NCBI GenBank assembly: GCA_039587395.1
Contig: JBDHIQ010000003.1
Coordinates: forward strand, 22,582 to 86,581
Source of the DNA: Gemmatimonadota bacterium
GTDB lineage: Bacteria; Gemmatimonadota; Gemmatimonadetes; Palauibacterales; Palauibacteraceae
DNA length: 64,000 bases
Direction: 5' to 3'
Shown: piece after piece, positions 1-64,000 of the stretch
Layout of the letters: each line of letters begins with the position of its first letter
How positions within the stretch are numbered: the stretch's first letter is position 1
Translations under genes and position numbers: made by a program
Notes under the pieces: model-generated
The model's database searches: none
Seen by the model: only the letters and a program-made list of their open reading frames with translations
Told to the model about the DNA's origin: nothing

Positions 1-3000
1 CATCCTTGATGTACGCCTGCTTCTTGTCATCGTAGGCGAACATCTTCTTGTTGATGTTGAGGCACTCGTCGCACGAAGTGCAGAGCTCGGTGTCGATGTA
101 GGGCTCCAGCTCAAGCCCTTCGTCGTCCTCTGCCTCGACTTCGTCCGCCACGGCCGGCGCCTCCACCACAGCCGCCGGCGCCTCCACCACGACCGCCGTC
201 GCCGAGGTGGCAACCTGCGCGGCCAGCGGCGCACCCGTTGCCGTCAGCTCGGCCACGGTCCCCGGGTCCATCGTGATTGGGGCCAGACCCGGCGTGGACG
301 CCGCCTTGTTCAACAGATCGGCCACGGTCGACTGCCCGTTGGACCGTATCAGACCCTCCGCCAGGCGGCGGGCCACCAGCGGCGGGAAGCTCGCCTTCAG
401 CCCGGCCAGCTTGGCCTCGTACTCCTGCCGCAGCGCCTCGAGCTTCGCTTCGAGCTCGGCCTCCAGCTGCTCTTCCACCGTCTCCCGGGCCGACTGGGAC
501 ACCCGCAGACCCGCCAGCTCTTTGAGCTGGTGCCAGTGGAGAATCCGGTCCTCCGCCAGCACGACGATCTCATCGGACACGGACAGCCGGTCCAGCTTCT
601 TCTGATCGTCGAGCACGTAGATGAACGGCGTCATCCCCGATCGCTCGTCGTCCGCGGCCTGCATGTACTCGTGGAACGGCATCAGGTCGCCGTTCCAGTC
701 CTCTCGCGGGATCCGCCGGAACTGTTTCTTGAACCGCCCCTCGGTGGCGGCCCAGTCGGCGATGGTCATCGGCAGCTCCAGCGTCAGCGACTCGCCTTCG
801 TCGGAAACGTACTGGAGCTCGTACGATGGCCACGTCTCCTCGACCTCGGGATTGGACGCCAGGTCCAGGCACTCGGCGAACGTTCTGCCCTGGTCCGGAT
901 CGAACACCAGGTGCGGAAAGGCCCGACTCTCGACGGCCATTTTGGCCGCGTGCGGTGCCCATTCATCCGCCAGCCCGTGCTCTACGGGGCACGGCGTGTA
1001 GACACTGAACACCGCCGGCCGGTGCGACTGCAGCCCCTTGAGAACTCCGGCTATCAGGTGCGAAGGGTTGGCCTGCGACGTCTGCAGCACGTAGGCGCCC
1101 CGGTGCGCCATCGCGATCAGCGCCAGCTCCTTCCGGGTCTCCTGCTTGCCGTGCTGGGCCTTGCCGTAAGGCGCCATGTCGGATACCTGGCCGGTGAATC
1201 CGCTTGTGCACGCCTGGCCACCCGTGTTCGAGTAAACCTGGGTGTCGAGCACGATCACACGGATCGGTTTCCCGGAAGCCAGGAGCCGTGAGAGGTTCTG
1301 GAAGCCGATGTCCAGCATGGCGCCGTCGCCGCCCATCGCGATGACCGGCGGGCACATGAGGAACTCATCGTGTGAGAAGTCCTTCCAGCTGAATCTCTGG
1401 AACTCCGGCTCGTGGATATCACGGTCGTACTCATCATCGGCCAGCAGTTTCGCGCGGCGAACCGCCACGAACCCGTCAGCCATCTTCCGCATCTGCCCCT
1501 CAAACACGCCAATCGCGATGGACGGAGCGTCCTGGAAGAGATGGTTCACCCATGGATACGGATACGGGTTGTAGGGATACGTGCTGCCCCACACCGACGA
1601 GCACCCGGTGCTGTTCGCGATGGACATGTTGGCCCGGCCCTGGCCGCTCGGACCCTGCACGTACCGCCAGCGCAGATCCTGTAGCGCCTCGAGGGCCCGC
1701 GTGTACTGCTCGAGCAGGGCCTTCTTCTCGTCGTCCAGCTTGAGGTCCACCTCGCCGGAGGTGACGCTCGCGAGATCGAGGTCCGCGTCGCCCGCCAGGA
1801 GCCCGCGCGCTTTCGCGTCCAACCCGGCGATCAACTGGTCGAGGTGTTCCACGAACTCCTTGACCTTCGGCTGCATCATCGCCTCGATGGTCGAGACAAT
1901 CAGGTGCACGGCGGTCTTCTCCCCGCACCCCATGCAGGCGCCGTCGCCGCCAGCCATCGACTGGTAGATCTCCTTCTTGAGCAGAAGGGTCGGCAGCACG
2001 CCGATGCCCTCCTCGAGATCGGTGATGTTCAGGTAGCGATCGTCCGTATCCGGGAGTTCCTGCCACACCTCCCAGTTGCGGCGCAGCCGGTCGACAATCT
2101 CGTCATCCTGCCGAACCGTCACGAGCGCTTCTTCAGGACATACATCAACACAGATGTTGCAACCCTTACAGGCATAGGGGCTTACGGTGATAGACAGAAG
2201 CCCCCCGCTTCCCTTCTCCGTCCGCTCGGGCACGTCGAAGAACGGGACCGTCTTGGCCAGCGGGAACTCCTCGAGCACCGAGTAGACCGCCGCGAACTCC
2301 TGGTCCAGCGCACGCATGCGCTCCGGATCCCAATTCAGCTTGCCGGACAGGTTCTTGTATGCGCTGGACAGGATATCCCCGAACGTCGTGAACGGGACGC
2401 CCTTGAGCAGCTTGTGGGATTCCTTTGCCAGGTTCTTCTTGACCTGCTTGATCCGGTCCAGCGGTCGACCGTTCGTTGCCGCCCGGATGGCCGTGTCCAG
2501 GACCTGCTCGACCGAGTTCACCACTCCCGGAATGGCCGCGTCGGGACACTGGGTCCAGCACTGCGCGCAGCCGGTGCACAGGTCGGGGATGAAGTCGGGG
2601 ACCTCGAAGCGGATGTCCGTCATGTCGCGGAACGTGCTGGTGGCCGCCGGGATGGCGCTGATGGCGGCAAACGGGTCGGCAATCGGGTCCTGTCCGACCG
2701 CGCAGAGCCCGCACACCTGCTCCCAGAAACGACCCGGGTTCCCGATTCCCTGCAGCGCTTCCGGATGATCGAGCAGGCGCGGGATCGCGCCGACCACGAC
2801 ATCGCCGACCTCTTCGCCGGTCTTCTCGTCGTAGCTCTCGTAGTCCACCTTGGCTATCTCATCGTAACCGCGGCGGATCACCCGCAAGTTGTCCTCCACG
2901 ACGCGCTCGCCCAGGTGGCCGAACTTCTTGTCCAGCTGCGCCCGGATTCCCTCGAACAGCTGATCACGGTCCAGCCCTGCCTCCTCGACCAGCGGAGAGG

Positions 3001-4966
3001 TGGCGAAGAACGCGCCCATGAACGCCGTTCCCTGCATGCGGTACCGCAGGTCCGGATCGCTGGCCTCCTCCGTGGCGATCTTGAAGGCGTCCAACCCGTA
3101 CACCCTGATCCCGCGCTCGCGGATGGTGCGGCGGGCGTCGGCCGGGAACGACTGCCACAGGGCCTGCGGGTCGTCATCCGTCTGGATGATGAACCGGCCA
3201 CCTTCGGACAGCCCGGCCAGGGGGTCGGAGTTGCCGAACACGTTCGGATCGGGTGACAGCACGACGTCCACGTGCTTGAGCTCGGCGTTGAGCAGGATGG
3301 GCTCGCGCGCCAGTGTCGCGTAGAACGTGGTGGGCTGTCCCTTCTTCTCGGAGCCGTACTTGGGGTTCGCCTTGATCTCGAGCCCGAACAACTCGAAAGC
3401 GGTGAGGGCGACGTTCTTGCCCATCGTGATGGCGCCCCACCCGCCAACGGAGTGAATGCGGATCGATATGGAGCCCTTCGGCATCAGGTTGATGTCACCC
3501 GCCGAGGGCAGCGACAGGTGCACCAGGTCCGGGTATTTCTCGACCAGCTCATCCTGCCAGATCTGGAGCTTCGGCAGATCGGTGCCTTCCAAGATGAAGT
3601 CGATCCCCAGGTAGTACTGGCGGCGCCGGCCGCCATCCTCCAGCATATTCTCGACCGCGGCGATCATGTCGCCCGGCTGCAGGTCGCGGCTGCCGAACCC
3701 GAAGCCGCCGGAGAAGAAGTCCGGGACCTCATCGGGGGAGATGGCCTCGATGCCGGGGAACGGGATTTTGCCGTTCTTCCCGTTGCGGGCCGCTTTCCGC
3801 GCCCTCCAGTTCTCCTGGCCCTGGGAGATGGCCGCGCGGACCTCGCGCAGGATCGGCGGATCCACGGCCAGCGGCTGATCGCAGCGTTCCAGAATGGTGA
3901 CGGCCTTCTTGCCGCGCAGCAGCCGGCTGACCAGGTCCGTCGGGAACGGGCGGAACATGACCAGGTCCATCACGCCAATCTTCAGGCCGCGGGTCTCCCT
4001 CAGGTGGTCCGCCACAACCATCGCGTTTCCGACCACCGTGCCCTGTCCCATGATTACGTACTCGGCGTCTTCCAGCCGGTAGCCCATGGCGCGCGCGTAT
4101 TGCCGACCCGTGAGCTCGGCGTATTCCGCCATAGCCTGGTCCGCCAGGTCCTGCACATGGTCAAAGTAGAAGGGACGCTGGGCCGCCACGCCCTGGGCGT
4201 AACTGTCCTGGTTCTGCACGGATCCCAGGAGGGCCGGGTAGTCCACGTCGAACAGCTCGGGGATCCGGCGCCGCGTATCGCCGAACACCAGCCGCTGCGC
4301 CGGGGTGGGCGTTTCGATGATGTCCGCCGGATCGCCCAGGAACTCCTTCAGCATCTGGGGCTCGGGAAGCTGGAACGACTCGATGACATGGCTGGTGAGG
4401 AAACCGTCCTGGGCCACCGCCCCGGGGTTCAGGGACAGCTCTGCTACGCGGTGTGCAATAGCCGTGAGGTCCGCCGTTTGCTGCACATCTCGCCCGAACA
4501 GCAGGAAGAACCCGGTGTCGTCGATGGCGTGGTAGTCATCGTGCCCCGCGTGCACGTTGAGCGCGTGCTTGGTCATCGCTCGCGCCGCGATGTTCAGCAC
4601 GTAGGTGAGACGCTTGCCCGCCGCCGCGTACAGCGACTCCGCCATGTAGGCAATCCCCTGCCCGCTCGAAAAATTCGTGGCACGGAGCCCGGTCATGCTC
4701 ATTCCCGCGGTCACCGCGGCCGCCGCGTGCTCTCCCTCCGGCTCGAAGAACAGGAGTGGTCTGCCGTTGACGTTGATCTTTCCCTTGGCCACCGCCGCGG
4801 CCCACCCCTCACCCATCTGCGTCGATGGCGTGATGGGATACGCACCAGCGCCCTCGCTCACGGACGTCTCCACGTGGACTACGGCCTCGCTGCCATCGGT
4901 CGCGGTCCTGACGCCAGGGTACTTAGGGGACACCTGCGGCTCTTCGTTTCTGCGTCTAGTCATCAT
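1..4966 (-). CDS. por: Pyruvate:ferredoxin(flavodoxin) oxidoreductase, single-chain PFOR (NifJ/Por-type), C-terminus beyond window edge; carries a non-canonical C-terminal extension
   Basis: Minus-strand frame is open from the ATG at 4966-4964 down to position 1. There is no stop codon inside the window, which is why the ORF track omits it. Manual translation gives MMTRRRNEEPQ...TDGSEAVVHVE (domain I), two CxxCxxCxxxCP ferredoxin motifs, the post-ferredoxin GDGACMGCGEKT motif, and the TPP motif GGDGAMLDIGFQ...VLDTQVYSNTGGQ. The upstream in-frame stop is at 4997-4999. That is at least 1655 codons, versus about 1170-1230 for classic PFOR. Confidence 0.85.
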   Translation of the reverse strand, partial: MMTRRRNEEPQVSPKYPGVRTATDGSEAVVHVETSVSEGAGAYPITPSTQMGEGWAAAVAKGKINVNGRPLLFFEPEGEHAAAAVTAGMSMTGLRATNFSSGQGIAYMAESLYAAAGKRLTYVLNIAARAMTKHALNVHAGHDDYHAIDDTGFFLLFGRDVQQTADLTAIAHRVAELSLNPGAVAQDGFLTSHVIESFQLPEPQMLKEFLGDPADIIETPTPAQRLVFGDTRRRIPELFDVDYPALLGSVQNQDSYAQGVAAQRPFYFDHVQDLADQAMAEYAELTGRQYARAMGYRLEDAEYVIMGQGTVVGNAMVVADHLRETRGLKIGVMDLVMFRPFPTDLVSRLLRGKKAVTILERCDQPLAVDPPILREVRAAISQGQENWRARKAARNGKNGKIPFPGIEAISPDEVPDFFSGGFGFGSRDLQPGDMIAAVENMLEDGGRRRQYYLGIDFILEGTDLPKLQIWQDELVEKYPDLVHLSLPSAGDINLMPKGSISIRIHSVGGWGAITMGKNVALTAFELFGLEIKANPKYGSEKKGQPTTFYATLAREPILLNAELKHVDVVLSPDPNVFGNSDPLAGLSEGGRFIIQTDDDPQALWQSFPADARRTIRERGIRVYGLDAFKIATEEASDPDLRYRMQGTAFMGAFFATSPLVEEAGLDRDQLFEGIRAQLDKKFGHLGERVVEDNLRVIRRGYDEIAKVDYESYDEKTGEEVGDVVVGAIPRLLDHPEALQGIGNPGRFWEQVCGLCAVGQDPIADPFAAISAIPAATSTFRDMTDIRFEVPDFIPDLCTGCAQCWTQCPDAAIPGVVNSVEQVLDTAIRAATNGRPLDRIKQVKKNLAKESHKLLKGVPFTTFGDILSSAYKNLSGKLNWDPERMRALDQEFAAVYSVLEEFPLAKTVPFFDVPERTEKGSGGLLSITVSPYACKGCNICVDVCPEEALVTVRQDDEIVDRLRRNWEVWQELPDTDDRYLNITDLEEGIGVLPTLLLKKEIYQSMAGGDGACMGCGEKTAVHLIVSTIEAMMQPKVKEFVEHLDQLIAGLDAKARGLLAGDADLDLASVTSGEVDLKLDDEKKALLEQYTRALEALQDLRWRYVQGPSGQGRANMSIANSTGCSSVWGSTYPYNPYPYPWVNHLFQDAPSIAIGVFEGQMRKMADGFVAVRRAKLLADDEYDRDIHEPEFQRFSWKDFSHDEFLMCPPVIAMGGDGAMLDIGFQNLSRLLASGKPIRVIVLDTQVYSNTGGQACTSGFTGQVSDMAPYGKAQHGKQETRKELALIAMAHRGAYVLQTSQANPSHLIAGVLKGLQSHRPAVFSVYTPCPVEHGLADEWAPHAAKMAVESRAFPHLVFDPDQGRTFAECLDLASNPEVEETWPSYELQYVSDEGESLTLELPMTIADWAATEGRFKKQFRRIPREDWNGDLMPFHEYMQAADDERSGMTPFIYVLDDQKKLDRLSVSDEIVVLAEDRILHWHQLKELAGLRVSQSARETVEEQLEAELEAKLEALRQEYEAKLAGLKASFPPLVARRLAEGLIRSNGQSTVADLLNKAASTPGLAPITMDPGTVAELTATGAPLAAQVATSATAVVVEAPAAVVEAPAVADEVEAEDDEGLELEPYIDTELCTSCDECLNINKKMFAYDDKKQAYIKD

Positions 4967-4999
4967 CTTCCGTCGCTCTATGTCTTCGTATGCGCTCTA

Positions 5000-5872
5000 C
5001 TACGCGCTCATCCGCTCGCCAGTCTGCACAGCCCCTTCCGAATCCGCAGATCCGACCGTGAACTGTGCGCCCTCCACCCACACGATTGCATTGGTAGGAC
5101 ACCTTGCGGTCGCCGCCGGATCGGCCAGCTCGTTCTTCGAGTAGTCAATCACGGGCAGTCCGTCCACCATTTCGATCAGACCGGGCGCCGCATCCACCGC
5201 GCACCGGCCACAGGCGTTGCAGGCGACGCGGCACACCATCTCCGCCTCGTCACCCTCCAGCATGGTCCTGCACTGGACGATCAGCTGTTGCTCCAGCGGC
5301 ATCAACACGAACAGGTCAAGCGGGCACGCCTCGACACAGTCGTTACAGCCCGTGCACAGCTCGGGGTCCACCACCGGCAGCTCGACGGCGTTCATGCGGA
5401 TGGCGTCGAAATCGCAGACCACGGCACAGTCCGCCAGACCCACACATCCCCAGGCACAGCCCTTTCCGCCGCCACTGACCGCTACGGCGGCGCCGCAGCT
5501 GCCGATCCCGTGGTAATTCGCCTTCCGCGTGGCTACATCCGAGCCGCCCGCGCACAGCAGGCGCGCCACCTTCTTGTTTGCCTCGCCCGCATCCACACCC
5601 AAGAAGCCGGCGATGATGTGGACGTCCGCCTCTCCCAGCACGGTGCATTCGGCGGGCGCCACGTCGCCGCTCACCGCCAGCTCGGCGAACGCGCGGCAAC
5701 CGGCCTGCCCGCAGGCCCCGCAATTGGCCCCTGGCAGCAGATCCGAAACCGTATCGATCCGCGGATCCTCCCACACCTTCAGCTTGCTGTTGGCCAGGGC
5801 AATCAGTGTGCCGAACGTCAGACCGACCCCGCCCAGAATGGCGACTGAAACCAGGATGCCGTCGAGTTCCAT
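5000..5872 (-). CDS. RnfB-like membrane-anchored iron-sulfur protein (orphan; no other rnf genes in window)
   Basis: 290 aa. It has an N-terminal TM helix, the LPGANCGACGQAGC cluster motif typical of RnfB, and two 4Fe-4S ferredoxin-type Cys motifs (CTGCNDCVEACP, CNACGRCAVDAAP). It sits 28 nt upstream of the PFOR start on the same strand. Confidence 0.75.
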   Translation of the reverse strand: MELDGILVSVAILGGVGLTFGTLIALANSKLKVWEDPRIDTVSDLLPGANCGACGQAGCRAFAELAVSGDVAPAECTVLGEADVHIIAGFLGVDAGEANKKVARLLCAGGSDVATRKANYHGIGSCGAAVAVSGGGKGCAWGCVGLADCAVVCDFDAIRMNAVELPVVDPELCTGCNDCVEACPLDLFVLMPLEQQLIVQCRTMLEGDEAEMVCRVACNACGRCAVDAAPGLIEMVDGLPVIDYSKNELADPAATARCPTNAIVWVEGAQFTVGSADSEGAVQTGERMSA

Positions 5873-5884
5873 GGAGATCCCCGG

Positions 5885-7048
5885 CTACAGGTCGCTAAGG
5901 TCCGCTTGCTGGATCAGCCAGGCCGCCAGCAGATCCACGTCGGAGGCCGGCCCGGCCGGAGGCGCCGCGGGTGCTGCCGCGGTCGGTCCTGCCGAGGCGG
6001 CCGCGAGGGCGGTGAGCATCTTCAGCTCCTGCTGCTGCTGAAACGCCGTGACCGATCCCAGATCCCGTCTGGGTGCTTCATCCGGCAGGAAGCTGACCTC
6101 CAGCCGCCCGAGTGCCTCATCGCCACCGGGCTCGTGCACGAACCGGCCGGCCGTCTCCGGCAGGACCGCGGCGATGGCCGGTCCCGCCTGCTCAGCCATG
6201 GCACGCACGTCATTCGGATCGCCGGTCTGCATGACGAATACGCCCGGCGTGATGAGCCGGACCAGCGGCGCCGGGGGCGCCTGGCCGCTCACCGCGAGGG
6301 CGATCTTCTGTCCGCCATCCAGGAACTCCGCCAGGCCGCCCGCATGCAGGTCGGCCCCATTGACTTCCACGACCAGCGGCGGGGCGATCTCTCTCTCTTT
6401 CCCATTCCAGCGGTGGAACGGGAACGCCTCCATCATCGGCTCGTGCTGCTCGGCCACGTAGCGGCCGGATCGCGCGAGCTCGAAAACCCTGGCGGCACCG
6501 AAGATCCGCCCGCACTCGGCCAGGGCGGCTGCCACCTGCCCTTGCAGGTCACCGCCGGCCGGTACCTGCACCCGGTGCACCTCGGCTCCCCTGGCCATGA
6601 CCGCCGACAGCGTCTCGAACGCCCGGCGCATCGGGACCAGCTCCGCCTCACTGATCGACTCGCTGTCCCCGATGATCTCCGTCAGCCGGGCAACGTCGAT
6701 CCTGCCGGCTGCAAACGGGCCGAGCTCGCTCGCCATCCGCCCCGAACCGTCATCGTCCCGGGTCTCGTGCGCCTCCAGGTAGCCCCGCACCTGGTCCACG
6801 GTCACGGCCAGGCTGGAGTGGAACGCTTCACGCGACGGCGCCAGCGCCTCGAGCAGCGCGTCGACCGCCTCTGGACCTGCCTTGCCCTCCTCGGAAGCTG
6901 TGGCGGCGGCTGTCTCCCCCCCGGCCGTCTCCGTGGACTCCCCGGTGGCCTCTTCCTGCGCCGTATCCACGGCAGCGTCCTCGACGGCGGTCGCGACCTC
7001 GGCCGCGTCCCCCGGAGCCTCGCGGGGCTCGTCGGGCTCAGACTGCAT
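5885..7048 (-). CDS. Conserved hypothetical protein (acidic disordered N-terminus, Ala/Pro-rich C-terminus), no recognisable domain
   Basis: 387-aa ORF. Its composition looks protein-like, unlike the R-rich antisense ORF 5906..7336. It is wedged between korB and the rnfB-like gene with small gaps and overlaps the korB stop by 11 nt. The start is uncertain; internal Met codons could serve. Confidence 0.55.
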   Translation of the reverse strand: MQSEPDEPREAPGDAAEVATAVEDAAVDTAQEEATGESTETAGGETAAATASEEGKAGPEAVDALLEALAPSREAFHSSLAVTVDQVRGYLEAHETRDDDGSGRMASELGPFAAGRIDVARLTEIIGDSESISEAELVPMRRAFETLSAVMARGAEVHRVQVPAGGDLQGQVAAALAECGRIFGAARVFELARSGRYVAEQHEPMMEAFPFHRWNGKEREIAPPLVVEVNGADLHAGGLAEFLDGGQKIALAVSGQAPPAPLVRLITPGVFVMQTGDPNDVRAMAEQAGPAIAAVLPETAGRFVHEPGGDEALGRLEVSFLPDEAPRRDLGSVTAFQQQQELKMLTALAAASAGPTAAAPAAPPAGPASDVDLLAAWLIQQADLSDL

Positions 7049-7991
7049 AGCGGTCGAACTCCTGATTCAGGATGTCGATCTTCTCTTGCGCGGTATACGC
7101 CGGCAGGCCGCGCGTCTCTTCGTACCTCGGATTCGCTTCGTCGCGGAAGAAGACACCCAGACGAATCCGCTCGTCCGGCTCGGCATACCGCCGGGCCGCA
7201 TCGATGTCTTTGGGATCGTGCCGTCTCCGGTTCGTATAGATCTTCTCGAGCGCCGGCACGACGATACCCTGCTCGTGCTCCAGCAACTCGACCAGGTCCG
7301 GGTCACGCATGTAGTTCAGGAACACGTCGTCCGTGAACTTCGGACAGCGCTGGAGAATCCGGACGAACGCGAATCCGCGGTGCGCGTACGCGGCCTCTAG
7401 GGTCGCGTACAGATGCGCCGGGATCCACTCGGCCGTCTGGGCCACGAAGGACGCGTTCGTCACGCCCAGCGTAGCCTCCAGCGGGTTCAGCGCGGGGAGA
7501 TAGCTCCCGTACGGCTGCGTGTTAGTCGAATGGCCTTGCGGCGTCGTCGGCGACGTCTGGTTCTTCGTCAGGCCGTATACGGCGTTGTCCAGCATCAGCG
7601 CGACCATGTCCACGTTGTAGCGGATGGCGTGAATCCAGTGGCCGGCTCCGATCGAAACGCAGTCCCCATCGCCCATCACTGCAAAGACGTTCAGATCCGG
7701 TCGGTTCAGCTTGACCCCCGTCGCTACGGGCAACGCACGGCCGTGCAGGCCGTGGAAGCCATACGCGTTCACGTAGTGCGGGAATCGGCTCGAGCATCCG
7801 ATGCCGGACACGAACACGGTGTTCTCCGGAGTGAGTCCCTGGGAGACCATCAGCCGTTGCACGGAGGCCAGAACCGAGTGGTCGCCGCAGCCGGGACACC
7901 AGCGAGCCTGCGCCTTCTCGAAGTCCGCCATGCTGTAGTCCCGCTCCTCCTCCTGGGACATCCAGAGAAGCGAGCAGCCGCTCGCGCTCAT
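7038..7991 (-). CDS. korB: 2-oxoacid:ferredoxin oxidoreductase beta subunit (TPP-binding), KorB/OorB type
   Basis: 317 aa. It has the WCPGCGDHSV motif, the TPP-binding GDGD region and C-terminal homology to KorB/PorB. The start overlaps the korA stop (ATGA coupling). Confidence 0.9.
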   Translation of the reverse strand: MSASGCSLLWMSQEEERDYSMADFEKAQARWCPGCGDHSVLASVQRLMVSQGLTPENTVFVSGIGCSSRFPHYVNAYGFHGLHGRALPVATGVKLNRPDLNVFAVMGDGDCVSIGAGHWIHAIRYNVDMVALMLDNAVYGLTKNQTSPTTPQGHSTNTQPYGSYLPALNPLEATLGVTNASFVAQTAEWIPAHLYATLEAAYAHRGFAFVRILQRCPKFTDDVFLNYMRDPDLVELLEHEQGIVVPALEKIYTNRRRHDPKDIDAARRYAEPDERIRLGVFFRDEANPRYEETRGLPAYTAQEKIDILNQEFDRYAV

Positions 7992-9895
7992 CGGGCACCT
8001 CCTTCGGGCATATTGGCTCGAATCACGTCGTGTATGACCCCGGGCCGGAGGGGCTCGCCGAGCACACGCGTCCAGCAGTCAATGTCCACCAGCGTATGGG
8101 CTCTGAGCAGCCACGCCAGTTGCCCACGGCGCCGGTTCTCATCCGTGATGAACGGGGAGCTCGGGTCGTCGCTGTAATTGATCTCCACCGTCATCACCTT
8201 CTTGAACCGCTTGAAGATCTCCTTGAGTCCGGGCTCGAGCGGAGAGAGGAAGGTCAGGTGCAACGAGGAAACCGAGTGACCTTCCGCCCGCGCTCTGTCC
8301 ACCGCCTCTTCGATCGCACCCCTGGTGCTTCCCCACCCCACGACGAGCAGGTCGCCTGATTCGTCACCCTTCACCGTCGGGGGTCGGAGCGTCTGCTGAA
8401 GCACGGCAATCTTCCGGCTCCGCATGTCCGCGCCCCGTTGGTTGATGTCCGAAGCATACGCGACTTTGCTCCATTCGTCATGGGCCAGACCGGTCGCGGT
8501 GAACTGGCCGCCGGGCTGCCCCGGAATGAAGCGCTGCGACAGGCCCGTTTGCTCATCCCAATCGTACGGCGGCTTGTCCTCTGACACCGGGCTGAGGTCG
8601 GGCGCCGGAGCGTGCCACGACGCGTCCGCCTCGGGCCGCGGGAATGGCGTCACGCCGGTGGCCAGGTTGGCATCGGACAGCACGATCACCACGGTGCGGA
8701 ACGTTTCCGCTATCCGCCGTGCGGTGATCATGATGTGGAAGCACTCCTCGATGGTCGCCGGCGCCACCACGACGTGAGGCGCGTCTCCCGGCTGCCCGAA
8801 GATGGCCGCCAGTAGATCCGACTGCTCCACTTTGGTCGGCAAGCCGGTGCTGGGACCTCCGCGCTGGACGTCGATGACGACCAGCGGGACCTCGATCATG
8901 ATGGCCAGACCCAGAAACTCGGTCTTCAGCGCCATCCCCGGCCCGGAGGTGATGGTGAACGCCGTCTTGCCGGAATAGGAGGCTCCGATCGACACGCCTG
9001 CGGCCGCGATCTCATCCTCCGCCTGGTGCACGACTCCGCCGTACCGCTCGAATACTTCTCCCAGGTGGTGGGATACCGAGGTGGCCGGCGTGATGGGGTA
9101 CATCGCGGCCAACTCCATCCCGGCGGCGATGGCCCCGAGCGCCACGGCCTGGTTGCCGTTCATGACGACCATGTCCTGGGCGGCGGGCTTGCGCGGCACC
9201 TGGACGCGAAAGTCCAGGTTCTCTTCCGCCCACCGCACCCCCAGCTCCAGAAGCGCCACGTTGATCTCCGTGACCTTCGGCGCCTTTCGCCGGAACGCGT
9301 GCGCGATCTGCTCGCGCACCAGGTCCAGGTCCAGGTCGTGGAGGTGGGCCAGGAGCCCCAGCACGAACATGTTCTTCCCGCGCTGCGGGTCATCCACGAT
9401 GGCCAGGCACTCCTCCTCCATCGGAACTTCTATGATCCGGTAGTCGAAGCCCGACAGCTCCTCCATGACCTCGCGCCACTCCTGCTGGATGGACTCGTCG
9501 TCGTGGGTCTTCCACTTGTTCTCCAGCAGGATGATGGCGTCGGGCTCCAACGCGTCCAGCTGGTGCCGCATGGACAGAACCTGCTCGTTGAACGCCACGC
9601 TCAGGTTTGTGCGATCGCCCCAGTTGGTGACCGGCTCCGTGCCGATCCGGATCCGGTTGCCGCTGGCCCCGGCCGGCAACCGCGCCGGCGGCTGAATCTC
9701 GGCAGGGATGATCTCCACCGTCCACACGCCGTTGCCCATCTTGGCGCACACGGCCCCGAAGATCTGGCTGCACTTCTGCGCGCCCTCTCCGGAGTCCGAC
9801 ACGACCTCCACCGTCCACAGGTCCCGCTTGACTGTCCGGGGCGCCTTGCCGCGCGTCTCTGGAGCTGCCGCCGGTGTCCTGGTTTTTGTCGCCAT
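7988..9895 (-). CDS. korA: 2-oxoacid:ferredoxin oxidoreductase alpha subunit with fused N-terminal gamma domain (KorA of two-subunit KorAB type)
   Basis: 635 aa. The N-terminal gamma-type motif is VVSDSGEGAQKC...; the alpha-subunit core follows (YPITPATS, GVVHQAEDEIAAAG). True ATG at 9895-9893. Confidence 0.9.
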   Translation of the reverse strand: MATKTRTPAAAPETRGKAPRTVKRDLWTVEVVSDSGEGAQKCSQIFGAVCAKMGNGVWTVEIIPAEIQPPARLPAGASGNRIRIGTEPVTNWGDRTNLSVAFNEQVLSMRHQLDALEPDAIILLENKWKTHDDESIQQEWREVMEELSGFDYRIIEVPMEEECLAIVDDPQRGKNMFVLGLLAHLHDLDLDLVREQIAHAFRRKAPKVTEINVALLELGVRWAEENLDFRVQVPRKPAAQDMVVMNGNQAVALGAIAAGMELAAMYPITPATSVSHHLGEVFERYGGVVHQAEDEIAAAGVSIGASYSGKTAFTITSGPGMALKTEFLGLAIMIEVPLVVIDVQRGGPSTGLPTKVEQSDLLAAIFGQPGDAPHVVVAPATIEECFHIMITARRIAETFRTVVIVLSDANLATGVTPFPRPEADASWHAPAPDLSPVSEDKPPYDWDEQTGLSQRFIPGQPGGQFTATGLAHDEWSKVAYASDINQRGADMRSRKIAVLQQTLRPPTVKGDESGDLLVVGWGSTRGAIEEAVDRARAEGHSVSSLHLTFLSPLEPGLKEIFKRFKKVMTVEINYSDDPSSPFITDENRRRGQLAWLLRAHTLVDIDCWTRVLGEPLRPGVIHDVIRANMPEGGAR

Positions 9896-9964
9896 TTCCC
9901 GTTCTCTCGGCCGTTATTTCGAATCGCCGTTAGAATTTACCGTCTTGCCGTTCTGGCGTCTGTC

Positions 9965-9988
9965 GGGCGATATCGCCCACCCACAGTG
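9965..9988. promoter_or_regulatory. Dyad-symmetric elements in the kor operon upstream region (GGGCGATATCGCCC 14-bp perfect palindrome followed by CCCACAGTGGG)
   Basis: Seen directly in the 170-bp gap between the upstream gene's stop and the korA start. A CCACAG...CTGTGG inverted repeat also lies at about 9981-10016. Confidence 0.3.
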
Positions 9989-10066
9989 GGGAGAAGCCGG
10001 GCCATTCTGTGGGGAACTACCCTACACCGCACCCACCTGCCGGATCGCCCTCCGCACGGCCCTCCC

Positions 10067-12745
10067 TCAGCCACCCGAACGTGCCCGCTCCAGCAGGGCA
10101 TCCAGGGCGCGATACCTGGTCTCCATCTCGCGGGCGACAACCTCCTCGCTCGGGTCCGAATCGGCGAGGCCGAGGAGCTGGCCGGCCCCGCTCGCGGGCG
10201 TCTCGCAGTGTGTGGCGTCGGCCACCATCGCCCGGCCCGACTCCGTGTCCCCCTCGCTCAGACCGGACTCTTCCCCCTCGTAGGGTCGCACCATGTCCAC
10301 CGCCGTGGCGAAGGACGCCATGGCCTGTTCCGGCCGGCCGCTCTTCCAGGCGATGTACCCGACCAGAAAGTGCGCCTCGCTGCTCTGCGGGTTCGACCGG
10401 AGGACCGTACTCAGATACTCCTCGGCCTCTGCCATCCGCCCGCGCAGCAGCGCCACCTGGCCCAGCCACAGCAACGAACCCGTCTCTTCCTGGTTGATCT
10501 CCAGGGCCCGTCCGAACTCCGCGGCGGCGCGTTGCGGGTCGAACAGCTGACCTCCCACGCACGTGTGAATCACTCCTACCTGGCGGTGTACGCGGGCGTC
10601 CCGGGGGTTGATCGTCAGGAGACGCTCCCAGGCCAGCGCCGCACCCGGCTGATCGCCCAGGTCGAACCGCATGTTGCCCAGCCAGTACAGCGTGTTCTCG
10701 TGCTCCGGATCGAGTTCGAGCGCCGCTTCGTAGTCCGCCGCCGCCGCACCCGTCCGCCCTTCGATGCGGTGCCGCGTGGCGCTCCGGTACAGCTCCCAGA
10801 ACCGGAGCACGGTCTCGCGGTCGGCCGACGCCGTCCCACCCTCAACCCGGGGGGCACCGGAAGCCCGCAAGGCACCGGGCACTGCGCCGGCCAGCGCCGC
10901 CTGGCCAGGCAGCGGTCCGGCCTCCGCCCGCACGATCCCCTCGCCTTCCACCAGGTCGATGGTCTGGTTGGGGGCAATCCCCGTGAACGCCTCGCGCCGG
11001 CCGCCGGGCCAGAACACTTCCAGCGTGTCCACCGGCTCGTCCACGCCGGCCAGGCCCCCGAGACCGAAGTGCTCAACGGAGCTGTTCTGGGACAGGTAGG
11101 ACCCCTGCGCACCCGCGTACCGCGACTGAACCTGCCCGCCGGCGACCAGGCGGAGCCGTGCCCCGACCGGATCCGTCCCGCCGTCCTGGGGACTCAACCG
11201 CACTTTCAGCCATGCGTTCCGGTTCCCGCCATCGTTGCGCAGAAGGACTCCGGGACCGCCGTTGTTGACGATGAAGACATCCACATCTCCATCGTTGTCG
11301 TAGTCTCCGAACGCGGCGCCGCGCCCGACCAGCGTGCGTGCGAAGTGCTCGCCGCTGGCGCTGGACACGTCGAAGAAGCCGTCTTCGGCGCCGCGGTTCC
11401 AGAACAGCTTGTCGGGCATTGCCACCAGCCGCTCGGGCTCCTCCGGTTCCTGGAAAGTGCTCCCGTTGACTACCAGCAGGTCCAGCTTGCCGTCATTATC
11501 GTAGTCGAAGAACGAGGTCCCCCACCCGATGTAGTCCAGCGCGATCTGACCCAGCCCGTGCCGGTCGGCCTCGTCCATGAACTGGAGTTGGCTCGAGGCG
11601 GGGCGGCCCAGCTCTTCCAGCCGTGACCGCATGCTGCTGAACAGCGCGTTCTCCTGGGCAATCCAGTGGGTGACGAAGATGTCCGGATCCTCATCGCCAT
11701 CCCAGTCGCCGACGGCCAGGCCCATCGCTCCCCGGTAGTCGGACACCAGCGCGGCGTGGCTCACGTCGCGGAACGTCCCGTCCCCGAGGTTGCGGTAGAG
11801 GGCGTTGTCGGACACGTCGTTGGCCACGTACAGGTCCAGCAGCCCGTCGCCGTCAAAGTCTGCCCACGAGACGCCCAGGCTGCGTCCCTCGCGGCCGTCC
11901 ACGCCGCTCTCCCGGGCCACTTCCTGGAACGTCCCGTCCCCGCGGTTCCGGAACAGAAGGTTGCGCTCGGGTCGGAAGGACGAAGGGTTGAGGCTGGCCG
12001 GCACTTCCACGTCGTACTGCAGCGAGGTCGGGCCTCCCGCTCCGGGCGAGTACTTCACGTACCCCGCCACGTACAGGTCCAGGTCGCCGTCCTGGTCGTA
12101 GTCGGCCCACGCGGCGCCGGCCCAGTAGCCCACGTGGCCGGCGATGCCGGACGCACGCGTCACATCTTCGAACGATCCATCGCCGGTGTTCCGGTACAGC
12201 CGGTTCTCCCCGTACGCCGACACGAACAGGTCCCGCCACCCGTCGCCGTCGTAGTCTCCCCAGGCGCCGGCCATGTCCAAGCCGCGGAACCTCACGCCGG
12301 CCCCATCGCTCACTTCGGTGAACGTCCCGTCACCCTGGTTGTGGTACAGGGCGCTGTGGACCGGCGCCGCCTGCAGTTCCTCCGTCGACAGCGTGAGAGG
12401 GCCTGCCAGGTTCGCCACGAATAGATCCGGCCAACCGTCGTTGTCGTAGTCTCCCCACGCGGCGCCCGACCCCATGTCCTCCGGAAGCTGGCTGCTGCGC
12501 GAGCCGGAAAAGTGACGGAACTCGATGCCTGCCTGAGCGGTCACGTCCGTGAACGTCACCCGTGGATAGTCGTCCGGCAGCGCACGGTCCAGCCCACGGG
12601 TGAGGCCCTCTATCTCCTCGCCCGGCCGGTACACGTCGCCTGGCCGCACGACGAGCCATACAGCCAGGACCGACGCCACCGTGAACAGGAGTCCGGCGCC
12701 GGCCGTGATGGCCAGATTGCGCTTGCGTCGCGGCAGATTTCTCAT
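10067..12745 (-). CDS. CRTAC1/ASPIC-UnbV family FG-GAP/VCBS-repeat protein with C-terminal TPR repeats, N-terminal signal anchor
   Basis: 892 aa. It has repeated GDYDNDGWPDLFV and WADYDQDGDLDLYV FG-GAP motifs, an UnbV/ASPIC-like middle region, and a C-terminal TPR region (YEAALELDPEHENTLYWLGN...). ATG at 12745. Confidence 0.8.
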   Translation of the reverse strand: MRNLPRRKRNLAITAGAGLLFTVASVLAVWLVVRPGDVYRPGEEIEGLTRGLDRALPDDYPRVTFTDVTAQAGIEFRHFSGSRSSQLPEDMGSGAAWGDYDNDGWPDLFVANLAGPLTLSTEELQAAPVHSALYHNQGDGTFTEVSDGAGVRFRGLDMAGAWGDYDGDGWRDLFVSAYGENRLYRNTGDGSFEDVTRASGIAGHVGYWAGAAWADYDQDGDLDLYVAGYVKYSPGAGGPTSLQYDVEVPASLNPSSFRPERNLLFRNRGDGTFQEVARESGVDGREGRSLGVSWADFDGDGLLDLYVANDVSDNALYRNLGDGTFRDVSHAALVSDYRGAMGLAVGDWDGDEDPDIFVTHWIAQENALFSSMRSRLEELGRPASSQLQFMDEADRHGLGQIALDYIGWGTSFFDYDNDGKLDLLVVNGSTFQEPEEPERLVAMPDKLFWNRGAEDGFFDVSSASGEHFARTLVGRGAAFGDYDNDGDVDVFIVNNGGPGVLLRNDGGNRNAWLKVRLSPQDGGTDPVGARLRLVAGGQVQSRYAGAQGSYLSQNSSVEHFGLGGLAGVDEPVDTLEVFWPGGRREAFTGIAPNQTIDLVEGEGIVRAEAGPLPGQAALAGAVPGALRASGAPRVEGGTASADRETVLRFWELYRSATRHRIEGRTGAAAADYEAALELDPEHENTLYWLGNMRFDLGDQPGAALAWERLLTINPRDARVHRQVGVIHTCVGGQLFDPQRAAAEFGRALEINQEETGSLLWLGQVALLRGRMAEAEEYLSTVLRSNPQSSEAHFLVGYIAWKSGRPEQAMASFATAVDMVRPYEGEESGLSEGDTESGRAMVADATHCETPASGAGQLLGLADSDPSEEVVAREMETRYRALDALLERARSGG

Positions 12746-12779
12746 GGTCCGGCCGGTGTGCTCTCGCTACCGGATCCGC

Positions 12780-14090
12780 TTACGCCGCCGGACCGTCAAT
12801 CTCGAGCACCATCACGTGCTGCACGTCCAGCTCGTCACCCCAGACGCCGTAGATCCTGGTGCCCTGGAACAGAAGCGGCATGAACCGGGGCGGCGTCGTC
12901 ACTACGCCCAGAAACCGGCCTTCCGCATCAAACACATCCCAGTCCGACCCGCCGATGGACAGCAGCGGATTGTAGTCTTCCAGCTCTTCGGCGCTGAGGG
13001 AGCTGGGAGCGACCATTTGCTGGACCCAGATCGACCCCTCCGGCCCGGCCAGGAACCGCATGTAGACCGGGAAAAACTCGGCAAAACTCACGCGCGATCG
13101 GATAGTCGGGATGGCGCTTTCCGGGACTCCCGCGTTCAGCCAGGCCTCTTCCAGGATGTCCATGAACACGCCCTCATCGGCATCCGTGACCGGCATGCGC
13201 TCGGCCGGCATGCGGATGATCCGCTCCAACTCGCCGGTCGGCCCGTACACGTTGATGGAGTACTGATCGTTGACGCCGAACAGCAGCTTGTCATTGCCCG
13301 CCAGCGCCCAGGTAGGCTCGGCCACGAAGAACGTCGCCGTGCCTGCCTGGAGATCCAGGGTCTTTCCCGACTCCATCTTCAGGAGAGTGTCCAGGGGAGC
13401 GCCTTCGGCATCGCGTGCTACGATGGCATCCATCTGTGCGGACACGTCAATCGTGTCGGCACCCGGCTGATTCGGCAGCACGAACGGGCGGATCTGGTTG
13501 ACGATCTGCCCGGACGGACGCGCCGCCCAGGCGGCAGGCAGCCCGCCCTCCAGGGACAGCCGGTAGCTGCCGGCGGGGGTCCCGTCCGGCGCGTAGCGGT
13601 TCACGCGCTGGTTGGCCAGGTCCGGCACGAACACCGTATCGCCCCGCCCGATGAGCACGGGGGCCGCCTGCGGGCTCAGCTCGCCCGGCCCGGAGCCCGG
13701 GCCCCCAAACGAACCGAGGTGACTCCCGTCTGGCCCGAACAGGCGCAGCTCCTGCGCCTGCTGGTCCAGGACGAAGATCCGCTCGTCCGACGTAACGCCG
13801 ATTCCGATGATCTGGCCGAACATGTAGGCGGGCTCGGCCTCGATGGCTCCAATCCGCAGCACTTCCCTGAGAGACCAGCGCTCGCCCGCCGTCCACATCT
13901 CCTCACGCTGGTTGCTGACGATCGTGATGCCGGCGCTGTCTCCCACCGTGCCCGTCCACGCGCCTCCCGACTCTTCCCCGCTGCAGCCGAGCGGGGCGAT
14001 AGCCAGGGTGGCGGCAGCCAGTCCGCCGAACAGTGTCACCGCCACTTTGCGGCTCTTCGAGGCCGCAGGTCCCTCTTCACTCACCATCAT
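12780..14090 (-). CDS. Beta-propeller (NHL-like repeat) lipoprotein, hypothetical
   Basis: The ORF runs to 14129, but the signal peptide with lipobox (...LAIAPLGCSG) follows the internal Met pair at about 14090. Repeated ...GxGxGPGE.../...RIYV... blades are visible. Function unknown. Confidence 0.65.
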   Translation of the reverse strand: MMVSEEGPAASKSRKVAVTLFGGLAAATLAIAPLGCSGEESGGAWTGTVGDSAGITIVSNQREEMWTAGERWSLREVLRIGAIEAEPAYMFGQIIGIGVTSDERIFVLDQQAQELRLFGPDGSHLGSFGGPGSGPGELSPQAAPVLIGRGDTVFVPDLANQRVNRYAPDGTPAGSYRLSLEGGLPAAWAARPSGQIVNQIRPFVLPNQPGADTIDVSAQMDAIVARDAEGAPLDTLLKMESGKTLDLQAGTATFFVAEPTWALAGNDKLLFGVNDQYSINVYGPTGELERIIRMPAERMPVTDADEGVFMDILEEAWLNAGVPESAIPTIRSRVSFAEFFPVYMRFLAGPEGSIWVQQMVAPSSLSAEELEDYNPLLSIGGSDWDVFDAEGRFLGVVTTPPRFMPLLFQGTRIYGVWGDELDVQHVMVLEIDGPAA

Positions 14091-14168
14091 TATCCCGTTG
14101 TCCCATCTATATAGAGTATTGGTCACCATGCTTCGGCTTCCGGTTCCCCTCTCTGCTCTCCTCCCGCC

Positions 14169-16307
14169 TCAGCGTCCGGAGGCGGGTGCCTCCGTTGTCT
14201 GGCCGACCGCGATGGTCGCCTCGGCCTCCGACATCACCGTGACCGGAGCCGTCAGACCCGAGTCCTCTCCAAACAGGAAATTCAGGAGGAACTGGTCGAA
14301 CTTCCGGTACAGGAGGCGGGCTTCCACGTGCAGCTGCGTAGCCGATCCCGCCGGCGCTTCGACGCCGAACTCTTGCTCGGTCTGGAACCCCTCACCGGCC
14401 GACTCGCCCCCCAGCATCGTGGCCGGACAGATGAATGCAAACTCGGCCTGATCCGAGAACCCGGGGAACATCGCGCGCCGGTACCGTACGCCGACCATCT
14501 CCCACAGGTTGTGGCGATCGATGAGGTTGCCGTACTGGTCTACGGGCTCCGCCTTGAAGATGAACGAGCCGGGCTCGATGAAGTGCCGCTCGTCGCGCTG
14601 CCCTGACTCGAATACCACGTTGCCCGCTTCATCGGTCACGACCAGCTCCACCCAGGCCTGGATGATATCGAGCGGTCCGGTCGGAAAGTCGTGGCCCACC
14701 TTGTTGTTCGTAATCGATACCTGGATGTCGATCGCATCGCCCGGCTGGACTCTCTCGGGCGCGATGATCTCGATCGGCACCGCCGGACCTGCCTGCCACT
14801 TGTGCGCGATCTCCGGGATCTCCAGCTCGCCGCGCAGCCACTGCCTGGTCAGGCTCACCTGCTCCTCGGCTCCCGGTAGCTGCAGCGCCACCGGCATGAA
14901 CTGATTGGCAGCCAGGAACCGGTGGCTGCGGTGCTTCCCATCGCCCGGCGAGCGGTTGTAATCCAGATCATCTCCACTCGCCGCGTCGTCCGAGTCCTGG
15001 AGCGGCATGTGGCACTCCCGGCACTCGACGGTCTTTTCCGGGTCGCCGGGGTGGTTCCAGCGGCTCTTGCGCCAGTTGTCGTACTGGTTCTGGAGCTGCA
15101 CCCAGCCCACCTGGTTGATCTCCTCGTCGATGAACTGCTTGTGGCAGGCGGCGCAGAATTCAGGGCTCTTGAACAGCGTGTGCTGCAACGTCGAGACATG
15201 GTGCCTGGGATACGCGCGGATCAGGAAATCGCTGATCCATTTTTCCCGCTCGCCCTCTCGCAGCTCGTACATGTAACGGTCCGGCTGGGTCATCACGTAG
15301 TTGGCGTTGCCCGCGATGTCCGTCTCCTTGATGGCATGGCACGCGACGCACGAGATCCCTTCCTGGTATCCGATGAGTCCCGTCAGATCGTCGGTGAACA
15401 CGTTCTTGGTGCCCGAGAACAGCGAGATGGGATCGTGGCAGCCACCGCAATAACGAGTCGACTCCGCCCCGTTCTGCTCCGCCATCACGGACTGGACCTT
15501 CTGGAAACCGGCATCCATCGCGGACCAGCGATGGGCGCTCACCTCCCACTCCTTCTTGATCTGCTCGTGGCAGCCGGCGCTGCCGCATGCCTCGGAGCCG
15601 CCCAGGGCGCGCGAGTCGAACGCGCCTCCCGTGCTCGTGTTCGCGAGGCTGGGTGCGAACGGCCGGTCCTCTCCGTACAGCCAGCTGTAGTCCTCCGGGA
15701 ACTGGTCGTTGAGCTGGGGCTCCTGGTACCGCCAGGTGAGGGCGGCCACCACCGCCAGCAAGCCGACGGTGACGATCCCGGTGCCGAGGCCGAACCGCCG
15801 TTCGGCTCCCAGGACCACCGCCGCCTTTTCGGTCCTTTTCGCCCGGACGGTCCGCAGGATCAGCGTCCCGAGGTGCGGGAGAACCGACACGACGATGGCG
15901 ACCGTGCTGACGATGTGGACGACATCCCAGGTGTAGCTGATCCGGAGTCCCCACACGGCCTGATAGGTCAGCACCAGCCCCGACACGATGGCGACCAGCG
16001 TGGCGACCAGGGCGAAGTACCCCGTCAGCACGACGTGGGACATTTGCATGCGCCGGTAGATGGCCCAGTGCCGCGCGGCGTACCAGAAGAACGGCAGCAG
16101 GAAGACCAGACCGATGGCCGTGTGCAGGAGAACCATGATCTGGTTGGAGACGCTGAACGGCAGCAGCCAAATGGACAGGCCGGTCAAGGTCTCGAAGGTC
16201 AGCAGTCCACCGACCAGGATCAGCAGCTTCCGTTTCCACTCGTCCGCGCGCGCGTACGGGTCTTTGCGCTCGGTTGAAGCTTCCATCTTCGCGTTCACGG
16301 TGTTCAT
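14169..16307 (-). CDS. Membrane-anchored multiheme c-type cytochrome (five CxxCH) fused to an N-terminal 5-TM domain containing 4 His (putative dihaem b)
   Basis: 712 aa. Five N-terminal hydrophobic helices carry His residues in LLHTAIG, ARHW, VVHIVS and LPHLG. The haem-c motifs are CGSAGCH, CGGCH, CVACH, CAACH and CRECH. A C-terminal domain of about 250 aa has no haem motif. The strong RBS GGGGAGGA lies directly before the ATG. Confidence 0.8.
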   Translation of the reverse strand: MNTVNAKMEASTERKDPYARADEWKRKLLILVGGLLTFETLTGLSIWLLPFSVSNQIMVLLHTAIGLVFLLPFFWYAARHWAIYRRMQMSHVVLTGYFALVATLVAIVSGLVLTYQAVWGLRISYTWDVVHIVSTVAIVVSVLPHLGTLILRTVRAKRTEKAAVVLGAERRFGLGTGIVTVGLLAVVAALTWRYQEPQLNDQFPEDYSWLYGEDRPFAPSLANTSTGGAFDSRALGGSEACGSAGCHEQIKKEWEVSAHRWSAMDAGFQKVQSVMAEQNGAESTRYCGGCHDPISLFSGTKNVFTDDLTGLIGYQEGISCVACHAIKETDIAGNANYVMTQPDRYMYELREGEREKWISDFLIRAYPRHHVSTLQHTLFKSPEFCAACHKQFIDEEINQVGWVQLQNQYDNWRKSRWNHPGDPEKTVECRECHMPLQDSDDAASGDDLDYNRSPGDGKHRSHRFLAANQFMPVALQLPGAEEQVSLTRQWLRGELEIPEIAHKWQAGPAVPIEIIAPERVQPGDAIDIQVSITNNKVGHDFPTGPLDIIQAWVELVVTDEAGNVVFESGQRDERHFIEPGSFIFKAEPVDQYGNLIDRHNLWEMVGVRYRRAMFPGFSDQAEFAFICPATMLGGESAGEGFQTEQEFGVEAPAGSATQLHVEARLLYRKFDQFLLNFLFGEDSGLTAPVTVMSEAEATIAVGQTTEAPASGR

Positions 16308-16376
16308 TCCTCCCCGGCGGCCTGGCCGTCGGAATCAGTACCGGTTGTCTTCCCTCTGCACCTCACGGCTCCTGCT

Positions 16377-17399
16377 TCACGGCGTGATCACCCACCGGAC
16401 TCCTTCCCCCCGCCGCAGGAGATCGAACCCGTCGTTGATGTCGTCAAGCGGCACCGATCCGCTGACCACAGGGTCCAGGCGAAGCCGTCCGGATTCTACC
16501 AGGCCCAGGATCTCCGGGTACTGGCCGCCTCCGCATCCCAGGCTGCCCACCACCTCGAGCTCGTAGTACATGAGCCGGGCCGCCGACAACGAGACCGGCG
16601 CGCCGGAGTATCCAATGACACAGAGGCGCCCGCCCTTCCGGATGAGCGCAAAGGCAAGCTCGATGGTGTCCGGCTTGCCGATGACCTCGAATGCCACGTC
16701 CACGCCTCCGTCCGTCAGCTTCCGGATCTCCTTGTCCGGGCGATCGTGCTCGCTCGGGTCCAGCGTCGCCTGGGCCCCCAGCTCACGAGCCAGCTCGAGC
16801 CGCTCCCTGCTGACATCGATGGCGATCACCTTGCCCCCTGCGATGGAGGCGCACTGCACCACGTTCAGACCGACCCCACCGCACCCCACCACCGCCACGA
16901 CGTCACCGGGCCGTACCCGCCCGCGGTTCTTCACGGCGTGGTAGGGGGTGGATACGGCGTCGGCTATGACGCAGGCCTTTTCGAGCGGGAGGTCCGCCGG
17001 GACCGGCACGAGCTCGGCGGCCGGGACTTTGATGAACTCGGCGTAGGCGCCGTCCATGTCGTTCCCCGGCATCACCATGTGCTCGCAGAGGTTCTCTCGT
17101 CCGGCGCGACAGTAGCGGCACCGTCCGCAGGACAGGACCGCCGGGATCAGCACCCGATCTCCGGGAACGGCCGTTTCGACTCCCTCTCCCACGGTGTGGA
17201 CGACGCCCGCAGCCTCGTGCCCCAGGATCAGCGGCGGTGGCTTGAACGTGCGCACTCCGTGATCCAGATAGTGCAGATCCGTATGGCACATTCCGCAGCC
17301 CGCTACCCTCACGAGCGCCTCGCCCGTCCCCGGCCTGGGCGTTTCGACCTCCGTGACCTCCAGCGGCTTCCCGGAGCCATGAAACACGGCTGCTTTCAT
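16377..17399 (-). CDS. Zn-dependent medium-chain dehydrogenase/reductase (alcohol dehydrogenase family); Had-like by context
   Basis: ATG at 17399 (MKAAVFHGSGKPLEV...). It has the GCGMCHTDLH zinc motif and the GCGGVGLNVVQ Rossmann motif. The ORF track start further upstream is a non-ATG extension. Confidence 0.85.
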   Translation of the reverse strand: MKAAVFHGSGKPLEVTEVETPRPGTGEALVRVAGCGMCHTDLHYLDHGVRTFKPPPLILGHEAAGVVHTVGEGVETAVPGDRVLIPAVLSCGRCRYCRAGRENLCEHMVMPGNDMDGAYAEFIKVPAAELVPVPADLPLEKACVIADAVSTPYHAVKNRGRVRPGDVVAVVGCGGVGLNVVQCASIAGGKVIAIDVSRERLELARELGAQATLDPSEHDRPDKEIRKLTDGGVDVAFEVIGKPDTIELAFALIRKGGRLCVIGYSGAPVSLSAARLMYYELEVVGSLGCGGGQYPEILGLVESGRLRLDPVVSGSVPLDDINDGFDLLRRGEGVRWVITP

Positions 17400-17620
17400 C
17401 TTGGTTTCCTTGTGTAGATGACGCGAAACAGGGTCGTCGCGGCCGCACACGATTCGCAGAATTCCTGCAGATCATCCGCAGACGGTGGCTCGAGCCGGAC
17501 TTCCAGACCCAGCGACTCGTACAGCTCCACTGCTTCCTGCAGTCGTGGTGGCGCGCCGACGAATCGCCGCGTCCAGCCCTGGTCGTCCGGTCCATCGGGT
17601 GATAACCCGTTCCCCGGCAT
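17396..17620 (-). CDS. Small hypothetical protein (74-82 aa) between the second ATPase gene and the dehydrogenase gene
   Basis: ORF 17396..17644. The internal ATG at 17620 is preceded by GGAAGGG with a 6-nt spacer. The stop overlaps the dehydrogenase start (ATGA). Composition is protein-like, but there is no recognisable domain and only 3 Cys. Confidence 0.35.
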   Translation of the reverse strand: MPGNGLSPDGPDDQGWTRRFVGAPPRLQEAVELYESLGLEVRLEPPSADDLQEFCESCAAATTLFRVIYTRKPR

Positions 17621-17654
17621 GATCCGCCCTTCCACTATGCCCATGCCGCTTGCC

Positions 17655-18479
17655 CTACGCCGCTTCGAGGATTTCGAGCCGTCGCCGCGCCAGCACGGCG
17701 GCTCCGATCGCGCCGCTGAACTGCACCAACTCGCCGGGAGGCACGTTGACGCCCCCGTGCAGGTGCTCGCGCAGCAGCATCACCATGGTGGGGAAACGGT
17801 TGATGCCTCCGACAAGGGTGAATTCCGGCTCCATCTTGACCCGCTTCATGAGGCGAACCGACTTCTCGATCAGCGACTCCATGGCCCCCCGCATGATCTC
17901 CCCGGGTGCACGCTCCTGGCTCACGTGATTGATGACCTCGGACTCGGCGAACACCGCGCACACCCCTGAGATAGGCACGGACTCCTCGCACTCTTCCACC
18001 AGGGTGCCGATCTCTTCCGTCCCGTACCCCAGGTAGCGAGCTGTCTTCTCCAGGAAGGCGCCTGTGCCGGCCGCGCACTTGTCGTTCAAACGGAAGGTGC
18101 GAACCCGCCCCCGCCCGTCCAGGCGCATGGCCTTCATGGTCTGTCCGCCCACGTCCAGCACGGTGCGCGTGCCGGGGAAGAACGCCCGCGCGCCCCACGC
18201 GTGCGCCGTCAGATCCGTGACCTGGATGTCCCGGAACGACACCCGGTGACGCCCGTAGCCCGTGGTGGCCAGGTACACGATATCCGAACGCTCTGCCGTC
18301 GAGCCGGTCAGAGCCTGGTCCAGTGCCTGGCTGGCTGCCTCCTCCAGGCGATAGCCCGTCGGACACATGCCCGTCGCCAGCAACTCGCCGGATTCCCCTA
18401 GCAGGGCCGCCTTGGTGTACGTGGAGCCGACATCGATGCCGGCCGTGAGGTGTCCGTCGCCACGGTTGGTCCGACTCAT
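17655..18479 (-). CDS. BadF/BadG/BcrA/BcrD/HgdC-family ATPase, second paralog (BcrD/BadG-like), 274 aa
   Basis: Internal ATG ([27 protein letters not shown]) overlaps the stop of the upstream ATPase gene. It has the ASKHA-fold signature DVGSTxTK and the cluster-ligand region [10 protein letters not shown]. The upstream part of the 381-aa track ORF is an R/G-rich artefact. Confidence 0.85.
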
Positions 18480-19294
18480 GCCTCCTCCTTCCCCACCGCC
18501 GCGGGCTGACCCGCACCCTTCGCCCGCTCGAGAGCGAACAAGGCCGCACCGAGCGCCCCCATGAAATGGGATTCCTCGCTCACGTTCAGTTCCGTTCCGA
18601 CTATCTCGTTCATGACGTCCACCATTGCCTGGTTCTTTGCCACACCACCGGTGAACGTCGTTTCGCCTTCGATTCCCACACGCCGCAACAGACCGAAGGA
18701 GCGGCTCCCGATGGAGCGGTGCACTCCCAGCAGTATGTCTTCCACCGATTTGCCACGGGCCAGCCACGACAGCACTTCGGACTCCGCGAACACCGTGCAC
18801 GTCGTGCTGATCACCACCGGCGTCTTTCCGCGCTGTGTCGTTGGCCCGAGCTCATCCAGTTCCAGCCCGAGCGCGGCGGCGGCAGACTGAAGGAAGCGGC
18901 CTGTCCCCGCTGCGCATTTGTCGTTCATGCAGAAGTCGAGGACCTGCCCACCCTTCTCGATGCTGATGGCCTTCGTGTCCTGTCCCCCCATGTCCAGCAC
19001 GGTGCGCGTGTCCGGGAACATCCGGGCCGCGCCCCTGGCGTGGCAGACAATCTCCGTCACCTGGGCATCCCCGAACTCGACCTTGTAGCGGCCGTAGCCG
19101 GTCCCGATGACGAAGCCCACATCCGACGTCCGGATCCCCCCGTCCTCCAGCGCTGCCTGAAACGCGTTCTCGGCAGCCGCCACGACGTTGGCGCCGGTAT
19201 CGATCAGGTCTCGCCCTACGATCGCTCCGGACTCATCGACTATCACGGCCTTGGTCTGCGTGGATCCGACGTCCACTCCGCCGGCATACACCAT
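18476..19294 (-). CDS. BadF/BadG/BcrA/BcrD/HgdC-family ATPase, first paralog (BcrA/BadF-position but short), about 272 aa
   Basis: ATG at 19294 ([17 protein letters not shown]) is preceded by GAGGAGGA with a 5-6-nt spacer. It has the [10 protein letters not shown] motif. The track ORF starts at a GTG at 19315. Confidence 0.85.
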
Positions 19295-19326
19295 CGCATC
19301 CTCCTCGAGCTGCACCTGCGTTCTGC

Positions 19327-20691
19327 CTATGATTCGGCGGCGGCGGAGCGGTTCTTCCGCAGCTTTCGCGATTGGAGGCCCTCGAAGAACGCATCAATGC
19401 GGTTCTTGAGCTGCGCCTCGGAGACCACACGCTTGTCCATCATGTCGGACTCGATGTAGAGCGCCGCCACATCCCGGGCCTCGAGCACCACGCGCCGGCT
19501 GGCGGCCAGACCCGTCGACACGGTCCGGCAGGACTTCACCGGGTGGTATACCACCCCTTCCACATCGTAGTCATCGATCGCCTGGAGCAGGGCCCGGTCC
19601 GGGAACATGAGGCTGTCCGTGGCCTCGATGACTCCGCGCAGCACCCCTTCGGCCAGGCTCTCGATCGGCCGGTCCAGATCGTACTCGAAGTCCAGGTTGA
19701 GCCCGCCGGAGGCGAACCAGGTGTAGGTGGACGTCGCGAACGTGCCACCCCACTCAGAGAACAACTCGTAGAACCTCCGGAAGATCGGGTAGCAGGGCAC
19801 TCCGACGAATACCAGGCGGTGGGACTCGCCCCCCGAACCGTGCGGCCCCATCCCTGCGGCAACCCGCGCCTCCATCTCCTCCACGAGATCCTCGAAGTAG
19901 CGTGCGCCCTCCTCCGTGCCGCGGAGCGCGTTGGCCACTCCCAGGTAGATGGTCCCCTCCAGCATTGCATCGAACGGCGCCGGGCTGTTCCGGTTGAGCT
20001 CCAGCAGCGCTCTCCACGCTCTCCCCATCTGGTTGGTCAGGCGCAGAACCTCACGGCACCGGTCTATGTCGAAAGACACTCCGCTGACCTGCTCACACAC
20101 ACCGATGAGCTCCCGGATCTGACCTTCCACGTAGGTGCGGTCTGCCTCGAACCGGGCCGAGTCGCCAATTGTCCGGACCGCATCGGCAACCTCCGTGTGT
20201 GCACCGTTGGGGCCGATCAACGGCACCGGCACCCTTGATCCCGGCACGTCCATCGTGAACACCGGGTCCTGGTACATGCGGCCCCAGATTTCCGCCCATT
20301 TCACGTAGGTGCTGCAAGCGTTGGTGAGAACCGACAGGCCGGGCGGCGGGATCCGACCCATCGGGTGATCCCCGTTCCGGAGTTGCACGGCGTAGTCGGC
20401 CTTCACATAGCCGCAGACGTCCGGCGAGAAACCGTGATCTTCCGCCAGGTTGAGATAGTCGTCGGAGACTTTGCGCACCGCGGTCTGGAGCGAGTTGATC
20501 TCCGGGAACACGATGTTGAAGTCGAAGCAACGCAGCAGCTCCACCAGGCTCCCCATGACGAAGACATAGGCAGCCTTCTCGCCCCGTTCGGCAGCGGATG
20601 TGAGGTCGGCAAACCACTCCTGGAACAGGCGACGGCCTTCGTCTGCCCCGCGGCCATGCACGCCGGACGCCGCGGCCTTCAGTTCGGTCAT
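19327..20691 (-). CDS. 2-hydroxyacyl-CoA dehydratase / benzoyl-CoA reductase family subunit (HgdB/BcrB/BadE-like), about 454 aa
   Basis: The chosen start [10 protein letters not shown] overlaps the stop of the upstream gene. The N-terminal 70 codons of the track ORF are an R/G-rich artefact. Family assignment rests on length and on conserved blocks ([20 protein letters not shown]). Confidence 0.85.
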
Positions 20692-21914
20692 CACCACTGA
20701 CCCCCCTTCGTCACGAGCAACGGCCTGGCATCCTCGTCGGAGGGCCACGCGAACAGGACGTTCTCGACGAATGTCTCCAGCTGGATCTGCAGGTGCGTGA
20801 AGCTGGTCATCTTCTCTTCGAACTCCGTTTCGAAGTACGGAATGCCCTTCTGCTCGAGCTCCTGGGAGTAGGCCACCTGCTCGTCCAGGCCCGGCTCGCA
20901 CATCTTGGCCGCCGAGATGATTGCCGCCTCCGCATCGGAGCCCCGGATCCGCTCCAGCAGCATCTCTTCCTTCGGCTTGCGCAAATCGTGCTGCACGGGG
21001 CTGTACGAGGAGTTGTTCAGATAGGCATCGGCCAGGTTCCGCAGGGGCGGGCCCTCCAGCGGGACGTCATCGATGATCCAGCGGAGGCCGATCAGGAGAT
21101 CGTCGTCCACCACGTAGCAGAACTCTGAGATGGCCTGGAGCAGATCCAGCGGCGGCTGTTCACAGAACCCGCCTTCGAAGACGACGCGCATCTTGTCCTG
21201 TGCGTGCGCCTCGCGCATCCGGATCTGCGGCAGGAGTCTCTCCAGCAGTTCGTTGTGCTCGTCCCGCTGGATGAGGCCACCGATAGCCACCAGGGCATAG
21301 GCTTCGTCAGCCGCGATCAGCCACGGCTCGTCACGCTTGATCGCGTAGAGCTCGGCAAGGAGCTGGCGGTTGCGGTTGAACACGGCCATGGAACGCCGCA
21401 GCTCCTGGTCTGTCACGCGCCTTCCGGCAATCTCCTCTATCTCCTCCAGCACGGCGCGGTACTCCCCTTCCAGGTAGTCCAGCGCGTGGCTCGAGTTGGG
21501 ATTCTGCGGGAAGTAGAGAATGCGGGCCGGCTGCGGGAGGTTTCGCGCCCAGATCCCGGCCAGGTTGCGCGCCGCGTCGCAGATCGCGTGGGTCACGAAC
21601 AGGTCGATCACCAGACGTTCCGTGAGTGCCAGCTCGAGCGAGCTCTGGAGAATCGAGCAGATGTACGATCCGAAGTGCGAGTCGGCCTCGCGCCGCTCGA
21701 CAGCCCCGCCGCGCACCTTCACGGGCAGGAGACCCGCCGCGTGCGCCAGCTCCTCCGGGAAGTAGACCTGGAAGTGGCCCACCACTTTGCCGCCGCCCTC
21801 GCGCCACTTGCGCACCGTGGGAAACTCCACGTCCTGGACCACCTGGCGGCAGATCTTCAGGGACTCCTCCAGGTCACTGTGAGCCGGGAGGTCCAGCAGT
21901 CGATCGGGCTTCAT
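20691..21914 (-). CDS. 2-hydroxyacyl-CoA dehydratase / benzoyl-CoA reductase family subunit (HgdA/BcrC/BadD-like), 407 aa
   Basis: ATG at 21914 (MKPDRLLDL...). It carries the family-typical KVVGHFQVYFPEELAHAAGLLPV N-terminal block. Confidence 0.85.
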   Translation of the reverse strand: MKPDRLLDLPAHSDLEESLKICRQVVQDVEFPTVRKWREGGGKVVGHFQVYFPEELAHAAGLLPVKVRGGAVERREADSHFGSYICSILQSSLELALTERLVIDLFVTHAICDAARNLAGIWARNLPQPARILYFPQNPNSSHALDYLEGEYRAVLEEIEEIAGRRVTDQELRRSMAVFNRNRQLLAELYAIKRDEPWLIAADEAYALVAIGGLIQRDEHNELLERLLPQIRMREAHAQDKMRVVFEGGFCEQPPLDLLQAISEFCYVVDDDLLIGLRWIIDDVPLEGPPLRNLADAYLNNSSYSPVQHDLRKPKEEMLLERIRGSDAEAAIISAAKMCEPGLDEQVAYSQELEQKGIPYFETEFEEKMTSFTHLQIQLETFVENVLFAWPSDEDARPLLVTKGGQW

Positions 21915-21945
21915 GTCTTCAGAGTCTCCCTGCTCCCGGTGTTAC

Positions 21946-22713
21946 TCACGCGTCGCTCCAGACCGGTTCGCGCTTCTCCATGAACGCCGCCAGGCCCTCC
22001 CGGGCATCGGCGAGTCCCATGAGCTCCTCGAGATAGATCCGCTCCGCTTCGGCCAGCGCCTGTTCCAGCGGCAGACCGGCGCCCTGGACGGTCGCCCGCT
22101 TGGCAAGGGCTACAACCGGTCGGCTGAGGGAGGCCAGGTTGTTGGCGTATTCCGACACGCCTGCCTCGAACTCGTCCGCTGGAAGCAGGCGGGTGCACAG
22201 CCCACTGGCAGTCGCCTCCTCACCGGTCAGCACGCGACCGGACAGGATCAGGTCGAGGGCCCGCTGCAGACCTATCCGCCGGGGGAGAAGCGCGGCGGCA
22301 ACCGGCGGGAGGGCACCGAGCCGGATCTCGGGCTGGCCTATCTTGGCATCGGCACGCACCAGCACGATGTCGCACGCGATAGCCAGCTCACAGCCACCAC
22401 CGAGCGCCGCGCCGTTCACGGCTGCAACGACGGGCACCCGGAGTGACAGCAGCCGGCGGATCGCGCCATGAAACAGCTCAAGCATGCGCTCCACGCGGTC
22501 CGGAGTGTGATCGGCCACGTCCACGCCGGCACAGAAGGCCCTGCCCTCTCCCGTCACCACCAGGACACGGGCGTCCGCATCGTCCGCTACCTGCCCGACG
22601 GCCGCATTCAGTTCCTCCAGCATCGGGATGTGGAGGACGTTGAGCGGGGGGCGACAGAGAACGAGCCGGCGGATCCCGGCGTCGCAGTCGACTCTCAGGA
22701 ACTCGCCGCTCAC
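21946..22713 (-). CDS. Enoyl-CoA hydratase/isomerase (crotonase) about 255 aa; Dch-like by size and context
   Basis: GTG start (VSGEFLRVDCDAGIRRLVL...) overlaps the upstream stop as GTGA. It has the crotonase signature FCAGVDV...GGGCELA. The longer track ORF upstream is an R/G-rich overlap artefact. Confidence 0.8.
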   Translation of the reverse strand: MSGEFLRVDCDAGIRRLVLCRPPLNVLHIPMLEELNAAVGQVADDADARVLVVTGEGRAFCAGVDVADHTPDRVERMLELFHGAIRRLLSLRVPVVAAVNGAALGGGCELAIACDIVLVRADAKIGQPEIRLGALPPVAAALLPRRIGLQRALDLILSGRVLTGEEATASGLCTRLLPADEFEAGVSEYANNLASLSRPVVALAKRATVQGAGLPLEQALAEAERIYLEELMGLADAREGLAAFMEKREPVWSDA

Positions 22714-23813
22714 CTGGGCTCTCCCGAGCTGGCCGGCTCCCCGCTGAGGGCGGCCCCACACGCTCCGCAGTACTCGAAGCCGGCCGGTAGCCCCGGCGCG
22801 CCGCAGGCCGGACACGTGCCGACTCCCGGCCCCCACATCAGCTCGCTGGACTGTCCGGCCGCGGCCCGCTCCCGGAGCAGCCCGTAGTCCGGAGCGCGTT
22901 TCTCCACGAAAGCCTGCATGCCCTCCAGCGGCTCCCAGCAGGCGTAGTGCAGCGACAGCCAGTCCTGCGCGTGCCGGACCGTTGAATTCCAGGCCAGGTC
23001 CTTCAGGAAGTTCACCTGCTGCTTGGTGTATCGCGTGCACTCCGGGAAGGAGGCCAGGAGCTTCCCGCACAGGTCGTCCACATGCCCATCCAGCCGTGAC
23101 AGGTCGATGGCGTACCCATCCACTCCCTTCTGCGCCTTCTTGATCTGCTCCGCCGTCGCCTCTTCGACCCATTCATCCGCATGCCGAACCGACGGGACAA
23201 CCCAGTTCACCAGCCCCCAGTCGAGCGCCTTCACGGCCGGAATCGGCTCGTTCAGAAACAGGATCTCCCGGGCGCGCTTGTCACCCACGACCAGGGGAAG
23301 CCACTGGGTGGATCCGCCGCACGCTACGGAGCCCACGTGCGTGCCCACCTGCTTGATGTACGTGTGCTGCGCCATAACCGAGAGATCGCATGCCAGCTGA
23401 CTCTCGTTCCCTCCTCCCACGGCCATCCCGTTGAGGCGGGCGACGACGGGCTTGCCCGTGTTGAGGATGCTCTCGATGTATGCCCGAAACAGCGCCATGT
23501 ACTTCCAGTAGTCGCGCGGGGTCTGTACGTAGAGGTCCGCGTACTCCTTGACGTCGCCGCCGGTACAGAACGCTCTGTCCCCCGCCCCGGTGTAAATGAT
23601 CACTCCCACGCGGTCGTCAAACGACGCATCGCGAAACGCCGTCGCCAACTCCTCCAGAGCCGGAGTTGAATAGGCGTTGTAGTTATGGGGTCGGTTCAGG
23701 GTGACCCGGGCCACTCCGTCGCCCTTCTCGTACAGAATGGCCTCGAACTCGAAATCAGCGGCGGCTCGAGAGCCGAAAGCGCGCTGGTCGGATCCGTTGT
23801 CTGCCGTGTTCAT
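22710..23813 (-). CDS. Extended crotonase-fold protein (367-388 aa) with C-terminal CxxC...CxxC zinc-ribbon; Oah/BamA-like by size and context
   Basis: ATG at 23813 (MNTADNGSDQ...) lies 1 nt after the tetR stop. The track start GTG at 23876 would overlap tetR. The crotonase core is AFCTGGDVKEY...AVGGGNESQLACD. The C-terminus is CPACGAPGLPAGFEYCGACGAAL. Confidence 0.8.
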   Translation of the reverse strand: MNTADNGSDQRAFGSRAAADFEFEAILYEKGDGVARVTLNRPHNYNAYSTPALEELATAFRDASFDDRVGVIIYTGAGDRAFCTGGDVKEYADLYVQTPRDYWKYMALFRAYIESILNTGKPVVARLNGMAVGGGNESQLACDLSVMAQHTYIKQVGTHVGSVACGGSTQWLPLVVGDKRAREILFLNEPIPAVKALDWGLVNWVVPSVRHADEWVEEATAEQIKKAQKGVDGYAIDLSRLDGHVDDLCGKLLASFPECTRYTKQQVNFLKDLAWNSTVRHAQDWLSLHYACWEPLEGMQAFVEKRAPDYGLLRERAAAGQSSELMWGPGVGTCPACGAPGLPAGFEYCGACGAALSGEPASSGEPR

Positions 23814-23814
23814 G

Positions 23815-24486
23815 TCACTCACCGGTTTGAGTTGGCGGTTCGTCTTCGTAAAGGTGTGCCTGGCCCAGGAGTCCACCGATCAGGTGCTCCACGAACTCGG
23901 CTCCCAGCTCGGGCGAGCCCATGGCGCCCTCCGGATCGTACCAGCGAGCGATCCAGTTGATGGCCCCCAGAACGGCGAAGCTGGCGATCTTGGGGTCCAC
24001 GCTGCGGAACTCGCCGTCGGCCACGCCCTGCGCGATGATCTCGCGCAGCCTTCTCTCGTACCTGTCGCGCTCCTGGACGACCTCTGCCTGCCGCTCGGGG
24101 GAGAGAGCGGTCACCTCCAGGGCCAACGGCGAGCCCTCGAGCACTTCCGTCATCACTCGAACGTGCTCGCGGATCACGTGGGACAGCCGGTCGCTGGCCG
24201 TCTCGAAGCGGGCGTAGGTCTCCTCCATCACCCGCGCCAGTTCGTCCAGAGAAATCCGGTGGCACTCGAAAAGGATGGCCTCCTTGTCCGGGAAGTAGTA
24301 ATAGAGCGCCGTCTTCCGCAGGCCGAGGTTGCTGGCGATCTCCTCCAGCGTGGTCCCGTAGAAGCCCTTCTCGCGAAACGTGCGCAGCGCGGAGCCCAGG
24401 ATTTCGTCCCGGCGCCGGCGTCGCTTCTTGCGAACGTGTGGCGACGACTCTTTCAGCCGGGCCGGTTTCAAACCGCTGGATGCCAT
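23815..24486 (-). CDS. TetR/AcrR family transcriptional regulator, first gene of the operon
   Basis: ATG at 24486 (MASSGLKPARLK...). It has the HTH block GFYGTTLEEIASNLGLRKTALYYYF. Confidence 0.85.
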   Translation of the reverse strand: MASSGLKPARLKESSPHVRKKRRRRRDEILGSALRTFREKGFYGTTLEEIASNLGLRKTALYYYFPDKEAILFECHRISLDELARVMEETYARFETASDRLSHVIREHVRVMTEVLEGSPLALEVTALSPERQAEVVQERDRYERRLREIIAQGVADGEFRSVDPKIASFAVLGAINWIARWYDPEGAMGSPELGAEFVEHLIGGLLGQAHLYEDEPPTQTGE

Positions 24487-24695
24487 CGCGTGCTGTCTCC
24501 TGCGTAGAAATTTGAACGACGGGTAGAACTTTTCCTGTTGGCGGCTCCCTGTCAACACGTGGCTGCACAGAGGTCGTCTGCGCGCCCCCTGGGAAGCGCG
24601 GACGCCAATTCAAGGGGGGGGCGTCACGGGGTGTTTCGGAGTCGCGGATCTGCAACTCCCCTTCAACCGCTCGGACCGCTAGTTTGTGGCGCACT

Positions 24696-25145
24696 ATGCT
24701 CTATTCCGGAAGCTGCGAATACGCGATCCGGGCGCTCACCTTCCTGGCACAGCGCCCGACGGGCAAACTGACGTTGCTGGGCGACATCGCCGAGGCGGAG
24801 GCGATCCCGCGTGCCTTTCTGGCAAAGGTGCTCCAGGACCTGGTCCGCAAAGGGCTGCTGCGCTCGGCCCGTGGACCCACGGGCGGATACGCGCTTGCTG
24901 ACGCACCCGACAGAATCACGCTGTACGACATTCGCGACGCCGTGGACGGGACCGAGGATCTATTCCAGTGCGCGGTTGGACTGGATCCCTGCTCGGACGA
25001 AACGCCGTGCCCGCTGCACGAGACTTTCAAGCCCCTGCGGGCAGCGATAGAGCGATACCTGCGGGACACCACGATTGCTGACCTGGCTCGCGGGATGTGG
25101 GAGAAACGCGCCCTCATCGCGCAGCGTAGCCTACGGGACGGCTGA
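24696..25145 (+). CDS. Rrf2 family transcriptional regulator (BadM-like), divergent from the operon
   Basis: ATG at 24696 (MLYSGSCEYAIRALTFLA...). A C-terminal Cys triad region (CAVGLDPCSDETPCPLH) suggests Fe-S ligation. Confidence 0.85.
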   Translation: MLYSGSCEYAIRALTFLAQRPTGKLTLLGDIAEAEAIPRAFLAKVLQDLVRKGLLRSARGPTGGYALADAPDRITLYDIRDAVDGTEDLFQCAVGLDPCSDETPCPLHETFKPLRAAIERYLRDTTIADLARGMWEKRALIAQRSLRDG

Positions 25146-25253
25146 CCCCATCTAACTGCCCGGCAAGCTGTTTCTGAGCCGTGCCCCGGGACCCCTTGTA
25201 GTTCTACTCGCCCCTTTTTACGATATCTTCATGAACAACTCTGACTTAGTGTC

Positions 25254-25673
25254 GTGATATCTCAGACGGCCGAGTACGCGCTAAGAGCCGTGCTCCACCT
25301 GGCACAGCACGCCGACGACATACCGGTCTCCGTCGATGCCGTGGCGGAAGCGCTGGAGATCCCGCGCAACTATCTCTCCAAGATCCTCCACACGTTGGCC
25401 AAGAGCGGTGTGCTGACTTCGCATCGTGGACCGCGCGGTGGATTCAACCTGTCGGTCCCGTCGGCCGAGCTCTGCCTGCTTGACGTGATCAACCCGTTCG
25501 ATCGCGTGAGTGAGCGCCGGCTGTGCCTGCTGGGCCGCAAGGAGTGCAGCGACGCGACACCGTGTCCGGCCCACCACCGCTGGCGGGCGGTGAGCGACCA
25601 GGTGAGCGATTTCTTCAGCGACACGACCATCGAGCAGTTCCTCGCAGAAGGCATGGGCAAGGAAGCCAACTGA
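25254..25673 (+). CDS. Rrf2 family transcriptional regulator, second tandem copy
   Basis: GTG start (ISQTAEYALRAVLHLA...). Cys residues are at CLLGRKECSDATPCPAH. Confidence 0.8.
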   Translation: MISQTAEYALRAVLHLAQHADDIPVSVDAVAEALEIPRNYLSKILHTLAKSGVLTSHRGPRGGFNLSVPSAELCLLDVINPFDRVSERRLCLLGRKECSDATPCPAHHRWRAVSDQVSDFFSDTTIEQFLAEGMGKEAN

Positions 25674-25758
25674 CGAGAGTGACGCGCAACCACCGAGACG
25701 ATATTTTCCTGCCGTAACCGCATGACGTTCCGGACCGTCACCCAGACCGGTCAGAGCC

Positions 25759-26886
25759 ATGCTGCGAGCCGATCAGATCGTTCTGCGCGAGATTCAGCTT
25801 CCGCTTCGAGAGCCGTTCAAGATCTCATCCGGGGTCACCACGGAGCGTCGGATCGTTCTCCTCGAGCTGGTGCACCCCGACGGTGTCTCGGCGTGGTCCG
25901 AATGCGTGGCCGGCGAGCTTCCGAACTACTTCCCCGACACCACGGACACGGCCTGGTTCGCCATCCGAGAGTGGCTGGCACCCCGAGTACTGGGCCGCCC
26001 GCTGGACTCTCCCGGCAACGTCGCCGCCATCCTGGCCGAGGATATCCGCGGCCACCAGATGGCAAAGGGTGCGGTGGAGATGGGATTCTGGGGACTGTCG
26101 GCGGAGCTGCGGGGCGAATCCCTGTCGCAGGGGATAGGTGGCACGCGAGATCGAGTCGCCACGGGAATCTCTCTCGGCATCCAGCAGACGCCCGAACTCC
26201 TCATCGAAAAGGCGGAAGAAGCGTTCGCTCTGGGATACCGCAAGGTCAAAATGAAGATCAAGCCGGGACAGGATGTCGGGTTCGTCGCGGCTGTTAGAGA
26301 CGCCGTCGGTCCCGATGCTCCGCTCGCGGTGGATGCGAACGCGGCCTACACGCTGGATACGGCCGATGCAATCCTGGCCCTGGACGAATTGAACCTGATC
26401 ATGATCGAGCAGCCGCTGGCGGGCGGCGACCTTGTGCGGCACGCGACGCTGCAGGCCCGGCTGCAGACGCCCATCTGTCTGGACGAGTCCATCACCGGGC
26501 CCGCAAACGCGGAGGACATGATTGCGCTGGGGAGCGGCCGCATAGCGAACATCAAACCGGGGCGCGTGGCCGGCTTCAGCTCCTCGATCCGGATCCACGA
26601 CCTCTGCCGCGACGCCGGCGTGGGTGTGTGGTGCGGGGGCATGCTCGAAACCGGGATCGGACGTGCGTACAATGTCGCTCTGGCCTCCTTGCCGAACTTC
26701 CTGTACCCGGGCGACCTGTCACCCAGCCGGCGGTACTGGGAGCGAGACATCGTGACGCCGGAGTGGGAGATGGGGGAGGATGGCATGGTGGACGTTCCGG
26801 TCCGCCGGACCGGGATAGGGGTGGAGGTTGACCGCGACCGGATCGATGATCTCACGGTACGGATGGAGCGGCTCACCACTGGCTGA
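25759..26886 (+). CDS. Enolase-superfamily enzyme, o-succinylbenzoate synthase / N-succinylamino-acid racemase (MenC/NSAR) subgroup
   Basis: 375 aa. It has the KVKMKIKPG motif and metal ligands in DANAAY / IEQP / DES blocks. ATG at 25759. Confidence 0.85.
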   Translation: MLRADQIVLREIQLPLREPFKISSGVTTERRIVLLELVHPDGVSAWSECVAGELPNYFPDTTDTAWFAIREWLAPRVLGRPLDSPGNVAAILAEDIRGHQMAKGAVEMGFWGLSAELRGESLSQGIGGTRDRVATGISLGIQQTPELLIEKAEEAFALGYRKVKMKIKPGQDVGFVAAVRDAVGPDAPLAVDANAAYTLDTADAILALDELNLIMIEQPLAGGDLVRHATLQARLQTPICLDESITGPANAEDMIALGSGRIANIKPGRVAGFSSSIRIHDLCRDAGVGVWCGGMLETGIGRAYNVALASLPNFLYPGDLSPSRRYWERDIVTPEWEMGEDGMVDVPVRRTGIGVEVDRDRIDDLTVRMERLTTG

Positions 26887-26903
26887 AGGAGCGTGAGGAA
26901 CCC

Positions 26904-27752
26904 ATGACCGAGAGAGCGCCGACTCCTGGGGATGACCTGCAGGTCACGCTTCGCCACGTGGAAGGCCTGGCAGAGCTGCAGGCGTGCCAAGATCTGGAGG
27001 CGGAAACCTGGGGCTCGGATTTCGACCAGCTGGTCCCCGCATCGATTCTGCTGATATGTCAGAAGATTGGCGGCCTGGTCGCCGGCGCGTTTGACCAGGA
27101 CAACAGGCTGCTCGGGTTCGTGTACGGCCTGGATGGCCACATGGGTGGTCAGCGGATCCAATGGTCCCACATGCTGGCCGTGCGCCCAGGCTTGCGGGGA
27201 CTCGGGCTGGGCCGGCGGCTCAAGCTGTATCAGCGCGAGCAGGCGCTCGCGCAGGGCATCGAATCCATCTACTGGACCTACGACCCGCTGGTGGCCCGCA
27301 ACGCCCACCTGAACCTGAACCGCCTTGGAGCCGACGTCGCCGACTACCTGAAGAACGTGTACGGTGTCGGCACGGCCAGCCCGCTGCACGGCAACACGGA
27401 GACGGACCGCTTCCTGCTCCGCTGGGATCTGCGAGGCTCGCGTACGGCGTGGGCTATCGACGGCGATACCGTCGCGGCCCCGAGCCTGGCGTTACGCGAC
27501 ACTCCGGTGATCCGGCCAGTCATGGAACTGGGCATTCCACCCGACACGTTCGACCTGCCGGAAGAGGAGACGGTGCGGGTAGAGATTCCGAATGACATCG
27601 TCGCCGTGATAGCTCATTCGCTGGACGAAGCACGGGGTTGGCGCGCGACGACGCGTCGTGCCTTTGAGTACTACCTCCGGCACGGCTATCACGTCGCGAG
27701 CTTCTTCCGCGAGGCCAGCACCGGACGCTGCTATTACGTCCTCACCCGCTAG
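26904..27752 (+). CDS. GNAT-family N-acyltransferase (two-lobed, about 280 aa)
   Basis: 282 aa. It has the GNAT core RPGLRGLGLGRRLK. It starts 18 nt after the MenC/NSAR stop. Confidence 0.7.
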   Translation: MTERAPTPGDDLQVTLRHVEGLAELQACQDLEAETWGSDFDQLVPASILLICQKIGGLVAGAFDQDNRLLGFVYGLDGHMGGQRIQWSHMLAVRPGLRGLGLGRRLKLYQREQALAQGIESIYWTYDPLVARNAHLNLNRLGADVADYLKNVYGVGTASPLHGNTETDRFLLRWDLRGSRTAWAIDGDTVAAPSLALRDTPVIRPVMELGIPPDTFDLPEEETVRVEIPNDIVAVIAHSLDEARGWRATTRRAFEYYLRHGYHVASFFREASTGRCYYVLTR

Positions 27753-27850
27753 ATGGCCTACCTGATTGCCCGGCAGGCCCCGTTCGGCGCATCTGCCGCT
27801 CGAGCGGGGCGGACCCCTGGCGAGCGCCGCCTTCAACCCGCGAGAATGAC

Positions 27851-30082
27851 ATGACGACCCGACCGACCCGCGCCCCGGAACGACTCTACCGGCTGTCCCG
27901 CCCCCCGCTCTACCGCCTGGTATGGCAGAGTGCGCTCATTGGCTGCACCCTCGTGGCCATGCCGATTCTTGGCGCCCAATCTACCCTGGCCCAGGAATCG
28001 TTCACCCTCGAGCAAGTGATGAGCTCGCCCTTCCCTTCCGATCTGGTTTCGGCCCCGGACGCCGGGATCATCGCATGGGTCCAGAACGCGGAAGGCGTGC
28101 GCAACATCTGGGTGGCGGAACAGCCTGACTTCCTGGGTCGACAGTTGACGGGGTTCACCGAGGACGACGGGCAGACTGTGTCGGACCTTGGCCTGACGAC
28201 GGACGGCCGGCGCGTGGTATTCGTTTACGGGGACGGCCCGAACCGTCAGGGCGATGTGCCGAACCCACGCAGCAACCCGGAGGGACGGGAGCAGGCCATC
28301 TGGGTCGTCGATGTAGGGGGTCCGGCGGCAGGAATGCCGCGCCGGCTCGGCACCGGGAGCTCACCCGTCATCTCCCCGTCGGGAGACCGGATCGCGTTTC
28401 TCGCGCGGGGACAGGTCTGGACGGTAGACCTCGAGCCGGCTACGGCCGGACGCGCGGAGCCGGATCAGGTCGGGGAGGACCAGCCGGCGGCAGACGCGAA
28501 ACCCGAACAGCTGTTCGAGATCCGCGGAAGCGCCAGCTCACCGCGCTGGTCACCGGACGGATCGCGGCTGGCGTTTGTCAGCAACCGCGGCGACCACTCG
28601 TTCGTGGGCGTCTTCCACCTGGAGACGGAGACCCTGCGGTATCTGGATCCCAGCCTCGATCGCGACGTAGCGCCGACCTGGTCGCCGAACGGGTCACAGC
28701 TGGCCTTCGGACGCATCCCCACCGAGCGTCAGCAACTTCCGTTCGCTCCTCGAAGGGCCGGTCTGCCGTGGTCGCTGCGCGCCGTAGACGTCGCATCGGG
28801 TGAGGCCCGGGAGGTCTGGAAGGCCGCGGAGGGTCCGGGTAGCGTGTTCCGTGGCATCGAGTCCGACACTCCACTGTGGTGGGCCGAGGGCAACCGCCTG
28901 GTCTTCCCCTGGGAGCGGGATGGCTGGACCCATATGTACTCGGTGCCGGCCGGCGGCGGTGACGCCCTTCTCCTCACGCCGGGTGAGTTCGAGGTGGAGC
29001 ACGTGAGCCTGTCGCCTGAGGGCACTCACGTCGTGTACTCGTCAAATCAGGACGACATCGATCGCCGTCATCTGTGGCGCGTGCCGGTTACCGGTGGGGC
29101 AGCCACGCCGCTCACGGCGGGTACGGGCATCGAATGGTCCCCTGTCACGGCGGGCGACGACGCGGTCGCGTTCCTGGCTTCCGATGCCCGCACACCGGCG
29201 CACGCGGCAATTCTGCTCGGGCCCGGGGAGCGACGAGCCGTGGCGCCCGGCTCCCTGCCGCCGGATTTCCCGATTGAGGACCTGGTCGAGCCCCGGCAGG
29301 TTGTCTTCCCGGCGGCCGACGGGATGCTGATCCACGGCCAGCTGTTCCTGCCGAACGACCTCGGGCCCGGAGAGCGACGTCCCGCCGCGGTCTTCTTCCA
29401 CGGGGGCTCACGCCGGCAGATGCTGCTGGGCTGGCACTACCGCGGGTACTACCACAACGCGTATGCGCTGAACCAGTACCTGGCCAGCCGCGGCTATGTA
29501 GTGCTGTCCGTCAACTACCGCAGCGGCACCGGCTACGGGATGGAGTTCCGCGAGGCGATTGATTACGGAGCGCGCGGCGCGAGCGAGTTCAACGATGTGC
29601 TCGGCGCCGGCCTGTATCTTCGCAGTCGACCCGACGTGGACCCGGAGCGTATAGGACTGTGGGGCGGCTCCTACGGCGGCTACCTGACGGCGTTAGGGCT
29701 GGCTCGGGCGTCCGACCTGTTCGCGGCCGGCGTAGACCTGCACGGCGTGCACGACTGGAACGTCGTCATCCGCAACTTCGTCCCCTCCTACGATCCGGAG
29801 GCGCACGCGGAAGCGGCGCGGGTAGCATTCCAGGCCTCGCCGATGGCGTACATCGACAGCTGGCGCTCTCCCGTACTCCTTATTCATGGGGATGACGATC
29901 GCAACGTTCCGTTCTCGGAATCGGTAAGCCTGCTCGAATCGTTGCGGAAGCAAGGAGTGGAAGTGGAGCAGCTGGTGTTCCCGGACGAGGTGCACGGGTT
30001 CCTGCTCCACGAGAACTGGCTGGCCGCCTACCGGGCGGCCGCGGACTTCTTCCAGCGCCAGCTCGAGGGAGGCGGGTCGTGA
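27851..30082 (+). CDS. S9 family serine peptidase (prolyl oligopeptidase/acylaminoacyl-peptidase type) with N-terminal beta-propeller, secreted
   Basis: 743 aa. It has a signal peptide, propeller WSPDG repeats, and a C-terminal alpha/beta hydrolase with the GGSYGGY nucleophile elbow and a HGDDDRNVP block. Confidence 0.85.
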   Translation: MTTRPTRAPERLYRLSRPPLYRLVWQSALIGCTLVAMPILGAQSTLAQESFTLEQVMSSPFPSDLVSAPDAGIIAWVQNAEGVRNIWVAEQPDFLGRQLTGFTEDDGQTVSDLGLTTDGRRVVFVYGDGPNRQGDVPNPRSNPEGREQAIWVVDVGGPAAGMPRRLGTGSSPVISPSGDRIAFLARGQVWTVDLEPATAGRAEPDQVGEDQPAADAKPEQLFEIRGSASSPRWSPDGSRLAFVSNRGDHSFVGVFHLETETLRYLDPSLDRDVAPTWSPNGSQLAFGRIPTERQQLPFAPRRAGLPWSLRAVDVASGEAREVWKAAEGPGSVFRGIESDTPLWWAEGNRLVFPWERDGWTHMYSVPAGGGDALLLTPGEFEVEHVSLSPEGTHVVYSSNQDDIDRRHLWRVPVTGGAATPLTAGTGIEWSPVTAGDDAVAFLASDARTPAHAAILLGPGERRAVAPGSLPPDFPIEDLVEPRQVVFPAADGMLIHGQLFLPNDLGPGERRPAAVFFHGGSRRQMLLGWHYRGYYHNAYALNQYLASRGYVVLSVNYRSGTGYGMEFREAIDYGARGASEFNDVLGAGLYLRSRPDVDPERIGLWGGSYGGYLTALGLARASDLFAAGVDLHGVHDWNVVIRNFVPSYDPEAHAEAARVAFQASPMAYIDSWRSPVLLIHGDDDRNVPFSESVSLLESLRKQGVEVEQLVFPDEVHGFLLHENWLAAYRAAADFFQRQLEGGGS

Positions 30083-30088
30083 GGCCGC

Positions 30089-30119
30089 GGACCGGCTTCG
30101 GCGTCGGGGTGGCCGGTCC
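30089..30119. terminator. GC-rich hairpin (GGACCGGC-N15-GCCGGTCC) between convergent stops, putative bidirectional terminator
   Basis: Seen in sequence between the S9 peptidase stop at 30082 and the DUF2892 stop at 30120. No U-tract. Confidence 0.35.
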
Positions 30120-30326
30120 TCAGTCGGCAGAGTGGCAGGTGTTGATGCCGAACAGCGAGTTGGCGGGACAGAACCGGATCAGCCCCGTCACGATGGCGAT
30201 GGCCGCTACGACCCATGCGATGGTGGCGAGCGTGCCGCTGAGGATCCCGAACAGGTTCAGAGCGATGAGGGCGACTCCGACTATCAGGCGGCCGACGCGG
30301 TCGGCTCCACCGACGTTGTAATGCAT
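30120..30326 (-). CDS. DUF2892 (YgaP-like) small membrane protein, 68 aa
   Basis: Only the C-terminal 68 codons of track ORF 30120..31262 look real (MHYNVGGADRVGRLIVGVALIALNLFGILSG...CPANSLFGINTC). The remainder is antisense to the SDR gene. Confidence 0.65.
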   Translation of the reverse strand: MHYNVGGADRVGRLIVGVALIALNLFGILSGTLATIAWVVAAIAIVTGLIRFCPANSLFGINTCHSAD

Positions 30327-30455
30327 GCGACTCTCCTTTGAGAACGGGGTCCGGAAAGACGACCGGAGTACAATCGTCGGCCAACGGCCGGCCGATACGG
30401 TAATCACCAAACCGGGCGGACGCGAGCCACCCGGTTCAAAACACGAGGTCAGGCG

Positions 30456-31232
30456 ATGAGTCGGATAGAGGCCAGATGGGCGCTGGTCACGGGAGCCAGC
30501 TCCGGAATCGGCCAGGCGTGCGCACGCCGGTTTGCCGCCGAGGGAGCGAACCTGATCCTCTGGGCGCGGCGGGCGGAACGCCTCAAGGAGCTGGCGGCAG
30601 AGCTCAGCGGCGAGCACGGAGTCCAGGTAGAGTGGGCGCCGGTGGATGTGCGGGACCGGCGAGCTGTGGACGATAGCGCGGCCGATCTGATCGACCGGGG
30701 ACGGGTCCCCGGGATCCTCCTCAACAACGCCGGCCTGGCCGCCGGCCTGGCGCCGGTGCAGACGGGTGATCCGGTGGACTGGGACCGGATGATCGACACC
30801 AACGTGAAGGGCCTGCTCAACGTCACCCGGGCGCTGCTGTCGGCGATGATCGAGCGCGGTGAGGGACACGTCGTGAACATCGGCAGCACGGCCGGCCACC
30901 AGGTATACCCGAACGGCAACGTGTACAACGCGACCAAGTTTGCGGTGCGGGCCCTGTCGGAAGGAATGAACCTGGATGTGGCCGGGACGCCGCTCCGCGT
31001 GTCCAGCGTCGACCCGGGCTTCGTGAGGACCGAGTTCTCCAACGTGCGGTTTCACGGGGACGACCAGAAGGCCGACGCCGTGTACACCGGCTTCCTGCCG
31101 CTGGAAGCCGAGGATGTGGCGGACGCCGTCTTCTATGTCGTCAACGCACCGGCCCACGTGAACGTGGCCGATCTCGTCCTGCTGCCGACGGCGCAGCGCA
31201 ACGTATACATCGTGGACCGTTCGGAATCCTGA
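30456..31232 (+). CDS. SDR family NAD(P)-dependent oxidoreductase (YdfG-like)
   Basis: 258 aa. It has TGASSGIGQA and YNATKFAV catalytic motifs. Confidence 0.9.
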   Translation: MSRIEARWALVTGASSGIGQACARRFAAEGANLILWARRAERLKELAAELSGEHGVQVEWAPVDVRDRRAVDDSAADLIDRGRVPGILLNNAGLAAGLAPVQTGDPVDWDRMIDTNVKGLLNVTRALLSAMIERGEGHVVNIGSTAGHQVYPNGNVYNATKFAVRALSEGMNLDVAGTPLRVSSVDPGFVRTEFSNVRFHGDDQKADAVYTGFLPLEAEDVADAVFYVVNAPAHVNVADLVLLPTAQRNVYIVDRSES

Positions 31233-31469
31233 CCTGCGGCCTGCGGTGGAACGCCGGGACACCTCCGGCAGCCACGGCCAGGCCCGCGGGAACTCTCCAG
31301 ACCCGAGGGAACTCTCCGGGTCGGCAGGTCGTTATGGAATCAGCACCACCCCCCAAAGCCCCGTCCGTCGGCTTGCCGCGGGCGGGGCGCCCTTAGCTGC
31401 CTCCAGCGCTGTTCTGACGTTGCGCATCAGGGCGCTACGCGCGACACCCACGCCAGCTCGCCGACATAC

Positions 31470-31530
31470 TTAACGATATATCTTGACAGGTCGCCGATAT
31501 ATCGTTAACCTCGGGATACCGATATATCGG
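31470..31530. promoter_or_regulatory. Putative PadR operator: 13-bp perfect inverted repeat TTAACGATATATC / GATATATCGTTAA flanking a TTGACA -35-like hexamer, plus a CCGATATATCGG palindrome
   Basis: Seen directly 30-90 bp upstream of the padR ATG. This stretch is AT-rich relative to its surroundings. Confidence 0.5.
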
Positions 31531-31558
31531 AACGAGTCTCAAGCGGGGCGAGGGAGCG

Positions 31559-32134
31559 ATGTTCTCACAGCGAGATTGGGGATACGGAGCCTGGGCTGCA
31601 TGCGCCGGCCCGCGGTTCATCGGCTTTGGCCGGCCTGCCGGTCGGAGTCGTGTATTTGGCCGTGGCGATCTCAAGTACGTGATCCTCGGTCTGCTGGCCG
31701 ACCGACCCATGCACGGTTACGAGATCATCCGCACGCTGGAGGACGGTTCCGGCGGCACGTACTCGCCCAGTCCCGGCTCGGTCTACCCTACCCTGCAGAT
31801 GCTCGAAGACCGTGGGCTGGTGGTCTCCGAGGCCGCGGATGGGAAGAAGGTGTATCGGATCACCGATGAGGGCCGGGCATTCTTGAAGAAGCACAACACC
31901 CGGGCCGACGACATCCTCGACAAATTCGTGAACCTGGGCGAGCGGTTCTCGGGGTCGGACATGAAGTCCCTTACCCGCTCGTTCATGAGACTCGCACAGA
32001 TCAGTTTCGAGCGAGCGATGTCACAGACGGCGGATCCCGAGGCCATGGCGCGGCTGAAGGAGATTTTGGACCAGGCGACCCGGGAGATGGAGAAGGACTG
32101 GCCAGCTCCCGAGGGCGCGCCCAGCGAGGGATAG
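31559..32134 (+). CDS. PadR family transcriptional regulator
   Basis: 191 aa. ATG with a GAGGGAG RBS. It has the PadR winged-helix block YVILGLLADRPMHGYEIIRTLE...SPGSVYPTLQMLEDRGLV. Confidence 0.85.
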   Translation: MFSQRDWGYGAWAACAGPRFIGFGRPAGRSRVFGRGDLKYVILGLLADRPMHGYEIIRTLEDGSGGTYSPSPGSVYPTLQMLEDRGLVVSEAADGKKVYRITDEGRAFLKKHNTRADDILDKFVNLGERFSGSDMKSLTRSFMRLAQISFERAMSQTADPEAMARLKEILDQATREMEKDWPAPEGAPSEG

Positions 32135-32138
32135 AACC

Positions 32139-32555
32139 ATGGGTGAGTGGATTATCCTCGTCGTGGCCGCGTGGTACCTGACGCGGCGCTTTGACGTTCG
32201 CGAGTGGGGGCGGCGGTCCAGGGACGCCATGCTGCAGAGTCCGCTGCTGCGGCCGGGTGGCCGATTGCGCCTCGAGAACCTGCTACACGGCGCCTGGCGC
32301 GACGTACTCGAACTGGCCCGGGACGCGGCCTCGTTGACCGACTCGGCAGTCCGGCAGTTTCGCGCCTACCGTTCCGGACAGCAATCCGTCTCGATTCCCG
32401 GACCGGCCACCGAGGCCCTGTCGGCCCTGGAACGGTCCATGACGTCGGCGACCACGGCTACCAGAGATCGGCCCGAGCCCGATACCTCACCCCACGCACG
32501 TCGCGCAGCTCGGAGCTCAGGGTCCACACCTCCGCTCCGAAGCGTCTCGCCGTAG
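32139..32555 (+). CDS. Hypothetical small membrane protein downstream of padR (extent uncertain)
   Basis: It starts 4 nt after the padR stop with an N-terminal TM helix (MGEWIILVVAAWYL). The 3' third overlaps the convergent vapC and looks like antisense composition. Confidence 0.35.
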   Translation: MGEWIILVVAAWYLTRRFDVREWGRRSRDAMLQSPLLRPGGRLRLENLLHGAWRDVLELARDAASLTDSAVRQFRAYRSGQQSVSIPGPATEALSALERSMTSATTATRDRPEPDTSPHARRAARSSGSTPPLRSVSP

Positions 32556-32841
32556 CCAGAACCACGGAGCTCTCGCGACCGACGGCTTGGAGCATGGAAA
32601 TGCGCCCGGCCTCGAGGGCCAGCGTCGTATCCAATTCCACAACCAGACCCTGCTGCATCGCGGCGGCGGTCTGGAGCGCGTCACCCTCACCGCCGGTGTC
32701 GAAGATAGCCCTCACCACTTCCTGAATGGTCAGGGTGGGCACCAGCAGCTCATCCACTTCCTGGAGCGTCTGCGCGAAGAAGGCGGCATCCGGTCCATCG
32801 CCCAGGTATTCCAACCAGCCTGAAGAATCGACGACGTTCAC
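32458..32841 (-). CDS. vapC: Type II toxin VapC (PIN domain)
   Basis: GTG start (VNVVDSSGWLEYL...) overlaps the vapB stop as GTGA. The PIN acidic residues lie in the DSS / E / D blocks. The track ORF is longer upstream. Confidence 0.75.
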   Translation of the reverse strand: MNVVDSSGWLEYLGDGPDAAFFAQTLQEVDELLVPTLTIQEVVRAIFDTGGEGDALQTAAAMQQGLVVELDTTLALEAGRISMLQAVGRESSVVLATARRFGAEVWTLSSELRDVRGVRYRARADLW

Positions 32842-33149
32842 GGCCGTACCCCTCCCGATCCCGGGCGAACCGGTGGGACCTGACCCTGTCCGGGACGAAG
32901 CGGCGGTGCCTGACCCTGCCACACCCTTCCCGGAGGGGCCTGACCGGGCCCCGACCGACCCGCCGCATCAACGCCGCGCAGGAAGCCTCGCATGGCTTTC
33001 ATCGGCTTCACGGGAATGAACTCGATCCGGTCCTGGTACTGGAGAGCCTGAACTTTTTGACCGGGCAGCAGTCCCATCGATTCCCGTATGGCGCGAGGAA
33101 TCACCACCTGGAATTTGGGAGAGATGGTCACAACGGTCGAGCGCGTCAT
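32838..33149 (-). CDS. vapB: AbrB/MazE/SpoVT-type antitoxin VapB with unusual Pro/Gly/Gln-rich C-terminal tail
   Basis: MTRSTVVTISPKFQVVIPRAIRESMGLLPGQKV... is a swapped-hairpin domain. The tail PGQAPPGRVWQGQAPPLRPGQGQVPPVRPGSGGVRP is encoded by imperfect tandem CCTGACCCTG-type DNA repeats. Confidence 0.7.
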   Translation of the reverse strand: MTRSTVVTISPKFQVVIPRAIRESMGLLPGQKVQALQYQDRIEFIPVKPMKAMRGFLRGVDAAGRSGPGQAPPGRVWQGQAPPLRPGQGQVPPVRPGSGGVRP

Positions 33150-33158
33150 ACGTTTTTC

Positions 33159-33168
33159 CTATCGATAG
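33159..33168. promoter_or_regulatory. CTATCGATAG perfect palindrome immediately upstream of vapB (candidate VapB autoregulatory operator)
   Basis: Seen in sequence 10 nt upstream of the vapB start codon. Confidence 0.3.
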
Positions 33169-33331
33169 CCGTCCGCACATACTATGGGACGAACGAATCT
33201 ACATTTGTTTTACGCTCGCGAAAGACCCTCTTCGAGTGCGTCCGGCCGGGGTGCCGCGACTCAGCCTTTCTGTGCCCGTCCGCTGCCCGTTAAGTTCAGC
33301 GCCTGACGGTTAGTCCTGATCGTGCGTTCTG

Positions 33332-35824
33332 ATGGATCAGCAGCGTAACTCTCCAACGCGAGCGAAATACATGTCAGCGACAAGCAAGGTCTCTTCCCTT
33401 CCCCCGGACCAGCTGGGACGGCAGTGCGACCCTGAGCAGTTCGACTTCGAGACCACCGATGACCTGCCCGATCTGACGGAGATCATCGGTCAGCCGCGGG
33501 CCTCAAAGGCGGTGGAATTCGGACTGGGAATCCGCGGAAAGGGATTTCACATCTACGCGCTCGGACCCGAGGCCACGGACAAGCAGAGTCTGGTGCGCCA
33601 TTTTGTCGAAGCACGGGCTTCCGAAGAGGCGCCACCGTTCGACCTGTGTTACGTCCACAACTTCGTCGAGTCCCATCGACCGTGCGCTCTCCAGCTGCCG
33701 CCTGGAACCGGTCGGGAATTGGCGGACGACATGGATCACTGCCTGGACGAGCTCAAGGTCGAGCTCGAGGCGGCGTTCGAGAGCGAAGAGTACCAGACGC
33801 GACGTCAGGGTGTGCAGGAGGCGGCGGGCGAGCAGCACCAGGAATCTCTCGACGAGTTGGCGGAGCAGGCCAAGGAGCGTGGACTGGCCCTGCTGAGGAC
33901 TCCTCTCGGTTTCGTCTTCGCGCCCGTGCGCGAGGGCGAGGTCATCCCGCCTGAGGAGCTCGAGAAGCTTGGCGAGGAGGACAAGGAGCAACTGGAGGAA
34001 GGGATCAAGGGTCTCCAGGAGCAATTACAGGGGATCCTGCGCCAGATTCCCCGGCAGCAGCGGGAGGTGCGGGATCAGCTCCGGGACTTGAACAGCGAGG
34101 TGGCCCGGTTCGCCGCGCACGATCTTCTGGAAGAACTCCGGAAGAAGTACTCGGAGTACCCTGAAGTGGTCGCTCACCTGGACGCGGTGGAGAAGGACGT
34201 GGTGGAGAACGTCCGGCAGCTGCTGACCCCTGTTGCGGACAGCGAACAGGAGAAGCCACCGGCCGCCAGCGGTCCCGGGCCGGAGAGCCCCGCCGGCCAT
34301 CCGTCCCAGCGCTATCGCGTGAACGTGCTGGTGGATCACACGGAGTCGGGCAGCGCGCCCATCGTCTACGAGGAGAACCCGACGTACCAGAACCTGCTGG
34401 GGCGCATCGAATACCTCTCGGTGATGGGGACGCTTGTCACCGACTTCACGATGATCAAGCCCGGAGCGCTCCATCGCGCGAACGGCGGCTACCTCATCCT
34501 CGATGCGCGTCGCGTGCTTCTGACTCCCTTCGCCTGGGAGGGGCTGAAGCGAGCGCTGCAGTCGCGTGAGCTCCGTACGGAATCCCCCGGCGAGTCGCTC
34601 GGTCTGATGACGGTGTCCCTGGATCCGGAGCCGATGCCGCTGGACCTCAAGGTCGTGCTGTTCGGCAGCCGCATGCTCTACTACCTGCTGTCTCAGCATG
34701 ACCCGGATTTCCAGGACCTGTTCAAGGTGGCCGCCGACTTCGCGGATGAGATCGACAGATCGCCGGAGAGCGAGGCGCTCTATGCCAGAATGATCGCCAC
34801 GCTGGCCAGACAGGAGAGCCTGCGCCCGTTCGATCGCACGGGCGTAGCCGCCGTGGTAGACCGGAGCGCCCGCATGGTCGGCGATTCGGAGAAGCTGTCG
34901 GTCCGTACGCGAGGGGTGGTGGACCTTCTTCGCGAGGCAAGCTACTGGGCAGGAGAGGACGGCGTGGATGCCGTGACGGGTACGCACGTCGCCCGTGCGG
35001 TAGACGAGTGGACGTATCGTTCGGACCGGATGCGTGAACTCAGTCAGGAGCAGATTCTCCGCGAGACGGTCTACATCGATACGGAGGGAGAGCGGATCGG
35101 GCAGATCAACGGACTCTCCGTCCTCCAGCTTGGAGGCTTCGCCTTCGGCCGACCCAGCCGAATCACGGCCCGCGTCCGGCTCGGCTCGGGTCACGTGATC
35201 GACATCGAGCGAGAGGTTGAGCTGGGAGGGCCGATTCACTCCAAGGGCGTGTTCATTCTCTCCGGCTTCCTGGGAGGACGGTACGGGAGCGAGCGGCCTC
35301 TGTCGCTGTCGGCCAGCCTGGTGTTCGAGCAGTCGTACGGGGGAATCGATGGCGACAGCGCATCATCGGCCGAGCTGTACGCCCTGCTGTCGGCCATCTC
35401 GGGAGTCCCATTGGCCCAGTCCATTGCCGTCACTGGCTCGGTCAACCAGCACGGCCAGGTACAGCCCATTGGCGGGGTCAACGAGAAGATCGAGGGCTTC
35501 TTCGACGTCTGCCGGGCGCGCGGACTGACGGGCCACCAGGGCGTGATGATACCGGCGTCCAACGTCAAGCATCTCATGGTGCGCGATGATATCCGGGAAG
35601 CCGTGGCCGCGGGTCAGTTCAACATCTGGCCCGTGCGCTCAGTGGACCAGGGCATCGAGGTGCTCACCGGCATTCCGATGGGGGCGCGCGACGAGGATGG
35701 GCAGTATCCGCAGGGCACCATCAACCAACGCGTAGAGGCTCGCTTGACGGAGCTGGCGGAGAAACGGAAGGAGTTCGCGACTGGCGACGGGGCGGATCGC
35801 GAGAGCCCGGAGGATGGATCGTGA
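33332..35824 (+). CDS. Lon-related putative ATP-dependent protease (COG1067-like) with intact Ser-Lys protease domain but degenerate Walker A
   Basis: 830 aa. The C-terminal Lon protease domain has GGIDGDSASSAELYALLSA...PIGGVNEKIEGFF (catalytic S and K present). The N-terminal P-loop position reads ALGPEATDKQS instead of GPPGTGKT. A coiled-coil Glu-rich middle is present. Alternative ATG at 33371. Confidence 0.85.
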   Translation: MDQQRNSPTRAKYMSATSKVSSLPPDQLGRQCDPEQFDFETTDDLPDLTEIIGQPRASKAVEFGLGIRGKGFHIYALGPEATDKQSLVRHFVEARASEEAPPFDLCYVHNFVESHRPCALQLPPGTGRELADDMDHCLDELKVELEAAFESEEYQTRRQGVQEAAGEQHQESLDELAEQAKERGLALLRTPLGFVFAPVREGEVIPPEELEKLGEEDKEQLEEGIKGLQEQLQGILRQIPRQQREVRDQLRDLNSEVARFAAHDLLEELRKKYSEYPEVVAHLDAVEKDVVENVRQLLTPVADSEQEKPPAASGPGPESPAGHPSQRYRVNVLVDHTESGSAPIVYEENPTYQNLLGRIEYLSVMGTLVTDFTMIKPGALHRANGGYLILDARRVLLTPFAWEGLKRALQSRELRTESPGESLGLMTVSLDPEPMPLDLKVVLFGSRMLYYLLSQHDPDFQDLFKVAADFADEIDRSPESEALYARMIATLARQESLRPFDRTGVAAVVDRSARMVGDSEKLSVRTRGVVDLLREASYWAGEDGVDAVTGTHVARAVDEWTYRSDRMRELSQEQILRETVYIDTEGERIGQINGLSVLQLGGFAFGRPSRITARVRLGSGHVIDIEREVELGGPIHSKGVFILSGFLGGRYGSERPLSLSASLVFEQSYGGIDGDSASSAELYALLSAISGVPLAQSIAVTGSVNQHGQVQPIGGVNEKIEGFFDVCRARGLTGHQGVMIPASNVKHLMVRDDIREAVAAGQFNIWPVRSVDQGIEVLTGIPMGARDEDGQYPQGTINQRVEARLTELAEKRKEFATGDGADRESPEDGS

Positions 35825-36687
35825 ACCAACCGACCACCGACACCCCGGACACCGAGCGAGCCATCCGGCGCATCCTTGTCGCCCTTGATGCATCGGCACA
35901 CAGCCTGGCCGCGGTCGAGGCCGCCGCCCGGCTCGCGGAGGAGGTGGATGCGGAGCTCGAGGGCCTGTTCATCGAGGACGTGAGCCTCATCCGGCTCGCA
36001 AGGCTGGGGCTGACCCGAGAGATCGACGTCCTGTCCGCCCGCCTCCGTGATCTGGAGAGCCGCCCGCTGGAGCGCCAGCTCCGCCAGCAGGGGGCGCGCG
36101 CCCACCGTCAGCTGAAGGAGTCCGCTGGAGAGCGACGACTGGTCTGGAAGTTCCGACGGGTTCGGGGCCGGGTGATCCCGGAGCTGCAGGAAGCCGCCCA
36201 GGCGGCCGACCTGGTGATTCTGGGCGTCCGCGGCTGGTCACCCGGCCGCGGCCCGGGCTCGACCGTGCGCGCATTGCTGCAGAAGCCCGAGACGCCGGTC
36301 ATGGTGCTTGGCCGCTCCTCGCGGCTGGGCAAATCCGTATTCGCGGTGTTCGGCGGCTCTCCCGACGGACGCCGGGCCCTGCAGCTGGCCGGCTCGCTCG
36401 CCAGCAGCAAAGGGGCATCGCTCACCGTGCTACTGGTGCCGGAGGAAGGGGCAGAAGCGGAAGCGCTGGAGCTGGCCGCGGCACAGATCCTCGGTCCGCT
36501 CGAAATCGATGTCGAGTTCCGACGCCTCGTTCCCGGCCAGGGCGCCCGCCTGGCGCACGTGGTCAGGGCGGAAGGCTGCGGGTTGTTCGTGGTCCCCCGA
36601 CCTCCGCTCGAGGCGGAAGGCCAGGAAGGCGAGTCGGTCCGCGACATGCTGGCCGAGCTGGATTGCCCGGTGCTGATGGTGGGCTAG
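35821..36687 (+). CDS. Universal stress protein, tandem UspA domains
   Basis: 288 aa. GTG start overlaps the stop of the preceding gene. Two USP-like halves (ILVALDAS..., VFAVFGGS...). Confidence 0.85.
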   Translation: MNQPTTDTPDTERAIRRILVALDASAHSLAAVEAAARLAEEVDAELEGLFIEDVSLIRLARLGLTREIDVLSARLRDLESRPLERQLRQQGARAHRQLKESAGERRLVWKFRRVRGRVIPELQEAAQAADLVILGVRGWSPGRGPGSTVRALLQKPETPVMVLGRSSRLGKSVFAVFGGSPDGRRALQLAGSLASSKGASLTVLLVPEEGAEAEALELAAAQILGPLEIDVEFRRLVPGQGARLAHVVRAEGCGLFVVPRPPLEAEGQEGESVRDMLAELDCPVLMVG

Positions 36688-36847
36688 CGCTCCAGCGGTT
36701 CGCGCCGGAGCGACTGCGACCGCCTCGAGGCCGCGCGCTCCCGCTTCCGGAGATTGCGAAAGCGCCAGTTGTCCTTAGTATGGACGCCACCGGATCCGAC
36801 GCTTGCGCGTCGCCATCGCCACGTGTCTCAGGAGGCAATTCCCAGGA

Positions 36848-38974
36848 ATGAGCGAGAAATCCGCGGCCGAGTCGTTCGTGCGCTTCGAGCCGGATCTACC
36901 GGAGCGCATCGCCAGACTCCGGGAAATGGCCCTCGACATCTCCTGGAGCTGGAGTCGTGAGGCCCGCGCCGTGTTCCGCCAACTGGACTTCACGCTGTGG
37001 CGGCTGACCCGGCACAACCCGATCGCCCTGCTGAAGCGCATCGATCCCGATCGACTGGAGTACTGCTCTACGGCTCCCGAGTTCTTGCAGCTGTACGATC
37101 GGGCCGTTCACCGGTTTGAGTGGGAGACCTGGCACGAGCAAACCTGGTACGCCAGAAGCTACCCCGAGCTGCGGGAGCGCCCGATAGCCTATTTCTGCGC
37201 CGAGTTCGGATTGCACAGCACGGTACCCATCTACTCCGGGGGCCTGGGAGTGCTGGCCGGAGACCACTGCAAGGCCGCCTCGGACATCGGCGTGCCCCTG
37301 GTCGGAGTCGGACAGGAAGATGCCGACGAGACGTTTGACCTCTCCCTTACCCCGCTGGAGCTGATCCCCAACCGCAAAGGCAAACCCTATCTGACGTGGG
37401 TCTACTCCTCGGGACGGCGGGTCTACATTGCGGCGTGGCGCATGCGGGTGGGCCGCGTGACAGTCTACCTCCTGGACACGGATCTGGAGCAGAACGATCC
37501 GGCGGACCGCGAGTTGTCCCACAAACTTTACGCCGGCGGCGCGAACCACCGGCTTCGCCAGGAGGGACTTCTCGGCATCGGCGGCGTCCGTGTCCTGCGG
37601 GCTCTCGGGATTGAGCCGGCCGCCTGGCATGCCAACGAGGGGCACGCGGCCTTCATGCTCGTGGAGCGAGTGCGCGAGCTGACCGGTGCGGGAGCGCCAC
37701 TGGATGAGGCCGTGCGGCAGGTTCGTGCGACCAGCGTCTTCACTACACACACGCCCGTCCCGGCGGGTCACGACATCTTCACCAGCGAGCAGATCAAGGA
37801 ATGGGTCGGCACCTACTGGAAGAAGATCGGACACCGGGAAGAACTGCTGCAACTCGGTTCGCATCCCGTGATGGACGAGGGTCGGTTCCATATGACCGCG
37901 GCGGCCATCCGGCTTTCAAGCCGGGTGAACGGTGTGTCGGAGCGCCACGGGCAGGTCACGCGCAAGATCTGGAAGGACCTGTGGAAGAACCGCAGTACTA
38001 AGGAGATCCCGATCGGACACGTCACGAACGGCGTGCATCTCGCCTCCTGGATGAACGACGAGATCATGGAGCTGTTCGATCGGCATCTGGGATCGGACTG
38101 GGGCAAGCACCGGAACAACGAGGGATTCTGGGAGGGCGTGCTGTGGCTGCGCGACGTGGACCTGTGGTCGGTCCACACTATGCTCAAGGTGAGCATGCTG
38201 GACTTCGTGCGCGAGGAGGCGCGCCGGCACTGGCGCGATCACTGGGAGGAAGCATCGCACCTGGTCGGCGCCGGCACCCTGCTGGACCCGCGTGCGTTCA
38301 CGCTCGGCTTTGCCCGGCGCTTCGCATCGTACAAGCGGGCGGATCTCATCTTCCACGACCGCGAGCGGCTGCGCAAACTGCTCATGAACCCGTGGCGTCC
38401 CGTGCAGATTGTGTTTGCCGGCAAGGCCCATCCCAGGGACGAGTTCGGCAAGAAGGTCCTGCAAAAGGTCTACTCCTACACCCGGGATCCGGAGTTCGCA
38501 GGCCGCATTGCATTCATCGAGGACTACAACATGCACCTGGCCCACCGCCTGGTCGAAGGCGTGGACCTGTGGGTCAACCTCCCGCGGCCGCCGCTGGAAG
38601 CCTCGGGGACCAGCGGCATGAAGGCGGCGCTCAACGGCGTCCCCCAGATCGCGACCGATGACGGCTGGTGGTCAGAAGCATACACCGGCAAGAACGGCTG
38701 GATCCTGCCGTACGCCGAGGGGAACGACGTCGAGGAGCAGGACGCCCTGGACGCCGAGCGGTTCTACGATCTCCTCGAGAGCGAGATCACTCCGCTTTAC
38801 TACCGCACCGACAAGCGCGGCATCCCGGTGGGCTGGGTCGAGCGGATGAAGCACTCGATCAAGGTCGCGGGCCAGCACTTCACGGCCAGGCGCATGCTGC
38901 AGGAGTACGTGAACGATTGCTACGTTCCGGCGGTCCGGGCCGACCTGGAAGGGGACGACCCGCCCGACCTATGA
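36848..38974 (+). CDS. glgP: Alpha-glucan phosphorylase (GlgP, DUF3417-type N-terminus)
   Basis: ATG at 36848 (MSEKSAAESF...). It has the NLSWSWSREA-type N-terminus and a pyridoxal-phosphate region TSGMKAALNGVPQI. The track ORF starts at an upstream TTG. Confidence 0.9.
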   Translation: MSEKSAAESFVRFEPDLPERIARLREMALDISWSWSREARAVFRQLDFTLWRLTRHNPIALLKRIDPDRLEYCSTAPEFLQLYDRAVHRFEWETWHEQTWYARSYPELRERPIAYFCAEFGLHSTVPIYSGGLGVLAGDHCKAASDIGVPLVGVGQEDADETFDLSLTPLELIPNRKGKPYLTWVYSSGRRVYIAAWRMRVGRVTVYLLDTDLEQNDPADRELSHKLYAGGANHRLRQEGLLGIGGVRVLRALGIEPAAWHANEGHAAFMLVERVRELTGAGAPLDEAVRQVRATSVFTTHTPVPAGHDIFTSEQIKEWVGTYWKKIGHREELLQLGSHPVMDEGRFHMTAAAIRLSSRVNGVSERHGQVTRKIWKDLWKNRSTKEIPIGHVTNGVHLASWMNDEIMELFDRHLGSDWGKHRNNEGFWEGVLWLRDVDLWSVHTMLKVSMLDFVREEARRHWRDHWEEASHLVGAGTLLDPRAFTLGFARRFASYKRADLIFHDRERLRKLLMNPWRPVQIVFAGKAHPRDEFGKKVLQKVYSYTRDPEFAGRIAFIEDYNMHLAHRLVEGVDLWVNLPRPPLEASGTSGMKAALNGVPQIATDDGWWSEAYTGKNGWILPYAEGNDVEEQDALDAERFYDLLESEITPLYYRTDKRGIPVGWVERMKHSIKVAGQHFTARRMLQEYVNDCYVPAVRADLEGDDPPDL

Positions 38975-38994
38975 CCGGGCCGGGCCCGCCCCCA

Positions 38995-41358
38995 TCAGAC
39001 GCGCTTCAGGTAGAGCACGGACAGCGGAGACAACGACAGGGTGAGCGAGCAATCCTTCCCGTGCGCAACCGCAGCGGCCGTCTGATAGTGAACCTCCTGC
39101 CTGTCCTCCGACCCCGGCGGGTTGGCCCGGCTGGCTGATCCAGTGAAGACCGGGTCCTCCGTGTCGAAAATCACTCGATACTCCCCCTCGAAAGGCACGC
39201 CCACACGGTAGTCCTCCAGGCGCCGGGCGGAGAAGTTGGCGACTACGACGACAAAGTCGTGCCAGTCCGTGGCTCGACGCAGGAAGGCGATGACGCTGTT
39301 CTTCGCGTCCGTGTGGTCGATCCACTCGAAGCCCTCTGGAGCGAGGGCCAGTTCGTGCAGGGCCGCGTCGCTCCGGTACAGTAAGTTGAGCGCGCGGACC
39401 ATCTCCTGGATGCCCGCGTGGTCGGGCTCGCTGAGCCGATCCCACTCTATCTGGGAATCGTGGTTCCACTCCGCCAGCTGACCCAGCTCACCTCCCATGA
39501 AGAGCAGCTTCCGGCCCGGATGTGCCCACATGTAGCCGAACAGAAGACGGAGATTGGCCATCTGCTGGGTCCGAGTCCCGGGCATCTTGGTCAGCAGCGA
39601 CCGCTTCAGGTGGACCACCTCGTCGTGCGACAGGGGGAGCAGGTGTCGCTCCTGGAAGGTGTACATGATCGAGAAGGTGAGCTTGTCGTGCAGCTCCGAC
39701 CGGCGCTCCGGCTCCGTCTGCATCACCGAGAGCGTGTCGTTCATCCACCCCATCTTCCACTTCATGTCGAACCCGAGCCCGCCGTCGGCAGGTGCGTGGG
39801 TGACCTTCGGCCACGCCGTGGACTCCTCGGCGAAGATCAGCGCGTCGGGCACGGCCGTGTGCACGTGCTCGTTCAAGCGGCGCAGAAACGCGATCGCTTC
39901 CAGGTTCTCCCGGCCGCCAAACTCGTTCGGCAGCCACTCCCCTTTCTCGCGGGCGTAGTCCAGGTACAGCATCGAGGCCACGGCGTCCACGCGAAGCCCG
40001 TCGACGTGGTACTCCTCCAGCCAGAAGAGCGCGCTCGACACCAGGAATGAACGAACCTCCGCCCGTCCATAATCGTAGATCTGCGTTCCCCACTCCGGGT
40101 GCGAACCGCGGCGCGGATCCTCGTGGTCGTACAGGTGCGTCCCATCAAACTGGGCCAGACCATGCGGATCCCGCGGGAAATGCGCCGGTACCCAATCCAG
40201 GATCACGCCCAGGCCGAGCCGGTGAGCGGAGTCCACCAGGTACTTGAAATCGTCGGGCGAGCCGAACCGGGAGGTGGGGGCGAAGTAGCCGACCGTCTGG
40301 TATCCCCAGCTTGCGTCCAGCGGATGCTCGGTGACCGGCAACAGCTCCACGTGCGTGAAGCCCAGGTCCTTTACGTAGGGCAGCAGCTGTTCCGCCAGCT
40401 CGCGGTAGCTGAGCCAGCCGGCCGGGTCCCCGTCCGCCATCCCCGGACGTCGCCGCCACGAGCCCAGATGCACCTCGTAGATGGACAGCGCGGCATCGGA
40501 AGCATGGACGGCCGGCCGTTGGGCCATCCAGTCCACGTCTTCCCAGGCAAACCCCTCCAGGTCCCAGACTTTCGAGGCTGTCGCGGGTCTCACCTCGGCC
40601 GCGAAGCCGACCGGGTCCGCCTTGGCCAGTCGCTCGGGCTTCTGCCGGATCGGTCTCTTCCTGCCGGCTCGGCCGGTCCGTCCCCTGACCTTACCCCGCT
40701 TACCTTTCCCGGTGGTCGTTTCCACGGGCGCAGCCTCCGCGGCCGCATCGGGGTCCGTCAGGACCTCGTACTTGTACAGAGCTCCCGTCTCCACGCCCGG
40801 CACGAAGAGCTCCCATACTCCGGACTCGCCGCGCCGCCGCATGGGGTGCACCCGGGCATCCCAGCCGTTGAACTCGCCCATGAGCCCCACGCTCGCGGCG
40901 CCAGGAGCCCAGACGGCAAAGCACGTGCCCGCCACGCCCTGGTGCACCAGCGTGCGGGCACCCAGGAACTCGTGGACTCTGGGCAGGCCCGAATCCGAGA
41001 ACTCATCCAGGATCTCCTGCGCGGTCACGGGTCCGAACCGGTACGGGTCGTCCACGATCTCCGTGTGGCCTCCAGGCCAGTCCAGCTCGAACCGGTAGTC
41101 CGGAAGAGGCCCGTCTTCAAGACCTCGGCACACGTCCTCTGGCAGGACCACCTCGAATATCCCCTCGCTATCGCACAGGGACATCTCGAGACGCGACTCG
41201 CCGGCCAGCAGGGTCATCGCTTCGGCATGCGGGCGGAACGCCCGCACCACGCATCCGGCCCCGCCCGGACCGGAACGCTGCACACCGAGCACTCGGAAGG
41301 GCTCTTCGCAGCAACCGGTCACGATGGCGCGCAGTTGGCCGTTACTCTCTGTCCGCAT
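38995..41358 (-). CDS. glgB: 1,4-alpha-glucan branching enzyme GlgB (GH13) with a Lys/Arg-rich insertion in the N-terminal region
   Basis: 787 aa. It has GH13 catalytic blocks (GVILDWVPAHF, DGLRVDAV, EESTAWP). The insertion is TTGKGKRGKVRGRTGRAGRKRPIRQKPERLAKADP. Confidence 0.9.
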   Translation of the reverse strand: MRTESNGQLRAIVTGCCEEPFRVLGVQRSGPGGAGCVVRAFRPHAEAMTLLAGESRLEMSLCDSEGIFEVVLPEDVCRGLEDGPLPDYRFELDWPGGHTEIVDDPYRFGPVTAQEILDEFSDSGLPRVHEFLGARTLVHQGVAGTCFAVWAPGAASVGLMGEFNGWDARVHPMRRRGESGVWELFVPGVETGALYKYEVLTDPDAAAEAAPVETTTGKGKRGKVRGRTGRAGRKRPIRQKPERLAKADPVGFAAEVRPATASKVWDLEGFAWEDVDWMAQRPAVHASDAALSIYEVHLGSWRRRPGMADGDPAGWLSYRELAEQLLPYVKDLGFTHVELLPVTEHPLDASWGYQTVGYFAPTSRFGSPDDFKYLVDSAHRLGLGVILDWVPAHFPRDPHGLAQFDGTHLYDHEDPRRGSHPEWGTQIYDYGRAEVRSFLVSSALFWLEEYHVDGLRVDAVASMLYLDYAREKGEWLPNEFGGRENLEAIAFLRRLNEHVHTAVPDALIFAEESTAWPKVTHAPADGGLGFDMKWKMGWMNDTLSVMQTEPERRSELHDKLTFSIMYTFQERHLLPLSHDEVVHLKRSLLTKMPGTRTQQMANLRLLFGYMWAHPGRKLLFMGGELGQLAEWNHDSQIEWDRLSEPDHAGIQEMVRALNLLYRSDAALHELALAPEGFEWIDHTDAKNSVIAFLRRATDWHDFVVVVANFSARRLEDYRVGVPFEGEYRVIFDTEDPVFTGSASRANPPGSEDRQEVHYQTAAAVAHGKDCSLTLSLSPLSVLYLKRV

Positions 41359-41586
41359 TTATCCCTTCGATCCACCGGCGCACCGGGGAGCGCCGACCGT
41401 GTGAAAACTGACGCTACGCGCTGCTGATCCGGCGTTGCAGATCATGCCGAACGCGCCCTACTTTCTCAACGCCCTGACACTGCTCAGCGACAGGTCGTCG
41501 CGCCGGTCCAGGGCCATGACTTTCGAAGACTCGGACATAACTATGCAGCCTGAGCACAGGGTGGCGCGAGTCACCGTCTTGAGCCT

Positions 41587-43110
41587 GTGAGCGACTTTCA
41601 GCCGTTTGTCCCGTCCGAGTCGGGGAGCGACCTCTGGGATGTCCCCTCCCGGGAGCAGCTGTCGGTCGTTCACCTGGTCGCCGAGTACTGGCCGTTTGCA
41701 CGCACCGGCGGGCTGGCGGAGGCGGTCCGCGGCATCGCGACGTTTCAGGCCGCTTCGGGCACGCCGGTGACCATCTTCCTGCCGCTGTACGACCTGATCC
41801 GCCGGGACCACCTGGACCTGGAGCTCATCTGGGGCCCCTATTCCGTGCAGGTTGGTCCGCGCAGCGAGGAGGCACGGCTCTATGCGCTTCCCGGCCCTCA
41901 GTCCAACCCGCGGGTCCTGTTCGTGGACCACCCGGAGTATTTCCTGCGACCGGGTCTGTACGGTGACCCGCTGGCCGGAGACTACGTCGATAACGCGCAA
42001 CGATTCGCCTTCTTCAACATGGCCGCCATCACGGCCCTGGGGGAGATGGTGGATCCGCCGGTCGTCGTCCACGCGCACGATTGGCACACGGCGCTGGCGC
42101 CCATCTACCTGCGCAACGTCTTCTCGGACAGGGAGCCATACCGCCGCATGGCGACTGTGCTGTCCGTGCACAACGCGGCCTTCCAGGGCCACCACCGGCC
42201 CGAGATACTCGCCGACCTGGGACTCCCGGACGAGCTGTACGACTGGCGACTGCTGGAATGGTACGGCCAGGTCAACCTGTTGAAGGGCGGACTCGCGTTT
42301 AGTGACTTTGCGACCACGGTCAGCCCGACGCACGCCCACGAGCTTCGCACCCGGGCCGGAGGTTTTGGTCTCCACGATGCGTTCTGCGACATGCAGGACC
42401 GGTTCCTGGGCATTCGGAACGGCATCGACCTCAACGTCTGGGACCCGGCCACGGATCCGGAGATCGCCGCGCACTACTCCAGTGAGGACCTGTCTGGGAA
42501 GGCCGAGTGCAAGACGGCCGTGCAGCAGGAATGGGGTCTCCCTGTCGCACCCGATGTGCCCGTATTCGGGATGACGGCCCGGATGGTGGCACAGAAGGGG
42601 ATTGACATCATCCTCGCCGACGACATGCTGCTCCGGCACCGGGCCCAGTTCCTGTTTCTGGGATCCGGCGAGCCGCAGTACGAGCAGGCGCTCGCCAGAA
42701 TGGCGCAGACGGCTCCCGACAGAATCGTGCTCGACTCCGATTTCCAGGAGAGCAAAGAGCACCGGCTCATGGCCGGCAGTGACATCCTGCTGATGCCCTC
42801 TCAGTACGAGCCCTGCGGGCTCACGCAGATGCGGGCCCAGATCTACGGCGCCCTTCCCGTCGCGCGGCGAGTGGGAGGGCTTGCCGACACCATCGACGAC
42901 CAGGTGACGGGTTTTCTGTTCGACGCCTACGGCCCGGAAGGACTGGAGCGCGGCATCGCGCGCGCCATCAGCCTGTACGTGGGGCCGCGCAAGGTCTGGG
43001 AGGCTCACATGCGGGAGGCTATGAGCCGGGATTTCGGGTGGCACAGTCCGGCGCAACGGTACCTGGACGTCTACCTCGAAGCGCTCGAAGTGCACTCGCG
43101 CGCGAATTGA
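41587..43110 (+). CDS. glgA: Glycogen synthase GlgA (GT5)
   Basis: 507 aa. GTG start. It has the GT5 motifs EYWPFARTGGLAE and SQYEPCGLTQM. Confidence 0.85.
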   Translation: MSDFQPFVPSESGSDLWDVPSREQLSVVHLVAEYWPFARTGGLAEAVRGIATFQAASGTPVTIFLPLYDLIRRDHLDLELIWGPYSVQVGPRSEEARLYALPGPQSNPRVLFVDHPEYFLRPGLYGDPLAGDYVDNAQRFAFFNMAAITALGEMVDPPVVVHAHDWHTALAPIYLRNVFSDREPYRRMATVLSVHNAAFQGHHRPEILADLGLPDELYDWRLLEWYGQVNLLKGGLAFSDFATTVSPTHAHELRTRAGGFGLHDAFCDMQDRFLGIRNGIDLNVWDPATDPEIAAHYSSEDLSGKAECKTAVQQEWGLPVAPDVPVFGMTARMVAQKGIDIILADDMLLRHRAQFLFLGSGEPQYEQALARMAQTAPDRIVLDSDFQESKEHRLMAGSDILLMPSQYEPCGLTQMRAQIYGALPVARRVGGLADTIDDQVTGFLFDAYGPEGLERGIARAISLYVGPRKVWEAHMREAMSRDFGWHSPAQRYLDVYLEALEVHSRAN

Positions 43111-43153
43111 CGCGGCACTCAATGGCCTGGCCCCGGGTCGGCAAGCCACCGTC

Positions 43154-44599
43154 ATGACCGGCGTGAACCGTTCGGTTGTCATTCACGGCCACTTCTACCA
43201 GCCGCCGCGCGAAGACCCATGGACCGATCAGGTTCCGGTCGAAGAGAACGCGGCACCGTTCCACGACTGGAACGAGCGCATCGAGCAGGAATGCTACCGG
43301 CCCATCACGCGGGTTCGCGTTCTGGACCAGGCGGGGCGAACCGTTCGCCGTGTCAACGCACTCGAGCACATGAGCTTCAATTTCGGTCCCACGCTGCTTC
43401 GCTGGATGGAGCGGCACGCACCCGACACGTACGACGCGGTGCTCGCCGCCGATCGCCGGAGCCGCACCCGGTTGGACGGCTGTGGCAACGCGCTCGCCAT
43501 GCCGTACCATCACCTGATCCTCCCCCTTGCCTCGAGACGCGACAAGCAGACCGAGGTCCGCTGGGGGATAGCGGATTTCAGGCGCCGGTTCGGCCGCGAC
43601 CCGCTCGGCATGTGGCTTCCCGAAACGGCCGTCGACCGGGAGACGCTGGACGTGCTGGGCGCCGAAGGGATCGTCTTCACGGTGCTGGCTCCCGTCCAGG
43701 TGGAGACACCGCCGGCGGGAGGGCGGCCGGGGATCCACAGGACGGAGAGTGGGCGGCAGATAGCCGTGTACGTGTACGACGGCGAGTTGTCCCACGGGGT
43801 GGCGTTTGGCGCGCTGCTCAAGGACACGGCCGCATGGGAAACGGCTGTCGTCGAGGCGCTGGGTGCGCCGGCTGCCGACTCCCCCGCCCTGGTCTCCCTT
43901 GCAGCGGACGGCGAGACGTTCGGACACCACCACAAGTTCGCCGAGATGGCGCTCGCGGCTGTCCTCGAGCGGCTCCATGAAAGACCGGACGTGCAGCTGG
44001 ACAACTTCGAGTCATTCCTGTCGCGACACCCGCCGGTGGAAGAGATCCGCTTGATCGAGCCGAGTTCCTGGAGCTGCAGCCATGGCGTGGAGCGCTGGAG
44101 GTCAGATTGCGGCTGCAAGATGGCTCCGGAGCGGGAAAGCCAGCAGGAGTGGCGGGCGCCACTGCGGGACTCGCTCGAGTGGTTGGCCTCGGAGCTCCAC
44201 ACGATCTTCGAAACGGAAGGCAGCGGGCTGTTCCAGGACCCCTGGTCCGTGCGCGACGAGTTGGGGGCCATCGGCCGGAGTGATGAAGAGATGGAAGCGT
44301 TTCTCCAGCGGCACCTGGGCGCGCCGGGGGACGGAAACAAGATGCGGCAGGCGCGCCGCCTCCTGGAGATGGAATGGGATGCGCTCAGGATGTTCACGTC
44401 CTGCGGGTGGTTCTTTGATGATCTCTCGGGTCTGGAGCCCATCCAGGTGCTCCGGTACGCGGCCCACGCTATCGATTTGGCGGGCCCCGCCGGCCCGCGA
44501 CTGACGGAGGGCCTGCTGGAGAGATTGGCGCTTGCGCCGGCCAACGACCCGGAGGTCGGCGACGCCGCCCGCCTGTACCGCGAACGGATCGCCTCATGA
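43154..44599 (+). CDS. Glycoside hydrolase family 57 protein (DUF3536-type)
   Basis: 481 aa. It has the GH57 N-terminal HGHFYQPPRE motif. Confidence 0.85.
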   Translation: MTGVNRSVVIHGHFYQPPREDPWTDQVPVEENAAPFHDWNERIEQECYRPITRVRVLDQAGRTVRRVNALEHMSFNFGPTLLRWMERHAPDTYDAVLAADRRSRTRLDGCGNALAMPYHHLILPLASRRDKQTEVRWGIADFRRRFGRDPLGMWLPETAVDRETLDVLGAEGIVFTVLAPVQVETPPAGGRPGIHRTESGRQIAVYVYDGELSHGVAFGALLKDTAAWETAVVEALGAPAADSPALVSLAADGETFGHHHKFAEMALAAVLERLHERPDVQLDNFESFLSRHPPVEEIRLIEPSSWSCSHGVERWRSDCGCKMAPERESQQEWRAPLRDSLEWLASELHTIFETEGSGLFQDPWSVRDELGAIGRSDEEMEAFLQRHLGAPGDGNKMRQARRLLEMEWDALRMFTSCGWFFDDLSGLEPIQVLRYAAHAIDLAGPAGPRLTEGLLERLALAPANDPEVGDAARLYRERIAS

Positions 44600-46533
44600 C
44601 GGGCCGGCCGCTTCGCTACGCGTTTGCGGCCCACGTCCACCAACCGGTCGGCAATTTCTCGCACATCTTCGAAGACCACGTGCGCGACGTCTATCTGCCG
44701 TTCCTGACGCACATGGCGGAGTCGGAACTGCTCCCCATCTCGCTGCACGTGTCCGGCCCCATCTTCGAGTGGTTGGAGGAAAACGGGTCCATCGGCCACG
44801 AGTACCTGGACCTGATCGGGCGCCTGGTGGCCAATCACCGGCTGGAGCTTCTGGCGGGCGGCTTCTACGAGCCCGTCCTGGTTTCGCTTCCTCCGGAGGA
44901 CCGGGCCGAGCAGATACTCTGGATGCGCGAGTACCTGGAGCGACGATTCGGGTATCAGGCCCAGGGATTGTGGCTGACGGAGAGGGTGTGGGAACCGTGC
45001 CTGGCAGCCGACCTGGCGGAGGCCGGCATGTCGTTCGCGCTTGTGGACGACCGGCATTTTCTGGTCAACGGCTTTGAGCGCGACAGGCTGCACGCACCGT
45101 ATCGAACCGAAGCGGACGGCAGGCCCATCGCCCTGTTCCCGATCGACGAGAAGCTGCGGTACATGATCCCGTTCCGTCCCCCCCGGGAGATTGTGGACTA
45201 CCTGGCCGGTTTGCGGACAGACGGGCAGCCCATGGCAGTGTTCGGCGACGACGGCGAGAAGTTCGGAGGCTGGCCGGGCACCCGGCGCTGGGTGTACGGA
45301 AAGGACTGGCTGGGCCGGTACACGCGGGCCCTGGCCGGCATGGTCCAGGACGGCGAGCTGATGCCGACCACGTTTGCCGAGGCGCTACGCGAAGTGCCCA
45401 GCGCGGGCCTCGCGTATCTGCCCTCCGCCTCATACCGGGAGATGGAAGGCTGGTCGCTCTTCCCCGTCGCGACCCGTCGTCTGGCTCGGCTGGAGAGGGA
45501 CCTGGGAGAGGAACGGATGTCGGGCCCGGACGGACGCCTGGTGCGGGGCGGTCACTGGAGGAACTTCCTCGCCAAGTACCCCGAGTCGAATCGGATGCAC
45601 AAGAAGATGCTCGCGCTGTCGCGTCTCTGCAGGGAGCGGGGGGATCCGCCGGAGGCGCGGCGCGCCATCGCCAGGGCGCAGTGCAATGACCCGTATTGGC
45701 ACGGCGTGTTCGGCGGTTTGTACCTCCCCCACCTCCGCCACGCCACCTGGCGGAACCTGGCCCTGGCCGAGCGTGACCTGCGAGCGGGAGAGGAACTCAC
45801 GTTCGAGGTGGTGGACTTCGACGCCGATGGGCACCCGGAGATCTGGATCCATTCCAGCGCCTTTTCGGCCATCGTCAGCCCCGCGCACGGGGGAGTCGTC
45901 GAAGAGCACACGTTGTTCAATCTCGGCGTCAACTGCGTGGATGTGCTCACCCGAAGGCGGGAGGCCTACCATATCGTGGAACCGCCGGGAGAGGCCGGCG
46001 CCGACAGCCAGGATGTCGAGGACGCGCTGCTCCTGAGCACGCTGCCTCCCGTCGACGCGGAAGCCAGGGCCCTGTTCGTGGATCGTGTCCTGCCGGGCGA
46101 TCTTACCAGGAGGCAGTACGCCGGCGGGGCCTACGAGCCGGTGTTCTCATGGGCCGCCACCGCAGCGCACGTGGATGCGCGATCGGCCCAGGAGCACGTG
46201 ACGCTCGTCATGCGGCTCGAAGCGGACGACGACAGCGGGATGTGGCTCGAAAAAGAGATGGAGTTCCAGAGGCAGGGCGGCGTGGTGGTGACCTACCGGT
46301 GGGACCCGGACGCCTTCCCCTCCTTTTCCTTCTTCGCTCCCGAACTCTCCGTGGCGCATGATGTCGAGCTGCAGTGTGAGCCCGAAGCGGAAATCTGGAA
46401 GTACCCCATCACGACTGTCGGCCGCTCCGAGACCGGTCTAGAGGAGACCGTGCAGGGCATCTCGGTCACGCCGCGCTGGTCCACCTCGCTGGGCGAGGCG
46501 CGGGTCCGGCCGCTGCTCCCCTGTAAGCTCTGA
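44596..46533 (+). CDS. Glycoside hydrolase family 57 protein (alpha-amylase/4-alpha-glucanotransferase/branching type)
   Basis: 645 aa. It has AFAAHVHQPVGNF and the WLTERVWEP GH57 core. ATG overlaps the preceding stop (ATGA). Confidence 0.85.
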   Translation: MTGRPLRYAFAAHVHQPVGNFSHIFEDHVRDVYLPFLTHMAESELLPISLHVSGPIFEWLEENGSIGHEYLDLIGRLVANHRLELLAGGFYEPVLVSLPPEDRAEQILWMREYLERRFGYQAQGLWLTERVWEPCLAADLAEAGMSFALVDDRHFLVNGFERDRLHAPYRTEADGRPIALFPIDEKLRYMIPFRPPREIVDYLAGLRTDGQPMAVFGDDGEKFGGWPGTRRWVYGKDWLGRYTRALAGMVQDGELMPTTFAEALREVPSAGLAYLPSASYREMEGWSLFPVATRRLARLERDLGEERMSGPDGRLVRGGHWRNFLAKYPESNRMHKKMLALSRLCRERGDPPEARRAIARAQCNDPYWHGVFGGLYLPHLRHATWRNLALAERDLRAGEELTFEVVDFDADGHPEIWIHSSAFSAIVSPAHGGVVEEHTLFNLGVNCVDVLTRRREAYHIVEPPGEAGADSQDVEDALLLSTLPPVDAEARALFVDRVLPGDLTRRQYAGGAYEPVFSWAATAAHVDARSAQEHVTLVMRLEADDDSGMWLEKEMEFQRQGGVVVTYRWDPDAFPSFSFFAPELSVAHDVELQCEPEAEIWKYPITTVGRSETGLEETVQGISVTPRWSTSLGEARVRPLLPCKL

Positions 46534-46558
46534 TCCCCGCGGCCGGGCCGCCGTTCCG

Positions 46559-47647
46559 TCAGCCGTCCAGTCGCGCGACCACCATGGCACCCATGTCGGT
46601 CGTGGAGATGCCGCTGCGCGCGTCGGCGGATGGTACGTCCCCGCTGCGCAACAGCTCCGCCACCGCGTCGTCCACGCGCTCTGCCGCCGCGGTCTCGCCC
46701 AGGAAGTCCAGCATCATGCCCGTCGCCGAGATGGCGCCAAGCGGGCACGCCACGTTCTTGCCCGCGTACTTGGGGGCCGAACCATGAATGGGTTCGAACA
46801 TGGACGTCCGTCCGGGGTGAATGTTGCCGGAGGCCGCGATCCCCATTCCTCCCTGGAGCATGGCTCCCAGGTCCGTGATGATGTCGCCAAACATGTTCGT
46901 GGTGACAATCACATCGAACCAGTCGGGGTTCTTCACCATCCACATGCAGCACGCGTCCACGTAGGCGTGGTCCGGCTCCACATCCGGGTACTCGTCTGCG
47001 ACGTGCGCGAAGGCGCGGGTCCAGACGTCGTGCGGGCGAACCGCGTTGGCCTTGTCCACGAGTGTGACCCGGGCCGGCCGTGACGTATCACCGCGTCGTT
47101 CCCTGTCCGCCACCCGGCGGCGGGCCAGGTCGAAGGCATACCGCGATGCCCTCTCGCACCCCTTCCACGTGTAGATGCCGTTTACGATGGCAACCTCATC
47201 GGGCGTGTCCTTCTTGAAGTGGCCGCCCACCTGCGAGTAAAGGCCCTCCGTATTCTCCCGGACGACCACGAACTCCAGATCCTCGGGACCCACGTCTTTG
47301 AGAGGACAAAGATGCTCTGCGTATAACTTTATAGGACGTAAGTTAATGTATTGATCGAGGCCGAATCGCAGTCCGAGAATGACGGATCGCTCGACCAGGC
47401 CGGTCTCGACTTCCGGGTGGCCAATCGCACCCAGGAGCACGGCATCGAGAGTACGCCACTCGTCTATCACCTCCTCGGTGACGAGCTCTCCCGTCTTTAG
47501 ATAGTGCTCCCCACTGTGCGGATAGTCGATCAGCTCGTAGTCCACCGCTTCCAGCACGGCGACCTTCTCCAGAACCTTCAGCCCTTCCAGCGCTACCTCA
47601 GGGCCGATCCCGTCGCCCCCGAGCACACCGATCTTGTATGTCGACAT
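46559..47647 (-). CDS. Isocitrate/isopropylmalate dehydrogenase family protein (LeuB or tartrate-dehydrogenase-like)
   Basis: ATG at 47647 ([18 protein letters not shown]...). It has the [25 protein letters not shown] signature. The track ORF has a 48-codon artefactual extension. Confidence 0.85.
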
Positions 47648-47843
47648 GAGTACCCTCCCTGGCTGCAAACAGTGTGAGCCGAGAGGGGCGGGATGGGCAA
47701 TAGGGAGATCGTGCTGCGTAGCCAGGCCCCTGGGGGGTGGCCCCCGGGCGGGTGGTCTCTGCGGGGCGGAGTCGAGCGGGCGGCGAACCACCGGTTACCG
47801 GCGGAGCGCCGCCCTCCCCTGTCGGGTCATGCTGCGGGATTGA

Positions 47844-48518
47844 CTACTCGTCGTGGTTCCAGCTCCTCTCCCAGCGCACCTCGCGGCCGCAAATCGTGCC
47901 TTCCACCACCTTGTTCATCGCATCGGGGTGACGCACCGAGGTCAGGTCAAAGCGGCACGCGCCGTGGCGCTCAGTCTCCAGTATCCGCCACTCGAACCCG
48001 CCGCGGACGTGAGTGGTCTGGGGGCCGATGGGCACTCCGTTGACCAGCTTGCGCGCTGCTTCCAGCTGAAACCTGCCGTCGAGCTGTAACGCGTTGTCCC
48101 CGCGCGAAAGCCGGCACTCCACGATGCCGCCGTTTCCCTTCGCGAAGTACTTGACGGCGCCCTCGCCTTGCGGCTCGGCGACGATCCGGCCTCGGGCACC
48201 GACCCAGCCGCCTTCGGGGCAGCGGCGCCGGCGTGCGAACGGGCGACCATCCTGGCCTTCCTCGTCGAGCGCCAGCAACAGGCCATCCGCGTCTTCCTCG
48301 CTTCGCTCACCACCCCGCGTCATGCCCGGCGGCGCCAGTTCATCGAACAGCATCACGCCCAGCGAAACGTCCGTATCGAGGGCGATGGCCTCCGCGTCCG
48401 CCTGGTTCAGGTCGAGTCCCGGATCATCGGCGGGAGCCGTGGTCCGGTCGTCGCTACAGGCAGCCAGCCCGACGGCAGCTATCGTCACAAATGCCGAAAG
48501 CGCAGCTTGTTTTCGCAT
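47844..48518 (-). CDS. Hypothetical lipoprotein
   Basis: ATG at 48518 (MRKQAALSAFVTIAAVGLAACSDD). A lipobox is present. No recognisable domain. Confidence 0.55.
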   Translation of the reverse strand: MRKQAALSAFVTIAAVGLAACSDDRTTAPADDPGLDLNQADAEAIALDTDVSLGVMLFDELAPPGMTRGGERSEEDADGLLLALDEEGQDGRPFARRRRCPEGGWVGARGRIVAEPQGEGAVKYFAKGNGGIVECRLSRGDNALQLDGRFQLEAARKLVNGVPIGPQTTHVRGGFEWRILETERHGACRFDLTSVRHPDAMNKVVEGTICGREVRWERSWNHDE

Positions 48519-48676
48519 GCTATCCGCTCCTTGCTCAACGCCGCCCTGTCTCGCACCCGATCGGTTCTTGTACATCGCTGGGGACGTCGGCTGATGCGGA
48601 TCTGTTAAACGAGAGAGCAGCAGCGAACCCGCAATCCGGGCCTCAAAGCGTTGAGGGATAAAAGCTTACAGGCCTG

Positions 48677-49378
48677 CTAGTACGCCACGCCAATCGCGTT
48701 GCACAGAAACTTCTGCAAACCGGTTCCCGCCTTGCAGAGCGCCGTAAACTCCGCTGGCAGATCGGGGCCGGTTACCAGCTTGTGCGTCAGGCGCCGGACA
48801 CCGATGAAGTCCTTGCGTCGCAGGTCTTCGATCAACGGGTGCTCCGGGTCGAACCCGCGAGGATGAGTTTTCAGTGAGTCGCCCTCGAGCTCGAAATTCT
48901 CCTTGAAGCGCTTCCCGTTCCGCACCCGCTTCCACTTTGCGGGATCCTCCACAATTGCCTCCCGGATCTTGAGCAGCGACCTGGAGTCCGGGCGCCAGAT
49001 TCCACAGCCCATGAATACCTCGCCCGGCTGGAGGTGCAGATAGTAGCCCGGAGTATGCGCGTCCTTGCTGGCTTCGTGGCGGAACTGGATTCCAGTGTGC
49101 GTCTTGTACGGGCTCTTGTCCCGGGAGAACCGGGTATCGCGGTGGATGCGGAACAGCGAGCGCGGCGTCGCCATGAAGTGCGGGCTGATCTTCGTGAGTA
49201 ACGGATCCACGTCTTCGATGAACCGGAACGCCGGCGCCTTCACATGCTTCTCGTACCGATCCTTGTTCTCGTGAAACCAGGCTCGGCTGTTGTTCTCCTT
49301 GAGATCCGTCAGGAACCGAAAGGTCTGCGGCGTGAAGTAGCGTCGTGCGCCCATCGCTCGAGCCTCCCTTGTGCTCAT
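48677..49378 (-). CDS. DUF2461 (TIGR02453) family protein
   Basis: 233 aa. It has FRFLTDLKENNSRAWFHENKDRYEK...RIHRDTRFS family blocks. Confidence 0.8.
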   Translation of the reverse strand: MSTREARAMGARRYFTPQTFRFLTDLKENNSRAWFHENKDRYEKHVKAPAFRFIEDVDPLLTKISPHFMATPRSLFRIHRDTRFSRDKSPYKTHTGIQFRHEASKDAHTPGYYLHLQPGEVFMGCGIWRPDSRSLLKIREAIVEDPAKWKRVRNGKRFKENFELEGDSLKTHPRGFDPEHPLIEDLRRKDFIGVRRLTHKLVTGPDLPAEFTALCKAGTGLQKFLCNAIGVAY

Positions 49379-49420
49379 CCGTCTGTTGTGGTCATGGGTC
49401 CTGTTGCGGGTTTGCGCGAG

Positions 49421-49434
49421 GCGCCGATCGGCGC
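49421..49434. repeat. GCGCCGATCGGCGC perfect palindrome plus a 9-bp inverted repeat AATATCCAG/CTGGATATT (49466-49514) in the gap between the ABC operon end and the DUF2461 start
   Basis: Seen in sequence. It may be a terminator-like hairpin and/or an operator. No U-tract. Confidence 0.3.
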
Positions 49435-49545
49435 CCGGTCTGCCAACCAGTGATGCGGGCTGTGAAATATCCAGGGTGGAGCCCGGGGAATCCAGGAATC
49501 CGTGTCTGGATATTACTCCAGACTTTCACCCCGCTATCAACCGCC

Positions 49546-50382
49546 CTACAGATCACGGCGCCGGAACCATAGGAACGATCCGACGACGAAGAAGGCCAGC
49601 CAGGCTACCGCCGTGATCAGCAGCGTGCCGCCGTCCCAGATCTCGGGCGGAGTGCGCTCCGCCTCGATCGCCCTCTCGGTCGCTCGCTGGAGCGCCACGG
49701 GATCCCATTGCAGGTAGTTGGCCAGTCCCCCCTGCACCGTGCTGAACGGCGCGAAGCGCAATGCCGGGCGGATCCACTCGCCCAGTTGTGACAGACCTCC
49801 CAGGAGAAGACGCTCCCCGAAGCCGATATAGAAGAACCAGACGGCCATCGCGGGACCCTGGCTGCGGATGGCCATGGCCGCGGCGAATCCCATGGAGGCC
49901 AGAAGCATGAATCCCAGCATCAGGCCTCCGATCGCCGCCCATTGGGTTGCCCCCATCAGCGGTCCGCTCACGGCGCTCGCGTCGGTGCCCAGATACGCAA
50001 AGAAGCCACCCACGACGGTCAGCTCTCCGATGAATACGACCGCCAGCATCGGGATGAGGATCGTCTTGGCCCAGTACCAGCGGCCCTTGGAGAGCCCGTC
50101 GATCACATTCTGGCGCGCGGTGCGCCAGCTGAATTCGCCGGCCACCATGAGGATCAGCAGCACAGTACCGAAGACAAGGCCAACAAACGCACCGTCGCCG
50201 AAGATCTTCGGCCAGGCGTCGGGTAGCGCGAAGGTCCGCTCCGGATCCTTGCGCGCGCCCAGGTACTCATCGCCAAAGTTCATGAAGACGATGAACGAGA
50301 ACAGTCCAAGCGTAACCCAGGTGGCAAGCCGCTTGAACGTCTTGAGCATTTCGTTCCTGAACAGCGCGACGGGGCGGCTCAT
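49546..50382 (-). CDS. ABC-2 type transporter permease
   Basis: 278 aa with 6 predicted TM helices. It overlaps the ATPase gene stop. Confidence 0.85.
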   Translation of the reverse strand: MSRPVALFRNEMLKTFKRLATWVTLGLFSFIVFMNFGDEYLGARKDPERTFALPDAWPKIFGDGAFVGLVFGTVLLILMVAGEFSWRTARQNVIDGLSKGRWYWAKTILIPMLAVVFIGELTVVGGFFAYLGTDASAVSGPLMGATQWAAIGGLMLGFMLLASMGFAAAMAIRSQGPAMAVWFFYIGFGERLLLGGLSQLGEWIRPALRFAPFSTVQGGLANYLQWDPVALQRATERAIEAERTPPEIWDGGTLLITAVAWLAFFVVGSFLWFRRRDL

Positions 50383-51299
50383 GCGACCTCCCCCATGCCA
50401 TCGTCCGCGGCACCGGTGAGCTCCATGAACACGTCCTCCAGCGTGAGTTGCTGGAGGGCCAGGTGCGACACGTACACGCCGCGGTCCGCCAGGTAATGGT
50501 TCAGGCCAGCCAGGTCCTCTTCCGCCAGCTCCGCCACGACCGTGTCTTCCGCGACGCGCGCCGAAACGGTGCCAGGGAACGATTCCACCATGCGGCGCAG
50601 CGCAGGCAAGTCATCAGACCGGAGGCCGGCCAGGATGGTTTCGGCGGTGATCTCCTTGACGCTGTCCTGCCGGATGATCTCCCCTTCCTTGATGATCGCC
50701 ACGTGCGTGCAGGTGCGCTCGACTTCCCAGAGAAGGTGGCTGGAGAGGAAGATGGTCTTGCCTCGCTCGGCGAGCTCCTGGATGACGTGCCGGACCTCGC
50801 GCATGCCTTCCGGGTCCAGCCCGTTGGCCGGCTCATCCAGGATGATCAGTTCGGGGTCGCCCAGCATCGTGGCCGCCAGTGCCAGCCGCTGCTTCATCCC
50901 CAGAGAGAACGCCTTGAACTTCGTCCTCTTTCGCTTTGCGAGGCCCACGATGTCCAGGACCTCCTCCATCTCCTTCTTCGTCTTCCCCTTCACGTTGGCG
51001 ACGATGCGGAGGTTGTCCCAGCCCGACAGGTAGGGGTAGAAATTTGGAGTCTCGAGCGTGGCACCGATCCGCTGCCGGGCCGCGTGCAGCTCGGCCGCTC
51101 CGCTCCCGCCGAACAGGCTCACGCTCCCGCGTGTCGGGGTAATGATCCCGAGCAGCATGCCGATCGTCGTAGTCTTGCCGCTCCCGTTAGGGCCCAGGAA
51201 GCCGAAGATCTGGCCCTCTTCGACTTCGAAAGAGATGCCGTTGACGGCGCGGGTCTTCCGGAAGTGCTTGGTTAGGTCCGTGGTCTGGATGACGGGCAT
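50379..51299 (-). CDS. ABC transporter ATP-binding protein
   Basis: 306 aa. Walker A GPNGSGKTT, signature LSLGMKQRL, Walker B ILDEP. Confidence 0.9.
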   Translation of the reverse strand: MPVIQTTDLTKHFRKTRAVNGISFEVEEGQIFGFLGPNGSGKTTTIGMLLGIITPTRGSVSLFGGSGAAELHAARQRIGATLETPNFYPYLSGWDNLRIVANVKGKTKKEMEEVLDIVGLAKRKRTKFKAFSLGMKQRLALAATMLGDPELIILDEPANGLDPEGMREVRHVIQELAERGKTIFLSSHLLWEVERTCTHVAIIKEGEIIRQDSVKEITAETILAGLRSDDLPALRRMVESFPGTVSARVAEDTVVAELAEEDLAGLNHYLADRGVYVSHLALQQLTLEDVFMELTGAADDGMGEVA

Positions 51300-51583
51300 C
51301 AGCCCTCCTGCTCAGTGCCGACGGCCTCACCCGCTTCCAGGCGACGCCGGAACAGTTCTGCATCGACGAGCTGATCGATCTGACGATTCTGGTCCAGGAG
51401 CATCTCCTCGACCCGGGACAGTCGGCGCTCCAGGCTCTCCTCTTCGTTCTGGCGATCACCTTTGATGGCGCCCGTCAGGTCCCGAATCAGCGGTCGCAGC
51501 ACGAAGTGCGCGGCCACGGACATGATTGGCACGCCGATGATGAAGAAGATCCCGAGAAGCGGAATGAGCAGGGCAAAGTCCAT
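51299..51583 (-). CDS. Small PspB-like single-pass membrane protein with coiled-coil tail, first gene of the ABC operon
   Basis: 94 aa. It has an N-terminal TM (LLIPLLGIFFIIGVPIM), then RLSRVEEMLLDQNRQIDQLV resembling PspB architecture. The stop overlaps the ATPase start. Confidence 0.5.
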   Translation of the reverse strand: MDFALLIPLLGIFFIIGVPIMSVAAHFVLRPLIRDLTGAIKGDRQNEEESLERRLSRVEEMLLDQNRQIDQLVDAELFRRRLEAGEAVGTEQEG

Positions 51584-51919
51584 GGTTCACCCTTCGCGTG
51601 CTGGGTTTATTCCGGACCAATTGGACGGATATACGGACGCGGAACCGGCGCTGGAGGTTTCACCGGCCGGACCTCCGGCCCGGCGCTCGAGGCTTCAGAA
51701 GAGCGGACCGGGCTCGTGCGGGCAAGCCCGCCAGCGGAACAGCGGCCCACTTACGGAGGCCGACGCGTGGTTGGCTCGCGAGCTGACGAAGCGGGCACGC
51801 GGTGTGCAGCCTGACAGGTAACCGGCTTGTGCAAGGCTCGTATGAGGAACTAGGGTCACCCGAGCCCGCAGTACGGCCGGTTGCGGGTGACTGATGGGTT
51901 AGATGACAGGAGGGCAGAC

Positions 51920-52348
51920 ATGCGCATCTACGTGGCCGGAGCCCTGTTGGGTGCCTCGGATCTCGAGGAGGCCTGCGCCAGATACTGGGAACTGGGCAAC
52001 AACCTGCGTGAACGGGGTTTCGACATATACCTGCCGCAGGAACACACGCACCCCAACGGGACAAAAGAGCTGCGCGCCCGAGAGGTGTTCGACCGTGGTG
52101 TCCGGGAGCTGAAGAAATCGACGGTGCTGCTGGCGCTGCTGGACGAACCGTCGCTCGGGACGGGAGCCGAGATCGCACTCGCCCTCGAGGAAGGCATGAC
52201 CGTGATCGGAGCCCACCGGTTCGGCACTCCGGTGTCCCGGTTTGTCGTGGGTCTCCTCGAGTCTGTTCCCAACACGCAGATGATCGTGTACGAGACCCTG
52301 CCTGAGCTGGCGGCCAGAGTGCAAGAGGTCCTGGCAAAGAGATCCTGA
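51920..52348 (+). CDS. Nucleoside 2-deoxyribosyltransferase-like (NDT/PF05014-fold) small protein
   Basis: ATG at 51920 (MRIYVAGALLG...). The LLDEPSLGTGAEIALALEEGMTVIG block has the catalytic-Glu context typical of the NDT family. The track ORF starts at an upstream TTG. Confidence 0.6.
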   Translation: MRIYVAGALLGASDLEEACARYWELGNNLRERGFDIYLPQEHTHPNGTKELRAREVFDRGVRELKKSTVLLALLDEPSLGTGAEIALALEEGMTVIGAHRFGTPVSRFVVGLLESVPNTQMIVYETLPELAARVQEVLAKRS

Positions 52349-52391
52349 CCGTCAGAGGGGAGCGACTCGTCCCCCCATTTCGCCAGCCGGC

Positions 52392-53750
52392 TCAGCCGAC
52401 CGGCATCGTCCAGCCGTTGTGGTATGTGGCGGCGAGCATCGCGTTGGCCTCGTCGTCGCCCGAAAACTCTCCGCGTACTTCATCCCAGTACAGCTTGCGG
52501 CCGGTCTTGAACGCGATGTTCCCCAGGTGTGCGTTGACGGCTGCCAGGTAGCCGGCTTCGATCCCGCAGTGGGTCAGCGAGGGGTCCCCGGCCTTGATGG
52601 CCTCGACGAAGTTCTTCGTGTGCACGTTCAGATATCCGCCTCGTTGCGGCTGACTCGGAAGCGACATCGACTTGAAGATCCTGAGGTCTCCCAGCCAGTC
52701 CGTTTCCGGCACGACCCACCATGATTCGCGATTTACCACCAGCGTCCCGTTGCTGCCGATGAACGCGATCCCTTCCGTCCGGTCGTACGGCCCGCCGTCG
52801 ATTCCGGTGGCGTGCTCCCAGAGCATGGTGAAGTCGTCGTACTCGTAGATGGCCTGCAGCGTGTCCGGCGTCTCCGAGGCGTCTTCGGCGGCCGTGTATC
52901 CCAACTTGCCACCGGTGGCCATCACGGAGCGCGGCGCGGTGGCTCCCATGGCCCACAGCACGACGTCGATCTCGTGCACGCCCCAGTCGGTCATCAGCCC
53001 GCCGGCATAGTCCCAGAACCAGCGGAAGTTGAAGTGGAACCGATTGGGATTGAACGGGCGGGCGGGGGCCGGTCCCAGCCACATCGCGTAGTCCACCCCC
53101 TCCGGGGCATCCGCATCCGGTTCGGGTGGAATCGGTTTCATCCACCCCTGGTAGGACCACGCTTTCACCAGGCGGATCTTCCCCATCTCGCCGGAGTTCA
53201 GGTGAGCCAGTGCCTGATCGTAGTGCATTCCGCTGCGCTGCCACTGCCCCACTTGGACCACCTTGCCGGACCGCTCCGCGGCGGCCCGCATCGCGTCGCA
53301 CTCCGCCACCGAATTGGCCAGCGGTTTCTCCACGTAGACGTGCTTGCCGGACGACAGAGCATCCACAGTGATCAGACAGTGCCAATGATCGGGTGTACCC
53401 ACGACGACTGCGTCGATGTCATCGTCCTCCAGGAGCCGCCGGTAGTCCATGTACTGCTGCGGTCGGGTGCCGCGCAGCTCTTCCACGTTGCCGGCAACCT
53501 CGTCCAGTACGCTCTGATCGACATCGCACACGGCAACGCAATCCACTTCGTCCAGTGTCAGCAGAGATTGCATGTCGGACCAACCCATGCCGTTACAGCC
53601 AATCACGCCGCAACGCAGCATGTCGCTGGGGGGAACCTGCTTAGCTGGCGCCTCCTGCCCTTCCGCGTCGGTGGGCGCCACGGCGGCCAGTCCGGCACCG
53701 GCAAGCGCGGTGGACGAGGTCTTAAGAAACTCCCTGCGTGACGTGGTCAT
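52392..53750 (-). CDS. Gfo/Idh/MocA family oxidoreductase with Tat signal peptide
   Basis: ATG at 53750 (MTTSRREFLKTSSTALAGAG...). It has the Rossmann GVIGCNGMG motif and the EKPLANS motif. Confidence 0.85.
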   Translation of the reverse strand: MTTSRREFLKTSSTALAGAGLAAVAPTDAEGQEAPAKQVPPSDMLRCGVIGCNGMGWSDMQSLLTLDEVDCVAVCDVDQSVLDEVAGNVEELRGTRPQQYMDYRRLLEDDDIDAVVVGTPDHWHCLITVDALSSGKHVYVEKPLANSVAECDAMRAAAERSGKVVQVGQWQRSGMHYDQALAHLNSGEMGKIRLVKAWSYQGWMKPIPPEPDADAPEGVDYAMWLGPAPARPFNPNRFHFNFRWFWDYAGGLMTDWGVHEIDVVLWAMGATAPRSVMATGGKLGYTAAEDASETPDTLQAIYEYDDFTMLWEHATGIDGGPYDRTEGIAFIGSNGTLVVNRESWWVVPETDWLGDLRIFKSMSLPSQPQRGGYLNVHTKNFVEAIKAGDPSLTHCGIEAGYLAAVNAHLGNIAFKTGRKLYWDEVRGEFSGDDEANAMLAATYHNGWTMPVG

Positions 53751-53886
53751 GCGGCAGACTCCGGTCTGAGGATCCTGCGGATGTAGAGAATCCGTTGGCT
53801 CAGATCGAATCTGCACCGGACGGGGCCGGCCGTCGAGGCCGGCGCGGAGAATGGGGCGCCGGCGCGTGCCGGGGGCCCTGCCGGAT

Positions 53887-55986
53887 CTAGCGGGAGCCGT
53901 CCCGTTGCCGGGAGATGAGCCCGCGGCCGTAAGTGTTGTTGGCCCGGTTCGCATCCGGAAGGCGCGCCAGGGGATCTATCTGGACGTGCCGGACCGGGCG
54001 ATCCGCAGTCACGATGTACGTGCTGTTGTCCCGCCAGATGTCCACGGGCCAGTGCTGCGTCTCTTCCGACCCGTCGGAGAAGATCAGGCGAACCTCCAGA
54101 GGCATGACCAGGTCACCCTGATTCTGGATGGTCACGTTGGTGGTGCACGCCTCCTGCGTCTGCGTGGACAGATCCGCCTCCCGGCAATCAGACTCGACGT
54201 TCGTGACGGCCTGATCCAGCAGGCCGGTTGTGTAGATCCAGCCCTCGAAGAACCACCCCAGGTCTTGCCCGGACACGTCTTCCATGGTGCGGAAGAAATC
54301 GGCCGGCTGCGGGTGCTTGTACGCCCAGCGCCGGATGTACTCCCGGAAGGCCTCGTCGAACACCTCCGGCTTCAGGACGGCTTCGCGCAGCATGACCAGG
54401 ACCGCCGCCGGCTTGTTGTACGCCAGGAAGCCCAGAGCGAACTCGGAGACGCTGTCAGGGACTGTGAAGATGGGCTGCTCCGAGTAGTCGCCGCGCATCC
54501 CGCTGGCGATCTGGAGCGGCTCCATCTGGGCAGCCAGGATGGGCTCGCCGCCGGAGAACGCCATGGACGAGTAGTAGTTCATGAACGTGTTGAACCCCTC
54601 GTCCATCCACGCGTAATTCCGCTCGTCGGATCCGACGATCATCGGGAACCACGTGTGACCGATCTCGTGGTCGGTCACGGCGAACAGGAATCCCCCTCGT
54701 GCCTGGTGCGAGCAGAACACGATCATCGGGTACTCCATGCCCAGCGCGAGGCCTCCCACGTTGATGGCCACGGGGTACGGGTAGCGGAACCACTGCTCCG
54801 AGTAGTACTGGACCGAGTGCCTGAGGTATTCCGTGGAGCGCTCCCAGCCGGTGAACCCCTGAAAGCCGATGCTCTCCTCCGGATACACCGACATGATCAG
54901 AACATCTTCCCAGCCCGCCGCGTCCCACACGAACGCCTTCGAGGCGGCCCACGCGAAGTCGCGCACGTCTTCGGCCCGGTACTTCCAGGTCAGCGGACCG
55001 TCGCCGTCGGGCCGGGAGCTGCCCTCTCCCACCTCGTCGCGCGAGATGATCATGACGGTTTCGGCACTGCCCCGCGCCTGTTGCAGGCGCTCCTGCTGCT
55101 GAGCGGTGAGGACTTCCTCCGGGTTCAGGAGCTCACCGGTCGCCACGACGATCATGTCTCGCGGAACCGTGATCTCTACCTCGAAATCTCCGTATTCCAG
55201 GTACCATTCGCCCTGCCCCAGGTACGGCGTGGGGTTCCAGCCATCCAGGTCATCGTACGTGAACACCCTGGGATACCACTGCGCCAGCTCGTAGACGACG
55301 CCCTTCTTCGCGTCCAGCATGCCCATGCGGTCCGCGCCGGTCTCGGGAATCTCGAAGGTGAAGTCCAGCGTCAACTCCAGGTTGCCCCCTTCGGCCGCGA
55401 GCGGCTCGGGCAAGAACACTTCCAGCATCGTGTCTTCGACCTGGAACTCGGTCGCGTACGTCTCCCCGCCCTGCTCCACCGTCATGGCCGAGACGTCCAC
55501 GCCCCCGCCTCCAAAGAATCCGGCATGCCTCTGGGCACCGGTCTCCTTGGCCCGTTCGGCCCCGTAGCTGTCGTTGCGGAACAGGTTCTGGTCCAGCTGA
55601 AGCCACAGGCTGGTGAGCTCGTCCGGGCTGTTGTTGGTGTAGGTAATGGTCTCGGTGCCGGTGATGCGGTCTCCTTCCAGGCTGACCTTGATGGCGTAGT
55701 CCACATCCTGCTGCCAGTACGCGTCGCCGGGAGCCCCCGCCGCCGTCCGGAACTCGTTCGGCTCCGGCACATCGGGCGAGGCGAAGGGGTCGCGCGAGGC
55801 CGCCTGGTCTCCCGTCTCCTCTGCCCCGTCGGCTGCAGGGCCATCGGAGGACGCCGACTCCGCCGCCACGTTCGGATCATCCGATTCCTGGGCGCGCAGG
55901 CCGGACACACCGGGCCACACGGGGACGGCTTGCAGGGACACGGCAGCGGCACATACGGCCAGCAGAACACGCAGCGACGCTTTCAT
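53887..55986 (-). CDS. M1 family metallopeptidase (aminopeptidase N-like), secreted
   Basis: Signal peptide begins at the ATG at 55986 (MKASLRVLLAVCAAAVS). It has the zinc motif HEIGHTWF with downstream E and a GMEYP exopeptidase motif. Confidence 0.9.
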   Translation of the reverse strand: MKASLRVLLAVCAAAVSLQAVPVWPGVSGLRAQESDDPNVAAESASSDGPAADGAEETGDQAASRDPFASPDVPEPNEFRTAAGAPGDAYWQQDVDYAIKVSLEGDRITGTETITYTNNSPDELTSLWLQLDQNLFRNDSYGAERAKETGAQRHAGFFGGGGVDVSAMTVEQGGETYATEFQVEDTMLEVFLPEPLAAEGGNLELTLDFTFEIPETGADRMGMLDAKKGVVYELAQWYPRVFTYDDLDGWNPTPYLGQGEWYLEYGDFEVEITVPRDMIVVATGELLNPEEVLTAQQQERLQQARGSAETVMIISRDEVGEGSSRPDGDGPLTWKYRAEDVRDFAWAASKAFVWDAAGWEDVLIMSVYPEESIGFQGFTGWERSTEYLRHSVQYYSEQWFRYPYPVAINVGGLALGMEYPMIVFCSHQARGGFLFAVTDHEIGHTWFPMIVGSDERNYAWMDEGFNTFMNYYSSMAFSGGEPILAAQMEPLQIASGMRGDYSEQPIFTVPDSVSEFALGFLAYNKPAAVLVMLREAVLKPEVFDEAFREYIRRWAYKHPQPADFFRTMEDVSGQDLGWFFEGWIYTTGLLDQAVTNVESDCREADLSTQTQEACTTNVTIQNQGDLVMPLEVRLIFSDGSEETQHWPVDIWRDNSTYIVTADRPVRHVQIDPLARLPDANRANNTYGRGLISRQRDGSR

Positions 55987-56145
55987 TCTAGGCAGACTCA
56001 CCTTAGCGGAGTGCATTCACAATTGATCTCCCAGCTATGTAAACTCTCCGGGCGAAGAAAAGTTCAGTTGAGGGTTCCATCGGATATGGAGCGGGGCTGC
56101 GATGGGTGAAGACGGGGTGCAGGACAGGCTGTCTACTCCGACTGC

Positions 56146-56787
56146 TTACTCCGACCCGGCCTCAGGGTCGGGCTCCTCCACCAATCGGAACAGGAGCCCG
56201 CTGGTGCTCACGCGCAGCTCGTACGTGCCCTCCGCCGGTACGAAGGAGGCGGATCCGTACTCCGCGTCCACGACCGGAAGCAGCACAGGCCGGTTTCGCG
56301 CGACGTCGAAGAGGTCAAACGGCTTGCGCCGGGCGATGGAGTATACGGTACGGGGGCTGGTCTGCTCATCCTCCAGATCCGCGTAGCGACCGGCAACGCG
56401 ATCCAGTTCGTACTCCGTGTGAAGCCCCAGGAAGTTCACCCACGGCTTCCACTTGAGGATGTGCGCGTCCACGTAAAGCTCATCGCCCAGCAGCGTGACC
56501 GATAGGGTGTCGCCCTCAGGGAACTGGAAGTGGGCGCGGAATCTCTCGTCATCGATCCGCTCGGTGTGGACTATGGCCGCCACTTCCTCCTGCGTGAGCG
56601 CCCGGTAGCCCTGTGTTCCGATGGCCAGCACGCCTGCGAGCAGTCCCGTCATCAGCAGGAACGCGCCGAGAACCATACCCAAGAAGACGCTGCTTCCCGA
56701 CTTCCAGCGCGAACCGAGCGCCGCCACGAGAAAGCACACGAAGGCAAGGGTCAGCGAACCCAGCGCGACCTGAGATAGAAGGCTCAT
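56146..56787 (-). CDS. Hypothetical membrane protein
   Basis: 213 aa with two N-terminal TM helices. No recognisable domain. Confidence 0.5.
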   Translation of the reverse strand: MSLLSQVALGSLTLAFVCFLVAALGSRWKSGSSVFLGMVLGAFLLMTGLLAGVLAIGTQGYRALTQEEVAAIVHTERIDDERFRAHFQFPEGDTLSVTLLGDELYVDAHILKWKPWVNFLGLHTEYELDRVAGRYADLEDEQTSPRTVYSIARRKPFDLFDVARNRPVLLPVVDAEYGSASFVPAEGTYELRVSTSGLLFRLVEEPDPEAGSE

Positions 56788-56832
56788 GCCGTTAACAATC
56801 GCACGGATCTCGATCCGCGTAAAGGCACGGCC

Positions 56833-59622
56833 TCAATCCGCCTGCCGGTCGGAAAGGACCACATTGTAGCCGGTGTCCGGGTCGAACACCGTGATTTCGT
56901 ATAGCCCGGGCCGTCGTACCCTGGGCTCGAACGAGCGTCCCCGAATCCGGATCGTGTAGACTATCTGACCGGTGCCGCTGTCGCTCACCTGGATCACCGG
57001 ATCCTCGATCTCGGATTCGATCAACCCCAGACTGGGGCCACCGTACGGGAAACCGTTGTCCAGCTGGTTGATGGTGATGGGCCACCCGGCGTACGGCTCC
57101 CCACCCTGGGCCGGATCCACCCAGCGAGGCCAGGCGGCCAGGTTGATCTGCCGGCTCTCTCTGTCGAACCTCGCGATGCCGTAGCCCGGAGCGCGGTGCG
57201 TGATGGCCGTGGGCTCCACGTCGTGGGCGGCGGGATTGGCCACCGCGTGCACGGTCATCCGGTTGCCGAACCCGTCCAGATACTCCCCGGTGTAGGGGGC
57301 CCTCCCGGCCACATGATTGCCTCCCGGTTCTGGAGGAAACCAGCGGCGTGGCCAGATGTTGGCCACCGAAGGCACGCACAACGCCCACCCGGCGTCGTTC
57401 CACTCCTCGATCCCGTATTGAATGGTGCTGGCCAGGTGCTGATCGCCCGCCAGGTGCACCGCAAACGCCTTCCGCATCTTCCGCACCGCGTCATCGCGCG
57501 GCGTCTGCGGCCAACCGTTCGAGTCGTGATCGGACACCGGCCGCTCACCGATCGCATACTCGCCCGGAGCTGGCACCGGGAGGCTCGGAATGATGGCCCC
57601 GGAGGTAGCGCCGGCCGGCAACGTCGCCACGTTGGCAAAGATGGTCTGCGAGATCACAGCCTTCATCCACGCCCCACCGCTCCAGTCGGCCGCCCAGTGC
57701 TCCAGGAACTCCAGCTGACGTTCACCCAGAAGAACCGCACCGTCCACATCGCCCTGCGTGGCAGCCACGTAGTCCGGGTTCTGCGACCAACCGTTCACGA
57801 TATCCGCAGCGGGCACGGCCACCGTGGGAGACGACTTCCACTTGCGGTCCTCCAGCACGGCGAAGCTCACCCCGCCGTACAGAACGTCCGTGTAATAGAC
57901 GGTGATCCCCTGCTCGACCGGCGTCGCGTCGAACGGTTCCGGAAAGTGACTGGTCTGCGTGCGCTGGACCGCGTTCACGAACCGCGGCGCCATGGTGTAG
58001 CCGCCCGCGTCCTGTCCCCGCTGGCCGTACGGCGACGCGGCGCGCCCGCCGGCGCCCCACACGTTGCCGTGGTACACGTCGTGATCGTCGGGAATCGATA
58101 CGGAGGGGATGTCCTTCAGCAGCTCCCGATACTCCCAGCCGAACAGATACCACTTGCGCAGGTAGTCCAGGATCGCGGTGTCCGTGGGCTCGCGCTGGAT
58201 CCCGTATTCCCCCACCCGCTCGTAGATGTTGTCGCCGGTGTAGGCCAGGAAGTCGGGCTGGTGCCAGCGGACGCTCCGCACGATGTCGGCGTGCGGGAAG
58301 CCCAGATCGTTGTTGCCGGTGAATGCCGCGACTATCAGCTCGGGCTTGTCGACGGGATCGCGGCGGATGGTCCCCGAGTACGCGTGGCGGACCGTCCGGC
58401 CGGCACCGTCCGGCATCTCGTAGATCACGCGGTACGGAGTGTCCCGGGTATCGTCCCATTCAGGCACGCGGAAACGGGCCGTGCGGGCGTCGGGATCGAT
58501 TGCCGACTCCCCCGCCCTGCGCCAGCCTTCCTGGCTGGCCTGTGCCGCCGCCCGCCCCGGGTCCGTGTCGTCCGCGATCTCCAGCCACACGGCGCGCGGC
58601 GCGTTCCCGACCGGCGCCATCTGCGCCGTCAGATTGAGCGTTCCGCGGCTCAGCGTGTGAAGCGTGAACAGAATGGGGCCGTAGGCGCGCTCCGGGTGGG
58701 CCGCCACGCTGGAGCCCGAGACTTTCCAGTCGCGGAACCAGAAGCGCACCGTGCCGCCGCGCTGCGTTCCCGGCTTGCCCGTCCAGCCCGTCTCGCGGAT
58801 TTCCTGCTCCGGCAGCGGTGTATTCTCCACCGGGCCGGAGTGAGAAACGAGCGCCAGGCCGCCCACGAGCCATCCGGCGGGCACCTGGCGGGTGAGGACA
58901 GCGCGCTCGTCCCCGGCCGGCGTGAGGACGGCAAGCCTGACCTGGTAGCGATCTGCGGCTTCGGTCTCGGTCTCCGCGCTCCGCGCATCCACGGGCTCGG
59001 CGTCCAGGCGCAACTCTACATCACCCGGAATCCCGCCGACCAGGGGCCCGGCCAGTGAGTCGGGATTGCCTATGAACAGCCGTCCGTCCGTGAGCAGGCC
59101 TGCGTTGAGTCCCACTCCGCGAACCGCGCTGTCCCGGTAGTCGTCAAAGGAGCCCCGGATTCCGACGCGAAAGCCGACGAATCCTTCCTGGAGCGAATCC
59201 GCGTCCTCCTCAAGCCGGCCCAGATCCTCCTCGAGCCGGCCGAGGCGCACGCGCAGGTGAAGGTCGCCGCCGTTTCCCGACACTTCCCGGGTCAGCAGAA
59301 ACACGTTGCGATCGCCGCCGGCCGCCACGTTCTCGATACGCCCGACTCGCAACCGCCAGTCCTGCATCGGATTGGACCAGTATTCCGGACCGATCCAGAC
59401 GCGGTCCGCCTCGCTGGAGAAGCGGCTCTGGAAATCCTCGCCGAACTGGCTATCGCAGGCCGCGGGCAGGAGCAGCGTCGCCAAGAGCGAGAGCGCCAGG
59501 AGCGGAGACGCCGGGCCCGGGGACCTACGCCTCCGGCTCAGCCTCTCCGGACGCGCGCGCTTGCGCACGCCGGCTAGCCGTCGGCCAGTGGCTCGAGCGT
59601 GGTAAAGCACCACGGCCACCAT
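56833..59622 (-). CDS. PhoD-like alkaline phosphatase / metallophosphatase, secreted (start uncertain)
   Basis: It has the PhoD-family calcineurin-like core (DFLAYTGDNIYE, GDQHLAS). The signal-like segment is SPLLALSLLATLLLPAAC. The 5' end of the ORF overlaps the neighbouring gene, so the true start is probably internal or non-ATG. Confidence 0.8.
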   Translation of the reverse strand: MVAVVLYHARATGRRLAGVRKRARPERLSRRRRSPGPASPLLALSLLATLLLPAACDSQFGEDFQSRFSSEADRVWIGPEYWSNPMQDWRLRVGRIENVAAGGDRNVFLLTREVSGNGGDLHLRVRLGRLEEDLGRLEEDADSLQEGFVGFRVGIRGSFDDYRDSAVRGVGLNAGLLTDGRLFIGNPDSLAGPLVGGIPGDVELRLDAEPVDARSAETETEAADRYQVRLAVLTPAGDERAVLTRQVPAGWLVGGLALVSHSGPVENTPLPEQEIRETGWTGKPGTQRGGTVRFWFRDWKVSGSSVAAHPERAYGPILFTLHTLSRGTLNLTAQMAPVGNAPRAVWLEIADDTDPGRAAAQASQEGWRRAGESAIDPDARTARFRVPEWDDTRDTPYRVIYEMPDGAGRTVRHAYSGTIRRDPVDKPELIVAAFTGNNDLGFPHADIVRSVRWHQPDFLAYTGDNIYERVGEYGIQREPTDTAILDYLRKWYLFGWEYRELLKDIPSVSIPDDHDVYHGNVWGAGGRAASPYGQRGQDAGGYTMAPRFVNAVQRTQTSHFPEPFDATPVEQGITVYYTDVLYGGVSFAVLEDRKWKSSPTVAVPAADIVNGWSQNPDYVAATQGDVDGAVLLGERQLEFLEHWAADWSGGAWMKAVISQTIFANVATLPAGATSGAIIPSLPVPAPGEYAIGERPVSDHDSNGWPQTPRDDAVRKMRKAFAVHLAGDQHLASTIQYGIEEWNDAGWALCVPSVANIWPRRWFPPEPGGNHVAGRAPYTGEYLDGFGNRMTVHAVANPAAHDVEPTAITHRAPGYGIARFDRESRQINLAAWPRWVDPAQGGEPYAGWPITINQLDNGFPYGGPSLGLIESEIEDPVIQVSDSGTGQIVYTIRIRGRSFEPRVRRPGLYEITVFDPDTGYNVVLSDRQAD

Positions 59623-60137
59623 GTCTGGCTGGGCCAGGCGCGGCCGAACTCCGTGCCGTCGGCCAGTCTTACGCGAAACGGTTGCCAGGACTGCGTCATG
59701 TCGCTGACAGCCGTCTCGTCTCCCTGGAAGGCCTCTCCGACCCGGTAGCCGGCCGTGACCGTTTCGCCGGCCTGAACGCCCGGAACGCTGCGCAGCGCCA
59801 GCGTGCAGAGTCGCTCACCCTGGCTGTCGCGGAGGTGCACCAGCCCCTCGAACCCGGCCAGTCCCCGGGCGCTGAGGTCCGTGATGGCCAGGCGGATCAC
59901 GTCCCCCGTCTTCTCTAGCACTTCCACGGTGAGCAGCGCCTCCATCTGCTCCATCAGCTCCGACCGCCGCGACCGTGCCTCGCGGATCCCGGTGATCCAC
60001 TTCTCCTCCGCCTCCGCCGCCGACAGCGCGGTCGCGTCCGGGGTGGGGGAAGCGGGCCCGGCACGCGTTCGCCAGACGCCGGCTACGATGACGACTGCCA
60101 CGACCAACAGTAGAACCAGCTTTTGCAGGGTACTCAT
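59574..60137 (-). CDS. Hypothetical secreted/anchored protein
   Basis: 187 aa. It has an N-terminal hydrophobic helix. No recognisable domain. Confidence 0.45.
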   Translation of the reverse strand: MSTLQKLVLLLVVAVVIVAGVWRTRAGPASPTPDATALSAAEAEEKWITGIREARSRRSELMEQMEALLTVEVLEKTGDVIRLAITDLSARGLAGFEGLVHLRDSQGERLCTLALRSVPGVQAGETVTAGYRVGEAFQGDETAVSDMTQSWQPFRVRLADGTEFGRAWPSQTWWPWCFTTLEPLADG

Positions 60138-60173
60138 AGCGCGCTCTCCCGGGGTGCCTGAGGGAAGTGGACC

Positions 60174-60611
60174 CTATGCGGCCTTCTTGCGGCCACCAAG
60201 CAAGACTCCCACGGCCCCGATGACCGGGTTGAGGAGGGCCATCCAGACCGGTTGGATCGCCTCCTGCATCGCTTCCATGCCTCCCAGGCCATCGCACGCC
60301 ACGGCGGACGCCTCGCCGGGACCGGTGAACACAGGGATCGCGAACACCAGCCCGAGGACGATGACCAGTCCAGCCAGGGCCTGTACCGTGCCGCGCGTCT
60401 TCCCCACGGCCAGACAGACCTTGCCGCCCAGCAAGGCGGCCACGAAACCAAGCACAATGCTCGCGATGATCCACGCAGCGGACACATCGCAGGAACCCGC
60501 CTGGAAGGATCTTCCAGGCCCGAGCAGGAGATAGGTAGTCGAGAACAGGATGAATACACCTGCAAACATGGTGACGTAGCCAAGAACGACGGCGCCGATC
60601 TTCCTGCCCAT
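60174..60611 (-). CDS. Hypothetical polytopic membrane protein
   Basis: Internal ATG (MGRKIGAVVLGYVTMFAGVFILF...) is followed by 4 predicted TM helices. The track ORF extends further upstream. Confidence 0.5.
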   Translation of the reverse strand: MGRKIGAVVLGYVTMFAGVFILFSTTYLLLGPGRSFQAGSCDVSAAWIIASIVLGFVAALLGGKVCLAVGKTRGTVQALAGLVIVLGLVFAIPVFTGPGEASAVACDGLGGMEAMQEAIQPVWMALLNPVIGAVGVLLGGRKKAA

Positions 60612-60818
60612 GTGACTTCTCCGCGTGCCAGGGTGATCCAAGGATAGGGCGAACTCATGAACGATGGTCTGGTTGCCGGAACTTGGCAAAGGGTGGCGAC
60701 AGAGTGGCTGTGGGGTGGCGGCTTGTACGGGTCCGGGTTTGCGGGCAGATTGCCCCTCTCTGAGATGACCGAGCCGTACGCCACCAGCGCGCGATCAACA
60801 AACACCCGGAGACCTCAC

Positions 60819-63050
60819 ATGACCGGAAGCTGCACCACCATTCGATTCCCGGCGATGGCGCTTGCCGCCATGCTGTCCCTGACCGTCGTTCCGTGTGTAG
60901 CCGTCGGCCTTCTCCCGGGAGGCTTGCACGCCCAGCAGAGCGCCCGCGCAGGAGATGAGGCGGCCGACCGCTGGACGCCCGCGCTGTCGATGGAGTACCG
61001 CGCCATCCAGGGCACTGCCATCGCGCCGGACGGCCAGCGCGTTGCGTACATCGTCCGCGAGCCGTTGATGGATGGCGACGAGTCCAGCTACCTGAGCCAC
61101 ATCTGGGTCGCCTCGGCCGACGGCTCGAGCAATCGGCAGTACACCCAGGGAGAGAAGTCCGCCGGCAGCCCCCGCTTCTCGCCGGACGGAAACTGGCTGG
61201 CGTTCAGCACATCGCGCTCGGACAAGAGCCAGGTGTGGCTGCTCCCGATGCGGGGAGGCGAGGCGGTCCAGGCCACCGACGCCGAATCCGGCGTCGGTTC
61301 GTTCCGCTGGTCTCCCGACGGGACACGGATCGCCCTCCTGATGCGAGACCCCGAGACGAAGGAAGAGAAGAAAGCCAAACAGGAAAAGCGCGACGTCATC
61401 CTGGTCGACCAGGAGTTCAAGTACTCGCACCTGTACGTGGCGGAGATCGAGCCTGGAACGGATGAGCCCGCGAAGGCGATCCGCCTGACTGCCGGGGACT
61501 TCCACATCACCGGCTTTGACTGGTCGCCCGACGGATCCGCGATCGTCTTCTCTCACCAGGCGGACCCGCGCATCAACACCGCCCGCCTGGTCGGCGATAT
61601 CTCGGTCGTGACCGTGCCATCCAGCGAGGAGGCCAGGGCGGCCCTCGAGGCGAAGGCCGAGAAGGAAGCGGGTGAGACGAAGGACGACGAGGCAGAGGGC
61701 GAGGACGGCCCGGAAGCCGAAGAGCAGGCGGATGAGCCCCAGGCGCTGGGCGTCGTGACTCCGCTCATTACCGGCGCGGGCGTCGAGGGGAGCCCCCGCT
61801 GGTCTCCCGACGGCCGCTGGATAGCCTACGTATCCACTGGCAGCCAGCCTGAGCCGATCGGGTTGGGCGACGTGTTCATCGTGCCGGCGGGCGGAGGCGA
61901 CGCATACATGCTGGCCGAGACGCCCAATCGCAGCGCCAACATTCTTGGCTGGGCGGCCGACAGCCGGGAGCTGTACCTGGGCGAGGTGATGGGCACCACG
62001 GTTCAGGTCGTCGCTCTGCCCATCGATGGAGAAGCTGTGCGTCCAGTGACCTCCGGACAGGGGGTATTCGGGTCGGTGTCGATGACCCCGGACACGGACC
62101 GGATGGCGTTCACCTGGCAGACCCCGGATCAGCCCTGGGACGTCTACGTATCGGATACGGATGCGTTCGCCCCGCAGCGCGTGACCGACATCCATGCCGA
62201 CGTCGCGCGTCCAGCGATGGGGCGCACGGAACTACTCTCGTGGACGGCGCCGGACGGAACCCCGGTAGAGGGGCTGCTCACCTACCCGGTCGACTACGAA
62301 GAAGGCCGTCAGGTGCCGCTCATCCTGAACGTGCACGGCGGACCGGCCGGCGTGTACACCCAGGGCTTCACCGGGAGCGCCAGTATCTACATGCTCCAGT
62401 ACTTCGCGCAGGAAGGCTTCGCGGTGCTGAGGCCGAATCCGCGCGGCAGCACGGGCTACGGGAAAGACTTTCGCTACGCCAACTTCAGGGACTGGGGATA
62501 CGGTGATCTGAGCGACCTCATGTCAGGGGTCGATCACGTGATCGAGATGGGCGTCGCACACCCCGACAGCCTGCTGCTCATGGGTTGGAGCTATGGTGGG
62601 TACATGACCTCCTTTGCGGTCACGCAGACGGACCGCTTCCGGGCTGCCAGCATGGGCGCCGGGCTGCCGAACCTGGTCAGCATGACCACCACTACCGATA
62701 TCGGCGACTATCTGGTCGGCCACATGGGCGCCGAGTACTGGGAGGATTACGAGACGTACGAGAAGCACTCCGCCGTCTATCACATCGCCAACGTGGTGAC
62801 GCCCACCCAGGTGATCCACGGGGCAAACGATCTGCGGGTGCCGTTCACGCAGGGGCAGGAATTCTACCGGTCGCTGCTGCGGCTCGGAGTGCCGACGGAG
62901 ATGATAGTCTACCCGCGGACCCCGCACGGACCCAGAGAGCCCAAGTTCGTGATGGATGTCTCGGAGCGCATCCTGACGTGGTTCAACAAACACCTGGGCA
63001 AGGACCCGGATGAGCAGGACGTCACGGCCAGCGCCGGCGGAGCCGAGTAA
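60819..63050 (+). CDS. S9 family serine peptidase (acylaminoacyl-peptidase/dipeptidyl-peptidase type), secreted
   Basis: The internal Met begins a signal peptide (MTGSCTTIRFPAMALAAMLSLTVVP). It has propeller WSPDG repeats, a GWSYGGYMT nucleophile elbow and a HGANDLRVP block. Confidence 0.9.
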   Translation: MTGSCTTIRFPAMALAAMLSLTVVPCVAVGLLPGGLHAQQSARAGDEAADRWTPALSMEYRAIQGTAIAPDGQRVAYIVREPLMDGDESSYLSHIWVASADGSSNRQYTQGEKSAGSPRFSPDGNWLAFSTSRSDKSQVWLLPMRGGEAVQATDAESGVGSFRWSPDGTRIALLMRDPETKEEKKAKQEKRDVILVDQEFKYSHLYVAEIEPGTDEPAKAIRLTAGDFHITGFDWSPDGSAIVFSHQADPRINTARLVGDISVVTVPSSEEARAALEAKAEKEAGETKDDEAEGEDGPEAEEQADEPQALGVVTPLITGAGVEGSPRWSPDGRWIAYVSTGSQPEPIGLGDVFIVPAGGGDAYMLAETPNRSANILGWAADSRELYLGEVMGTTVQVVALPIDGEAVRPVTSGQGVFGSVSMTPDTDRMAFTWQTPDQPWDVYVSDTDAFAPQRVTDIHADVARPAMGRTELLSWTAPDGTPVEGLLTYPVDYEEGRQVPLILNVHGGPAGVYTQGFTGSASIYMLQYFAQEGFAVLRPNPRGSTGYGKDFRYANFRDWGYGDLSDLMSGVDHVIEMGVAHPDSLLLMGWSYGGYMTSFAVTQTDRFRAASMGAGLPNLVSMTTTTDIGDYLVGHMGAEYWEDYETYEKHSAVYHIANVVTPTQVIHGANDLRVPFTQGQEFYRSLLRLGVPTEMIVYPRTPHGPREPKFVMDVSERILTWFNKHLGKDPDEQDVTASAGGAE

Positions 63051-63174
63051 GCGCAGGCCAGCTCAGGCGGACCGCGGCAGATAGAGTCAGCAAGAGAGGA
63101 TTTCGAGATGGTGCAGTGGAAGACGGCCCGGCGCAGCAAGAACGGTCGAGGACCGGAGAGGACAGCGCCGCGCC

Positions 63175-63969
63175 ATGGGGCGGATGCCCGGCGGCCGCAT
63201 GGGGGGTGGGATCGGCGGCCTCATTCTGATCCTGCTCATCGGGTACTGCATGGGGGCGGATCCCTCGATGCTCCTGCAGATGGCCAGCGAATCCGGCGCC
63301 GGTCCGGCGACACAGATCGGAACGCCGGAGAGGACGCCGGGCGGGTCCACCGAGATCCCCGAGGACGACGTCCACGCCAACTTCATCTCCGCGATCCTGG
63401 CCAGCACCGAGGACGTGTGGGGCGCGATGTTCGCGCAGGCGGGAAGCCGCTACGAAGCGCCCACGCTGGTGCTGTTCGACAGCTCCGTGAGCTCTGCCTG
63501 CGGCATGAACACCGCGGCTACGGGACCGTTTTACTGCCCGGCTGACCGGCAGGTTTACATGGACTTGAGCTTCTTCCGTGAGCTGGCCCGCTTGGGAGGC
63601 CCCGGGGACTTCGCCCAGGCGTACGTGGTCGGACACGAGGTCGGTCACCATCTCCAGAATCTCATGGGCACGTCCAGCGAGGTGCATGCCGCTCAGCGCG
63701 GACTCGGGCGAGCCGAGGCGAACCAGCTCTCGGTCATGCTGGAGCTGCAGGCGGATTGTTACGCCGGCGTGTGGGCGCACTACCTCAACCGGGCACAGGG
63801 TCCAAGCGGGGTGCGGCTGGATCCGGGAGACGTGGAGGAAGGTCTGGCGGCGGCAGCGGCGATCGGCGACGACCGGCTGATGAGCCGCGCCGGGCGTGCC
63901 GCCACGCCCGATGCGTTCACGCACGGATCGTCCGATCAGAGGGCCTACTGGCTCAAGCGAGGCATATAG
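63175..63969 (+). CDS. YpfJ-family (COG2321) neutral zinc metallopeptidase; N-terminus disrupted by an apparent frameshift
   Basis: HEVGHH zinc motif and a TM helix after a Gly-rich stretch. The canonical N-terminus M.QWK.ARRSKN|VEDRRG is split between frame 0 (ATG at 63108) and frame 1 at about 63144. Confidence 0.75.
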   Translation: MGRMPGGRMGGGIGGLILILLIGYCMGADPSMLLQMASESGAGPATQIGTPERTPGGSTEIPEDDVHANFISAILASTEDVWGAMFAQAGSRYEAPTLVLFDSSVSSACGMNTAATGPFYCPADRQVYMDLSFFRELARLGGPGDFAQAYVVGHEVGHHLQNLMGTSSEVHAAQRGLGRAEANQLSVMLELQADCYAGVWAHYLNRAQGPSGVRLDPGDVEEGLAAAAAIGDDRLMSRAGRAATPDAFTHGSSDQRAYWLKRGI

Positions 63970-64000
63970 AACGGGTCCGTGGAGGCTTGCGACACGTTCT

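Follow-up and report, generated by a model that had tools for sequence, protein, structure and literature searches.

Two short, non-identical ATPases in a Gemmatimonadota genome: the probable alpha/delta pair of a class I aryl-CoA reductase of the MBR-type

The class I reductases are divided into the BCR-, MBR- and BZD-types, of which the MBR-type is a permanent tetramer, whereas the modules of the BZD-type are predicted to associate only transiently (PMC11971306). In the BZD-type, the ATPases assemble into a dimer that binds ATP and contains a bridging cluster, and in the activators of the dehydratases ATP is used catalytically, with one electron being recycled, and not stoichiometrically (PMC11971306). 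For the MBR-type, the details of the ATPase module given here are based on the chain names and sequences deposited in the PDB. According to the chain names of entry 9gai, MbdQ is the alpha and MbdP the delta subunit of 3-methylbenzoyl-CoA reductase, and the chains of MbdO and MbdN share the entries 9gai, 9gal and 9gba with these two proteins; therefore, a complex of four subunits has been solved. The mbd cluster is under the control of the TetR-family repressor MbdR (PMC4424350). With regard to the distribution of class I genes, a survey found the bcr genes to be absent from 37 reference genomes of the FCB superphylum (PMC10936416).

The DNA considered in this study, referred to as the window, is the whole analysed stretch of 64,000 nucleotides and originates from a Gemmatimonadota MAG. 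It contains a pair of ATPase genes, two genes for putative catalytic subunits directly upstream of them and several genes for enzymes of ring processing. The features of the locus and the evidence on which their naming is based are summarised in Table 1.

Table 1. Features of the putative reductase locus and its surroundings in the window, in the order of the minus strand.
Feature	Position	Strand	Length	Evidence
TetR-family regulator	23815..24486	-		Pfam TetR_N; NCBIfam TetR-type matches
Ring-opening hydrolase-like crotonase (Oah/MbdY-like)	22710..23876	-	388 aa as called	TIGR03200 E 5e-63, under cut-off
Dienoyl-CoA hydratase-like crotonase (Dch/MbdW-like)	21946..22713	-	255 aa	TIGR03189 E 2e-51, under cut-off
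Gamma subunit (MbdN orthologue)	20691..21914	-	407 aa	MbdN 9g87_B E 5.4e-157
Beta catalytic subunit (MbdO orthologue)	19327..20691	-	454 aa	MbdO 9g87_A E 7e-137; HGD-D Pfam match
Alpha ATPase (MbdQ orthologue)	18476..19294	-	272 aa	PF01869 E 1.6e-64; MbdQ 9gai_D E 1.3e-108, 65% identity
Delta ATPase (MbdP orthologue)	17655..18479	-	274 aa	PF01869 E 6.3e-52; MbdP 9gai_C E 3e-82, 53% identity
Conserved small CxxC ORF (orf82)	17396..17644	-	82 aa, or perhaps 74 aa with Met9 as start	
6-hydroxycyclohex-1-ene-1-carbonyl-CoA dehydrogenase-like Zn-ADH (Had/MbdX-like)	16377..17399	-	340 aa	TIGR03201 E 5e-79, under cut-off
Two-subunit 2-oxoacid:acceptor oxidoreductase	7038..9895 (alpha 7988..9895, beta 7038..7991)	-		TIGR03710 531 bits, above cut-off; TIGR02177 E 1.6e-72

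The initial annotation had placed two distinct, short ATPases in the interval 17655-19294, and this proved to be exact, as both genes are full length and their products of 272 and 274 aa share 41% identity. The Pfam family BcrAD_BadFG, which comprises 271 positions, is spanned from position 2 to position 271 by each of them. The alpha ORF begins with the ATG at 19294 and ends with the TGA at 18476-18478, and the delta ORF extends from the ATG at 18479 to 17655, so that the ATGA at 18479-18476 contains both the start codon ATG of delta and the stop codon TGA of alpha in an overlap of 4 nt. Upstream of each of the two starts lies a Shine-Dalgarno-like GGAGGA. A species-level scan with one genome per species yielded 582 confirmed relatives, and conservation was counted in the best 80 of these 582. 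The translational coupling that had been read from the overlapping stop and start codons agrees well with the related loci, where 73 junctions could be scored: 58 of them have a 4-nt ATGA or GTGA overlap, and a further 4 overlap by 1 nt.

The probability that an assembly error has shortened one of the two ATPase genes, or that one of them is decaying into a pseudogene, is practically negligible. Indels do arise at the alpha/delta junction, as seen in a single MAG with alpha and delta in one frame (L065), but the alignments with Pfam and with the PDB orthologues extend from end to end for both ATPases, the same sequence is found in at least four independent assemblies, the lengths are kept in 80 species, and the motifs are intact. 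A hidden frameshift, which had been named as a possible flaw of the gene calls, was looked for and is absent, because the alpha start is only 32 nt away from the upstream beta gene, the alignment of the beta product reaches to within at most 2 residues of the C-terminus of MbdO, the whole locus, including the called lengths of 272 and 274 aa, is identical in at least four independently assembled NCBI MAGs, and these lengths are conserved among the best 80 of the 582 relatives (medians of 272 aa for alpha and 274 aa for delta). The exact ATPase protein is present on 13 contigs. The alpha-delta fusion in L065, a long-read MAG, is in frame by way of a GC-rich linker some 40 aa long, and delta has retained its ATG and a Shine-Dalgarno sequence; both a genuine fusion and an indel introduced during assembly are conceivable.

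Both window ATPases were aligned with MbdQ, MbdP, HadI and HgdC, and all family-invariant columns (DxGST, GYGR, GGQ, NDKCAxGTG, ISxxCxVFAExEV, GG and GAxGAA) are kept in both of them. Neither copy is degenerate, as every nucleotide-binding motif of the ASKHA type (DVGST, GGQ, GG(V/I) and GA(L/I)GAA) is intact in alpha as well as in delta. The candidate cysteines for cluster binding are located in the invariant NDKCA and CxVFAE motifs of both proteins, the latter in the form CxVFAESEV in alpha and delta alike. C127 and C166 of alpha and C135 and C174 of delta align with Cys127 and Cys166 of HgdC, which coordinate the [4Fe-4S] cluster between the two subunits in the structure 1HUX. In addition, the phosphate-2 motif has the delta-specific form GGQTMK in both the window delta and MbdP, and both have an insertion of two residues near the C-terminus.

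In the PDB sequence search, the best matches of alpha and delta were reciprocal, subunit-specific and aligned end to end. The alpha subunit shares 65% identity with MbdQ (269 aa) as opposed to 38% with MbdP, and the delta subunit 53% with MbdP (273 aa) as opposed to 40% with MbdQ; with HgdC and HadI, which are homodimeric activators, both ATPases share only 33-43%. The matches of the two catalytic subunits to BzdN and BzdO (E 1.6e-27 and 8.7e-19) and to HadC and HadB (E 9.5e-40 and 1e-30) are far weaker than those to MbdN and MbdO. Pfam, the gene calls and the PDB matches together give four co-encoded subunits, two catalytic proteins of the HGD-D family and two BcrAD_BadFG ATPases. Since the ATPases match MbdQ and MbdP and the genes upstream of them match MbdN and MbdO, the gene pair very probably belongs, as far as can be judged from sequence comparison, to an ATP-dependent class I aryl-CoA reductase of the MBR-type, for which it would provide an MbdQ-like alpha and an MbdP-like delta subunit. 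The curated NCBIfam models are more reserved: for the equivalogs BcrA, BcrB, BcrC, BcrD, BzdN, BzdO, BzdQ, Dch, Had and Oah, every score is under the curated cut-off, and therefore none of these models assigns a function or a substrate. The superfamily-wide domain model TIGR00241 is exceeded by both ATPases, with 256 and 215 bits at a cut-off of 125 bits.

In the initial annotation, the pair was interpreted as a heterodimeric, ATP-driven electron-injection module of a type that matches neither the class I reductases with one long and one short ATPase nor the dehydratases with a homodimeric activator. The first part of this interpretation is borne out insofar as there are two distinct, short and coupled paralogues, but the claim of a novel type has to be given up because these are orthologues of MbdQ and MbdP. 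An electron-activating module outside both patterns is extremely unlikely. The ATPases are HgdC-sized, only 41% identical to each other and under all Bcr and Bzd equivalog cut-offs, which could speak for such a module; however, MbdQ and MbdP have the same architecture at the identities given above and are present in solved four-subunit structures, and the MBR- and BZD-types have already been named (PMC11971306). The initial annotation had also listed BzdQ as an ATPase of 430-440 aa. The NCBIfam model of BzdQ (TIGR03192), from whose length the size was taken, has 293 positions, and therefore this premise is wrong. Among the scanned NCBIfam models, only BcrA of the Thauera/Rhodopseudomonas type is long, with 432 positions, while the BcrD model has 262. 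In two of the three class I types, namely MBR and BZD, a pair of short, non-identical ATPases is the rule. The window enzyme is a phylogenetically distant addition to an enzyme type that is known, purified and structurally solved, and a claim of novelty is unsupported.

On the minus strand, the genes are arranged in the order TetR, Oah-like, Dch-like, gamma, beta, alpha, delta, orf82 and Had-like. The junctions Oah/Dch, alpha/delta and orf82/Had overlap by 4 nt and the junction gamma/beta by 1 nt. The 2-oxoacid:acceptor oxidoreductase and an RnfB-like Fe-S protein are encoded 8-12 kb downstream of the reductase genes. The examined parts of the window yielded no gene for an aryl-CoA ligase or for a small ferredoxin. 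This arrangement is also relevant to the question of whether the locus might encode a 2-hydroxyacyl-CoA dehydratase or another radical enzyme of the BCR/HAD family with two activator paralogues and a catalytic use of ATP, which we consider very unlikely. The Pfam matches are the generic HGD-D and BcrAD_BadFG, MAG annotations name a dehydratase activase or a 2-hydroxyglutaryl-CoA dehydratase, and the models and structures of HadB and HadC match significantly. However, the matches to MbdN and MbdO are better than these by about 100 orders of magnitude, the operon contains Dch-, Had- and Oah-like genes of ring processing, and dehydratase systems, such as that on plasmid pAZKH of Azoarcus sp. KH32C, have one activase gene.

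Within the assignment to the MBR-type, the substrate has to be considered separately. With 53-65% identity to the characterised enzyme, the substrate preference may differ. A reductase of the MBR-type acting not on benzoyl-CoA or 3-methylbenzoyl-CoA but on another aryl-CoA, which could be otherwise substituted, halogenated or bicyclic, with the ATPases working in the same way, would be a sub-case of the preferred explanation; it is a possibility to be taken seriously, although we do not expect it to hold. It would be in line with the partial identity to MbdO and MbdN and with Dch-, Had- and Oah-like genes that score under their equivalog cut-offs, as well as with the fact that no benzoate-CoA ligase was found in the examined parts of the window. 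No particular finding speaks against it.

For the MBR-type reductase, we infer the reductase activity, the ATP stoichiometry, the electron donor and the class of the aryl-CoA substrate by homology. The alpha and delta ATPases with their ASKHA fold would form a heterodimer with one [4Fe-4S] cluster at the interface, which would be bound by two cysteines per subunit, Cys127 and Cys166 of alpha and Cys135 and Cys174 of delta. This bridging cluster would be reduced by reduced ferredoxin, for whose regeneration the 2-oxoacid:acceptor oxidoreductase, with its genes at a distance of about 8 kb, is a candidate. Each subunit would bind and hydrolyse one ATP, which corresponds to one ATP per electron, and this would bring about a conformational switch by which an electron of very low potential is passed on to the Fe-S clusters of the MbdN/MbdO-like gamma/beta dimer. 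There, the ring of the aryl-CoA would be reduced to a cyclic dienoyl-CoA, which the Dch-, Had- and Oah-like enzymes encoded nearby would then hydrate, oxidise and open.

The best 80 of the 582 relatives belong mostly to the Gemmatimonadota. The others are MAGs labelled as Chloroflexota/Anaerolineae, Eisenbacteria, Binataceae, Binatia, Acidobacteriota, Planctomycetota, Acidimicrobiia and Betaproteobacteria/Burkholderiales, and two are labelled as archaea. In all of these best 80, the order gamma-beta-alpha-delta is found where the contig permits, and alpha and delta are paired wherever the contig extends beyond alpha. The closest homologues in the databases show identities of 74-83%, are almost all 269-290 aa long and come from Gemmatimonadota MAGs. 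In a library of representatives at 50% identity, the MBR-type alpha family corresponds to approximately one cluster (P0156, 272 aa, 68% identity). A protein search of a plasmid collection returned only YjiL/HgdC-like activases with identities of up to about 44%. The match on the Azoarcus sp. KH32C plasmid pAZKH was rejected as a reductase, as it belongs to a dehydratase-type locus with a single activase.

In public MAGs, the genes carry generic labels, "acyl-CoA dehydratase activase" and "2-hydroxyglutaryl-CoA dehydratase". The abundance of the operon in Gemmatimonadota MAGs may be under-appreciated, in part because none of the NCBIfam equivalog cut-offs is reached. The spread of the operon over several phyla suggests that class I anaerobic aromatic degradation is apparently wider than reported in surveys that are based on the annotation of bcrABCD. 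The practical value of the analysis therefore lies in annotation and ecology, where generically labelled MAG genes can be placed anew among the ATP-dependent reductases of aromatic rings. The flagged ATPase pair itself offers very little that is new, since two short, distinct ATPases are normal for the MBR- and BZD-types.

The small ORF orf82 is the sole element near the locus without a known counterpart and may be new. Among the best 80 related genomes, about 70 have a homologue directly behind delta, and in the alignment the CxxC is invariant, with 13 invariant columns in total. No sequence match was found in Pfam, NCBIfam or the PDB, the chains of 9gai included; matches to designer PPR proteins in the PDB were discarded as spurious, being an artefact of summed repeats. 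A search of a large protein database yielded only 35 clusters, which are labelled "hypothetical protein". The AlphaFold model, a beta-alpha-beta-alpha-beta arrangement, is weak with a pLDDT of 65, and a Foldseek search of the PDB with this weak model gave no match at E <= 0.001. It is conceivable, if rather doubtful, that the Gemmatimonadota, Chloroflexota and others have an MBR-like subtype in which the CxxC protein is a fifth component, the substrate is perhaps not (methyl)benzoyl-CoA and the ATPase pair is conventional. As a fifth component, the CxxC protein could serve in cluster assembly, in electron entry or as a regulator of the ATPase module.

Placed among the known systems, the window ATPases have the fold, the size (about 260-270 aa), the two ligand cysteines and the nucleotide motifs of the dehydratase activators HgdC (1HUX) and HadI (4EHT). 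However, these activators are homodimers of one gene product, whereas the window encodes two paralogues in an operon with catalytic subunits of the reductase type. The pair does not belong with HgdC, HadI and FldI, as the two paralogues are conserved together and their catalytic partners resemble MbdN and MbdO much more closely than HadB and HadC.

With the BCR-type (BcrCBAD of Thauera, BadDEFG of Rhodopseudomonas), the locus has the gene order gamma-beta-alpha-delta in common and, as predicted by homology, a mechanism that is driven by ATP and uses a bridging [4Fe-4S] cluster. The similarity of the catalytic subunits is moderate, with 265 bits for the BcrC model (TIGR02263, cut-off 421) and 215 bits for the BcrB model. 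The long alpha subunit of the BCR-type is absent, as residues 59-254 of the window alpha align only to positions 230-432 of the BcrA model, and therefore about 170 model positions are without a counterpart. The locus falls outside the BCR-type also by score, with 198.6 bits for TIGR02259 (BcrA) against a cut-off of 578 bits. The BZD-type (BzdNOPQ of Aromatoleum sp. CIB; BzdNO in 8s02) likewise has two short ATPases, but its catalytic subunits are only distantly related to those of the window at the E-values given above. The scores of 94 bits for TIGR03190 (BzdN, cut-off 454), 74 bits for TIGR03191 (BzdO, cut-off 449) and 186 bits for TIGR03192 (BzdQ, cut-off 380) place the locus outside this type as well.

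The closest system is MbdONQP (9g87, 9gai, 9gal, 9gba), which likewise consists of four subunits with two ATPases of about 270 aa (269 and 273 aa compared to 272 and 274 aa in the window). It has the same cysteine ligands and ATP motifs, a TetR-family regulator and the ring-processing genes also found in the window cluster. There are, however, three differences. The conserved 82-aa CxxC ORF after delta in the window is without a match among the chains of 9gai. The order in the window is gamma-beta-alpha-delta (N-O-Q-P), whereas the name mbdONQP, taken by itself, implies beta-gamma-alpha-delta. Finally, MbdONQP originates from a denitrifying betaproteobacterium and the operon described here from a Gemmatimonadota MAG.

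The delta gene, which encodes one of the two short BcrAD_BadFG ATPases (alpha and delta) of the MBR-type aryl-CoA reductase operon, is followed after a gap of 10 nt by a small open reading frame of 82 codons, or perhaps 74 if the alternative start at Met9 is used, whose stop overlaps the start of the gene for the Had-like Zn-dehydrogenase by 4 nt. Searches of Pfam, NCBIfam and the PDB returned no match for its product. The same order, delta followed by a homologue of this ORF, was found in about 70 of the 80 related species genomes (the best 80 of 582), which belong to several phyla. In the alignment, 13 columns are invariant, among them the two cysteines of the CxxC motif, and the core shared by the family reads GWxRRFxxxPPRLxExxxLYxxLGxEVxxE...CxxC...FRxIYTR. 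AlphaFold predicts a beta-alpha-beta-alpha-beta order with low confidence (pLDDT 65), and a Foldseek comparison of this weak model with known structures gave nothing significant. The ORF may encode a so far unrecognised accessory component of these reductases. The features of the operon and its surroundings are listed in the table.

Features in and around the reductase operon (window positions)
Feature	Position	Strand	Location
RnfB-like poly-Fe-S protein, 290 aa	within 5000-9895	-	
387-aa protein, no family match	within 5000-9895	-	
Two-subunit 2-oxoacid:acceptor oxidoreductase, 635 + 317 aa	within 5000-9895	-	
Electron-supply candidate region	5000-9895	-	8-12 kb from reductase genes
892-aa FG-GAP/ASPIC/TPR protein	10067-12745	-	third gene past operon
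449-aa protein, no family	12780-14129	-	second gene past operon
~710-aa protein, weak multihaem cytochrome c matches	14169-16307	-	first gene past operon
82-aa ORF	17396-17644	-	between delta ATPase and Had-like gene
Oah-like crotonase	22710-23876	-	operon gene next to TetR
Small gene, Rrf2-family call in sister contigs	24701-25117	-	upstream of TetR
Small gene, Rrf2-family call in sister contigs	25281-25760	-	upstream of TetR, adjoins 24701-25117

The called start of the Oah-like crotonase overlaps the TetR regulator gene by about 60 nt. Since the alignment with related loci begins only at residue ~34, the real start probably lies further downstream. Its C-terminus carries a zinc-ribbon-like segment (residues ~353-377), with DUF7577 and DZR matches below threshold.

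The oxidoreductase, the 387-aa protein and the RnfB-like protein are candidate components of a low-potential electron supply. No small ferredoxin gene turned up in those parts of the window that were examined. The three genes directly downstream also adjoin the operon in the sister MAG contigs. The two small genes upstream of TetR, which the sister contigs annotate as Rrf2-family regulators, had no NCBIfam match at E <= 1e-5 in the frames searched.

In a Gemmatimonadales long-read MAG (L065; CAWCUU010000002.1, 8001-9700), alpha and delta form one reading frame of 569 aa, joined by a GC-rich linker of ~40 aa, and delta retains its Shine-Dalgarno sequence and its ATG. Either the two genes are naturally fused, or an assembly indel of 1 nt has deleted the ATGA stop. 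Two further MAGs, from Gemmatimonadaceae and Gemmatimonadota (L064 and L079), contain two additional BcrAD-type ATPase-like regions just upstream of gamma-beta-alpha-delta with 37-43% identity to alpha, which suggests that a second BCR/HAD-family system adjoins the module in some genomes.
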